A stretch of DNA of 32,000 bases from the NCBI RefSeq assembly GCF_051307035.1, contig NZ_CP195537.1:1-32000 (forward strand). The letters run 5' to 3'. Below are positions 1-32,000 of this stretch, in pieces (the first letter of the stretch is position 1; every line of letters starts with the position of its first letter). Source of the stretch: Psychrobacter sp. DM4. GTDB taxonomy: Bacteria > Pseudomonadota > Gammaproteobacteria > Pseudomonadales > Moraxellaceae. The position numbers were made by a program, and so were the translations under genes. The notes below the pieces were generated by a model. The model did no database searches. It was not told the DNA's origin and saw only the letters and a list, made by a program, of their open reading frames with translations.

Positions 1-957
1 ATGACTAAAGACAATAGCAATGAGCACGATATACACGACGAGCTTATTAATCTAGTGACCAGACTCAAACCTGTGATTGAAGCCTTGCGAGCACTGATTG
101 GACAAGCCGATGATGCGGTGGCAACGCGCCTTGATCGATCGCTTGGCCGTATTGATAGTACAGTGGATGAAATAAGCACTGTCATTGCAGAATTAGGGAA
201 CAGCATAAGCGTCACCTCGGAAACATTGAGTCAGTATCAAAATCTTGTTTTAGAACAGCTCCAAGCAGCAGTCACGGCCTTTACTGACAATGAGATGCCG
301 CGTCGTTATGATGACAAAATAGCAGGCATCATCACCGATATGAAACAGCAGATTGATACGGCTGTAGAGTCGGTCGTCACTGCTAAAAACGACAGCATAG
401 AGGTACAAGTGAGTACGATGCAAGCGGTGGCTGACAAGCTTGGCGCAAGCGCTGACAATCTAGCCCTATTCACCAATCAGTACCAAGCTGGTCATAAGCA
501 GATTATTGAAGATATTGAGACCTTTGAGACCACCACCAAAACGCGGATTGAGCAGGTCGAGGGTAGAGCTAGTAAAGACTTGGACAAAATTCATAAGTCC
601 ATTGAGACTATGAGTATTAAAAGGATTGCAGCCGTTGTCGCAGCGGGTACGATGGTTGTGATAGTAAGTTTGGTGGCCCTGGTATTTTGGTATGTGCCAA
701 GCTTTGATGAGATTGCAGAGATGAGATACCAGCAAGCAGAGCTACAGCGCGGCATCGATGAGCTTGAAACGGGGTGGAAGCAGGCATTTGATAACGCTCA
801 AAGTCAGCAGATTATTTTGGCTTGTGATGTTAATGAAGCGCAGCCTGATGCAATCAGCTGGTGCGTTAGAGCAGACAGTAAAAGTGTTTTGAGAGATGAG
901 AGAGGCTTTGTTTATTATAAAATAGCTGGGGTGCCGCGTGCAGAGCCGACTGAGTAA
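1..957 (+). CDS. Hypothetical coiled-coil protein with one C-proximal transmembrane helix
   Basis: 318-aa ORF with ATG at window position 1 (the true start could lie upstream of the window) and TAA at 955-957. It has a long Q/E/D/T-rich, helical-looking N-terminal region, the hydrophobic segment IAAVVAAGTMVVIVSLVALVFWYV, and a ~85-aa tail with two Cys. No family recognised by eye. Confidence 0.5.
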   Translation: MTKDNSNEHDIHDELINLVTRLKPVIEALRALIGQADDAVATRLDRSLGRIDSTVDEISTVIAELGNSISVTSETLSQYQNLVLEQLQAAVTAFTDNEMPRRYDDKIAGIITDMKQQIDTAVESVVTAKNDSIEVQVSTMQAVADKLGASADNLALFTNQYQAGHKQIIEDIETFETTTKTRIEQVEGRASKDLDKIHKSIETMSIKRIAAVVAAGTMVVIVSLVALVFWYVPSFDEIAEMRYQQAELQRGIDELETGWKQAFDNAQSQQIILACDVNEAQPDAISWCVRADSKSVLRDERGFVYYKIAGVPRAEPTE

Positions 958-1058
958 AGGCATATGGTAATAGTAAGCCATATTGCCCAAAAGTGCGTCT
1001 TCTGAGACATATAAGACTGAAAAAAGCTTGTTTGATTGTCGTTATCTTTGTCTATATT

Positions 1059-1091
1059 AAAAAGCCAGATAATGACACTTTATCTGGCTTT
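1059..1091. terminator. Bidirectional intrinsic terminator-like hairpin between convergent genes
   Basis: Perfect 10-bp stem AGCCAGATAA (1063-1072) / TTATCTGGCT (1080-1089) with a 7-nt loop. It is flanked by A5 (1059-1063) and TTT (1089-1091). The T-run is better on the minus strand, downstream of the 1145-1420 gene. Confidence 0.55.
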
Positions 1092-1144
1092 AAGGGTTAT
1101 TGTTTCTTGTTAAACAAGTTGTCTGTAAATATAAGCTAAAGCCA

Positions 1145-1420
1145 TTACGCTGCTTGGTCAGTGTGAGCTGTGACCAACTCTATAAAAGCGGTTTCAAGGG
1201 TGGTTAACGCATAATCGTCAACGATAAGACCGTCGTCTAGCTGTCGTTGCACCCAGACATAGACCGCTTCATCATTATAAAGAATGGGGTCAACACCAAG
1301 TAGGGTTGCCAGCTGTACGCCTTGCTGTATTTGTAAGCTTAATAACAGCTGAGAGGCTAACGTTTTAGTCTGTTCACTAAACCATGTGCAGCTATTGAGC
1401 CGAGATAGATTGTTACTCAT
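1145..1420 (-). CDS. Hypothetical small protein (91 aa)
   Basis: The ORF track gives 1145-1450. I prefer the internal ATG at 1418-1420 (MSNNLSRL...) because AGGAGA lies 6-7 nt upstream of it. No motif recognised. Confidence 0.5.
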   Translation of the reverse strand: MSNNLSRLNSCTWFSEQTKTLASQLLLSLQIQQGVQLATLLGVDPILYNDEAVYVWVQRQLDDGLIVDDYALTTLETAFIELVTAHTDQAA

Positions 1421-1575
1421 TGGTATTCTCCTATAGATTATTATACACATATAATAGATAAAATGACTTACTACAGGTCAAATTATACCTATATTTTAAT
1501 CTATTGCAAGAGAAAATGACCTCCTAAAGGTCTTTTTGTATGTTTAAAGACAACCACAGCTCATGACAACGTTAT

Positions 1576-1800
1576 TTATACTAGTGACTCACTGCTGTCC
1601 TCATTTATGATTTCGTATAAATCACCAACGTTGATTCTAAGATAAGTACATAAAGACTCGATGACATCTAGATCAACGCGGGTGGCTTCTTCATGATACA
1701 TGCGAGTAATGGTGCCACGATTGATGCCAGTATCTCTTGAGATATCGGCAATTTTAAGGCGTCTTTCACCCATGATGGTCGATAAGTGACACTTCACCAT
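1576..1800 (-). CDS. XRE/Cro-type helix-turn-helix transcriptional regulator (74 aa)
   Basis: The sequence MGERRLKIADISRDTGINRGTITRMYHEE..VDLDVIESLCTYLRINVGDLYE fits the short Cro/CI HTH pattern. The ATG at 1798-1800 (MVKCH...) is preceded by GAGGGA 6 nt upstream, so the track start at 1818 is less likely. Confidence 0.75.
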   Translation of the reverse strand: MVKCHLSTIMGERRLKIADISRDTGINRGTITRMYHEEATRVDLDVIESLCTYLRINVGDLYEIINEDSSESLV

Positions 1801-2051
1801 AGTGGTTCCCTCATTCATATTAGTGGTTTTTGATTGGTGAGCGGATTATAACGAATATGAGCGGCTAAAGTATTGCTTTTAGTAGCTCAAATTGATATCT
1901 AATAACAGCAATTTATGTATTAGTAGGCAGTTTATTATGCTGCCTTTTATACAGGACGTCCATCATGATGGATATACGCTCGTTAGAAAAGACGATGCTA
2001 TTTCTAATATGAGATATTGCTATTAGTAATGATGTGACGTATATTTTTAGC

Positions 2052-2140
2052 TATACTTATATACTTATATACTTATATACTTATATACTTATATACTTAT
2101 ATACTTATATACTTATATACTTATATACTTATATACTCAA
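2052..2140 (+). repeat. 8-bp-periodic tetramer-box array (10 x ACTT + 1 x ACTC, ATAT spacers); candidate par centromere/operator
   Basis: Direct reading shows ACTT at 2055, 2063, 2071 ... 2127 (10 boxes, exactly 8 bp apart) and then ACTC at 2135. Each unit also reads TATACT (-10-like). The array ends 25 bp before the parA ATG. Confidence 0.9.
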
Positions 2141-2164
2141 TACATACTACAGGGACCTGTATTT

Positions 2165-2803
2165 ATGAAAGTAATTGCGGTATTGAATCAAAAGGGTGGC
2201 AGCGGTAAGACCACCATTGCAACGCATTTGGCACGAGGACTACAGCTAAAAGGTCATAGTGTGCTGCTGGTAGATAGTGACCAACAAGGTAGTGCGCGTG
2301 ACTGGAGAGCAGTTGATGAAGACAATCCGGTCCCAGTGATTGGACTTGATCGGCCGACGCTGGATAAAGATTTAAAATATGTGTCTGATAAAGAGTACGT
2401 GGTGATTGATGGGTCACCCCAAGCGACCAGTCTGGCCATTTCAGCTATTAAAGCCGCTGACTTCATCTTGATACCGGTTCAGCCTAGCCCCTACGACATA
2501 TGGGCGACCAGCGATTTGGTTGACTTGGTGCAGCAGCGTATAGAGATGATGGATGGCAAACTAAAGGCTGCTTTTGTCGTGTCACGTGCTATTCAAAACA
2601 CCAATATAGGTAAGGAAGTAGCGACAGCACTACTCGATTATAACCTTCCAGTGTTAGAGACCAGAGTGATGCAGCGTGTTGCTTATCCTAACAGTGCTGC
2701 CCTTGGTAAAACAGTATTTGATACCGAATCGCCTAATAGCAATGCGATACAAGAGATAAGCGCATTGGTGAGTGAGATTCAAACATTTTTTAGTGAGGAG
2801 TAA
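2165..2803 (+). CDS. parA: ParA/ParF-type partition ATPase (type Ib, no N-terminal HTH)
   Basis: Carries the deviant Walker A motif in VLNQKGGSGKTTIATHLA, followed by LLVDSDQQGS and a VVIDGSP-type Walker B region. It is 212 aa long and is immediately followed by a small gene. Confidence 0.9.
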   Translation: MKVIAVLNQKGGSGKTTIATHLARGLQLKGHSVLLVDSDQQGSARDWRAVDEDNPVPVIGLDRPTLDKDLKYVSDKEYVVIDGSPQATSLAISAIKAADFILIPVQPSPYDIWATSDLVDLVQQRIEMMDGKLKAAFVVSRAIQNTNIGKEVATALLDYNLPVLETRVMQRVAYPNSAALGKTVFDTESPNSNAIQEISALVSEIQTFFSEE

Positions 2804-2806
2804 ATC

Positions 2807-3016
2807 ATGAGTTTATCAGCAGGTCGTCCAAGTAAAAAATCTAAGGATGAATTGGCTTTGTCGGATGTGACCGACAGTCCCAAAAAAACGGTACGAGTGA
2901 ATTTTAACCTAGATGAAGATAAGCACATTGCGCTCAAACGATACGCGCTTGAAAGCCGGAAAACAGTTACTGAGCTGTTGACCGAAATGATTGAAGAAAA
3001 GCTGGTTGAGCGGTAA
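2807..3016 (+). CDS. Small ParG-like ribbon-helix-helix centromere-binding protein (69 aa)
   Basis: The ATG lies 3 nt after the parA stop, with GAGGAG inside the parA 3' end. It has a basic, disordered-looking N-terminus (GRPSKKSKDE) and a C-terminal beta-alpha-alpha pattern, RVNFNLDEDKHIALKRYALESRKTVTELLTEMIEE. Size and position match type Ib partners. Confidence 0.6.
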   Translation: MSLSAGRPSKKSKDELALSDVTDSPKKTVRVNFNLDEDKHIALKRYALESRKTVTELLTEMIEEKLVER

Positions 3017-3252
3017 GTGTAAGACATAAAATATATATATCGGTTATAGGATTTCAGATCTGATTTTTTAACAACACCTGTTCAACCAATATTTTTTCGC
3101 AATAATAGACTAATGACGAGTTTTTTTATCCCTGATCTGTTACTGTTAAGCTATACGTATTTAGCGCCTTGCTGGCCTAAAAATTTGGATTAACCGTAGG
3201 GCGGCGTGCTGGTCATTGTTGCGCTGACTTCATTATGTAGCTGAAGGTAAAA

Positions 3253-6123
3253 ATGCTTGACGTTCATCCATCAAAGAAAAAAGCCATTGAGCACCACCGA
3301 GGCCCGCTATTGATCATTGCGGGCCCGGGATCTGGGAAAACTTATACCCTAGTTGAGCGCATCATGAACCTCATTCATGTACATAGTGCAAAACCAGAAC
3401 AGTTGCTTGTTGTTACTTTCACAGAAAAAGCGGCGCAAGAGCTGAAGACGCGTATTTCTAATCGCTTGTTAGAACTAGGGTCTTTGTTCAATGTGAACGA
3501 GATGTACTTGGGGACATTTCACTCGATATGTTTGCGCATTCTCGAAGAGTATCGCGATTTCACGCGACTTAAGCGCAGTTTTGTGCTTATGGATCAGTTC
3601 GATCAACAGTATTTTTTGTATCAAAGACTACGCGATTTTAAAGATATCGAGGGCATAGAACATATTCAAGGCGAGCACAAGATTCCTGCATGGGCAAAGT
3701 CTGAGAATCTGCTTGGTTGGTTAAATAAGGCGTCAGAAGAGGTTCTTGATATCGACAAACTGGTTGCTTCACCAGATGAAGCGATCTCTGCGCTTGGCGA
3801 GGCCTATAAGGTTTATCAAGAGCTTTTATTGAATGAGAACGCCTTAGATTTTTCTTGTATTCAACTTGAAACACTCGTGCTTCTGCAGCAGCATCCACAT
3901 ATCTTGGAAGAATTGACTACTAAAATTACTTATTTGATGGTTGATGAATATCAAGATACTAATACCATTCAAGAGTATTTACTGCAGCTATTAATGGGTG
4001 CCAAGCGTAATTTGTGTGTAGTGGGAGATGACGACCAAGCTCTTTATCGTTTCCGCGGTGCAAGTGTGCGAAACATCCTAGAGTTTCCAGCTCAGTTTGC
4101 TCCAAATGAGTGTGAACAAGTAAAGTTATCGATTAATTATCGTTCGCACCCTGATATTGTTAACTTTTACGACTCATATATGGGAGATAAACCTTGGCTA
4201 CGCGAAGGTGTTAATTATCGTTATGCTAAAACAATACGCCCGCGCGATGGTGAGTTTAAAGCAGGGCCTACCGTCGTCAGTGCGATTACACCAGAAGGTG
4301 ATGATTGGCATGAAGACGTCTACCAAATTCTCATGCATCTAAAACAAAACGGTAAACTAACGGACTGGAATCAAGCAGCATTTTTATTTCGTTCCGTGAA
4401 ATCAGATAAGGTTCGAGCACTTGCTCAGTCTTTAGAAGAGAAAGGCATTCCGGTTTATTCTCCGCGTGCGAATCTATTTTTCGAGCGAGAAGAAATCTGT
4501 TACATGTTAGGTGCGTTTAATTTGGTTTTCCCTATGGTGATGGCCGAGCGTAAGAAAAAAATAGCTGATGGACGTAAGCTCCCTATATGGGATTATTATA
4601 CCAATCATTGCTTAGCACCGTTTATAGCCAAGTTAAAAGAACCAGAACAAGCAGATTTGCTCAGATGGTGCCAGCAAAAAGCGAAAGCGCACATAGGTCT
4701 AACCAAGAATGCTGATTCAGCTTTTCTCGGCCTGTTTTATGAGTTATTGCAGTTTCCTTTATTCTCAAACTACCTTGAACAACACAGCGGCAACGAACGC
4801 GCTCAGCGTAACCTTGCTCAGCTAAGTCGAATGCTTGGTAAGTTTGAATATTTGCACCGAGTCAGTGTTCTGAACCCCAAATACTTACTGTCTAACCTAA
4901 CGTCCTTATTTGATAATTTTCTAAAATTTTTATTTGAAGGGGGGATAGATGAATACGAGGATATGTCCGAATATGCACCATCAGGATGCGTGTCCTTCTT
5001 AACCATTCACCAGTCTAAAGGATTAGAATTTCCGATTGTTTTTGTCGGTTCACTTGAAGGTGTTCCGCGTAAACAATACACCGACCTTGATGAGATTATT
5101 GAACATCAATACATGGCCAAACCTCCTTTTGAGCCACTAGATGACACTAAGTATTTCGATTTTTGGCGTTTGTTCTATACCGCTTTTTCGAGGCCGCAAA
5201 ACTTATTGGTCCTAACAGGGCAAGAAAAATCAGGACATGGCAAAACACCTTCCAGACATTTCACGGATTACACCACACAGCTACCTTATTGGCGCGATGT
5301 AAAGCACAAGCTTGCTGAAATAGAGTTCGAGCAAGTAAAAGATGTGAATATCAAGCATGAGTATGCCTTTACCTCTCACATTACCTTATTCGAGACCTGC
5401 GCAGAGCAATATCGATTATTCAAAGAGCTCGAGTTCCAACCTGTAAAGGCAAGCCCTATGCTATTTGGTACTTTAATTCATGAGACCCTAGAGGATGTCC
5501 ATAAGTCGGCAATTCGTGGTGAAACGGATATACTCACGAAAGATAATATTAAAAGTTGGTTACTGAGTAACTACGAGAACTTAGCTAATCGTGAACGTAT
5601 GTATTTAGGGGAGTCGACATTAGGTGCGGCACTAAAACATGTAATGCGTTATGTCGAGCGAAAGGGTAGTGATTGGTCCGACATACAAGAAACTGAATTT
5701 GATATCTCGTTAGTCAAAGAACGTTATGTGTTAACCGGTAGCGTAGATTTGATTAAAGGGGAAGGAGACAGCGTTGAGATCGTTGATTTCAAATCAGAGC
5801 GTAAGCCAAATATGGAAAAAGACAGAGAGCGCATCTTGCATCACCAGCGTCAGTTAGAAATTTATGCGTATTTGGTAGAAGCAAATAGCGATTACAAAGT
5901 TAGTAAGATGCATTTGTATTTTACTGGCGAAACAACCGGCTTACCGACCATTAGTTTTAATAAAAACATCTCAGCAATTGACCATACTATTCATCAATTT
6001 GATAGTATTGTCGACAAAATTGAAAGCAAAGATTTCTCACTGAAAGCTCGACCAGATAAAACCTGTGTAGATTGCAGCGCACGCGCCTATTGCGACCGAA
6101 AAAATTGGACATTTTGTGCTTAG
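3253..6123 (+). CDS. UvrD/PcrA-family SF1 helicase fused to a C-terminal 4-Cys PD-(D/E)XK (Cas4/AddB-like) nuclease
   Basis: Helicase motifs: AGPGSGKT (3319-3342), VVTFTEKAAQEL, GTFHS, DEYQDTN, VGDDDQALYRFRGA, INYRS, TIHQSKGLEFPIVFV, YTAFSRPQNLLVL. C-terminal nuclease motifs: ETCAEQY, GTLIHETLE, VDLIKGEGDSVEIVDFKS, QLEIYAYL, CVDCSARAYC. Confidence 0.85.
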   Translation: MLDVHPSKKKAIEHHRGPLLIIAGPGSGKTYTLVERIMNLIHVHSAKPEQLLVVTFTEKAAQELKTRISNRLLELGSLFNVNEMYLGTFHSICLRILEEYRDFTRLKRSFVLMDQFDQQYFLYQRLRDFKDIEGIEHIQGEHKIPAWAKSENLLGWLNKASEEVLDIDKLVASPDEAISALGEAYKVYQELLLNENALDFSCIQLETLVLLQQHPHILEELTTKITYLMVDEYQDTNTIQEYLLQLLMGAKRNLCVVGDDDQALYRFRGASVRNILEFPAQFAPNECEQVKLSINYRSHPDIVNFYDSYMGDKPWLREGVNYRYAKTIRPRDGEFKAGPTVVSAITPEGDDWHEDVYQILMHLKQNGKLTDWNQAAFLFRSVKSDKVRALAQSLEEKGIPVYSPRANLFFEREEICYMLGAFNLVFPMVMAERKKKIADGRKLPIWDYYTNHCLAPFIAKLKEPEQADLLRWCQQKAKAHIGLTKNADSAFLGLFYELLQFPLFSNYLEQHSGNERAQRNLAQLSRMLGKFEYLHRVSVLNPKYLLSNLTSLFDNFLKFLFEGGIDEYEDMSEYAPSGCVSFLTIHQSKGLEFPIVFVGSLEGVPRKQYTDLDEIIEHQYMAKPPFEPLDDTKYFDFWRLFYTAFSRPQNLLVLTGQEKSGHGKTPSRHFTDYTTQLPYWRDVKHKLAEIEFEQVKDVNIKHEYAFTSHITLFETCAEQYRLFKELEFQPVKASPMLFGTLIHETLEDVHKSAIRGETDILTKDNIKSWLLSNYENLANRERMYLGESTLGAALKHVMRYVERKGSDWSDIQETEFDISLVKERYVLTGSVDLIKGEGDSVEIVDFKSERKPNMEKDRERILHHQRQLEIYAYLVEANSDYKVSKMHLYFTGETTGLPTISFNKNISAIDHTIHQFDSIVDKIESKDFSLKARPDKTCVDCSARAYCDRKNWTFCA

Positions 6124-6160
6124 TTTTAGCTAAGTACTTCGAATATTAAGAGAATAAATC

Positions 6161-7981
6161 ATGTCAAACGACCAGATCAATGTAGAACACTACAAATTTG
6201 AGCCCATCAAAGGCTACCCGATGCTGAACTGGCAAGGCAAACGCCCTTTCCGTTCAACACAATACTTCCCCGCTCAACTCAAAGAAGTCTATGGTCAAGA
6301 GGATGATTCAGGCTGGATTAATAAGATTTTCTGGGGTGATAATCTTCAGGTCATGAGTCATTTGCTAAAAGAGTTCCGAGGTAAGGTGGATTTAATTTAT
6401 ATCGACCCACCTTTTGATTCAAAAGCGGACTATAAAAAGGTGATAAAACTCAAGGGTAAAAGTATAACAAACGATGCGAATAGTTTTGAGGAAAAGCAAT
6501 ATACCGATATTTGGTCTAATGATGATTATCTTCAATTTATGTATGAAAGATTAGTTGTTGCTAAAGAGTTATTAGCTGAAGATGGAAAAATAATTGTTCA
6601 TATAGACTATCGAAAGTCCTCACATATAAAATGCATTATGGATGAAGTTTTTGGTTTCGATAGATTTAGAAATGAAATTATTTGGCATTATTCAGGCTGG
6701 CTTAAAGCCAGTACATCTCAATTCGCGAGAAAACATGATAACTTATTGTTCTATGTGAAGAATGATACAGCAAAGATTAATATTACTTATGAGTCTTGGG
6801 TGGATGCTTATTCATTAAAAGAGCTTAAGAAAATGCAGTTTGGTAAAGACACTAAAGGTGATTTCTTTATTGATAATAATCAAAAAATATATTTAATGGA
6901 TATTCTTTCTGGATACTTAGCAAACCGTAAGCAAGCAGTACATGAAGATGATATAGGACAGTTTGTATATGCTGATGGTCGTAATACTAATAAGAGATAT
7001 TTAAAGGATGTGTTGCTTGGAGGTAAAGCTGTAGATGATGTATGGGATATCAAAGCATTAACAACCTCAGCAAATGAGCGAGTAGGTTACCCTACACAAA
7101 AACCTGAAGAGTTAGTTGAGCGTATCATTGAGGCTTGTAGTAATAGTGGTGGATTAGTTTTTGACTTCTTTATGGGCTCAGGAACAACTCAAGCAGTCGC
7201 TCATAAGTTAGGGCGCAAGTTTATAGGTGCTGATATAAACTTAGGAGCAGTTCAAACAACAACTAAAAGGTTATCAAAAGAAAAGGCTAACTTTGAAGTT
7301 TTCAATGTCAATAATTATGAAATTTTCCGCAATCCAGTTGAAGCAAAAGAGTTACTCATAGAAGCTCTAGAAATTCAAAAGCTCGATGCAACTTCAGTCT
7401 ACGACGGTGAAAAAGACGGCTATAAAGTCAAAATAATGCCGGTTAACCGCATTGCGACTAAAGAAGACTTGAATGAGTTAATCGCAAACTTCCCTTACAA
7501 GCAATTTGAGTCGCGTAAAGAAGCCAACCCAAACCAATCAGTAGAAGAAATTATGCTGGTATGTATGGGACATGAGCCAAGTTTAGGGGCAACACTAGAG
7601 AATGAATCAGGCTATAAACTTAAGGTTCAAGTGGTTGACATTCTTCGCGACAAATCTGACCTAACGTTCAAGTACGATTCAGAAGCTGCTATAAAGATCG
7701 AAGGCAATAAATTAGTCGTTGAAGCCTTCTATCCACGTAACTTACTTCAAAAGCTTAGCCAACAAAAAGATGACGTGGAAGAGTGGCGTGAGATGGTCGA
7801 GTCCATAATGATTGACTGGAACTTCGATGGCGCGGTTATGGAACCTGTAGTAATAGATATCCCACCTAAAGATGAATTTGTCGTTGGTGAATATGAGATC
7901 CCAGAAGGTGCTAGCAACATCAAGGTGAAGATCACTGATTTACTTTCGGAATCTTACGAGGAGGTGATCGTTCATGGCTAA
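6161..7981 (+). CDS. Type III Mod-like (beta-class) DNA methyltransferase, probably N6-adenine
   Basis: Motif IV LIYIDPPFDS (aa ~82) precedes motif I VFDFFMGSGTTQAVAHKLGRKFIGADIN (aa ~336), which is the beta-class order. A ~250-aa region separates them (candidate target-recognition domain) and a ~240-aa C-terminal extension follows. The stop overlaps the res ATG. Confidence 0.85.
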   Translation: MSNDQINVEHYKFEPIKGYPMLNWQGKRPFRSTQYFPAQLKEVYGQEDDSGWINKIFWGDNLQVMSHLLKEFRGKVDLIYIDPPFDSKADYKKVIKLKGKSITNDANSFEEKQYTDIWSNDDYLQFMYERLVVAKELLAEDGKIIVHIDYRKSSHIKCIMDEVFGFDRFRNEIIWHYSGWLKASTSQFARKHDNLLFYVKNDTAKINITYESWVDAYSLKELKKMQFGKDTKGDFFIDNNQKIYLMDILSGYLANRKQAVHEDDIGQFVYADGRNTNKRYLKDVLLGGKAVDDVWDIKALTTSANERVGYPTQKPEELVERIIEACSNSGGLVFDFFMGSGTTQAVAHKLGRKFIGADINLGAVQTTTKRLSKEKANFEVFNVNNYEIFRNPVEAKELLIEALEIQKLDATSVYDGEKDGYKVKIMPVNRIATKEDLNELIANFPYKQFESRKEANPNQSVEEIMLVCMGHEPSLGATLENESGYKLKVQVVDILRDKSDLTFKYDSEAAIKIEGNKLVVEAFYPRNLLQKLSQQKDDVEEWREMVESIMIDWNFDGAVMEPVVIDIPPKDEFVVGEYEIPEGASNIKVKITDLLSESYEEVIVHG

Positions 7982-10658
7982 GAACGCCCAAGACAACTTC
8001 GAGTTAAATAACTCGTTTTACGTCCACTTGCATGAATTCTATAAAATTCATCGAGGCACCATACGTAAAAATTACACTCGTCTAAGTAAAGCCTTCTTAG
8101 ACTTCAACGAGCCATCGCGCCCCGGTAGCTTTCTACGTGTGCCTCAGTTCGAAGCTCTAGAAATCTATGTATTCCTAAAGGAGTTCTTAGATAACAAACC
8201 CGTCTTCCAACTATTTGAAGATTGGTATACCAACCAAGGTAAATTTGCAGAGCGAGTATCCGGCATAAGCACTATAGATGGCCAGATCATGCAAGGGGAT
8301 ATGTTCTGGGAGATGTCTGAAACAGACTATAAAGGCATTTTCAAAAAGATGAAAGCCAGTAACGGCGGCCGCCTTTACCCGAACTATATTTTTGCGCTGA
8401 CCATGGGTACTGGAAAAACTATCCTCATGGCCACCTGTATCTTCTATGATTTCTTAGCGGGTAATAAAAAAGGCAAAGATGAGCGTTTTATTCAAAACGC
8501 GCTAATTTTCGCACCGGACAAAACCGTTCTTCAGTCATTACGCGAAATTGAATCCTTCGATCATTCTAAAGTCGTGCCGCCGGAGTACATGCCAATTGTC
8601 GCGGAATTCAAATTTCACTATCTCGAAGATGCTGGTGTCTCGCTCAACACCATGGACGGCTCTAAGTTCAATATCATCGTATCGAATAGCCAGAAAATCA
8701 TCTTACGCCGCGATAGCAAAGGTAAGTCGACGGCCGATAAGCTCTTCAGCTCTGGCAAAGACATGTACCAAGGCCTTGGTGGTGTAGAAGATGAAGCGAT
8801 GGCTATGCTTGGCCTAGATGATGATTCTATCGCTGCCGCGCCTCAAGATGAAGCAGATCTTGTCACTAACCAACGTTTCGAGAAAATCAAGCGGCTTCCT
8901 CAGTTAGGTATCTTTGTTGACGAAGCCCACCACGCATTTGGTGCAAAGCTTGCCAAAGACATGGGTATAAAAGCCGATAATACGGCAAACTCATTGCGCA
9001 AAACAATTGATGAGCTCGCGATAAATTTGAAACAAGCCGGAACTCGAGTGGTGGGGTGTTATAACTACACTGGTACGCCTTATGTAGGTAAAGATGTGTT
9101 GCCAGAAGTGGTTTATGCCTATGGGTTACGCAAGGCGATTGATAACAATTACTTGAAGCAAGTTAAGCTTAATGGCTATAGCAATACGCGCCACGAGGAG
9201 TTTTTAGAGATAGCCATCAATGATTTCTTAGCAAAGGCCGATGAGATTGGACGCCCTGAGAATATACTGCCGAAGATGGCAATTTTTGGTACGACTGTCG
9301 AAGAATTGACGACTGAAATTCGTCCGGCTGTAGAAAAGATACTAGCGAAGCACGGCATATCTTCTGACCGTATATTGATTAACGTCGGTGACGCAAAACA
9401 CACCACTGATGATGATATCCGCGAATTCAACCGTCTAGATAGTCCGAACTCAGAAAAACAGTTCATCTTACTGGTGAATAAAGGCCGAGAAGGTTGGAAC
9501 TGTCGTTCTCTGTTTTCAGTCGCGCTTTATCGTGAACCAAAGTCTAAGGTGTTTATACTTCAAGCGACTATGCGTTGTTTACGTGCCATAGGTGACAGAC
9601 AGCATGTTGGCCATATTTATCTTACTAAAGAAAACATGGCACTTTTGGATAAGGAGCTTCAAGCGAACTTCCGTATCTCAACAGATGAACTTAAAGAACC
9701 TGATCCGAATAAGGAAACGGTACATGTTAGAGTTGAGCAGCCAAGTATCAAGGTGCCAATCAAACGCGTTCGTCGTCAATTCAAGTTAATTGGAAAAGAA
9801 GATTTAAAAGATGGGTATAAGTTAGGGCTTGATAGAGTTGATCTTGATGACTATCGACTTATCCATGAAACCCAGCAAGGGCTATTAATGCCTGATGATA
9901 TTGGAACTGTGAAAAATCGTGCTCGACAAGATCTTTCTTTCCTAAAAGAGCAGCGTACTTTTACCAAACTGTCATTAGTTGCTGATATCGCTCGATATAT
10001 TAATAAACCTTGTTTAGAAATTGAAAAAATTGTCGCAGCTACAGAAGAAGGCTTTGACGGTATCTTAGAGTTGGTGAACAAGTTCAATGAAGTACTGTAC
10101 GACCAAGTGATTCCGCGGCTTTTTAAAGCGATGTACGATATAGAGTCGGAAAGTGTTACTGAAGAGTTTGATGTTGAGTTAGTGAAAGAGCCACCTATAG
10201 ACCCTGGGTATTATCCAGTAACCGTCTCCAAAGATAAGATTATTAGAAAATCATCTTTAGAAATTGCAGAATTAACAGGGAAAAGCTTCCACCTAGACAA
10301 CTACTGTTTCGATTCAAATCCAGAACGTCAGTTCTTTTGGGATATGTTACACGACAAACAAGTTGATAAGATTTGGTTTACCGGAATGTTAACGCATGGA
10401 CAAAGTGACTTTGTGATTCATTACGTAGACACAGAAACGCAGCGCGTACGTAGTTATTACCCTGACTTCCTGATTAAAAAACAAGATGGTTCTTATGTGA
10501 TGGTAGAAGTCAAAGGCGAGCACATGATTGACTCTCAAAACGTAAGAGATAAGAAAGATGCAGCAGAACTTATGGGCGTAGCGTCAGGTATTGGCTACGA
10601 AATAGTTACGGGTAAATCCGCAGACTCAGGAAGCTATGATCGAGCCTTTTTAAACTAA
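7974..10658 (+). CDS. Type III restriction Res-like subunit (SF2 DEAH helicase + C-terminal PD-(D/E)XK nuclease)
   Basis: Motifs: LTMGTGKT (8401-8420), FVDEAHHAFG, YTGTPY, and C-terminal YYPDFLIKKQDGSYVMVEVKG (10454-10519). The ATG overlaps the mod stop (ATGGCTAA) and follows GAGGAGGTG. Confidence 0.85.
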   Translation: MAKNAQDNFELNNSFYVHLHEFYKIHRGTIRKNYTRLSKAFLDFNEPSRPGSFLRVPQFEALEIYVFLKEFLDNKPVFQLFEDWYTNQGKFAERVSGISTIDGQIMQGDMFWEMSETDYKGIFKKMKASNGGRLYPNYIFALTMGTGKTILMATCIFYDFLAGNKKGKDERFIQNALIFAPDKTVLQSLREIESFDHSKVVPPEYMPIVAEFKFHYLEDAGVSLNTMDGSKFNIIVSNSQKIILRRDSKGKSTADKLFSSGKDMYQGLGGVEDEAMAMLGLDDDSIAAAPQDEADLVTNQRFEKIKRLPQLGIFVDEAHHAFGAKLAKDMGIKADNTANSLRKTIDELAINLKQAGTRVVGCYNYTGTPYVGKDVLPEVVYAYGLRKAIDNNYLKQVKLNGYSNTRHEEFLEIAINDFLAKADEIGRPENILPKMAIFGTTVEELTTEIRPAVEKILAKHGISSDRILINVGDAKHTTDDDIREFNRLDSPNSEKQFILLVNKGREGWNCRSLFSVALYREPKSKVFILQATMRCLRAIGDRQHVGHIYLTKENMALLDKELQANFRISTDELKEPDPNKETVHVRVEQPSIKVPIKRVRRQFKLIGKEDLKDGYKLGLDRVDLDDYRLIHETQQGLLMPDDIGTVKNRARQDLSFLKEQRTFTKLSLVADIARYINKPCLEIEKIVAATEEGFDGILELVNKFNEVLYDQVIPRLFKAMYDIESESVTEEFDVELVKEPPIDPGYYPVTVSKDKIIRKSSLEIAELTGKSFHLDNYCFDSNPERQFFWDMLHDKQVDKIWFTGMLTHGQSDFVIHYVDTETQRVRSYYPDFLIKKQDGSYVMVEVKGEHMIDSQNVRDKKDAAELMGVASGIGYEIVTGKSADSGSYDRAFLN

Positions 10659-10702
10659 TTTAGATTTTGGGGCCTGGAAATATAAACCAATTCTTTTATA
10701 GT

Positions 10703-10727
10703 AAAATCCAATCGTACGGGATTTTTT
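10703..10727 (+). terminator. Weak terminator-like hairpin after res
   Basis: AAAATCC (10703-10709) pairs with GGATTTT (10719-10725), with a 9-nt loop and a T6 run. Only two GC pairs, so it is weak. Confidence 0.3.
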
Positions 10728-10775
10728 AATCGGTGTTCATAATGCGTCAATTAGAACGTTAATCAATAGAGAGAA

Positions 10776-10811
10776 GTGTCCATATAAGTTGATTACAACC
10801 TATATGGACAC
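10776..10811 (-). terminator. Hairpin immediately after the DprA-like stop codon
   Basis: Perfect 11-bp arms GTGTCCATATA (10776-10786) / TATATGGACAC (10801-10811) with a 14-nt loop, 4 nt beyond the TAG at 10815-10817. There is no strong U-run on the minus strand. Confidence 0.4.
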
Positions 10812-10814
10812 TAA

Positions 10815-11807
10815 CTAGAAGCCTAGACCTACTTGCTCAGGTGTTGAAAGCCTTTCATTTGATTCTTTCAGGTTGCTAGGTAAGGAGCTATCTATATCCT
10901 TTGGGTTAATTACTATGGCTTGTGGACCATCTTCCTGTATGATTTGTCGATTTAAATCGTACTTAGGATTGTTCTGATAGTCTTCGTTATATATTACAGC
11001 CCGCTTAATACCATATTCTTTAGCTTTCTCCATAGCATGACGGGAACCACTATCTGGTTTAGGATTATTGGGATCAAGGCTTGTTTTACAATAACTAGCG
11101 CTCAATACGACTAAATCACTAAAAAGCGCTTGCAGACGATCTCTCTTTACATATCTACCTGCTTGTTCTCTAAAGTTAGCAGATGAAGGTGACGTTAAAT
11201 ACTCAGTAATTAGCAAACCTTGGTTTTCAACAATTTCACGAGCCAAATCTATGTTTTGAGCTGGTAAGATATTATTTAACGGGCTGGGTAAGATAGCAAC
11301 AGTTCGAGCGTTTAATGCTAGTGCCTTTCTATGCGAGATGCTATCACAGCCATCTGCTAAGCCACTGACAATTGTGGCATCTTGTTTTTTGATGAACTGT
11401 TCAACTACCAGGTTTTCATCAACCTCGGTTTCTTTATCTGGATTGAGCACACCAATAACAGCAACATTATAATTATCAGGAGATAGTAAATCCAAATCTC
11501 CTTTGTAGAACAAGAAGCTTGGGATATCACCTTTTTTCTTTAGTTCTCGACGAAGAGTTGGGTAGTTATCATCGCCTATTGCTACCACACCATCACAACT
11601 ATCGCCTAAGTTTTCAATCAAACGTTCAAGCCTAGCCTTCATTTCTAAAAAAGCTTGCTCTGTTACGCTGGCATCCTTTGCCGCAATGAGCTCTACAATA
11701 GCTTCATAAGGGATCTTAGTTGTTAGATTATTATTTAACCATGCCTCCCCTATACCTTTGAAGGTGCGAGCTGTTAAAACATTTAAAGCATGATCTGTTA
11801 TTTTCAT
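10815..11807 (-). CDS. Accessory DprA/Smf-family (SLOG superfamily) protein
   Basis: Contains the DprA Rossmann-core signatures NYPTLRREL, VAVIG, IVSGLADGCDSISHRKAL (11319-11366), TVAILPSPLNNILPAQN, GLLITEY, KRDRLQALFSDLVVLSAS and SGSRHAMEKAKEYGIKRAVI. The N-terminal ~70 aa include a KGIGEAW segment as in DprA N-domains. Confidence 0.8.
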   Translation of the reverse strand: MKITDHALNVLTARTFKGIGEAWLNNNLTTKIPYEAIVELIAAKDASVTEQAFLEMKARLERLIENLGDSCDGVVAIGDDNYPTLRRELKKKGDIPSFLFYKGDLDLLSPDNYNVAVIGVLNPDKETEVDENLVVEQFIKKQDATIVSGLADGCDSISHRKALALNARTVAILPSPLNNILPAQNIDLAREIVENQGLLITEYLTSPSSANFREQAGRYVKRDRLQALFSDLVVLSASYCKTSLDPNNPKPDSGSRHAMEKAKEYGIKRAVIYNEDYQNNPKYDLNRQIIQEDGPQAIVINPKDIDSSLPSNLKESNERLSTPEQVGLGF

Positions 11808-11845
11808 TGAAAGCCTACTTGTAAAAATATATTTATTTCAATAAT

Positions 11846-12523
11846 TTAGTTACGATTTGCAGCAAAAACTATTTCGTCTGGGAGGTCATCTGGAAACGTA
11901 TAGTGTGGTACACGAGCAATGCTAAAAAAAGTAACGTCCTTCGCACCACAATCTAATAGACATTGAATAGCATCTTCGTCTATATTGACATTTTTTGTAT
12001 AAATATCATCAATTAATAGTACGTGTTTTCCTCTTACTTTTTCCGAAATATCACAAGTATCTCTAGTAATACCGATATAAGGCATACTGCCACCTCCACC
12101 ACCTATTGAACTACGAGATAAGTGAGTGGTACAGGTATCAGTATGACGAACTATAAAGTCGCTACCATCCACTAATTTATTCTTCGAATGTATGACCAAC
12201 GGAATTATTTCTCTAATAGCTTCAGCAAACTTTAACTGTGTGCCATTGTAGGTATTGAGGTTTTTTGACCTAGGTACGACACATATAGTGACTTCATCAT
12301 CTTCTATATTAGATAGTATGCTTGAAAGTTCATTTGCAAGATTGAACTTAACTGAGTTTTTAGCAGCTAATAATTTAGATGGGTACTCATTACCAAACGT
12401 GTTTTTTAAAATATTAAGATAGTTAGGGTTACTAGGTTTATTAAGCCCATAATATGCACAGCGATAGAATGATTTTATATCTTTGTTCAAATACTCGTTT
12501 TTTACGATGGTGTATTGATTCAC
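11846..12523 (-). CDS. ComF-like type I phosphoribosyltransferase-fold protein with degenerate PRPP loop
   Basis: GKHVLLIDDIYTKNVNIDEDAIQCLLDCGAKDVTFFSIARV has the PRTase beta-strand plus acidic pair, but the usual T-T-G-x-T is replaced by TKNVN. CVVPRSK matches ComF-like proteins, and there is an unusual SSIGGGGGS loop. GTG start at 12521-12523 lies 7 nt after GAGGA. No N-terminal Cys cluster. Confidence 0.7.
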   Translation of the reverse strand: MNQYTIVKNEYLNKDIKSFYRCAYYGLNKPSNPNYLNILKNTFGNEYPSKLLAAKNSVKFNLANELSSILSNIEDDEVTICVVPRSKNLNTYNGTQLKFAEAIREIIPLVIHSKNKLVDGSDFIVRHTDTCTTHLSRSSIGGGGGSMPYIGITRDTCDISEKVRGKHVLLIDDIYTKNVNIDEDAIQCLLDCGAKDVTFFSIARVPHYTFPDDLPDEIVFAANRN

Positions 12524-12537
12524 GTCTTAATCCTCGC

Positions 12538-13083
12538 TTATAAGCTGATCTTGGTTATGTTTTTATTTGGTATTCCAGCTATATTGGCGTGGAGTACTTC
12601 ATTCTCATCATCCTCAAAAACGAGAACCTTTGTAGAGCAAATATTGATTTCATTAAGTGCATATTGATACTTATTGTGTATATCCTTGCAAAAAAAGATT
12701 TTATCGAACAATTTAGCGCAGTTGTGATGATCAAGAAGCTGAATAACCCTTTCAGGAGAAGCTTTAGTTACTAAACATACCTTAGTAGTGTTCTTATTAC
12801 TAATTAAGAAATTAATTAGCTCTTTATTAAGGTAGGTATGATCTAAAAACTGTGAGTTATACCCAATCTTTTCTTTTTGGATTTTTTCGGCTAATACCTC
12901 ATCAGTGCAGTACTTATCAACCACTTCTTTAGTGATTCTTTTTACTACAGGAATTTTTATGTATGGCATGTAGGAATCAATTGCTTTTTTATAAGCTGAA
13001 TTATTAGCTTGGTCAGTATGAATCAAGGTGCCATCCAAATCGGTTAATATTGCTTGAATATTGTTCAATATATCGTGCCTCAT
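12538..13083 (-). CDS. HAD-superfamily hydrolase (phosphatase-like)
   Basis: Motif I is ILTDLDGTLIHTD, motif II LVTKAS, motif III a K in HNKYQ, and motif IV VFEDDENE. The track start at 13086 is TTG, so I use the adjacent ATG at 13081-13083. Confidence 0.8.
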   Translation of the reverse strand: MRHDILNNIQAILTDLDGTLIHTDQANNSAYKKAIDSYMPYIKIPVVKRITKEVVDKYCTDEVLAEKIQKEKIGYNSQFLDHTYLNKELINFLISNKNTTKVCLVTKASPERVIQLLDHHNCAKLFDKIFFCKDIHNKYQYALNEINICSTKVLVFEDDENEVLHANIAGIPNKNITKISL

Positions 13084-13141
13084 CAATAAGTACAGGCTAG
13101 CTTAGTGTATGGTCTATATCTATTCTACGAACTGTACCTAC

Positions 13142-13519
13142 CTACTTTGGAATATCCTGTCTTTTAAGTAATATTGCATCAAAATCAATGTAATTACTAA
13201 CCTTTAAAATATTTTCACTCTCTAGAACTTCAATACAACTACCTGAAACCATATTTTTTAGTTCGCTATCGTGCTTATCATACTGTTCATCCAATACATG
13301 CTTAATGAGGTCTATATTTCTGGAATCTTCAAGCAGGTAGTTTGCTAAATACGAAGATAAGCTACTAGTGAACATATTTATGACTGACTCTTGAGTGACA
13401 GTGCTAACGGTTTCTACCATGGACGTTATTTCAGCCGGTGTTCTTACTGAGATAGTTGAGTAGTGCTCGTCGTTAGTGGCTTTTTGTGCCTCATGGAATT
13501 TTTCAAATAGTGAAGTCAT
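13142..13519 (-). CDS. Hypothetical protein, possible ribbon-helix-helix-like N-terminal domain (125 aa)
   Basis: AGGAAA lies 6 nt before the ATG. ISVRTPAEITSMVETVSTVTQESVINMFTSSL has a strand-helix-helix pattern and resembles the corresponding segment of the upstream 153-aa protein. No family recognised. Confidence 0.5.
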   Translation of the reverse strand: MTSLFEKFHEAQKATNDEHYSTISVRTPAEITSMVETVSTVTQESVINMFTSSLSSYLANYLLEDSRNIDLIKHVLDEQYDKHDSELKNMVSGSCIEVLESENILKVSNYIDFDAILLKRQDIPK

Positions 13520-13574
13520 TAGTGTTTCCTAGTTATTTATAAAATATTTACTTATTACCGACTTTAAAATTAGG

Positions 13575-14036
13575 TTATCCTTGTTGTATCTTCGCCTTAC
13601 TTCTATCAAGTAATTCTTTCAGGTTCTTCAAAGACTGTTCTGCTTGGCCTGATTTTAACCCCTCATTCAAGACATGCATTTGGTTTTCCAACAAACTCTC
13701 TGGATGGACAATGCTACGACTGATATTCCATAATTCCCACGAGAAATTTCTATTAGATTTAGTACTATTCTTACTTAGAAATTCAGCATATTCAGTTATG
13801 AGTAGTGCCTCCTCACTTGAGCACTGTCGCAAAAAATCTTTCAACGTTTCTTCAATAAAATCATTGATGATCTGTGAGCGAGACACGCCATTGCGTTTAG
13901 CAATCGCATCAATAATTAACAAATCAAGATTGTTAAACCTCATATTAAACTTTCTAAATTCCGGCTTATCAAAAGCTGTGGTTGACTCTTCCAACTTATC
14001 AAAAGCCTCTTCATGAAATTCGATTTTTAAACTCAT
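13575..14036 (-). CDS. Hypothetical protein with ribbon-helix-helix-like domain (153 aa)
   Basis: FNMRFNNLDLLIIDAIAKRNGVSRSQIINDFIEETL fits the CopG/Arc-type beta-alpha-alpha pattern, followed by a helical C-terminal half. ATG at 14034-14036. Confidence 0.5.
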   Translation of the reverse strand: MSLKIEFHEEAFDKLEESTTAFDKPEFRKFNMRFNNLDLLIIDAIAKRNGVSRSQIINDFIEETLKDFLRQCSSEEALLITEYAEFLSKNSTKSNRNFSWELWNISRSIVHPESLLENQMHVLNEGLKSGQAEQSLKNLKELLDRSKAKIQQG

Positions 14037-14124
14037 AGATCTTGCCTTTATATTGATAACAAATAATTATGGGTATTTGAAACTACTACTGTTTTGTATA
14101 TATTTTATACGGATACATTGGTTG

Positions 14125-14310
14125 CTAACCTTTTTCGAGTCGCTTCATAAGGTCGAGCAGACTGTTATATAAGCCTTCTACTTCAGCTTTCTTTAAAACG
14201 ACCTTGTCTGAATTTTTTATATCCGTTCCACAGCTTAATGCTAGAGCAACCACTGGACTAGAAATATTGCGTTGTTTTTGTCGAACTTGGCAATGTTTAG
14301 TAGCTTTCAT
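14125..14310 (-). CDS. Small hypothetical protein (61 aa); weak resemblance to the N-terminal half of DUF4258-like proteins
   Basis: Strong SD (AAGGAG 7 nt before the ATG at 14308-14310). TKHCQVRQKQRNISSPVVALAL recalls the H..R..(Q/E)R.IS motif, from memory and unverified. Confidence 0.45.
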   Translation of the reverse strand: MKATKHCQVRQKQRNISSPVVALALSCGTDIKNSDKVVLKKAEVEGLYNSLLDLMKRLEKG

Positions 14311-14364
14311 AATAATACTCCTTGGTAGTTTTAATATTTATTCAAATTATTACTTTTATAATAG

Positions 14365-14619
14365 TTAATAACATACTTTTAACTTACTCATGCCAGGCTT
14401 TCTATTCATAGAGTTGTTATGATAGGTTGTGATAATATTATCTTCTGCAACTATCAAAGTAATTCCACCGGTTCTTCTTAAAAATTCAATATCTTTAAGA
14501 AGCTTTTTTAGCTTCTTTATTGCCGCCTTGCTTTCCTTTGGTGTCATTCCTTGTATATCCTGCCCTAAACCACTTGCCTTAAGGATTTTATCAGTATATT
14601 TCAACGTATTACTATTCAT
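14365..14619 (-). CDS. Small hypothetical protein (84-91 aa)
   Basis: The track start at 14640 is TTG and the first ATG is at 14617-14619 (MNSNTL...). Neither has a good SD, so the start is uncertain. The basic helical KKLKKLLKDIEFLRR is followed by ITLIVAEDNIITTYH. Confidence 0.4.
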   Translation of the reverse strand: MNSNTLKYTDKILKASGLGQDIQGMTPKESKAAIKKLKKLLKDIEFLRRTGGITLIVAEDNIITTYHNNSMNRKPGMSKLKVCY

Positions 14620-14812
14620 AATAGGACCTATAAATTTCAAGAAGATAGTTTCTATTGATTGAACAACCTATGGATTACAGTATGATACATACTAATATAA
14701 TAGTCAATATATGAATAAATATAAATTCAAATAATAAATAAATTTTTAAGAGAACTAGATATCCAACTCTCTGAACCTATCAATAGACTATACCCAAAAC
14801 ATAAAACCTTTA

Positions 14813-14881
14813 AATGATAATCTATCTATCATTAGACTTTTTTATATTATTAAATGATAGTAATATCTTGTTATTATCAAT
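14813..14881. promoter_or_regulatory. Two inverted-repeat sites built from AATGATA half-sites (candidate res/operator) in the divergent intergenic region
   Basis: Site A: AATGATA (14813-14819) + 7 nt + TATCATT (14827-14833), perfect. Site B: AATGATA (14853-14859) + 15 nt + TATCAAT (14875-14881), 6/7. Both lie 40-105 bp upstream of the resolvase ATG. Confidence 0.35.
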
Positions 14882-14919
14882 GAGCACTAATTATTAAGTC
14901 TAAATAATAGAGGTGGGTT

Positions 14920-15513
14920 ATGACTGTTCGTATTTATGTGAGAGCCAGCACTAAGGATCAAGACGCTACCAGAGCATTGGCTGATTTGGTGGCTTTCAGT
15001 ACAAGTTATGATGATAACCATGTTGAGTACGTCGAGCATTTCAGTGGTACAAAGCTCGATAGACCATTATTAGCCAAGCTGCTAAAGGACGCTGAGCAAG
15101 GCGATATTCTACTGGTTGAAAGCGTGGATAGATTAAGCCGATTATCTCAAGATGATTTTGCAATTCTAAAGCAGCGTATCAAAGACAAAGGCTTGCGATT
15201 GGTGGTGGCTGATCTACCAACGACGCATACAGTTAATAATGGCATGACAGGTGAGATCCTAACAGTGATTAACCATATGCTGATCGACTTATTAGCAACG
15301 ATGGCAAAGCTTGATAACGACAAGCGTAGAGAGCGTATCAAGCAGGGATTGGCTAACAGTGGCTATAAGCCCTCCGGTAAGAAGCCTAATACAACGAAAC
15401 ACAATCGTATTAGAGAATTAGACAGTCAAGGCAATATGACAAAAGAGGAAATCGCTAAGGCAGTTGGTGTTGGCGTAGCTACTGTTTACCGGGTGTTAAA
15501 GCCAGGCTCATAG
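14920..15513 (+). CDS. Serine recombinase (resolvase/invertase family)
   Basis: RIYVRASTKDQD carries the catalytic Ser codon at 14947-14949. Also present are GDILLVESVDRLSRL and the C-terminal HTH TKEEIAKAVGVGVATVYRVLK. SD is AGAGGTGGG. Confidence 0.85.
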   Translation: MTVRIYVRASTKDQDATRALADLVAFSTSYDDNHVEYVEHFSGTKLDRPLLAKLLKDAEQGDILLVESVDRLSRLSQDDFAILKQRIKDKGLRLVVADLPTTHTVNNGMTGEILTVINHMLIDLLATMAKLDNDKRRERIKQGLANSGYKPSGKKPNTTKHNRIRELDSQGNMTKEEIAKAVGVGVATVYRVLKPGS

Positions 15514-15731
15514 CTGAGGTATTTTATTTTATTTTTGTTCATAAACAGCTGATATATAAGGCTTTACACGCGAGGCAAGAAGGCTTTATTTGCAGAAATA
15601 GGTACTCTATTACTACGTAGCTGTGTTAAGAACGGTGTATTTTCATCATTCAATTTCGTTCAATTATGCCCACTTAAAACGCCCTTCGATCTTTATCTAA
15701 AGACATCACAGCGTCATATAAAAATCGATTT

Positions 15732-15769
15732 AATGCAATGAGGCTTCATTATAATCATTATATTGCATT
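15732..15769 (+). promoter_or_regulatory. Candidate promoter/operator of the fic gene
   Basis: A perfect TATAAT (15750-15755) is bracketed by the 8-bp inverted repeat AATGCAAT (15732-15739) / ATTGCATT (15762-15769). Two ATAATCGCTT direct repeats follow. No convincing -35. Confidence 0.3.
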
Positions 15770-15819
15770 CATAATCGCTTTTCTGCAAAATGGCTTATCT
15801 ATAATCGCTTGAGCCACTC

Positions 15820-17403
15820 ATGATGAACACCCCTACCTCAGACCCTATTGGCGCAGCATGGCTTATCCGTCATGCAAGCATCGAGCTGGTTTCGCCTTTA
15901 TATGTCAGCAGTAGTATCGGTGGGCGCAGACAAACCTATAAAGACGGTGACGTCATTCATAACGCTTATCAGGAAACCGCGCGTCCACTGGACACAATCA
16001 TTGCGCACTTACAATTTCACATGCGTCATGAAGTACTGAGTTTAGAGTTACTGACTCGTCTGTTTGAGCAGATAGGGGCTGATGATGTACAAGCATGGGT
16101 AAACGCTGAGCCCACAGGCAGCTATGCCCGTAGAATGGCTTTCTTGTATGAATGGCTCATGGGTCAGCAGTTAGCAGTACCGAGTAATTTAGGCGGTAAC
16201 TATGTGGACGCTTTAGATGCTAAGAAGCAGGTTACTTCAAGCCCTGCGCATGTCATCAAGAATGCTCGTTGGCGTATCAATGACAATCTAGCAGGAACCC
16301 GTCATTTCTGTCCGATACTGGTGAAAACAGAGGCCTTTACGCAAGCAGCTGCACTCGATATTGCCACAATGGTTGACAAACTTAACGATGAATTTGGGCA
16401 AGACTTACTGATGCGCGCCTCCGTATGGATGACCCTACGGGAAAGCAAAGCGAGCTTTACTATAGAAGGTGAGGGAAAAGAGTTAAAACGTATTGAACGT
16501 TTTGCCGATGTAATGGCACGGCGTACCGGCAAGGGCGATATTCCGCTTGATCCTGAGTCGCTAGCAGAGTTGCAACAAGAGATACTTGGTAGCAAAACGG
16601 TCATCCAGCAGTATGGCGTCCGTCAATCTCCAGTTTTTGTGTCGCATACTCAGGTCAATGGCTTTAAAGAGATTGTGCACTATATTGCGCCACCTGCTGA
16701 TGACATTGCTGAAAAGCTCAAAGGGTTACAGGCATTTATGGAAAAGACCGAGGGACAATCGGCACTGATACGTAGTGCGGTTGCTTCCTTTGCTTTTGTG
16801 TATATTCATCCGCTAGCGGATGGCAATGGCCGAGTACATCGCTTCCTAATTAACGATGTACTCAGACGCGACCAGATCATTCATGAGCCGATTATCTTAC
16901 CTATATCGCAAGCCATCGCTGAGCATCCCTCAGACCGTCATGCCTATGATAAAATTTTAGACCGTGTATCCGTGCCACTTATGGAGCAAATCCGTGATCA
17001 TTACAGCTTTGATAAACAAGCGATTACTTACCCTGATGGTATTCGCTCAAACTTAAATTTTGGAAATACTCACCTAATTCAACCTGCATGGCGCTTTATG
17101 GATCTAACGCCTCACGTTCAGTACTTATCAGGACTCATTGCTCATGTTATTGAAAAAGAGATGCATAACGAGTCACAGTACCTAAGAAAGCATGACCATG
17201 CACGACTGGCGATAAAAGAGATTGTTGAGATGCCCAACAGCTATGCCGATAGAATCATTCGCAGTATGCTGCAAAATAAGGGTGCTAAAAGTAATAAGTT
17301 ACTTAAGGATTATCCATTTTTAACAAATGATGAGGTTTGGGACGATATTTTCTCTGTCGTTGTAGAGACCTTTAAAGATGAGACAGATGAATTGAATAGG
17401 TAG
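15820..17403 (+). CDS. Fic/DOC-family protein (class II, internal inhibitory helix)
   Basis: The Fic motif HPLADGNGRVHR lies at 16807-16842 (aa 330-341). The alpha-inh-type motif SFTIEG lies at 16453-16470 (aa 212-217), N-terminal of the core. Confidence 0.85.
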   Translation: MMNTPTSDPIGAAWLIRHASIELVSPLYVSSSIGGRRQTYKDGDVIHNAYQETARPLDTIIAHLQFHMRHEVLSLELLTRLFEQIGADDVQAWVNAEPTGSYARRMAFLYEWLMGQQLAVPSNLGGNYVDALDAKKQVTSSPAHVIKNARWRINDNLAGTRHFCPILVKTEAFTQAAALDIATMVDKLNDEFGQDLLMRASVWMTLRESKASFTIEGEGKELKRIERFADVMARRTGKGDIPLDPESLAELQQEILGSKTVIQQYGVRQSPVFVSHTQVNGFKEIVHYIAPPADDIAEKLKGLQAFMEKTEGQSALIRSAVASFAFVYIHPLADGNGRVHRFLINDVLRRDQIIHEPIILPISQAIAEHPSDRHAYDKILDRVSVPLMEQIRDHYSFDKQAITYPDGIRSNLNFGNTHLIQPAWRFMDLTPHVQYLSGLIAHVIEKEMHNESQYLRKHDHARLAIKEIVEMPNSYADRIIRSMLQNKGAKSNKLLKDYPFLTNDEVWDDIFSVVVETFKDETDELNR

Positions 17404-17623
17404 AACAGACCCTGCTATATGCAAGAAAATCTGCCTTGATAATCAAGCTTAAGCTAGTATCAGTATCATCGTTGCGATAATGATTCGTTTATAAAAGATT
17501 CGGCTAAAATACTGTAACTTGAAACGTAATCAATATTTTTCTTACTTAAACAGAATATATTAGAGGAACTTTGATAACAGACCATTTTTATTTGACAAGG
17601 TTATTACAGATCCTCAAAATAAT

Positions 17624-17818
17624 TTTGAGTATTTGAGTATTTGAGTATTTGAGTATTTGAGTATTTGAGTATTTGAGTATTTGAGTATTTGAGTATTTGA
17701 GTATTTGAGTATTTGAGTATTTGAGTATTTGAGTATTTGAGTATTTGAGTATTTGAGTATTTGAGTATTTGAGTATTTGAGTATTTGAGTATTTGAGTAT
17801 TTGAGTATTTGAGTATTT
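17624..17818 (-). repeat. Perfect 24-copy 8-bp tandem array (minus-strand reading ACTCAAAT); candidate second centromere-like site
   Basis: GAGT occurs at 17627 and then every 8 bp to 17811 (24 boxes) with no mismatch seen. On the minus strand these are ACTC boxes with AAAT spacers. Confidence 0.95.
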
Positions 17819-17824
17819 ATTTAG

Positions 17825-18415
17825 CTATACAGCTATCAAATGACGCGAGCACTTAGCTGTAGCTTGTATTTCAGAATAACTACGCCCAGATTTCAGAAGG
17901 CTAGCGATAATCTTACGCTTCTCGGTATCTTTCCTACGTCCTGAATATTTACTTTCTACCTTAGTACGAGAAATACCTTACATCTGACGGTTACGTCGAT
18001 CTTCATAGTCCTTTCTAGCAATAGCAGCGAGCATATCAAGCATCATCGAATTAATGGACTGTAATACGCTGCTCATAAATTCAGTGCTGCTCTCAGATTG
18101 AGGCGTCATATAAGAGGTCGGTAGCTCTTCTGATACTACCGCCAGCTTCTTTTCTAATAGCATTCTTTTGAGAGTATCCCAATCAGCTTGGTTTAAACGT
18201 GCTAAGCGGTCAATCTGCTCAACCAAATTATATCGCCTTCATGGGCATCATTTATCAGTTACATTAACTGTGGACGTATTAAAGTTGCGTCTGACTCGTT
18301 TTCAACATAGAAGGCGGCAATTTTGTGACCATGATCAGCAGCAAGCTATATGAGCTCACTTTTGGCACGCTTGGCATCTTGATCTTTGATTGGCGCTCTA
18401 TGCTCTGATAAACAT
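17825..18415 (-). pseudogene. Decayed serine resolvase gene
   Basis: The reverse-strand reading gives, in order:
- MFIRA, then a frameshift.
- APIKDQDAKRAKSELI, then TAG.
- LAADHGHKIAAFYVENESDATLIRPQLM, then TAA.
- LINDAHEGDII, then a 1-nt frameshift in a T-run.
- LVEQIDRLARL...YEDRRNRQM, then TAA (17978-17980).
- GISRTKVESKYSGRR...SYSEIQATAKCSRHLIAV, then the stop at 17825-17827.
This is colinear with the 14920 resolvase at roughly 30% identity by eye. Confidence 0.8.
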
Positions 18416-18428
18416 AAACACCTAAAAT

Positions 18429-18475
18429 AGTCTGTTATAAGTAGTTCCATTATTGCAGTCTATTATAAGTAGACT
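18429..18475. promoter_or_regulatory. Direct 16-bp repeats upstream of the resolvase pseudogene (candidate relic res/operator)
   Basis: AGTCTGTTATAAGTAG (18429-18444) and AGTCTATTATAAGTAG (18457-18472) lie 28 bp apart. The second extends to the near-palindrome AGTCTATTATAAGTAGACT. Confidence 0.3.
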
Positions 18476-18790
18476 GTTAATTGATTAAGAGACCTGTTTT
18501 GATAGTGCCCCTGGGGTATACCCTACGATAACAGGAAAGCCATCGCGGATGACAAAACCTGTTTAGCTTTTAAACAAAACGGGTTTGTCGATAGTATGTA
18601 AGATAAGTTCGAAAAGTAACTGGAGTGTGAGACTATTCATACTGGGTCTGAATTAAAGTTTTATTGTGATTAATTTCTGCTCAATGTTATTCATTTGTCG
18701 CCACGATGAGTGATGGCGGCTTGTGATTTAGTTAGGAAAAATAATCTTGAGTAATAAGATACGTTTGTGGCATTTATAGCAGAGCTTGTT

Positions 18791-19153
18791 CTAGGCTTCT
18801 TTACTTACATTTTCCTGCAAGTTCTTTTTTAGTAAATGATCGAATATAAATGGGCCAAAAGGTAAGAGTGAGCCGAGTACGCCCGCAGGTATTGCCCAAA
18901 GAGGCATTTTCATTTTGATAGCTGAGCCTATAAGTATTATGATATAGGTAATAAACAACATACCGTGTGCCATACCGATGTATTTCACACCTTCTGGAAT
19001 GTCCATCATATATTTTAGTGGCATGGCGATGAAGAGCAATAATAAGAAAGAGGTGCCTTCTAGATAGCCTATAAGGGTAAGACTTTTTAACGCTGTCTCT
19101 TGTTTTTTTCTAAGGCTGTGAATTTTTTCAATAGTTGGCTGAGTCTGTGACAC
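18791..19153 (-). CDS. DUF3817-like small integral membrane protein
   Basis: IGYLEGTSFLLLLFIAMPLKY followed by GMAHGMLFITY is the pattern I associate with DUF3817, and there are 3-4 hydrophobic helices. GTG start at 19151-19153 lies 7 nt after AAGGA. Confidence 0.65.
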   Translation of the reverse strand: MSQTQPTIEKIHSLRKKQETALKSLTLIGYLEGTSFLLLLFIAMPLKYMMDIPEGVKYIGMAHGMLFITYIIILIGSAIKMKMPLWAIPAGVLGSLLPFGPFIFDHLLKKNLQENVSKEA

Positions 19154-19398
19154 TGTATTTTCCTTTTGTTATTATCAATAAAGAATTTATGGATTATTCA
19201 ATGTCTCTATAATAATGGCTCTACGCAGAGCTTTTAAGTATTGAGTTTTAAGACCTAAAATGAGTGAGTACCTATACCAGTCATACATTACCTTCCAGTT
19301 CACATTTTATAAACATACTCAAGTATAAAAAGTATTTTTCCGTATAGAGTGAATACGACGCTAGTTCATTTTGTTTGTGATAATCGGTATCAATGTGC

Positions 19399-20106
19399 TT
19401 ATTTATTACGCTTACTTTCTAAAAATATCATGTCAATTATAATCAATGCGACACCGACACAGACACCTATATCTGCAACATTGAAAAGAGGATAATTCCA
19501 GACATCAGCATAATGCACATGGATAAAGTCAACCACTTTACCAATTCTTAAACGATCGATTAAGTTGCCAATCGCACCACCAAGCATTAAGGCCAACCCC
19601 ATAGATAATAGCTTGGCTGCACGTGGCGCTTTGATTAAATAAACCGTTAAAAAGATAGCCATTACAAAAGCTAAGCCTGAGAAAAACCATTTCTGCCAAC
19701 CGCCAGCATTGGCTAAAAAGCTAAATGCTGCCCCATAGTTATAAGCGAGTGTCCAGTTGAGAAATGGTTCAATGACCGGTACGGGGTCATTGAACGCTAA
19801 TGTGGTTTGGGCCAACCACTTAGTCCATTGATCAAGTATTAATACCATTATCGCCAACAAATACCAGATAAAAGCGCGACTGCCATTGGCAACCATTTTT
19901 GGCATTTTGTCCAACTTATCTTTAGGTGTTATTGAGTTGCCTGAAGTCACGTACATAGCTTTAGGCGTATGATTTATGGTTTTAGAGTCAATCGATTGAT
20001 GAGTACTACTCACAGCTATAGGTACCTTCTTGTCAGCAATATTAGTACTAGCCGATTCAACGCTATTCAATTTAGTACTATCTAATCTGTCGGTAGATTC
20101 AGTCAT
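19399..20106 (-). CDS. lspA: Lipoprotein signal peptidase II with ~67-aa hydrophilic N-terminal extension
   Basis: LspA blocks are present: LDQWTKWLA, NYGAAFSFL, GGAIGNLIDRL, GKVVDFI, FNVADI. The long start at 20104-20106 has AAGGAAA 7 nt upstream. Internal ATGs at 19905 and 19896 would give a canonical ~168-aa protein but lack a good SD. Confidence 0.85.
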   Translation of the reverse strand: MTESTDRLDSTKLNSVESASTNIADKKVPIAVSSTHQSIDSKTINHTPKAMYVTSGNSITPKDKLDKMPKMVANGSRAFIWYLLAIMVLILDQWTKWLAQTTLAFNDPVPVIEPFLNWTLAYNYGAAFSFLANAGGWQKWFFSGLAFVMAIFLTVYLIKAPRAAKLLSMGLALMLGGAIGNLIDRLRIGKVVDFIHVHYADVWNYPLFNVADIGVCVGVALIIIDMIFLESKRNK

Positions 20107-20247
20107 AGTTGTTTCCTTTATCTATGTTTATACAATGAACAATGTTAAACGTATATGTTTTTGGTATACGATTATTAATCGCGCCACTTTCATAAACGGC
20201 TCCACTTACCGCTCTGGTATTATGAAACTTACGGTAATAATTTTTTA

Positions 20248-21528
20248 TTAGGGAATCTGTTGATTGATTTCAACATTAACCTGAGTCTGTTCAACGCTAA
20301 TCATTATAGGATTACCCGATAAGTCGCCTGATTCTGCTATGGCATTACCGCTATGACTAATACGAGCAACGACTGCTAACTGAGTTTTGTCACTACGAGC
20401 TGAATTTAACGTGCGATCTGGCATCATCGCATCAAGATTGCTTAAGCGGATACTAGCCTCACCTTGCTTGATAATACTAATGGGTAAACGTTTGGCGGCA
20501 AACGGAGGGCCCCCTTTCACATCACGTATCGCTACAAACAACACATCATCAGCTTTCACTAACGGTAATAAATTAGCGTTAATTTTCACTGTCACGTCAA
20601 TACCTTCTAGCGCTTGCTTTTCTTGCGTGCTAACGTAGTTGCTTAACTCATCTAAGCTTGCTAAAGCTTTAGTATGATCACCTGGTTTGGCCACAATGCT
20701 GCCTTGTAAGCGTTTAATCCAACCTTGCGCTTGGGCAAAGTTACTACTACGAGTCTCACCCATTGCCATGAGCATTTGAGCCCGTTCATGCTGCGGATTC
20801 TTAGCTAATATAGCTTGTAATAGACGGCGAATATTGGCGTCTAACTGACCTTCATTAACAAAAAAACTAGTCTGAGCATAAGTAGTAGCAATCTCCTCGT
20901 TATCAGGTGCTAAACGATAGGCACGCGATAAGGCTTCTAACGCAGAGTCAGTCGCCTCCATCGATAAGAAAAGTTCAGATAGGCGCATCCAGCGATTAGG
21001 ATCATCAGCGTTACGATGGACGTTGGTCTGCATAGCGCTAATCAACTGACGACCGTTTTCAGTCGCCCACTTTGGTGGCTTATCAATCTTAGCCGTCAAT
21101 AGGTCATCAGCCACTTGTCCTACTTTGTCCTCGCTTGTCCACAAATCAAACACGGGCGTACGATTGCCTATTAGTAAGTACGCCATTGCAGCCAATATTG
21201 GGATCCAAGCTGCGACAATTAAACGGCTTTTGACATCAGGGGTGACCATAGGTGTTATCTGACGCTGCGCATCTAATAGCTGACGCTCAAGCTCCAGCTT
21301 TTGATTTTGATAATGGCTATTATTAATAGTACCGCTGTCTTTATCTGTTTGTAGCTCAGCTAAACGTTCGCGAAATACTGCAACATTAATATCTAGCAGT
21401 TGATTGTCTATTGGTTTGGACTGCAAACGCGGTGCTCGTAGCCATGGCATAATAGCAATTAGCGCAAATATAAGAGCAATCAGCAAGCTTAGAGCTACAA
21501 ATAAGCCAAAAGTAGAAAATAGGGTCAT
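20248..21528 (-). CDS. ccmI: Cytochrome c biogenesis protein CcmI (TPR-containing)
   Basis: It has an N-terminal membrane anchor, a charged linker, a second TM and then TPR-like repeats (ALEALSRAYRLAPDNEE, LLQAILAKNPQHERAQ). Its ATG overlaps the ccmH stop (ATGA at 21525-21528). Confidence 0.75.
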   Translation of the reverse strand: MTLFSTFGLFVALSLLIALIFALIAIMPWLRAPRLQSKPIDNQLLDINVAVFRERLAELQTDKDSGTINNSHYQNQKLELERQLLDAQRQITPMVTPDVKSRLIVAAWIPILAAMAYLLIGNRTPVFDLWTSEDKVGQVADDLLTAKIDKPPKWATENGRQLISAMQTNVHRNADDPNRWMRLSELFLSMEATDSALEALSRAYRLAPDNEEIATTYAQTSFFVNEGQLDANIRRLLQAILAKNPQHERAQMLMAMGETRSSNFAQAQGWIKRLQGSIVAKPGDHTKALASLDELSNYVSTQEKQALEGIDVTVKINANLLPLVKADDVLFVAIRDVKGGPPFAAKRLPISIIKQGEASIRLSNLDAMMPDRTLNSARSDKTQLAVVARISHSGNAIAESGDLSGNPIMISVEQTQVNVEINQQIP

Positions 21529-22094
21529 TTTTTGTCCTCTATGCTAGTAATATCGTGGTCGACATTCTTAGCTTGCGATAATAGACGATCAAGCTCAGCC
21601 TTTTCCGCAGAGGTCAAGGCAGCAGTACTGTTCACTGTAACGCCGTTTTGGCCACGGGCGACAACTTGGCGGCGTTTACTTTGCCAAAACCAGCCGATGA
21701 TTAAGACGAGCAATAATAGTGGTGGAAAAAACCATAGGATCCATGTCGATGGTCGCATAGGCGGCTTGTAGCTAATAAAGTCACCGTAGCGCTCTTGCAT
21801 ATAGGCGCGTATTTCAGCATCACTACGTCTATCTTTAATTAAATCATAGACTTTTTGCTTTAGATCCTGTGCAATCGGTGCATCAGAGCCTGCAAGGTTT
21901 TGATTTTGGCATTTTGGGCAGCGAAACTCTTCTATTAATCCACGATACTGAGCTTCTTGCTGTGGTGAGTCAAAATCGTATACGTCAATAGCTGCGTTTG
22001 CCGTCATGTTAAGCAGACACGCTAGTATTAAGCTTGCTAGTTTTAAAACTATATTGAGTTTTAGTTGAGGAGCTCTTATTCGAGTAACGTTCAT
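21525..22094 (-). CDS. ccmH: Cytochrome c biogenesis protein CcmH
   Basis: Contains FRCPKCQNQNLAGSDAPIAQDL (the CxxC motif of CcmH/CycL), a signal sequence and a C-terminal TM. The track start at 22100 is GTG. I prefer the ATG at 22092-22094, 8 nt after GAGGAG. Confidence 0.85.
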   Translation of the reverse strand: MNVTRIRAPQLKLNIVLKLASLILACLLNMTANAAIDVYDFDSPQQEAQYRGLIEEFRCPKCQNQNLAGSDAPIAQDLKQKVYDLIKDRRSDAEIRAYMQERYGDFISYKPPMRPSTWILWFFPPLLLLVLIIGWFWQSKRRQVVARGQNGVTVNSTAALTSAEKAELDRLLSQAKNVDHDITSIEDKK

Positions 22095-22147
22095 TTGCAC
22101 ATCTCCTCAACCTGAATGAGATCAGGACTATCGTTGTTCTTATTAGC

Positions 22148-22185
22148 CTCATTAAGTACGGTCAGGCTCATTAAGTACGGTCAGG
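22148..22185. repeat. 19-bp perfect tandem duplication at the 3' end of ccmG
   Basis: CTCATTAAGTACGGTCAGG occurs at 22148-22166 and again at 22167-22185. Confidence 0.95.
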
Positions 22186-22772
22186 CACGGCTTAACACGC
22201 TGTTGCCAATTGGCTTCATTAATCTCACCAACAATATGCTGACGAATGATGCCATCTCCATCCACAACAAAGGTTTCGGGCGCACCAGTTATGCCTAAGT
22301 CTAGAGCAAACTGACCTAATGAATCCTGAATAGACATAGAAAATGGATCACCGCCTCGGTTTAAGTAACTGAGCGCATTACCAATCTCATCCTTATAATT
22401 CACACCAACGATATCAACGCCACGCTCTTCTAATTGCATTAAAAACGGGTGCTCAATAACGCAAGTTGGGCACCACGAGCCCCAAACATTAATTAAAAAC
22501 GGCTTATCCGGCAAATTATCATTGGTGATAGTACGGGTAGTATCTGCTAATAAAGGCAGCTCAAAGGTAGGAACTGGGCGCTCAAGAGCGGTATTGGTCA
22601 CAATATTTGTTGGTTTACCTAAGCGCATATACAATATCACTACTAATCCAAAAAAGAGGATAAGCGGAATTAAGAACCATAGCTTCGTCTGCTTTTTTTT
22701 CATTGTCTTTGGGTTACGCTGCTTACTGTTTTGGCTATCTTTTTGCTCAGGAGTATTATTCGACATAGTCAT
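22152..22772 (-). CDS. ccmG: Thiol:disulfide oxidoreductase CcmG/DsbE
   Basis: Contains VWGSWCPTC (thioredoxin CxxC) and GVTGAPETFVVD-type GAPETF, with an N-terminal membrane anchor. It starts directly after the ccmF stop (TAAATG). Confidence 0.85.
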   Translation of the reverse strand: MTMSNNTPEQKDSQNSKQRNPKTMKKKQTKLWFLIPLILFFGLVVILYMRLGKPTNIVTNTALERPVPTFELPLLADTTRTITNDNLPDKPFLINVWGSWCPTCVIEHPFLMQLEERGVDIVGVNYKDEIGNALSYLNRGGDPFSMSIQDSLGQFALDLGITGAPETFVVDGDGIIRQHIVGEINEANWQQRVKPCLTVLNEPDRT

Positions 22773-24821
22773 TTATTTCTCCTTTAGTGTCGACATCGTC
22801 GATGCTGAGATTGCCTGCTCAATAGCTACCTCATTGACTCCATCAGTAGCCAGATCACCAGTAACTAGCAACGGAGCTTTAACTTTTTTGATGCGGTATC
22901 GTTTATCAAGCATGCTAATTAATCCACCTAGAGCCATGATAATTGCCCCTAACCAAATCCAGCGAATTAATGGTTTTACATAAATCCTTAATGCCCATTG
23001 GTTACTACCATCGGCAATAGGTTCGCCCAGTGCGACATAAACATCGCGCATTAGGCTAGCATCAATGGCCGCCTCAGTGGTCGGCATAGTGCTAATGATA
23101 TAAGTACGCTTTTCTGGATTCAGTTTCGCCGCTTCACGACCGTTTTTGGATACCACGACTTGCGCCTGCGTTGCATCAAAGTTACTCCCCTTTATTTCAA
23201 AAAATTCAGTTACTTCAAAATCGTAACCTTGAACATTGACTGTATCGCCAATACCCATTGCTACGTCACGCTCAATGCTCAAACTACTAGTAAAGGCTAT
23301 GCCAATGACAGCAACCAATACGCCAATATGAGCAGTCTGTTGACCCCAATAGCTCAGACGCAACTGCCGCAAACCGTTAAAAAGATTAGGCGCATTCTTA
23401 GTTTTATCTTTAAAATCAACTGCCATCCATAGCAGTACCCAAAAGCTAACGGCTAAAGTCACACCAATATTAAGCATAGACGATGGATTAACAAAGTAAG
23501 TAATAATGGCGGCTAATACTAAGCTACTAACGGCGATGACCATGCCTATACCCAGTAGTGGACGGGTGTCTTTTTTCCAGCGAATATTTGAGCCCATACC
23601 CATAGCTATTAATAACAGCCACGTTAAAGGTACAAATAATGCATTAAAATAAGGAGGGCCAACGGACACTTGTCCTAAACCAAAGGCATCAGCGATAATA
23701 GGGTAAAGGGTGCCGAGCAGCACCACTAAGGTTGCAATCAAAATGATGGCGTTGTTGATCACTAAAAAGGACTCACGTGAAATCAGCTGATATTGACTTT
23801 CAACGGTTAAACGCCAACCGCGAACGGCAAACATCAATAGACCACTACCGATGATAATGCCAAGAATAGCTAAGATGACCAAACCACGCGTCGGATCAGC
23901 GGCAAACGAATGCACTGAGGTAAGGACTCCAGAGCGTACCAGGAACGTGCCAAGCAAGCTTAAGGCAAAGGCGAAAATAGCCAGCATGATGGTCCATGCT
24001 TTAAACACCCCGCGCTTTTCAGTGACTGCTAATGAATGCAGCAATGCTAAGCCGACAAGCCAAGGCATAAACGAGGCGTTCTCTACCGGATCCCAAAACC
24101 ACCAACCGCCCCAGCCAAGCTCGTAGTAGGCCCACCACGAGCCCAGTGCAATACCAATGGTCAAAAATCCCCAAGCCGCGAGCGCCCATGGACGTGACCA
24201 GCGTGTCCAAGCAGCATCTAAACGCCCTTCCCACAATGCCGCCATACAAAATGCAAAAGGTACTACCATACCCACATAGCCCATATATAACATGGGCGGG
24301 TGAATAATCAGACCGAAATCTTGTAGGACAGGATTTAAATCAGCGCCATCGACCGCTAGATTGGGTAAGGTACGCTCAAACGGTGACGAGGTAAATATCA
24401 GCATTGTTAGCATCATTAACTGTACACCGGCCAAAATAACTAATACCCGCGCACGCATTGATAACGGCAAGCCGCGACTAAAGTATGATACCAGTGCACA
24501 CCATGTGGCCATGATGGTCATCCATAGCAGCAAAGAGCCCTCGTGTCCGCCCCATGTCGCCGATAACTTATAGTACCAAGGCAACAGCGTATTGGAATGC
24601 TGCGCGACGTAACTGAGGCTAAAATCATTATAATAAAAACCTGCTATCAAAGCACCAAATGACGTTATCATGGCGGCAAACTGTGCCCAAGCTAAGCTAG
24701 GGGCTAGTCGTTGCCAAGCAACTTGGTTACGAATAACACCAATAGTTGGCAGAATTACCTGCAATAACGCCAATACAAAAGCGGTAAGCAAGGCAAAATA
24801 GCCCAATTCTGTAATCAACAT
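22773..24821 (-). CDS. ccmF: Cytochrome c heme lyase subunit CcmF
   Basis: 682-aa polytopic membrane protein with the WGGWWFWDPVENASFMPW tryptophan-rich motif, placed upstream of ccmG/H/I. Confidence 0.9.
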   Translation of the reverse strand: MLITELGYFALLTAFVLALLQVILPTIGVIRNQVAWQRLAPSLAWAQFAAMITSFGALIAGFYYNDFSLSYVAQHSNTLLPWYYKLSATWGGHEGSLLLWMTIMATWCALVSYFSRGLPLSMRARVLVILAGVQLMMLTMLIFTSSPFERTLPNLAVDGADLNPVLQDFGLIIHPPMLYMGYVGMVVPFAFCMAALWEGRLDAAWTRWSRPWALAAWGFLTIGIALGSWWAYYELGWGGWWFWDPVENASFMPWLVGLALLHSLAVTEKRGVFKAWTIMLAIFAFALSLLGTFLVRSGVLTSVHSFAADPTRGLVILAILGIIIGSGLLMFAVRGWRLTVESQYQLISRESFLVINNAIILIATLVVLLGTLYPIIADAFGLGQVSVGPPYFNALFVPLTWLLLIAMGMGSNIRWKKDTRPLLGIGMVIAVSSLVLAAIITYFVNPSSMLNIGVTLAVSFWVLLWMAVDFKDKTKNAPNLFNGLRQLRLSYWGQQTAHIGVLVAVIGIAFTSSLSIERDVAMGIGDTVNVQGYDFEVTEFFEIKGSNFDATQAQVVVSKNGREAAKLNPEKRTYIISTMPTTEAAIDASLMRDVYVALGEPIADGSNQWALRIYVKPLIRWIWLGAIIMALGGLISMLDKRYRIKKVKAPLLVTGDLATDGVNEVAIEQAISASTMSTLKEK

Positions 24822-24942
24822 ACGGTCTAACCTTATTTACTCTAATGCGGTTGCAGTTTACTGTAGCGGTGGAATTTTTATTATTAGAACCCACCCCCGA
24901 AATCTGCTGCTATCTCTAGTTTTTAATTGATTTCGAAGGGTT

Positions 24943-27129
24943 TTATTTAACTACTTTAGGCGCAGTTACCATTGAAGGTGCGCCTTTAAAGCGCAGTAAA
25001 CGTAACGCATTGAGAGTAACGAGCACTGTTGCTCCAGCATCAGCTAGAACCGCAATCCATAGTCCAGTAATGCCGAATACGGTCGTGATCAGAAAGACGC
25101 CTTTGAGACCTAAAGCGAAAATGACGTTCTGATGAATGTTGCGCATGGTGGCACGCGAAAGTGCAATCAGATGGGCCATGTCTGTAACACGACTTTTTAA
25201 TAATGCGATATCGGCCGTCTCAATGGCCACATCGGTACCACCACCCATCGCGATGCCAACATCAGCGGTTGCTAGTGCTGGCGCATCGTTAATACCATCA
25301 CCCACCATCGCTATTTTGCTGTTATTCTTCATCTCGTTAAGCAAGCGCAGTTTGTCCTCAGGCAACAGCTCAGCTTCCCATTCCACGTCTAAATTACTGG
25401 CAAGTGCTTGAGCAGTTAAGCGGTTGTCGCCTGTGAGCATAACAGAGCGCACACCCATCGCTTTGAGCTGAGCCACACCTTCATGAGCGTCGTCTCGTAA
25501 CTCGTCTCGTAGTGCAACCAATCCAAGCACCGCGCGACTTTGCTCATCGAACAGCACTGAAACGGTTTTGCCCTCATTTTGTAGCGCCTCGATTTGTGTC
25601 TGTTGCTCGGCTGAAATTGATGCTTCATCTTCGGCGTAAACAGGCGAACCAATAGCGAACGCACGCCCAGCGACAGTCGCATGCACCGCTTTACCCGCAG
25701 TTGCAGAAGCGTTGGAGGCCACAGGTATAACAACTTTAGCAGCTTCAGCATGACTGACAATGGCTTCAGCAAGCGGATGACTAGAACCTGTCTCTACACT
25801 GGCAAAGAGTGCCAATACCTTATCTTTACCTTGAGAACCCGCATACTGTTGAGTAAAGGCAACAATATTAGTAACGCGTGGCTTACCTTCAGTTAAAGTG
25901 CCGGTTTTATCAAAAGCAACTGTTTTCACTTGGCCGATGATTTCTAAAGCACTACCGCCCTTGATCAGCAAGCCGCGGCGCGCACCGACCGCTAGACCAG
26001 AGGCGATAGCAGCTGGTGTTGAGAGCACAAGAGCACAAGGACAAGCGATCAATAATAAGGCTAGACCTCGATATAACCAAGTTGACCAATCTCCGCCCAT
26101 GGTTAACGGTGGGACGATGATAATTAGGGCGGCAATAGCCATCACAGCCGGTGTATAGTAACGACTGAATTTCTCAATAAAACGGGCAGTGGGTGCTTTG
26201 GAAGCTTGCGCTTGCTCTACCAAATCAATAATGCGCGAAATGGTGTTATCGGCGGCTGTCTTTTCTACGCGCACTTGGAGCACACCATCGATGTTAATTG
26301 ACCCTGCAAATACATTGTCACCCATCGTCTTGGCAACAGGAACAGACTCTCCCGTCACGGGCGAATCATCAAGGCTGGACGCACCTTGAACAATGGAACC
26401 ATCAGCAGATACCCTATCTCCAGGACGCACCAGCACAAGGTCATTCACTTGTAATGAAGTCGCTGGAACGTTACGCTGCCCACCTTGAGCATCAAGTAAA
26501 ATTGCACTTTTCGGAACCAGCGATGATAAGGCTCTGATGCCAGCGCGAGCGCGATCAGCAGCGATACTCTCAAACAGTTCACCGATTGAGAACAAAAAGA
26601 CAACTGCTGCGGCCTCTTCAGCTTCACCAATGATAAGTGCGCCAAGCACGGCGACGGACATCAGCGTTTCAATTGAAAAGAATGAACCTGTTTTAGCCAG
26701 TGCTAAGGCTTTGCGTGCAAATGGAAAAACGCCTACAATCACAGCGATGGCAAACACCCATATCCCATAAGCGGGGAACAGTAGTGACAGTGCATAAGCG
26801 CTGCCCATCAAAATACCGAGACCAACAACCTGTTTGCCTTTTTGAGTTTGCCACCACCGCTTATCCTGCGGAGCCATCTGATTGTCGCTGTCAATATCAA
26901 TAGCCGATACAGTTTGTTGACCAGTATTGGCAGATATACCGAACCCTAGGCTTTTGATGGTTTTTTCGATATCACTAGCCTGAGTCGGCGCATCAGGGGC
27001 TAAATTTAGCTCTAGCGTTTCTGTAGCGAAATTCAGCTGAACATCAGAAACCCCAGGCATACGTTTCAAAGCTGTTTCAATCTTGCCGATGCAACTGGCA
27101 CAGTCCATACCTTCAATATGATATTTCAT
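24943..27129 (-). CDS. cadA: Cd2+/Zn2+/Pb2+-type P1B heavy-metal ATPase
   Basis: Has an N-terminal HMA domain (GMDCASC) and the motifs CPC (ACPCALVLSTP), DKTGTLT, TGES and GDGINDAP. Confidence 0.9.
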   Translation of the reverse strand: MKYHIEGMDCASCIGKIETALKRMPGVSDVQLNFATETLELNLAPDAPTQASDIEKTIKSLGFGISANTGQQTVSAIDIDSDNQMAPQDKRWWQTQKGKQVVGLGILMGSAYALSLLFPAYGIWVFAIAVIVGVFPFARKALALAKTGSFFSIETLMSVAVLGALIIGEAEEAAAVVFLFSIGELFESIAADRARAGIRALSSLVPKSAILLDAQGGQRNVPATSLQVNDLVLVRPGDRVSADGSIVQGASSLDDSPVTGESVPVAKTMGDNVFAGSINIDGVLQVRVEKTAADNTISRIIDLVEQAQASKAPTARFIEKFSRYYTPAVMAIAALIIIVPPLTMGGDWSTWLYRGLALLLIACPCALVLSTPAAIASGLAVGARRGLLIKGGSALEIIGQVKTVAFDKTGTLTEGKPRVTNIVAFTQQYAGSQGKDKVLALFASVETGSSHPLAEAIVSHAEAAKVVIPVASNASATAGKAVHATVAGRAFAIGSPVYAEDEASISAEQQTQIEALQNEGKTVSVLFDEQSRAVLGLVALRDELRDDAHEGVAQLKAMGVRSVMLTGDNRLTAQALASNLDVEWEAELLPEDKLRLLNEMKNNSKIAMVGDGINDAPALATADVGIAMGGGTDVAIETADIALLKSRVTDMAHLIALSRATMRNIHQNVIFALGLKGVFLITTVFGITGLWIAVLADAGATVLVTLNALRLLRFKGAPSMVTAPKVVK

Positions 27130-27154
27130 AATAATTTACCCTTTGAATAATGAT

Positions 27155-27185
27155 ATTATGAACCCTATAGTGGCTTTAGAGTCAA
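27155..27185 (-). promoter_or_regulatory. MerR-type promoter/operator of cadA (19-bp spacer)
   Basis: The minus strand reads TTGACT (27180-27185), then 19 bp, then CATAAT (27155-27160). The spacer carries the dyad ACCCTATAG-TGG-CTTTAGAGT (7/9). It lies 26 nt upstream of the cadA ATG, with AAGGG as SD. Confidence 0.7.
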
Positions 27186-27271
27186 GGTTATTTATCTACA
27201 GTTTCGTAATTTTAATTTCTCTAGCGCTAGTCTTTACAGCCACTTTAATTATTTAAATCATAGAGGTTGTT

Positions 27272-27682
27272 ATGACAATCAAAATTGGTGAGCTCGCTAA
27301 ACGCACAGGTGCCACAGTAGAAACCATTCGCTATTATGAAAAAGAGCGTTTATTACCCGAGCCTTTTCGTAGCGAAGGGAATTATCGTTTATATAATGAA
27401 GAGCACATTGAGCGTCTACAATTTATCCTACATTGCCGTACGCTCGATATGGCTTTAGATGATGTGCGAATCTTACTTGAATACTGGGAGTCGCCTGACA
27501 AGGACTGCGGCGATGTGAATAACTTGCTAGATGAGCACATTCATGCTGTGGAAATACGAATGGAAGAACTGATGCACTTAAAGCATCACTTGACCGTTTT
27601 GCGCCAGAAATGTGCAAGTAGTGCACCAGCGTCATCATGTGGCATTTTAAACGCGCTTGTCGATAACTCCTGTCATGAGTAA
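27272..27682 (+). CDS. cadR: MerR-family metal-responsive regulator (CadR/ZntR-like)
   Basis: IGELAKRTGATVETIRYYEKERLLPEP is the MerR HTH. Cys residues in DKDCGD and the C-terminal CASSAPASSCG provide candidate metal ligands. The gene is divergent from cadA. Confidence 0.85.
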   Translation: MTIKIGELAKRTGATVETIRYYEKERLLPEPFRSEGNYRLYNEEHIERLQFILHCRTLDMALDDVRILLEYWESPDKDCGDVNNLLDEHIHAVEIRMEELMHLKHHLTVLRQKCASSAPASSCGILNALVDNSCHE

Positions 27683-27751
27683 TGATATCAGTAGTGTTCA
27701 TTTCTGACGGATCAAATCATGAAAGGTTAAATACGCCCTGATGTTAAGCAC

Positions 27752-27790
27752 AAAAAAACCCAGCAATGATATTAAGATCACTACTGGGTT
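27752..27790 (-). terminator. Intrinsic terminator downstream of the 27830-28552 gene
   Basis: On the minus strand AACCCAG (27784-27790) pairs with CTGGGTT (27757-27763), with an inner TGAT/ATCA helix, followed by a run of seven T (27752-27758). Confidence 0.6.
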
Positions 27791-27829
27791 GGAGGAAATA
27801 ACAACTATGTTGTGCTGACTTATCAGGTC

Positions 27830-28552
27830 TTATTTATCATTCATAGCAAGGTGGATATTACGATCTGATGCGGATGCGTCATCCACGTATTTTGAATCGC
27901 GCCATGTCGTATAAGCATAGACACCACTGTATGGGCTGATGCTGTTCTGACGGAAATCAGAAATCCAATTTTCGCCATCAAATATTTGGATATGGCCATG
28001 CGGGCGCTTTGATGAGCGATCATAGACAATAACATCACCTACTTGGGTTGGCATATCATTACTGATTTTGCTAAAACCTGCTTTATCAAGCGTGCCACGA
28101 GTGGCGTACTGATAGGCTGAAGGATTGGGTGTAAATTCATAACCAGCTGATTGTAGTGCTTTACGTACGTAACGGGCACAATATCCAGAGCTGCCAGATA
28201 AAGCCACTTTTGAGGCGCGAGCAGCAGCGATAGCGGGGGCTGAATTGCTGTCAGGAACCTTATTGACTTGCTGCTGTTGTTTTTCAGCGTATAAGCGGCT
28301 GTTTAATGATGAAAGCTGATTCTCTTTTTGCTTGGCCTGCGCACTTAGGTTGCTAATTGCTTGACTAATTTCATCATTATTAGAAACATAAGCACCACTT
28401 TTGGTGCTATAGATGTTTTTTGATGAACCGTAGTTTGATGCCACAGAAGTATTGGTGATGGTATTATTTGTTTGAGAGATTGTGATAGCAGCACCACTCG
28501 TTTGTGCTATGCCCATACCCAGTACTGACAAAATCAATAAAGCCTGTTTCAT
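27830..28552 (-). CDS. Secreted CHAP/NlpC-P60-like cysteine amidase/peptidase (putative cell-wall hydrolase)
   Basis: I use the internal ATG at 28550-28552, which gives the signal peptide MKQALLILSVLGMGIAQTSGAA. A Q-rich coiled region follows. The C-terminal domain has Cys in SGYCARYVRKAL and His in RPHGHIQIFDGENWISDF. The family assignment is by eye only. Confidence 0.45.
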   Translation of the reverse strand: MKQALLILSVLGMGIAQTSGAAITISQTNNTITNTSVASNYGSSKNIYSTKSGAYVSNNDEISQAISNLSAQAKQKENQLSSLNSRLYAEKQQQQVNKVPDSNSAPAIAAARASKVALSGSSGYCARYVRKALQSAGYEFTPNPSAYQYATRGTLDKAGFSKISNDMPTQVGDVIVYDRSSKRPHGHIQIFDGENWISDFRQNSISPYSGVYAYTTWRDSKYVDDASASDRNIHLAMNDK

Positions 28553-28925
28553 AAATCTAATACCTACGGTTAATTCAAAATCGTCTGTTATCAACAACAG
28601 CGCAGTCAATTAAATCTCAACAACACAAGTATATATACGTCATAGTGACTGATACTTCTGCTGCATATTATTCATATAAAAAATAATTATTGGCGATCAC
28701 AGCTCATTGAAGTCTTACGAAGCTGTTACAAATCAAGCTGCTGACCAAAACACAAAGCCGACTTTAGCATAGGCTGTTTAGCCTGTCATCACCCTTAAAA
28801 ACCCCAAAAATACTTTTTTGATGTTGAAAAAATTGCTAATATCCCACATTTTACAATGTAAGTTTGTGTAACATGTACAGAATATAGCTGACTAGATTGA
28901 CCACAATTTCTACTGTTTTATAAGC

Positions 28926-28982
28926 AAAAAAACGTCTGAGGGTTAAATCTATAATTTAGATTTAACCCTCAGACGTTTTTTT
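28926..28982. terminator. Perfect bidirectional terminator-like hairpin (orphan position)
   Basis: A7-CGTCTGAGGGTTAAATCT (28926-28950) and AGATTTAACCCTCAGACG-T7 (28958-28982) are perfectly complementary 25-nt arms with a 7-nt loop. Confidence 0.7.
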
Positions 28983-29348
28983 ATTGGATGAAGTAATTAC
29001 CCTATATAGGGTCTAACTAATTATTAAGATAATATAATAATTTATAATATTAATATAGATGCTAATTCCCTACTAGCTTATGTAATATTACGTAATTGTT
29101 TCGATACATCCTGTATATTCTTGTATTAACCCTTAGTTATTTATCTATTTTAAGGGTTAATAACCGATAAATCCGCTTACATTGTCATCAAAAGTTACAA
29201 ATTCAAAGTTATTTTTAATTTTAAAGTCGCAATAGCTAATGAATTTTTTGATGAAGAATCATTTTATAAGCAATAGAACAGTCTTATACTTGCTTCATTC
29301 GCTTTTAACGCTAACACTATAATCAAAGTATTCTTAACTGCTAACACA

Positions 29349-29993
29349 CTATAATTGCTGCTCTACCGATTCAATATCAGCATAAACTTGGGTCGTCCCG
29401 TCTTTATTGAGTTGCATAACCTGATAGGGCATGAATTTATTTTGATACTCCATACCCGGGCTACCAACAGGCATGCCAGGTACGGCAAGACCCATAGCTT
29501 GTACTGGCGGATTTTCTAAAAACTGCGCCATATATTTAGCGGGTACATGACCTTCAAAGACGTAACCATCAGTAGTGACTACAGTATGGCAAGAACGCAT
29601 TTCATTTGGAACGCTGTAGCGCTCTTTAAATACGGCTAAGTCCGCAACATCTTGCGCGGTTGCACTTAGACCATTATCTTCTGCATGACTTATCCATTCT
29701 TTACAGCAGCCGCAATTGGCATCTTTATAGACAGTGGCTGAGACGTTTTTTAGTAGGTCTGGTTTACTTACTGATGTCATCATAGGAGTATTTATAACGT
29801 TTGGTTCAGCTGTCTTCGGAACAGTCACTACATCTTCAGTTGATGCCGATGTTGTGCTTGCATCAGATACGCCACTACTCGGTTGGCTACAAGCAAATAG
29901 TGATGAGGCGGCAAGTAATACTAACGTACTACGCAACCCCTTAGACAGATAACGATTGAATATAAGACTGGATTTTATTTTTAAGGGGGTCAT
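29349..29993 (-). CDS. DUF411-family metal-binding protein (CopG-like), probable lipoprotein
   Basis: Contains DANCGCCKEW, CHTVV, GYVFEGHVP and VPGMPVGSPGME (DUF411 signatures), plus the lipobox LFAC after a hydrophobic leader and a long S/T-rich linker. Confidence 0.8.
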   Translation of the reverse strand: MTPLKIKSSLIFNRYLSKGLRSTLVLLAASSLFACSQPSSGVSDASTTSASTEDVVTVPKTAEPNVINTPMMTSVSKPDLLKNVSATVYKDANCGCCKEWISHAEDNGLSATAQDVADLAVFKERYSVPNEMRSCHTVVTTDGYVFEGHVPAKYMAQFLENPPVQAMGLAVPGMPVGSPGMEYQNKFMPYQVMQLNKDGTTQVYADIESVEQQL

Positions 29994-30232
29994 AGTGCTC
30001 TCTCATGTACTGTAGATATTGTGAGCTATAGAAGGTCAAGTAACACTTCATATCGTTTGGTAATGTAGCATAATAACCCATCAAACGGAGTACGTAAATT
30101 TATCCATTGAGCAGTGCGGACTGGTATCATAAGCAGCTTTCATTTTGAAATGCTGCCTGTAGTATTAACAGGTCTATCCGAGTTTTGGATTTTGACTAAA
30201 AATTCAAAACTCATAATTTTGGATAATTTGCG

Positions 30233-31801
30233 ATGCGCCTGTCTACTATTAATCTACAAAAGCGTTTGAGTACTCACTCAAATCAATTACCGCTATGGTT
30301 TACGCTAGTAGCAGCATGGCTTGCAGGGGCTATTTTTTTATTTGCGCTAGCGCCTCATGGGTTCTGGCCGCTAGCAATAGTGTCACCAGCGATTTTATAT
30401 GCGCTGTTGGTACCAAATATGAGTGGTCGTCGCGCTTTTATTATCGGTGAAGCTTACGGTATGGGGCTATGGTGCGTCGGCGGCTTTTGGCTCTATACTG
30501 CCATCCATGATTATAGCGATACTCCAACGTGGCTCGCATTGATTATGATTGGATTGATGGGTCTCGGTATGGGACTGTTTCATGGATTTTTAGCACTAGT
30601 CTTTAACCGTATGGTAGGCAAACAACCCTTTTCATTTGCTGCTCTTTGGGTGCTACAAGAATGGTTAAAAACTTGGTTATTCACAGGCTTTCCGTGGCTG
30701 TTTGTTGGTTATGCATTTACTGAAGAGTATTGGTTATCGTCCTTAGCACCCGTTGCTGGTGTTTTTGCCGTCTCTTTTGTTGCCATACTATTGGCTGCAA
30801 GTTTAGTAGAGCTACTGCTTCGACGCAGTAGTTATGCCGTCGTTTCTGTACTGTTATTAGCCATTAGCACATCATTATGGCTGGTCAATCCGCAATGGAC
30901 AAAACCTAAGGGCACACCTGATCTGTCAGTGTCATTGATTCAAGGTAATATTTCACAAGATATAAAGTGGCTGACGCAATATCAAGTAGAAACGCTAAAG
31001 ATTTATGCGAAGTTAACGCGCACTGAGTGGGGACGTGATGTGGTGGTGTGGCCTGAATCATCTATTCCGATGTTTCAGGATGAGGCTGCGGGCTTTATTA
31101 GTGAAATGATAGAAATGGCCAATGCGACCAATACGACATGGATAACTGGTATCCCTTATAAGGATAAAGCGGCATTCAATGCCAGTACGGATAAGTATCC
31201 CCCATTTTACAATAGCGTGATTGCTCGAGGTGTAGAAGCGGAAGGCCTATACAAGAAGCAGCGTCTAGTGCCTTTTGGAGAGTATATTCCATTTGAAGGC
31301 GTGCTCGATATTTTCCCAAGTTTGGCCGGTAGTCAGGATATTAAGAGCTATAGTCGTGGTAGTGATCAGCAGTCACCGCTAAAGGTGCGTGAACACAATA
31401 TAGGGACGGCTATCTGTTATGAGGTAGCTTATCCAGATACCACGCGTAAAAATGCCATCGATACTGACTTTTTGTTGACCGTCTCTAACGATGCCTGGTT
31501 TGGCACTTCAGCAGGACCATTGCAACATTTGCAAATGGTACAAATGCGCGCGCTTGAGAACGGGCGCTGGTTTATTCGAGCGACCAATACTGGTGTTACC
31601 GCTATCATTAACCATAAAGGTCGTATTGTAAAACGCGCACCGCAGTTTGAGCGTACTGTACTACGTGGTGAGATACAGGCACGGGTTGGTAACACGCCCT
31701 TTATGCTTATGGGAAATTATCCTATCTTGATAATAATAACCCTGTTATTACTAATAAGCTATTTTGGCAAAGGTCTAACCACACTTAGAAGACGAGGGTA
31801 A
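30233..31801 (+). CDS. lnt: Apolipoprotein N-acyltransferase
   Basis: Has multiple N-terminal TM helices and a C-terminal nitrilase-fold domain with VVWPESSIP, LYKKQRLVPFGEYIP, ICYE and VSNDAWFG. Confidence 0.9.
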   Translation: MRLSTINLQKRLSTHSNQLPLWFTLVAAWLAGAIFLFALAPHGFWPLAIVSPAILYALLVPNMSGRRAFIIGEAYGMGLWCVGGFWLYTAIHDYSDTPTWLALIMIGLMGLGMGLFHGFLALVFNRMVGKQPFSFAALWVLQEWLKTWLFTGFPWLFVGYAFTEEYWLSSLAPVAGVFAVSFVAILLAASLVELLLRRSSYAVVSVLLLAISTSLWLVNPQWTKPKGTPDLSVSLIQGNISQDIKWLTQYQVETLKIYAKLTRTEWGRDVVVWPESSIPMFQDEAAGFISEMIEMANATNTTWITGIPYKDKAAFNASTDKYPPFYNSVIARGVEAEGLYKKQRLVPFGEYIPFEGVLDIFPSLAGSQDIKSYSRGSDQQSPLKVREHNIGTAICYEVAYPDTTRKNAIDTDFLLTVSNDAWFGTSAGPLQHLQMVQMRALENGRWFIRATNTGVTAIINHKGRIVKRAPQFERTVLRGEIQARVGNTPFMLMGNYPILIIITLLLLISYFGKGLTTLRRRG

Positions 31802-32000
31802 TAGTAAACTTAATCATAATAATTTAATCAGCGTAAGTTTTTTATTTTTTCTAGGTAACGTCCTAACGCACGTAAATATAAAAGTTTTAAACTATTGATC
31901 ACATAAGAACTGATTGAAAAAATTATGTTGACATAAGGCACGCGCCTCATACTTAAAAAGAGATAGCTATATACGGTCTATCATCTTTTAGTTGATACTT

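Follow-up and report, generated by a model that had tools for sequence, protein, structure and literature searches.

What is a helicase-nuclease gene doing directly upstream of a type III-like mod/res pair, and does it belong to the same system? The question is raised by a three-gene operon of ~7.4 kb on a small Psychrobacter-type plasmid, within the 32,000-nt stretch that we analysed as a whole and call the window. Classical type III enzymes recognize an asymmetric site, methylate one strand and cleave in an ATP-dependent reaction that needs two inversely oriented unmodified sites; to our knowledge, they are the least understood of the classical restriction systems.

The open reading frame list places the helicase-nuclease gene, here HelNuc, at 3253-6123 (956 aa), Mod at 6161-7981 (606 aa) and Res at 7974-10658 (894 aa), all on the + strand, as is every feature given below. 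This is exactly the tightly packed trio that an earlier note on this DNA had described. Its 37-bp gap between the helicase-nuclease gene and mod is the spacer at 6124-6160, where a Shine-Dalgarno-like AAGAG precedes the mod ATG. The overlap of the mod stop with the res start, also claimed there, lies in the junction at 7958-7981: a Shine-Dalgarno sequence, GAGGAGGTG, occupies 7958-7966, the res ATG begins at 7974 and the mod TAA spans 7979-7981, which gives an 8-bp overlap, ATGGCTAA, in the window. A consensus scan of the window found no terminator-like sites in the HelNuc-Mod or the Mod-Res junction, and the region had fewer promoter-like sites (13) than shuffled sequence (21.3). The placement of mod directly upstream of res in one operon is the type III gene order. 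Every catalytic site is intact, and all of the motifs that the note had named can be read in the translations of the three proteins.

HelNuc is predicted to join a UvrD-type SF1 helicase to a Cas4/AddB-like PD-(D/E)XK nuclease, which forms the C-terminal part and contains a 4-Cys Fe-S module. Family scans returned Pfam UvrD-helicase (3e-72), UvrD_C (3e-16) and PDDEXK_1 (1e-21, aa 708-948) together with NCBIfam TIGR00372 cas4 (6e-14), and its top PDB sequence matches were UvrD and PcrA (1e-53), followed by AddA and RecB. The translation contains AGPGSGKT, VDEYQDT, VEIVDFK, QLEIYAY, C716 and CVDCSARAYC (C938, C941 and C947). Across 68 triads, the Walker A motif AGPGSGKT (aa 23-30; 3319-3342) is 97–100% conserved; helicase motif II, DEYQD (aa 231-235; 3943-3957), is 99–100% conserved, and the nuclease core (H743, E747, D748, H750, K751, D845-F-K847 and Y871; 5479-5865) is 100% conserved throughout. 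The C-terminal CxxCx5C (C938, C941, C947; 6064-6093) and C716 (5398-5400) are the predicted Fe-S cluster ligands, and in the triad alignment each of these four cysteines is 100% conserved. Modules of this 4-Cys kind typify the Cas4 family (PMC5704561), whose members are Fe-S PD-DExK nucleases, one of them characterized as a 5'->3' exonuclease according to the title of a reference cited in PMC5704561. By its domain fusion and four conserved cysteines, HelNuc belongs with the UvrD-Cas4-like fusions (pfam12705 branch) of Hudaiberdiev et al. 2017. As in AddAB and RecBCD, a single polypeptide holds a UvrD-like motor and, behind it, a RecB-family nuclease, and the Fe-S nuclease of HelNuc is similar to those of AddB and Cas4. 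Unlike these housekeeping repair enzymes, however, HelNuc is a single 956-aa chain for which we identified no partner subunit or Chi-recognition apparatus, and it is encoded with restriction genes.

Mod (6161-7981) is a beta-class N6/N4 amino-methyltransferase of the type III Mod type. It matched Pfam N6_N4_Mtase (1e-47) and PADLOC MTase_III (5.5e-53), with a Type II MTase model scoring slightly better (3.8e-58), and its best PDB sequence match was the Mod subunit of EcoP15I (4zcf_A, 2e-23). The motif order is that of the beta class: the catalytic motif IV, DPPF (aa 82-85; 6404-6415; 93–99% conserved), stands ahead of motif I, FMGSGTT, whose AdoMet-binding FMGSG (aa 337-341; 7169-7183) has F337 and G339 conserved at 100% and G341 at 99%. 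Between them lies a hypervariable central region (aa ~181-300; 6701-7060), the predicted target-recognition domain (TRD), where column identity over aa 181-300 falls to 8–26% compared with 55–91% in the flanking parts. A beta-class methyltransferase with a central variable TRD is what one expects of a type III Mod, and in this, as in its mod-res operon, the locus resembles EcoP1I and EcoP15I. It differs from them in a short TRD, in a conserved C-terminal region of ~220 aa (aa 390-600, 58–73% identical) and in the absence of a TypeIII_RM_meth Pfam match to Mod.

Res (7974-10658) combines an SF2 DEAH motor with a C-terminal PD-ExK endonuclease of the TnsA-N-like type, and MGTGKT, VDEAHH and YYPDF...VMVEVKG can be read in its 894-aa translation. 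Conservation is 94–100% for the Walker A motif GTGKT (aa 145-149; 8406-8420) and 100% for both motif II, DEAH (aa 316-319; 8919-8930), and the endonuclease motif P830-D831 ... E845-V-K847 (10461-10514). These motor and nuclease motifs and the fold are consistent with the earlier note's type III-like assignment, but sequence likeness to canonical Res is faint and the evidence from it marginal. Pfam ResIII scored 23.7 bits (cut-off 22.5) and Tn7_TnsA-like_N scored 26.4 bits, just under its cut-off of 26.5; PADLOC REase_III matched at 4e-4, and no other PADLOC model matched Res. Neither phmmer nor a 61-sequence profile found a match among PDB sequences, and hhalign against the EcoP1I Res gave 10% probability, aligning helicase motifs V-VI alone. 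A first AlphaFold model built from 14 sequences (pLDDT 59) had only generic SF2 matches and was replaced by one from 61 sequences (pLDDT 74), whose best PDB fold match was the Res subunit of EcoP15I, 4zcf_C (E 1.8e-10, TM 0.31/0.42, 559 columns). EcoP15I thus provides the best solved match both of Mod, by sequence, and of Res, by fold, and the Res proteins of EcoP1I and EcoP15I have the same N-terminal SF2 motor and C-terminal PD-ExK nuclease. Unlike theirs, the Res sequence here is extremely diverged, its nuclease domain is TnsA-N-like rather than RE_endonuc, it carries a conserved N-terminal extension of ~130 aa and a third gene accompanies the pair. Given this remote resemblance of Res to its canonical type III counterparts, type III mechanics are assumed for this system. 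Motifs and family scans agree with the earlier count of two helicase-plus-nuclease polypeptides and one methyltransferase.

Is HelNuc an integral component or a neighbor by chance? We found it upstream on the same strand in 71 of 75 assessable Res-centered genome loci across six phyla (Pseudomonadota, Desulfobacterota, Chloroflexota, Cyanobacteriota, Acidobacteriota and Myxococcota). These derive from 80 loci, of which 70 have HelNuc and one more has it truncated where the contig ends; upstream DNA is missing at five, three have remnants and one has none. The same position and strand were seen in 25 of 26 assessable viral or proviral contigs (IMG/VR) and in all 14 plasmids with a full-length Res. 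Annotated triads also occur in Vibrio, Escherichia coli, Tunicatimonas (Bacteroidota) and Enterococcus (Bacillota), and a Res protein search returned more than 5000 Res clusters from at least eight phyla, on plasmids, in islands and in proviruses. The trio is conserved as a unit across many bacterial phyla. All-pairs identities of HelNuc and Res correlate at r = 0.98 (68 loci), and HelNuc is conserved as much as Res (median identity 64% versus 62%). In 69 triads, the HelNuc-Mod junction is mostly a 4-bp or 1-bp overlap, or a gap of less than 40 bp, and the Mod-Res junction is a -8 or -11 overlap in most; judging from these junctions, the three genes are usually translationally coupled. Catalytic motifs of all three proteins are ~100% conserved in the triad alignment (93–99% for Mod DPPF), and the flanking genes of the loci differ completely. 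On this comparative evidence, HelNuc is not a chance neighbor of Mod and Res: the check that the earlier note had proposed, whether homologous Mod/Res pairs carry an upstream helicase-nuclease gene, comes out as nearly always, and its idea of an integral third component is supported by co-occurrence, co-divergence, junction overlaps and invariant active sites. One locus (L035) retains intact Mod and Res with a 51-aa HelNuc remnant, so Mod/Res can outlast HelNuc for at least some time. Flank clustering revealed no fourth universal gene; TmtA-like, WYL and DpdJ/MkoA-like neighbors were each limited to subsets of loci, the WYL regulators occasionally adjoining the triad (6 loci).

The association reaches beyond this lineage. 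A plasmid of Bacillus cereus has a HelNuc of 41% identity ahead of a canonical TypeIII_RM_meth Mod and a strong ResIII Res of another lineage, which points to a partnership with type III systems generally. This is in line with the work of Hudaiberdiev et al. 2017 (BMC Evol Biol), who found UvrD-Cas4 fusions most often next to type III Mod/Res and predicted an ancillary defense role for them (PMC5704561). Those fusions match HelNuc in their SF1 UvrD helicase, pfam12705 Cas4-like nuclease and four cysteines, and match the loci examined here in their type III Mod and Res neighbors and occasional WYL; that study was purely comparative and named no mechanism. Murray et al. 2021 (PLoS One) then described three-gene m4C type III systems, Eco86II and BspHIV, with a helicase gene 5' of mod, an extra gene conserved beside type III genes in >500 genomes (PMC8259958). 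Their order of helicase-like ATPase, mod and res is that of the window; compared by description, however, their extra gene is SF2 and, according to the authors, without a PD-ExK motif (PMC8259958), whereas HelNuc is SF1 with a clear nuclease. A search for identity with Eco86II by distant-mode blastn of 5426 E. coli genomes, with HelNuc and Res of the window and with the HelNuc of E. coli VG888, found the triad in three (VG888-46E9, AH21 and F3_13_1_3 only), NCTC86 not among them, and Acinetobacter plasmid matches to HelNuc proved to be generic UvrD proteins with 43% coverage of the query, which are uninformative on BspHIV. The layout therefore departs from textbook type III, as the earlier note had said, yet it is not new, since it has already been reported (PMC5704561, PMC8259958). 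What we add is the Psychrobacter-type plasmid locus, the ~95% linkage, the co-divergence, the junction overlaps and the motif invariance, not a new kind of system. A methyltransferase, two ATPases and a helicase-nuclease effector also recall MANTIS (Gao_RL), a BREX-related system of four genes (AAA+ ATPase MtsA, MtsB, MtsC methyltransferase and MtsD helicase-nuclease) with hemimethylation logic and inverted-site dependence (bioRxiv 10.64898/2026.09.23.753747). Membership was rejected on gene content, as the window has three genes only and no AAA+ or MtsB-like open reading frame.

We favor, at about even confidence, reading the locus as a type III-like restriction-modification operon of three genes, a mobile piece of defense cargo, in which HelNuc serves as a post-cleavage accessory. 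Mod would recognize a short site through its hypervariable central TRD and methylate host DNA (m6A or m4C); Res, loaded by Mod, would cut unmodified DNA in an ATP-dependent manner; and HelNuc would be a dedicated accessory, inherited together with both. The cleavage mechanism of type III enzymes is inferred for this system, and so, more than anything else, is the action of HelNuc after cleavage, for which our best guess, by analogy, is that it processes ends or nicks made by Res: most likely it would load there, unwind 3'->5' and degrade invading DNA, so that restriction would become irreversible and independent of host RecBCD/AddAB. The layout of HelNuc is that of an AddA/RecB-like end-processing enzyme, given its solved relatives UvrD/PcrA, AddA and RecB. 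In Eco86II, the extra helicase is dispensable for methylation and absent from a fraction that still cuts DNA (PMC8259958); if that system is comparable, this would fit a step downstream of cleavage. More tentatively, and with somewhat less than even confidence, HelNuc might as a functional partner alter the abilities of a type III enzyme itself: a site-specific event by Mod2Res might be handed to a built-in RecB-like shredder, a single cut or nick leading to processive destruction of the invader and resistance to phage RecBCD inhibitors.

A different division of labor would make HelNuc an obligate co-effector of cleavage, with Mod2Res finding sites and translocating or nicking while the double-strand break, or productive restriction, requires HelNuc, which might unwind from a Res nick and could lift the classical need for two inverted sites. 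Near-absolute co-occurrence and translational coupling would be expected on this reading, the conserved C-terminal region of Mod could provide an additional surface for docking and Res is atypical for type III. We nevertheless consider it unlikely: with its invariant PD-ExK motif, Res is presumably a nuclease in its own right, the canonical Bacillus Mod/Res, of a kind that cuts without a partner, likewise has a HelNuc, and DNA cutting by the helicase-free fraction of Eco86II, if comparable, points the same way.

It is improbable, in our judgment, that HelNuc instead serves the host, through repair or processing of self-inflicted breaks (restriction alleviation) or through recombination after acquisition of the system. 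After replication, type III hemimethylation produces sites that lack methylation, and the AddA/RecB-like architecture of HelNuc would suit such a role. Hudaiberdiev et al. suggested a recombination role analogous to the RecB/AddB nuclease domains (PMC5704561). Yet a purely protective factor should accompany restriction systems of many types; HelNuc is instead bound to type III Mod/Res and, reportedly, Dcm/Vsr, and it moves on plasmids and in defense islands with restriction genes.

The possibility that the earlier note had itself raised, an independent single-gene defense of the Nhi, Hna or GajB type parked upstream of an ordinary Mod/Res in a defense island, is disfavored by the comparative data, and we regard it as very improbable. 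PADLOC GajB profiles do match the N-terminal half of HelNuc strongly (6e-60), the window is a defense island, and distant HelNuc-like proteins (≤31% identity) stand alone in Fusobacterium and Halomicrobium. However, the order and strand that recur in ~95% of assessable loci across phyla largely refute it, as do the co-divergence and overlapping junctions amid wholly different flanking genes. The likeness to GajB and Nhi that the note had drawn holds as a UvrD-fold resemblance but is generic: GajB, Nhi and Hna share with HelNuc a UvrD/SF1 helicase core, and the known systems act in phage defense, but GajB is without a Cas4-like nuclease, and Nhi and Hna work by themselves, unlike HelNuc with its tie to Mod/Res. 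The match of the GajB profiles is confined to the generic UvrD core (aa 5-305), and HelNuc has no GajA-like gene beside it, so membership in Gabija was rejected. A more distant Res (27% identity, Ideonella) is without HelNuc, which indicates that the link is specific to a clade rather than an effect of islands.

We find it hardly credible that the module is primarily an epigenetic regulator or plasmid-addiction device whose nucleases punish loss of methylation. In favor of this idea, plasmids carry the module next to partition genes (ParA and a small open reading frame lie upstream of it in the window and in an Annamia plasmid), and part of the literature describes type III Mods that are able to work as phasevarion regulators. 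Against it, the two nuclease sites and the two motors are all conserved, and the TRD has the hypervariability that one expects if invaders impose diversifying selection. Chromosomal islands and proviral contigs carry the module as well, and no repeat tract was noticed on reading the translated mod sequence.

In its genomic setting, the module is variable defense cargo on a plasmid. The window is a defense island, in which a Shosta system adjoins the module and a Fic/PDC-S24 gene lies near; elsewhere, too, the triad is found on plasmids and in defense islands, HelNuc traveling with the restriction genes. We rejected the idea that Shosta and the triad are specifically linked, because a scan of the 80 genome loci and a few plasmid loci found the pairing at three only (the window, Tunicatimonas L084 and, with a weaker DprA-like match, L018); it looks like co-location within defense islands.

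Overall, a large and widespread subset of type III systems carries a third enzymatic gene. The gene was noticed in 2017 and 2021, we found no later experimental work on the trio in the literature searched, and the defense models scanned recognized the Mod and Res parts only. The compact locus described here offers a convenient means of asking whether restriction systems bring along a DNA-degradation stage of their own. The answer would bear on the ways in which phages evade restriction, such as RecBCD inhibitors or single-orientation sites, and on how type III is defined in defense annotation pipelines. If Mod2Res does pass its cut or nick on to a built-in shredder, the two-inverted-site rule might also be relaxed, and these operons would form a distinct, widespread subclass of type III systems coupled to a degradation enzyme.

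The open reading frames reproduce exactly the three plus-strand genes described in the earlier note: HelNuc, a UvrD helicase and Cas4-like nuclease in one protein (3253–6123, 956 aa); the methyltransferase Mod (6161–7981, 606 aa); and Res, a DEAH motor with a PD-ExK endonuclease (7974–10658, 894 aa). Every motif cited there was found in the translations, and HelNuc additionally carries a C-terminal CxxCx5C and one upstream cysteine. The 37-bp spacer between HelNuc and Mod bears a Shine-Dalgarno-like AAGAG, and Mod and Res share the overlap ATGGCTAA, with GAGGAGGTG 5' of it. A consensus scan of the window placed no terminator-like site at the HelNuc–Mod or Mod–Res junction and found promoter-like sites to be rarer than in shuffled sequence. 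The trio is co-inherited and looks co-transcribed, and its two motors, two nucleases and single methyltransferase are all intact.

HelNuc is not a chance neighbour of Mod and Res. A protein search with Res returned more than 5,000 relatives, and a genome scan using an alignment of 14 relatives as query, at one genome per species, yielded 319 confirmed loci, the best 80 of which were kept with 10-kb flanks and searched by tblastn with the three window proteins. Full-length HelNuc lay 5' of Mod–Res on the same strand in 70 of these best 80 loci; in one it was present and cut by the contig end, five lacked upstream DNA and could not be assessed, three held a HelNuc remnant only and one had no HelNuc, its Mod having decayed as well. 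Hosts of these 80 loci span Alpha-, Beta- and Gammaproteobacteria, Desulfobacterota, Chloroflexota, Cyanobacteriota, Acidobacteriota and Myxococcota. The same linkage appeared in the contigs of IMG/VR, where 25 of the 26 loci that could be assessed have HelNuc, with Res identity down to 42%, and in PLSDB plasmids, where each of the 14 records containing a full-length Res has full-length HelNuc beside it. Annotated triads include Vibrio pVAS19, an Escherichia coli island beside an integrase gene, Tunicatimonas (Bacteroidota) and Enterococcus (Bacillota). Flanking genes vary by locus and no universal fourth gene was found among the flanks compared, so the trio is the unit that moves.

The three genes also diverge together. 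In the 68 intact triads compared, pairwise identity in HelNuc tracks that in Res (r = 0.98), and HelNuc is as conserved as Res. Between HelNuc and Mod, most junctions are overlaps of 4 bp or 1 bp, or else very short spacers, and Mod–Res junctions are overlaps of 8 bp or 11 bp. Linkage, co-divergence and junctions thus favour the proposal in the earlier note that HelNuc is an integral third component. A more distant Res in Ideonella (27% identity) stands in res–mod order without HelNuc. A HelNuc with 41% identity occurs on a plasmid of Bacillus cereus 5' of canonical type III genes whose Res belongs to another lineage; the Mod there is recognised as TypeIII_RM_meth and the Res scores 4e-29 for ResIII. 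In Priestia, HelNuc lies 5' of an even larger Mod and Res; HelNuc therefore partners several type III lineages. In a subclade at ~45–49% identity, ~0.8–0.9 kb separates HelNuc from Mod; among these homologous loci, an extra 267-aa open reading frame fills the gap in L112 (5257–6060), and L102, L107–L109 and L116 are known from the gap alone.

The window system belongs to a kind already described bioinformatically. The UvrD–Cas4-like fusion forms a monophyletic branch of pfam12705 with a predicted ancillary defence role; its commonest neighbours are type III Mod and Res, at times with WYL/HTH regulators, and its second context is Dcm/Vsr (Hudaiberdiev et al. 2017, PMC5704561). We likewise saw a WYL-domain regulator gene immediately 5' of HelNuc, and in many cases overlapping it by 4 bp, at six loci (L020 4314–5246, L004, L019, L029, L034 and L042). 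In the set of m4C type III systems studied by Murray et al. (2021, PMC8259958), two members, Eco86II and BspHIV, carry a conserved gene for a helicase-like ATPase ahead of mod, and the arrangement recurs in over 500 genomes. The gene is dispensable for methylation, and a partially purified Eco86II fraction in which its product was undetected still cut ~25 bp from the site (PMC8259958). The authors class this extra helicase as SF2 without a nuclease motif (PMC8259958), whereas HelNuc is a UvrD SF1 helicase with a nuclease domain. Identity with MANTIS/Gao_RL was rejected, that being a different, four-gene system, and the literature searches brought up no experimental work on the trio after these two papers.

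How far the pair is type III differs between its members. Mod is an N6_N4 methyltransferase in the family scan (1e-47), and its closest solved relative is EcoP15I Mod (2e-23); PADLOC type III methyltransferase models reach 5.5e-53 at best, with one type II model slightly better. In the triad alignment, DPPF and FxGxG are essentially invariant, and residues 181–300 are sharply hypervariable (8–26% identity) between conserved catalytic halves, followed by a conserved C-terminal region, a profile that reads as the target-recognition domain (TRD) pattern of type III Mods. The Res motor scores marginally for ResIII (23.7 bits, cut-off 22.5 bits), and its endonuclease domain is TnsA-N-like; GTGKT, DEAH, motif VI and PD...ExK are essentially invariant. 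Sequence searches of Res against the PDB gave no match, a 61-sequence profile included, and alignment with EcoP1I Res is limited to helicase motifs V–VI, at colinear positions. A first AlphaFold model of Res was poor; with a second (pLDDT 74), EcoP15I Res was the top fold match among 1,203 (E 1.8e-10, 559 columns, TM 0.31/0.42), above the SauUSI, Type ISP and HsdR motors. Mod and the architecture of the Mod/Res pair are those of type III, and membership of Res is weakly supported; we therefore call the pair type III-like. In L039 (a Dechloromonas MAG), Mod and Res form one 1,554-aa open reading frame, either a natural fusion or a sequencing frameshift. L103 (4262–7989) has two tandem mod genes with differing central regions between HelNuc and Res, the first broken into frames at 4262–5437 and 5491–6042, which suggests either TRD turnover or a locus with multiple mod genes.

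HelNuc itself matches UvrD SF1 (3e-72) and PDDEXK_1/Cas4-like nucleases (1e-21; TIGR00372 cas4, 6e-14). Walker A, DEYQD, GDDDQ and motif V/VI are essentially invariant across triads, as are the nuclease residues H/E/D/H/K, D-F-K and Y and four cysteines. Standalone relatives, at no more than 31% identity, occur in Fusobacterium and Halomicrobium. On the Geminocystis plasmid pGM01 (L002 7286–9403), a homologue at 53–64% identity is split among several small annotated open reading frames and is therefore a pseudogene; the island around it also contains a dGTPase and an anti-phage dCTP deaminase, with Mod and Res absent nearby.

The triad is variable defence cargo on a shared Psychrobacter plasmid backbone. 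Window positions 14777–32000 are 97% identical to plasmid pPspP11G5a (NZ_CP012534.1, L123), the backbone carrying resolvase, Fic, lspA, ccmFGHI-like genes, a heavy-metal P-type ATPase, cadR and lnt; the slot 5' of the resolvase in pPspP11G5a instead holds type I R-M S and R subunits, a SIR2 gene and IS3 elements, without triad or Shosta. Directly 5' of HelNuc are a ParA partition ATPase (within 2165–3016; NF041546, 1e-81) and a 69-aa open reading frame (2807–3016) that we read as ribbon-helix-helix-like. An Annamia dubia plasmid (L089 4541–5432) has the same order of ParA, small frame and HelNuc, with Mod a 36-aa remnant and Res gone. On the other side of the triad, convergent to it on the minus strand, lie ShosA (10815–11807; PADLOC 1.9e-48), a ShosT-like gene (11846–12523; 6.5e-12) and, 14 bp upstream of the latter in the same orientation, a HAD-family hydrolase gene (12538–13086), which suggests a three-gene Shosta variant (10815–13086). 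A strong hairpin with a 17-bp stem follows shosA (10775–10812). A Shosta-like phosphoribosyltransferase and DprA-like gene lie directly 5' of the triad on the Tunicatimonas plasmid (L084 4740–6877), and a weaker DprA-like match adjoins it in L018 (13485–13949); with the window this makes three loci, so the association is probably island co-location. Further on, a 527-aa Fic-domain protein (15820–17403) gives a nearly full-length match to the PADLOC candidate PDC-S24 (3e-176) and a weaker one to SoFic (3e-21).

Other neighbours recur elsewhere. A ~1,100-aa protein with Sacsin/GHKL-like and NOV_C domains, whose best PADLOC match to TmtA (Tiamat) reaches 2e-68, is encoded ~150–350 bp upstream of HelNuc on the opposite strand in 21 of 69 triads (L014–L018, L024, L025, L036, L039, L041, L043, L049, L052, L054, L055, L059, L064, L065, L069, L070 and L074). 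Its divergence correlates with that of HelNuc (r = 0.87), it is absent from 16 closely related triads, and it could be either an optional fourth partner or a system that travels with the triad. At five loci (L064 12670–16938, L016, L017, L029 and L036), a ~1,420-aa DpdJ- or MkoA-like helicase (PADLOC 2e-40) lies 27–48 bp 3' of Res.

By analogy with type III systems, Mod, probably as Mod2, would recognise an asymmetric site and methylate it, and would load Res, whose ATPase would set off long-range communication and cleavage of unmodified DNA. Because HelNuc is built like a one-chain AddA/RecB, it would most likely gain entry where Res has left ends or nicks and then degrade the invader, rendering restriction irreversible and independent of host RecBCD. 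We regard this scheme as a whole as an evenly balanced proposition, with the uncertainty mostly in the HelNuc step. HelNuc could alternatively be an obligate co-effector of cleavage, which we consider unlikely, or serve a host-protective or recombination role, which we find less probable again. That it is an independent defence gene is a slightly poorer prospect still, a reading largely refuted by the linkage data. A non-restriction role for the module seems to us the most improbable of all. We favour degradation by HelNuc after Res cleavage, and the locus offers a convenient place for testing the function of this third gene.

Follow-up and report, generated by a model that had tools for sequence, protein, structure and literature searches.

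Seven genes crowded onto one strand at 10815–14640 of the window (that is, the whole 32,000-nucleotide stretch of Psychrobacter sp. DM4 DNA that was analysed) raise the question of whether they form a single system of a kind not yet described, as an earlier note on this DNA had proposed, or whether known parts can be recognized among them. We suggest that genes 5–7 (13086–10815) probably constitute a three-gene, split-toxin member of the ShosTA family of anti-phage toxin–antitoxin systems, and that 14640–13142 (genes g1–g4) is a separate Moraxellaceae plasmid cassette. The general idea of the earlier note stands, whereas its key claim of an unrecognized system and its treatment of the seven genes as a single unit do not.

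Layout of the locus

All seven ORFs lie on the minus strand at the coordinates given below, and the gaps between successive ORFs, computed from these coordinates, are 54, 88, 55, 55, 14 and 38 bp, in agreement with the 14–88 bp previously described. The junction between the HAD-type hydrolase gene and the phosphoribosyltransferase (PRTase) gene was also read correctly: the HAD stop codon (TAA, 12540–12538) is followed, within the 14-bp gap, by GAGGA (12535–12531) and, after a 7-nt spacer, by the PRTase GTG at 12523, a start codon that is supported by homologues beginning with MNQYTIVKN. As called in relatives, the true start of the HAD gene is likely to be ATG 13083 (181 aa) and that of g1 ATG 14619 (84 aa). 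With a GC content of 0.346, the block is more AT-rich than the whole window (0.405) and than its left (0.405) and right (0.434) flanks, which bears out an impression that had not been computed before. A terminator-like hairpin (10775–10812, minus strand) closes the unit, beginning 3 nt past the stop codon of the last gene and followed by a T-rich tail, TCTCTCTATT; its stem, previously given as 11 bp at 10776–10811, is larger and stronger (17 pairs at 10812–10775, that is, 12 perfect pairs, one G-U and 4 more), with a folding energy of -25.4 kcal/mol (z = -7.0; 0 of 200 shuffles fold as well). One flank carries a UvrD/PD-(D/E)xK helicase-nuclease, an N6/N4 methyltransferase and a ResIII/TnsA-like nuclease, and the other a resolvase and a Fic protein (PADLOC candidate PDC-S24, E = 3e-176), which fits the defence-island context proposed earlier (between a restriction-like operon and a resolvase/Fic module); to judge from these genes, the surroundings of the block are defence-like and plasmid-like.

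The ShosTA-family trio

ShosTA is a named and experimentally validated toxin–antitoxin defence system with solved structures (PMC11961720, PMC12961424, PMC9122126, 10.1101/2022.05.11.491447), best compared here through the system of E. coli APEC O1 (Millman et al. 2022; Pu et al. 2025, PMC11961720; Yang et al. 2026, PMC12961424; structures 8ZVA–8ZVD and 9VZO). The earlier note had recognized no named defence system in the block and had set its proposal against the case in which the proteins match one. When PADLOC was run, as it had suggested, the last two genes matched the ShosT and ShosA profiles; the PRTase and DprA-like pair is ShosTA.

The DprA-like protein (10815–11807, minus strand; 330 aa), the predicted antitoxin, matches the PADLOC ShosA profile PDLC03961 over nearly its full length (E = 1.9e-48), and its homology to ShosA is seen at the sequence level in the solved chains 8zva and 9vzo (E = 1e-15); it also passes Pfam DNA_processg_A (107.9 bits; cut-off, 29.6). 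Members of this ShosA clade carry Leu at the position of E. coli ShosA R139, a residue essential there for ssDNA binding and antitoxin activity.

The PRTase (11846–12523, minus strand; 225 aa, compared with about 260 aa for the PRTase part of E. coli ShosT), the predicted toxin, matches the PADLOC ShosT profile PDLC03962 (E = 6.5e-12). Its divergence from the chain of E. coli ShosT is too great for the two to be matched by sequence: no match was obtained with the window protein, the family profile, a fused relative or the profile of fused relatives. The best PDB match of its AlphaFold model (pLDDT 85.8) in the Foldseek search that the earlier note had also suggested is ShosT with bound PRPP (8zvc, E = 1.5e-4), with the whole query aligned over 232 columns, compared with about 160–173 for ordinary PRTases; the TM-score is modest (0.47) and the E-value similar to those for ordinary PRTases and ComF. 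Like E. coli ShosT, the protein has the PRTase acidic pair and long loops, in a defence-island setting. The search found 750 homologues. The acidic pair D172/D173, which had been described as retained, and the DDIYTxxxNxDED loop are invariant. Across 34 homologues the DDIYTxxxN(I/V)DED loop and RHTDTxTTH vary little or not at all, which indicates a conserved family signature rather than the degeneration that had been supposed; the GGGGGS run lies within a variable, flexible loop.

The remaining member of the trio (12538–13086, minus strand; 182 aa from TTG) is a HAD-IA-type hydrolase that passes Pfam HAD_2 (43.4 bits; cut-off, 23.8) and whose AlphaFold model (pLDDT 91) resembles capped HAD-IA phosphatases (TM 0.7). 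Its presence is accounted for, given that E. coli ShosT bears a HAD-like pyrophosphatase domain fused ahead of the PRTase, and we regard it as the free-standing counterpart of that N-terminal domain; the ShosT hydrolase domain and PRTase are encoded here by adjacent genes, 14 bp apart. Because ShosT was not among the top 50 PDB matches of the HAD model, all of which were generic capped HAD-IA phosphatases, the case for this homology is made by architecture and fusions rather than by a direct comparison. The catalytic motifs are conserved across 70 homologues (motif I, DxDGT, 65/70; T107, 62/70; E158, 65/70), and those quoted in the earlier note are present in the translations of the trio. Among the HAD-IA enzymes matched by the profile of fused proteins is an inorganic pyrophosphatase of the HAD family from B. 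thetaiotaomicron (3qu2 and related entries, E of about 2e-4).

A neighbourhood search upheld the expectation that the trio would be conserved: HAD, PRTase and DprA are adjacent, in this order and on one strand, in 62 of 81 independent loci with a homologous PRTase, across many phyla. The three parts also fuse: HAD and PRTase share an ORF of about 400 aa in 4/81 loci, and PRTase and DprA share one of about 545 aa in 2/81. In an exhaustive search with a profile, the top 150 representatives included about 14 that were 386–427 aa long with the PRTase in the C-terminal half; of four of these that were scanned, two reached or nearly reached the Pfam HAD_2 cut-off and the other two lacked any Pfam match. 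Four longer representatives (498–584 aa) also have HAD_2 ahead of the PRTase. The taxa with this PRTase family are many, including an archaeal MAG and Patescibacteria; the trio stands alone both amid housekeeping genes in Conchiformibius steedae and, beside an Abi gene, on the Synechocystis plasmid pSYLB, and elsewhere is flanked by Gabija, retron RT, Cas1 and AriA-like genes.

The window trio and E. coli ShosTA have the same parts (HAD-like hydrolase, PRTase and DprA-like antitoxin) in the same order, and differ in that here a gene of its own encodes the hydrolase (181 aa, with a complete capped HAD-IA fold and DxDGT), which in E. coli is a fused domain of 164 aa. The DprA and PRTase system of P2-like prophage hotspots (Rousset et al. 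2022, PMC9122126; for example, orf14–orf15 of Salmonella phage SopEPhi) likewise has a stand-alone PRTase, a short one (193 aa) followed by ShosA, and the SopEPhi pair matches the same two PADLOC models (PDLC03962 and PDLC03961); it has no HAD gene, unlike the window, and its PRPP loop is canonical (DDxxTTGgT), in contrast to that of the window family (DDIYTKNVNIDED). Given the P2-phage ShosT without HAD, and about 5 loci in which no HAD was detectable despite room upstream of the PRTase, HAD is dispensable in some lineages. PsyrTA/RqlHI also pairs a DprA-like antitoxin with a PRTase-containing toxin, yet it lacks the HAD gene, its profiles fit the window proteins more weakly than those of ShosA and ShosT (PsyrA, E = 3.5e-16; PsyrT, E = 0.048), and PsyrT (689 profile positions, PRTase at the C terminus) is far longer than the window PRTase.

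The upstream cassette

The four genes upstream, all on the minus strand, are of a different kind. g1 (14365–14640; 91 aa from TTG) resembles the C-terminal half of a DUF4258-like protein and matches residues 51–81 of a single 91-aa protein of the Acinetobacter plasmid pANC7912.2, the N-terminal half of which matches g2 (14125–14310; 61 aa). The g2 protein itself has no significant Pfam match; the homologue in Moraxella osloensis, 44% identical to it, exceeds the Pfam DUF4258 cut-off (28.9 versus 25 bits) over profile positions 1–47 of 71. g3 (13575–14036; 153 aa) is possibly a ribbon-helix-helix (RHH) or antitoxin-like DNA binder, its matches all being below threshold (RHH_1, E = 0.009; BrnA antitoxin, E = 3e-4; RelB, E = 0.01); its family of 45 homologue clusters, one of them 100% identical in Psychrobacter sp. 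DM4, is restricted to Moraxellaceae. g4 (13142–13519; 125 aa) gave no family matches. The 153-aa and 125-aa proteins had been taken for two RHH-like paralogues, but they share no similarity (BLASTP E = 40) and weak RHH matches are confined to the former.

g1–g4 occur only in Moraxellaceae, and it is only in closely related Psychrobacter that they accompany the trio; elsewhere different genes follow them, and the seven-gene operon of the earlier note is not supported as one functional unit. Homology between the window and a second locus (L092) extends no further than g4: it is lost within this gene or at its end, and from there on the genes differ. We conclude that g1–g4 (that is, a split DUF4258-like pair, a weakly RHH-like protein and g4) are not part of the ShosTA system, and that the trio is one of several alternative gene sets behind the cassette. 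DUF4258/RHH small modules of Moraxellaceae plasmids are similar in their families (the g2 family passes DUF4258, and g3 has its weak RHH, BrnA and RelB matches) and in placing a toxin-like gene ahead of an antitoxin-like gene; unlike them, the cassette has its DUF4258-like protein split over two genes, with the gene resembling the C-terminal half first, an extra conserved g4 and variable gene sets downstream. Of all parts of the block, this portable set of four genes is the one least explained.

Proposed mechanism and alternative readings

In E. coli, ShosT comprises an N-terminal hydrolase/pyrophosphatase domain (1–164) and a PRTase (165–424), D331/D332 are essential for toxicity, and ShosT and ShosA do not bind each other. 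By analogy, the window PRTase would be the toxin, using its acidic pair and loops to bind PRPP and disturbing purine/nucleotide metabolism, so that the infected cell would undergo replication stress and DNA damage, form filaments and either die or arrest. The HAD protein might drive the PRTase reaction forward by hydrolysing the pyrophosphate that this reaction releases; given that the R56A substitution lowers E. coli ShosT toxicity only marginally, this role is weakly supported even there, and the HAD protein here might just as well be a nucleotidase or have a detoxifying role. The DprA-like protein may act as a type IV antitoxin that, rather than binding the toxin, counteracts damage through ssDNA binding and RecA-linked recombination, and phage infection (host shut-off combined with unstable ShosA, and/or accumulating phage ssDNA) could tip the balance to the toxin.

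It is conceivable, if unlikely, that all seven genes are one composite system in which g1–g4 regulate or sense for the ShosTA trio, and for other effectors elsewhere. The genes are co-directional with short gaps, no terminator-like site was found between g4 and HAD, Psychrobacter sanguinis likewise has g1, g3 and g4 together with the trio but at a different chromosomal setting (about 70% DNA identity), and the cassette also precedes further defence-type genes (a 520-aa protein, then DarT/NADAR). Against this, g1–g4 are absent from all of about 70 distant trio loci, the trio is stand-alone elsewhere (as judged by context), homology breaks off right after g4, and the genes behind the M. osloensis cassette (methyltransferase, AlkB-like oxygenase and SSB) are not obviously defence effectors; a promoter scan was uninformative (19 sites found, 19.6 expected).

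Two further readings concern the trio itself. We consider it very unlikely that the PRTase (base to NMP) and HAD (NMP to nucleoside) make an active anti-phage or signalling product that the DprA/SLOG-like protein senses: E. coli ShosA relies on ssDNA binding and RecA rather than on sensing a ligand, cells exposed to an unrelated DNA-damaging toxin are likewise rescued by it, the SLOG-cluster Pfam match is insignificant (E = 0.26), no further biosynthetic genes are linked to the trio, and ShosTA systems without HAD defend against phage (PMC9122126). This pathway would suit the complete catalytic motifs of a HAD that resembles sugar-phosphate/nucleotide phosphatases at least as well as pyrophosphatases, the marginal effect of the pyrophosphatase mutation, and an acceptor substrate of ShosT that is not known even in E. 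coli. A mobile-element copy of the natural-transformation pair ComFC and DprA, handling incoming ssDNA, has a very slight probability. The PRTase fold with weak ComF similarity (TIGR00201, E = 2e-4), H. pylori ComF among its Foldseek matches and the clear DprA Rossmann core recall such a pair, but the proteins fall far below the curated NCBIfam cut-offs (comF, 21 versus 234 bits; dprA, 100 versus 191 bits) and fit the ShosT and ShosA profiles much better. The PRTase N terminus has no four-Cys zinc finger (as the earlier note had observed), and the genes have a toxin–antitoxin layout, lie on mobile elements and recur in many taxa, always as this gene cassette and often beside defence genes.

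ShosTA being already known, the three-gene arrangement with its split toxin represents a new architecture of this family and not a new defence system.

Identity of the PRTase and DprA-like pair

The seven minus-strand open reading frames that the earlier note had proposed lie where it placed them, that is, g1 (14640–14365), g2 (14310–14125), g3 (14036–13575; 153 aa), g4 (13519–13142; 125 aa), a HAD gene (13086–12538), a PRTase gene (12523–11846; 225 aa) and a DprA-like, ShosA-type gene (11807–10815; 330 aa), separated in this order by 54, 88, 55, 55, 14 and 38 bp as calculated from the coordinates. The note recognised no named defence system among them; this does not hold for the last two genes, the products of which match both the profiles and the structures of ShosT and ShosA. 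The DprA-like protein matches the PADLOC ShosA model PDLC03961 over nearly its full length (E = 1.9e-48, residues 17–294 of 330) and the deposited ShosA structures 8zva and 9vzo (E = 1e-15), and the PRTase matches the PADLOC ShosT model PDLC03962 (E = 6.5e-12, residues 46–207). Among PDB structures, the best Foldseek match of the PRTase AlphaFold model (pLDDT 85.8) is 8zvc (ShosT–PRPP), aligned over the whole protein at a modest TM-score of 0.47 and with E-values similar to those of other PRTases. Sequence searches with the window PRTase (phmmer), with a 34-sequence PRTase profile, with one of its fused relatives and with a profile built from 18 such relatives all failed to reach the E. coli ShosT chains at E ≤ 1 to 10. 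As to gene order, the predicted toxin gene directly precedes that of the predicted antitoxin on their common strand, 38 bp separating the PRTase stop from the start of ShosA, and PRTase precedes DprA at 79 of 81 loci, the remaining two being PRTase–DprA fusions. ShosTA is a named and validated anti-phage toxin–antitoxin system (Millman et al., preprint 10.1101/2022.05.11.491447; Rousset et al., PMC9122126), for which two recent papers provide mechanism and structure (PMC11961720, PMC12961424).

Other assignments of the pair fare less well. Both a role in competence (that is, a ComFC/DprA pair) and membership of a biosynthetic cluster are rejected on curated cut-offs and gene context: the DprA-like protein scores 100.1 bits against NCBIfam dprA (TIGR00732; cut-off 191.15 bits) and the PRTase 21.2 bits against comF (TIGR00201; cut-off 233.55 bits), and the PRTase lacks the four-Cys motif, as the earlier note had remarked in missing a ComFC-type Zn finger. 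PsyrT of the PsyrTA system is represented in PADLOC by a 689-position profile with a C-terminal PRTase, whereas the window PRTase has only 225 aa and matched this profile at E = 0.048 over its last 45 positions only.

The PRTase had also been called degenerate. Across 34 homologues with 43–87% identity to the window protein, DDIYTKNVNIDED and RHTDTxTTH are invariant or nearly so and, as judged from this alignment, represent the conserved mark of a non-canonical PRTase and not decay; non-canonical loops have likewise been described for E. coli ShosT (PMC11961720/PMC12961424). The GGGGGS run falls within a flexible loop that is variable in the alignment and of low confidence in the model. Invariant in the same homologues is the acidic pair D172/D173, situated in the LLIDD strand–loop position typical of PRTases. 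On the basis of the fold, rather than of direct alignment, this pair is probably the counterpart of E. coli ShosT D331/D332, which bind the PRPP ribose and are essential for toxicity (PMC11961720, PMC12961424). The proposed start of the gene stands, in that the HAD stop (12540–12538) is followed by GAGGA (12535–12531), 7 nt and then the GTG, and the homologues share the resulting MNQYTIVKN start. One member of the PRTase family, the 622-aa representative protein P0283, has Sel1 repeats and, at its N-terminus, a cold-shock domain.

The predicted antitoxin shows a clade-specific difference. In E. coli ShosA, R139 is needed for ssDNA binding and antitoxin activity (PMC11961720/PMC12961424), whereas the corresponding residue of the window protein is L121 (in VIGVLNP; codon 11445–11447), with Leu in 74 of 79 clade members; the counterpart of R234, the other ssDNA-binding arginine of E. 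coli ShosA, is kept as R222, conserved in all 76 of 76 sequences.

A separate hydrolase gene and a probable split toxin

When one genome per species was scanned by pattern, 229 loci with a PRTase relative came up, 80 of which were kept. The earlier prediction that HAD, PRTase and DprA form a conserved neighbourhood was borne out, given that the three genes are adjacent in this order and on one strand at 62 of 81 independent loci; no HAD gene was seen at 10 of the 81, five of which have too little upstream sequence to judge. The loci come from Pseudomonadota, Bacteroidota, Campylobacterota, Spirochaetota, Deferribacterota, Chloroflexota, Patescibacteria and one Methanosarcinales MAG. The trio can stand alone, surrounded by housekeeping genes in Conchiformibius steedae and adjoining an Abi family gene on plasmid pSYLB of Synechocystis sp. 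PCC 6714 (locus L105, 3385–5601), where RefSeq labels the three genes ‘HAD hydrolase-like protein’, ‘hypothetical protein’ and ‘DNA-processing protein DprA’. Two copies lie about 70 kb apart on one Prolixibacteraceae chromosome (L083 and L089; OY782875.1, about 2.18 and 2.25 Mb). A PADLOC scan of 119 flanking proteins, made without a baseline, shows the presence, though not an enrichment, of defence genes next to trio loci.

Gene fusions join the trio at both of its junctions. HAD and PRTase share one reading frame of about 400 aa at four loci from Paludibacteraceae and other Bacteroidales (L018, L019, L041 and L058); P0197 and P0206 are examples of representatives with the same fusion. When 1.84 billion representatives were searched exhaustively with a profile, 460 members of the PRTase family emerged; about 14 of the best 150 are 386–427 aa long with the PRTase in the C-terminal half. 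Four of these proteins were scanned: Pfam HAD_2 was passed or nearly passed by two, and the other two gave no Pfam hit. HAD_2 also precedes the PRTase in four longer representatives (498–584 aa). PRTase and DprA form one reading frame of about 545 aa at two loci, in Leptospira and a WOR-3 MAG. Toxin and antitoxin are thus found in a single chain at L011 (2475–4112) and L022 (4992–6632) and in representative P0202.

The window HAD protein passes both Pfam HAD_2 (43.4 bits, cut-off 23.8) and TIGR01509 (29.9 bits, cut-off 29.4), and its motif I (D16-L-D18-G-T20) is present and conserved. The catalytic residues are under selection: among 70 homologues, 65 keep DxDGT, 62 the motif II Thr and 65 the motif IV Glu. 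Its model (pLDDT 91) matches HAD-IA structures at a TM-score of about 0.7; none of the 50 PDB matches listed by Foldseek is ShosT, all being capped HAD-IA phosphatases of a generic kind. [quoted passage not shown] The hydrolase is thus fused N-terminally to the PRTase in E. coli, whereas in the window it is a separate gene 14 bp upstream. The simplest reading is that the trio represents a ShosTA clade with a split toxin. We infer that the window HAD is the equivalent of the ShosT N-terminal domain from architecture and from fusion and fission rather than from demonstrated homology, because there is no sequence link to ShosT and the HAD model matches generic phosphatases. Within the PRTase clade, the three-gene form is apparently the majority form, and no description of it was found in the ShosTA literature searched.

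Among the HAD-IA enzymes reached with a profile of the fused HAD–PRTase proteins is the inorganic pyrophosphatase of HAD type from B. thetaiotaomicron (E about 2e-4). Mutation of the PPase site in E. coli ShosT lowers toxicity only marginally (PMC11961720/PMC12961424). An N-terminal hydrolase is not universal in the family: ShosT of the P2-hotspot type has none, and this HAD-less ShosTA defends (PMC9122126); the likewise HAD-less orf14–15 of SopEPhi match the same PADLOC models as the window pair. The chemistry of the HAD protein could be that of a pyrophosphatase, a nucleotidase or a safeguard.

That cells are killed or arrested by the toxin and rescued by an antitoxin that does not bind it, and that phage protection results, is drawn from E. 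coli systems only (PMC11961720, PMC12961424, PMC9122126, 10.1101/2022.05.11.491447), and it is by analogy with these that toxicity, antitoxin action, a trigger and a PPi-removing role can be envisioned for the trio. The PRTase would bind PRPP via its acidic pair and perturb purine metabolism, which would bring about replication stress, duplications, filamentation and death, and the hydrolase would clear PPi and so drive the PRTase reaction forward. ShosA, without binding the toxin, would offset the damage via ssDNA binding and RecA. Infection might free the toxin in either of two ways, that is, through loss of an unstable ShosA when host expression is shut off, or through titration of the ShosA–RecA interaction by phage ssDNA.

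The upstream cassette and the setting of the block

The earlier view of all seven genes as a single unit has to be narrowed, given that g1–g4 lie outside the conserved ShosTA unit: no relative of g1–g4 occurs in any distant trio locus examined, and among trio loci such relatives are found only where the DNA is 85–90% identical to the window. Nor are g3 and g4 paralogues, as had been supposed, the 153-aa and 125-aa proteins showing no relationship. The g3 family comprises 45 clusters, all from Moraxellaceae, one of them with 100% identity to the window protein in Psychrobacter sp. DM4, and g3 itself has only sub-threshold RHH/BrnA/RelB-like matches. Window g2 has no significant match to Pfam DUF4258 (PF14076); a Moraxella homologue of g2 scores 28.9 bits (cut-off 25) over profile positions 1–47 of 71, and a 91-aa protein of Acinetobacter plasmid pANC7912.2 (L104, 4206–4481) spans both g2-like and g1-like halves. 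Thus, g1 and g2 seem to resemble the two halves of a DUF4258-like protein, and the gene for the C-terminal half (g1) precedes that for the N-terminal half (g2).

The four genes recur as a cassette (about 84, 61, 153 and 120 aa) on plasmids and contigs of Psychrobacter, Moraxella and Acinetobacter, usually adjoining a divergent resolvase (window 13142–14640; L092, 5432–6874; L094, 5435–6924; L103, 4478–5937; L104, 4206–5279). Downstream of it lies the ShosTA trio in the window and, in several other elements, a protein of about 520–544 aa, in one case with DarT and a NADAR-type partner behind it. On a viperin-encoding plasmid of Moraxella osloensis, the cassette precedes genes for a methyltransferase, an AlkB-like oxygenase and SSB, and on an Acinetobacter plasmid it precedes a gene for a 273-aa protein, next to an R-M system of the HaeII type. 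The approximately 520-aa protein, which is the usual follower, has no Pfam or PADLOC hit; Sel1-repeat proteins are encoded downstream of it at L094 (8974–9900) and L100 (8962–9450). DNA homology between the window and one cassette element with other downstream genes is 88% in the resolvase region and 71% across g1–g4, and it ends at the end of g4, which places a modular boundary there. In Psychrobacter sanguinis, g1, g3 and g4 occur together with the trio in a chromosomal context, and a functional link (for example, shared transcription) is therefore possible. The cassette has the look of a conserved leader module behind which different genes can be exchanged, and it is the least explained element of the locus.

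A bolder reading, which we consider improbable, combines two separate propositions. The cassette may be a portable docking or control unit of Moraxellaceae plasmids and islands, positioned beside the resolvase/res region and serving interchangeable gene sets (the ShosTA trio; the 520-aa protein with DarTG; methyltransferase/AlkB/SSB), and the free-standing HAD may be an independent third ShosTA component, for example a nucleotidase or second safeguard and not a simple pyrophosphatase helper. If the first of these were true, the locus would be a new kind of defence hotspot, or the cassette a shared regulator–sensor.

The block is AT-rich, as the note had perceived by eye (GC 0.346, compared with 0.405 in the left and 0.434 in the right flank), and its setting is plasmid-like and defence-like in gene content, with ParA and resolvase as neighbours and lspA, ccm genes and a heavy-metal ATPase farther off. 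A hairpin does close it, as proposed, although the description given was too weak: the stem at 10812–10775 has 17 pairs (ΔG −25.4 kcal/mol, z −7.0; none of 200 shuffles folds equally well) and is strong and terminator-like. A promoter scan was uninformative (19 sites found, 19.6 expected). The sole match in a near-identity DNA search of the block against plasmids is a 125-bp stretch upstream of the resolvase (14776–14900), in the AT-rich divergent region between g1 and that gene, with 89–98% identity to unannotated DNA of eight plasmids, seven from Psychrobacter and one from Acinetobacter; a res site or promoter region may lie here. On one side of the block, a restriction-like three-gene operon (3253–10658) encodes a UvrD helicase–PD-(D/E)xK nuclease fusion (956 aa), an N6/N4 methyltransferase (606 aa) and a ResIII/TnsA-like nuclease (894 aa) with a weak match to type III REase models, and it is kept beside the ShosTA block in the related metagenomic contigs L001–L005. 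On the other, a 527-aa Fic-domain protein (15820–17403) matches PADLOC candidate PDC-S24 over its full length (E = 3e-176) and SoFic more weakly.

Implications for ShosTA

ShosTA itself is known. The new aspects are its three-gene, split-toxin architecture, the ShosA substitution specific to this clade and the toxin–antitoxin fusions that occur in nature; in other respects the finding falls under a known system and establishes no new principle of defence. For annotation, it means that RefSeq labels miss ShosTA in the trio and that defence-finding tools count as two genes what is here encoded by three. A large and phylogenetically wide clade encodes hydrolase, PRTase and antitoxin as three separate genes, with natural fusions besides. 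The clade speaks for the hydrolase as a component of ShosTA that is under selection, and it offers a ready-made genetic dissection of the toxin in which each part can be expressed or deleted singly.

Follow-up and report, generated by a model that had tools for sequence, protein, structure and literature searches.

What does a perfect 24-copy array of partition-type boxes do when it lies far away from the partition genes? This question is raised by the window, as we call the whole stretch of 32,000 nucleotides analyzed here, in which two arrays of 8-bp repeats were found, each with a promoter-like site before it. Array 1 precedes parA. Array 2 runs on the opposite strand, starts (17624) 14.6 kb after the end of parG (3016), and has no gene after it. 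The par locus and the two arrays comprise the following features.

2017 to 2045, + strand: putative parA promoter (TTGCTA, 17 nt, TATATT), read directly from the sequence.
2052 to 2139, + strand: array 1, ten ACTT+ATAT units and one ACTC box, the presumed cognate operator/centromere.
2165 to 2803, + strand: parA, encoding a small Walker-type (type Ib, ParF-like) partition ATPase of 212 aa (Pfam AAA_31/CbiA/ParA family).
2807 to 3016, + strand: parG, encoding a 69-aa ribbon-helix-helix centromere-binding protein with the ribbon KTVRVNFN.
17624 to 17818, - strand: array 2, a putative centromere-like array that would bind ParG as an accessory site; relatives have identical arrays directly upstream of parA.

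The relatives of parA are annotated as 'ParA family partition ATPase'. The window ParG scores 22.4 bits against the Pfam ParG family PF09274 (cutoff 21.4), aligns with the TP228 ParG structure (PDB 1p94, E=0.009) and is 96% identical to proteins named 'plasmid partition protein ParG' in RefSeq. Because a Walker-type ParA is paired here with a Pfam-positive, 1p94-aligning and RefSeq-named ParG, the window represents, by homology, a Psychrobacter plasmid with a partition locus of the ParF/ParG type (type Ib, ribbon-helix-helix). The best match of the region is plasmid pPspP11G5a, with 95.8% identity across 2 kb. The cargo of the window includes a UvrD/PD-(D/E)XK helicase-nuclease, a DNA methylase, a DprA-like gene, a heavy-metal ATPase, and lnt, lspA and ccm genes.

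Array 1 is a perfect repeat of TATACTTA (10.8 copies by Tandem Repeats Finder, TRF), whose final ACTC box lies at 2135-2138. It lies 26 nt upstream of parA, and the putative parA promoter is located directly 5' of it, so that promoter and array follow each other in the same order as at array 2. Comparable promoters are present in the class-B loci and in pP62BP1 (PMC3346939). The unit of array 1 recurs in four plasmids (12.8-34 copies) that encode a ParG with an identity of at least 94%; together with the window, the ACTT+ATAT group comprises five plasmids with 10.8-34 copies, and the ribbon KTVRVNFN is kept in it.

The sequence-only reading had described array 2 as 24 mismatch-free 8-bp units that read ACTC+AAAT on the minus strand, share their tetramer with the last box of array 1 and match the canonical ParG box, in an array that is inverted, 14.6 kb away from the par genes and abutting a decayed resolvase gene. 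This description held throughout. TRF reports 24.4 units of TTTGAGTA on the + strand with a period of 8, 100% matches, 0 indels and a score of 390, and a phased-box scan of the window found 24 GAGT boxes at exact 8-bp spacing (17627-17814); read on the minus strand, these are 24 ACTC boxes with the spacer AAAT in all 24 units. The shared tetramer is the ACTC at 2135-2138, inversion and distance follow from the coordinates, and the adjoining resolvase gene carries in-frame stops, a frameshift and a shortened C-terminus. The ACTC box, the 4-bp AT-rich spacer and the 8-bp register are those of the canonical ParG site (PMC3130281, PMC3413123). Runs of at least three phased boxes occurred 0 times in 200 mononucleotide shuffles of the window, and the scan of the whole window revealed no phased ACTC/GAGT or ACTY box clusters beyond arrays 1 and 2.

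Two other identities of the repeat were rejected. An iteron-type origin has iterons of 17-22 bp next to a rep gene, together with an AT-rich region and a DnaA box. The unit is 8 bp long with no rep gene nearby, which speaks against iterons or a replication origin; the iterons of related plasmids are 20 bp (PMC3346939, PMC6579772). A protein-coding repeat is contradicted by a TAG stop before array 2 and by a stop in every unit of the + strand. All three frames of the minus strand are open, and their product would be (YSNTQILK)n; in K5 the repeats have been reported as the 3' terminus of Pcryo_2479 (PMC3346939).

The rules that a ParG site follows are known from TP228. There, the core site is the 5'-ACTC-3' box (PMC3130281), and 4-bp AT-rich spacers invariably part the boxes, giving an 8-bp register (PMC3130281, PMC3413123). 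Both parH with its 12 boxes and the OF operator with its 8 work as proficient centromeres, each box takes up one ParG dimer, efficient centromere activity needs at least eight boxes, a changed box orientation is tolerated, and the affinity of ParG increases with box number (PMC3130281). Array 2 has the ACTC core, the 4-bp AT-rich spacers and, with 24, more than eight boxes, and the window itself encodes a ribbon-helix-helix ParG and a ParF-like Walker ATPase. Judged by its boxes, array 2 satisfies the TP228 rules more cleanly than array 1 with its ACTT boxes. A position upstream of parF/parA, over the promoter/operator, is found for array 1 and not for array 2.

The eight-residue ribbon of ParG sets the choice of tetramer, the spacer is read indirectly, and homologues with other ribbons bind other tetramers at unchanged spacing (PMC3413123). 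The ribbon KTVRVNFN is identical in the window ParG and in the ParGs of pP62BP1, pA53P4, L071 and K5. The parA-proximal arrays of the first three consist of ACTCAAAT; at the corresponding site of K5, ACTC/GAGT boxes in direct and inverted orientation are mixed in the manner of TP228, with 4-bp spacers. Since the ribbon is identical and dictates the box (PMC3413123), the window ParG is expected to read ACTC boxes, and we consider it probable that it binds array 2, taken as a claim of its own. Because the same ribbon also goes with ACTT+ATAT arrays, C or T at the fourth position of the box appears to be tolerated. The ribbon table contains no ribbon difference between ACTT-type and ACTC-type ParGs; a search for a residue that parts the two types of plasmid yielded only H40/Y40 and ES versus DN/DS in helix A, and the candidate was dropped. 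The parA-proximal unit of the window is ACTT+ATAT and not ACTC+AAAT, an observation that runs against a ParG-loading role of array 2, and some shift in preference is conceivable.

We scanned species-representative genomes for exact patterns of three units, which returned at least 119 DNA stretches; all arrays were oriented as TTTGAGTA, their flanks were tabulated, and homologues of the window proteins were located around them. The main array class was ascertained by the exact unit, and the conservation of the unit is therefore partly circular. Psychrobacter provides more than half of the records among the matches listed. The unit was indeed found beside the par loci of relatives, a check that the sequence-only reading had proposed: an identical array precedes parA in at least 12 other Psychrobacter replicons. 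Among the matches listed, (TACTCAAA)n lies 15-24 nt upstream of the parA start in 12 of 79 Psychrobacter-type arrays. The ParAs linked to these parA-proximal TACTCAAA arrays are 88-92% identical to the window ParA, and the ParGs 77-86% identical to the window ParG. In array-bearing parA loci the promoter comes first and the array fills the 5' leader; pP62BP1 has a TTGATA-17-TACATT promoter, then 17 units, then the RBS. Because relatives carry identical parA-proximal arrays, the ribbon is shared and the TP228 rules are followed, array 2 is most likely a second array of a centromere-like kind that would load ParG. That it would be the stronger of the two sites is only an extrapolation from the effect of box number in TP228.

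The layout in which array 1, parA and parG are followed at a distance by Res1, Fic and an inverted array 2 is common to the window, pPspP11G5a (TATACTTA x22.5 and TTTGAGTA x22.4) and the contigs L011, L038, L040 and L105, the last four having the ACTCAAAT unit in both arrays. It is common for one plasmid to have several ACTC-N4 arrays, four in pA53P4 and two each in pA17P4 and pPsychbacter006, as seen in the following list.

pA17P4: at parA, ACTTATAT x17.8; elsewhere, a ACTCAAAT-type array x3.5 beside a recombinase gene.
pPsychbacter006: at parA, ACTTATAT x12.8; elsewhere, ACTCAAAT x4.4 and a 9-bp variant x13.6, beside a recombinase gene.
pA53P4: at parA, ACTCAAAT x9.4; elsewhere, ACTCAAAT x3.2 at Fic, ACTCATTT x22.4 and ACTCATAT x7.8.
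pVan23-2: at parA, ACTTATAT x34; elsewhere, none.

The units seen in these loci are ACTC+AAAT, ACTC+AAAAT, ACTC+ATTT, ACTC+ATAT, ACTT+ATAT and a single GCTC+AAAT. An ACTC core that is kept while an AT-only spacer varies is the pattern expected of an element read by ParG, in which the box would be read directly and the spacer indirectly.

The position of array 2 was analyzed in terms of the genes and repeats around it, with the Fic gene on one side and the resolvase pseudogene on the other.

14920 to 15513, + strand: Res1, an intact serine recombinase gene.
15820 to 17403, + strand: Fic-family gene; the Res1-Fic module spans 14920 to 17403.
17549 to 17589, no strand: IRR_RES-like element with the inverted repeats I2, I6 and I7, from sequence comparison.
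17831 to 18415, - strand: serine resolvase pseudogene whose 3' end adjoins array 2, from tblastn against an intact homologue.
18421 to 18500, no strand: putative res / IRL_RES region 5' of the resolvase, containing repeats of the AACAGAC/GTCTGTT type (TRF, 14 bp x3.2 at 18428-18472).

Within its aligned part, the resolvase pseudogene has three in-frame stops; a stop is present at codon 6 (ATG TTT ATC AGA GCA TAG), a frameshift lies near 18220, and the C-terminus is about 13 residues shorter than in the intact homologue. In the 40 nt at 17549-17589, the sequence just upstream of the resolvase start, 18421-18480, recurs in inverted form (GGAACTTTGATAACAGACCATTTTT / GGAACTACTTATAACAGACTATTTT); together with 18421-18500, these 40 nt bracket the resolvase and array 2. 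The resolvase of pP62BP1 is bordered by the inverted repeats IRL_RES and IRR_RES (PMC3346939), to which the repeats of the window correspond on comparison of their sequences. In pP62BP1 the distal repeat comes directly after the resolvase stop codon; in the window, array 2 and about 45 nt separate the two. The intact resolvase ORF of the L060 class terminates exactly at the first array unit, and in some other alleles the resolvase ORF has no stop and reads on into the array.

Among the matches listed, 38 of 79 arrays have a close homologue of the window Fic gene 219-253 nt upstream, 34 of 79 directly adjoin a resolvase 3' end, and 30 of 32 Res2-type junctions fall at 0-16 nt. In the same matches, the array is about five times commoner in the resolvase/Fic context than before parA and therefore behaves as part of a recombination module. 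An element specific to Fic was considered and rejected: the flank 'downstream of Fic' is the distal inverted repeat of the resolvase cassette, and class C loci consist of Res1, array and resolvase without Fic. We also rejected a res site of the serine resolvase, whose inverted binding subsites would lie 5' of the resolvase gene, as the res-like repeats are those at 18421-18500 and 17549-17589, and array 2 stands between them and has no sequence in common with them. The suggestion of the earlier reading that array 2 may be a relic of a par/res region is partly right, as array 2 is inside a resolvase cassette; the array travels with the resolvase/Fic module and not with par genes.

A different kind of relic has to be weighed here. 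A past recombination of a parA-proximal array with the resolvase cassette may have left a non-functional, slippage-homogenized VNTR that hitchhikes neutrally with the Res1-Fic-resolvase module, an explanation that we consider unlikely but worth serious attention. The flank classes on the left and on the right are shuffled as though the arrays were recombination joints, the resolvase next to the array is decayed in the window as well as in pPspP11G5a and K5 (PMC3346939), and the copy number ranges from 3.4 to 27.4; moreover, the array is found on replicons without a ParG match and is missing after the same Fic gene in pP32BP2 and pA11BP5. However, the unit is retained next to resolvase alleles and left flanks with a divergence of 10-25%, with the caveat that its conservation is partly circular, the scan having used the exact unit. 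The junction of resolvase stop and array recurs with intact resolvases (L060 class), variant arrays change the spacer and keep the ACTC core, most complete copies hold at least eight boxes, and the array is accompanied by an invariant -35-like box. These features speak against a neutral relic.

Slippage is sufficient to account for the perfect identity of the units: expansion and contraction by this process keep the array perfect and turn it into a VNTR. The sequence-only reading had predicted such hypervariability, and the comparison of relatives bore it out, with 3.4, 5.4, 11.4, 16.4 and 22.4 copies between mutually identical flanks, that is, in loci with equal 250-nt flank scores versus the window (92.0% left, 98.8% right). 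Array 1 is likewise variable (10.8 to 34 copies). Across loci, the unit of array 2 ranges from 3.2 to 27.4 copies, with a low end of about 3 in L113 and pA53P4. With about 3 copies, the arrays of these two loci have fewer boxes than function requires in TP228. The 24 copies of the window are plausible, since relatives with complete assemblies have 12-27.

The prediction of an assembly hotspot also came true, in that short-read assemblies break at the array. Many draft assemblies end within it, at about 77, 85 or 125 nt, which we interpret as k-mer-limited truncation. It might be argued from such contig ends that array 2, or its length, is itself an assembly artefact, which would affect copy number only; as many independent complete assemblies have 12-27 copies enclosed by unique flanks, we give this next to no credence. 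The perfect, hypervariable array may thus serve as a practical VNTR marker for strain typing and is a known breakpoint of short-read assemblies.

Between the distal inverted repeat and array 2, a further element was found.

17592 to 17620, + strand: sigma-70-like promoter (TTGACA, 17 nt, CAAAAT; 10/12 matches).

It ends 3 nt before array 2 and is directed into the array, antisense to the resolvase pseudogene. Among the matches listed, TTGACAAG is the only invariant block over 16 distinct left flanks, and the 17-18-nt spacer after it diverges across those 16 flank versions; an invariant TTGACAAG next to a diverging spacer indicates that the -35 box is under constraint. It is possible that a promoter gated by ParG, antisense or outward, exists at array 2. 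Taken further, array 2 could be a regulatory operator, at which bound ParG gates the TTGACA-17-CAAAAT promoter, for example antisense to the resolvase gene or res site, or ParG could act as an omega-like global regulator at several promoter-array units. The order of promoter and array is the same as at parA, TTGACAAG stays invariant even in the unrelated class D flank, TTGACA-17-CAAAAT is the best promoter-like match of the region, and there is a precedent in the omega protein of pSM19035, which binds six arrays of 7-10 contiguous 7-bp repeats that overlap promoters (PMC9499535). Nevertheless, we regard a mainly regulatory role as improbable: the -10 element is weak, the number of promoter-like matches in the region is not above the shuffled expectation, the ORF list has no ORF on the + strand downstream of the array 2 promoter, an Rfam search over 17000-19000 gave no match at E<=1, and the target resolvase is a pseudogene in the window.

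Complete plasmids were compared for the co-occurrence of array and ParG. Among the PLSDB plasmids with a close Fic homologue, K5, pPspP11G5a and pA53P4 carry both array and ParG, pP32BP2 has ParG and no array after the Fic gene, and pA11BP5 has neither. On the WY6 plasmid (12 copies), tblastn found neither ParA nor ParG, and p10FS3-1-2 of Acinetobacter (22 copies, with IS elements on either side) gave no ParG match. ParG is thus present on 4 of 6 plasmid records with a Fic-linked array, two of these four being the same K5 plasmid, and 2 of 6 gave no match to it; strict co-occurrence of array and ParG across complete plasmids was not found. The presence of the array on WY6 and p10FS3-1-2 without a ParG match means that it can persist without a partner in cis, at least transiently. 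The greater abundance of the array at resolvase/Fic, its presence without a ParG match and its occasional reduction to about 3 copies are observations that do not sit easily with a ParG-loading role.

The same plasmids raise the alternative of a centromere acting in trans, in which the cassette would serve par-less replicons through the ParFG of a co-resident plasmid, or would be an incompatibility determinant against plasmids with ACTCAAAT centromeres. Besides the arrays on WY6 and p10FS3-1-2, which gave no ParG match, an array of 27.4 copies is found in a record titled 'chromosome' (L041), several arrays lie on different contigs of one genome, for example in P. immobilis 1617 and Psychrobacter sp. 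Ps2, and the parA-proximal unit of the window is unlike that of array 2. We find this alternative very improbable as the main function, however, given that in the strains with pPspP11G5a, K5 and pA53P4 the only plasmid-borne ParG in PLSDB sits in cis, on the array-bearing plasmid, an observation that also favors a ParG-loading array 2. In TP228, moreover, supplying parFG in trans to the centromere proved difficult (PMC3130281), which suggests position effects and thereby counts against the ParG-loading reading of the remote array 2 as well.

Our model remains that array 2 is a landing site for ParG, and on balance we lean towards the complete form of this reading, in which it is a functional accessory centromere-like array and a ParG sink within a resolvase cassette. 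It would be of the parH/parS type known from ParF/ParG (type Ib, ribbon-helix-helix) systems. Most likely, the plasmid's own ParG (2807-3016) would coat array 2 cooperatively, with a dimer on each ACTC box, up to 24 of them in the 8-bp register, and the coated array would form a second partition-complex site able to engage ParA. At the same time, array 2 could act as a sink for ParG, which would autoregulate parAG through array 1. The array sits outside the par operon and inside the resolvase cassette, between the stop codon and the distal inverted repeat, and the cassette, usually linked to the Res1-Fic module, is shuffled among Psychrobacter replicons.

If array 2 binds ParG, each such plasmid would have at least two partition-complex sites, one of them with a far larger number of boxes, and more canonical ones, than the site at parA, and the architecture of the partition complex, the titration and autoregulation of ParG and par-mediated incompatibility among co-resident Psychrobacter plasmids would all be affected. 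A bolder idea, which we put forward as an unlikely one, is that res, resolvase, ACTC array and inverted repeat form a mobile stability cassette, in which the resolution of multimers goes together with a portable centromere, a generic landing pad for ParG with a ParG-gated promoter of its own. Were this the case, any replicon, par-less plasmids and chromosomal islands among them, could use or sabotage the ParFG of a co-resident plasmid, and ParG would regulate globally, like omega, from several dispersed arrays.

Arrays of this kind have been noticed before. Lasek et al. in 2012 put forward a run of seventeen adjacent copies of 5'-AATACTCA-3' as the parS of pP62BP1 (PMC3346939). In plasmid 1 of P. 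cryohalolentis K5 they came, 'to our surprise', upon twelve identical copies away from parA, where a disrupted resolvase ORF has its 3' end, and they noted a further TTTACTCA array (PMC3346939). A similar parS has been predicted in pP32BP2 (PMC6579772). The parS of pP62BP1 is itself only predicted (PMC3346939), which counts against the ParG-loading reading of array 2. K5 and the window are alike in the Fic gene upstream, the left flank and the resolvase remnant on the right, and by this comparison the K5 orphan array is the positional orthologue of array 2, which makes array 2 a new instance of a feature already noticed. The orphan-array pattern extends the 2012 observation and opens no new category; what is new here are the ribbon argument, the anatomy of the cassette, the conservation of the -35 box, the relative frequency of arrays as orphans and next to parA, and the quantification of the VNTR. 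ACTC-box arrays are embedded in resolvase cassettes, and the unit is, among the matches listed, commoner as an orphan than next to parA, a pattern that may interest plasmid biologists.

Like the parS of pP62BP1, array 2 consists of identical, adjacent 8-bp AATACTCA direct repeats, and both are putative ParG sites; in contrast, the pP62BP1 array lies between the parA -10 box and the RBS, and array 2, with its 24 copies, lies 14.6 kb from the par genes. With parH and OF of TP228 it shares the ACTC boxes, the 4-bp AT-rich spacers and the 8-bp register (PMC3130281, PMC3413123), a ribbon-helix-helix ParG with a related ribbon (KTVRVNFN in the window, KIKRVNVN in TP228), a ParF-like ATPase and an array that would double as operator and centromere. 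The boxes of TP228, however, are degenerate, 20 in total, of mixed orientation and all upstream of parF, whereas those of array 2 are 24 identical direct boxes, remote from par, within a resolvase cassette and hypervariable in number. The omega/parS system of pSM19035 is similar in its ribbon-helix-helix protein, its contiguous short repeats with one dimer per repeat, and its several arrays per plasmid, each beside a promoter (PMC9499535). It differs in protein family, in unit (7-bp WATCACW for omega) and in host phylum, and its regulated downstream genes are known, whereas none are evident at array 2. A Walker-type par locus with two centromere regions is also found in par2 of pB171. There, parC1 and parC2 flank parA-parB (PMC4270457). 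Unlike in pB171, the second array of the window is 14.6 kb off with cargo genes between, and the repeat units are unrelated; locus L090, with ACTCATTT x7.9 upstream of parA and ACTCAAAT x11 downstream of parG, has exactly the two-sided layout of pB171.

Length variation also affects the parA-proximal array (ACTT boxes with ATAT spacers, window 2052-2139). We observed 10.8 copies of its unit in the window and 22.5, 17.8, 12.8 and 34 copies in the plasmid loci L129, L132, L133 and L134, respectively, whose ParG proteins share 94-96% identity with the window ParG. Thus, this array is a VNTR too. For the ACTC array, many draft contigs stop inside the repeat, with about 77, 85 or 125 nt of it at their ends:

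Contigs ending in the array: L011, L015, L017, L024, L028, L034, L038, L040, L055, L061, L073, L074, L080

This pattern is consistent with assembler k-mer limits; therefore, the array lengths at those contig ends may not reflect the true genomic copy numbers.

In the right-flank class beginning tcgacccattttTATAGCTACAAC (e.g. L022, L025, L079 and L123), the resolvase alleles carry no stop codon ahead of the array, and because of this the ORF extends into it as a (YSNTQILK)n tail. All three frames of the array's minus strand are open. On the left, a consensus -35 box, TTGACAAG (window 17592-17620, + strand), is directed into the array. It is unchanged across 16 diverged left-flank versions and is kept even in the class D flank, which is otherwise unrelated. 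No gene lies downstream of this promoter-like site on the + strand.

The same cassette, pairing the array (27.4 copies) with the resolvase, is present in Psychrobacter sp. ER1 (L041, 3226-3441); the database entry describes this sequence as a complete chromosome. A tblastn search of this 8-kb locus returned no Fic match. The ER1 cassette may belong to an integrated plasmid or island.

Several arrays can share one replicon, as plasmid pA53P4 (L135) carries four ACTC-N4 arrays with three spacer types:

1394-1468, 16436-16461, 39296-39474 and 48101-48162: ACTC-N4 arrays
47427-47888: block of four 10-bp tandem arrays, adjoining the ACTCATAT array

Two further features were recorded in the window:

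3253-10658: block between parG and a DprA-like gene, made up of a UvrD-like helicase with a PD-(D/E)XK nuclease domain, an N6/N4 DNA methylase, plus an 894-aa protein
22148-22186: perfect 19-bp tandem duplication (CTCATTAAGTACGGTCAGG x2.1) where two ccm-region ORFs meet

The first, in which the 894-aa protein had no Pfam match, possibly represents an island of the defence or restriction type.

Outside Psychrobacter, among the matches listed, (TTTGAGTA)5-14 occurs at one conserved locus in Helicobacter pylori genomes (L026, L035, L037, L045, L070 and L117). Its flanks are unrelated; the H. pylori repeat is an independent VNTR sharing the 8-bp unit. The same unit also forms arrays in two metagenome-assembled genomes:

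L050 3800-3855: Halomonas MAG, directly upstream of a ParA gene, array preceded by inverted GAGT boxes
L053 2248-2350: Bacteriovoracia MAG, directly upstream of a ParA gene, array orientation relative to parA reversed

The ParA proteins behind these arrays share just 49-53% identity with the window ParA. Because the unit lies upstream of such divergent ParA genes, ACTC-N4 arrays appear to be in use far outside Psychrobacter.
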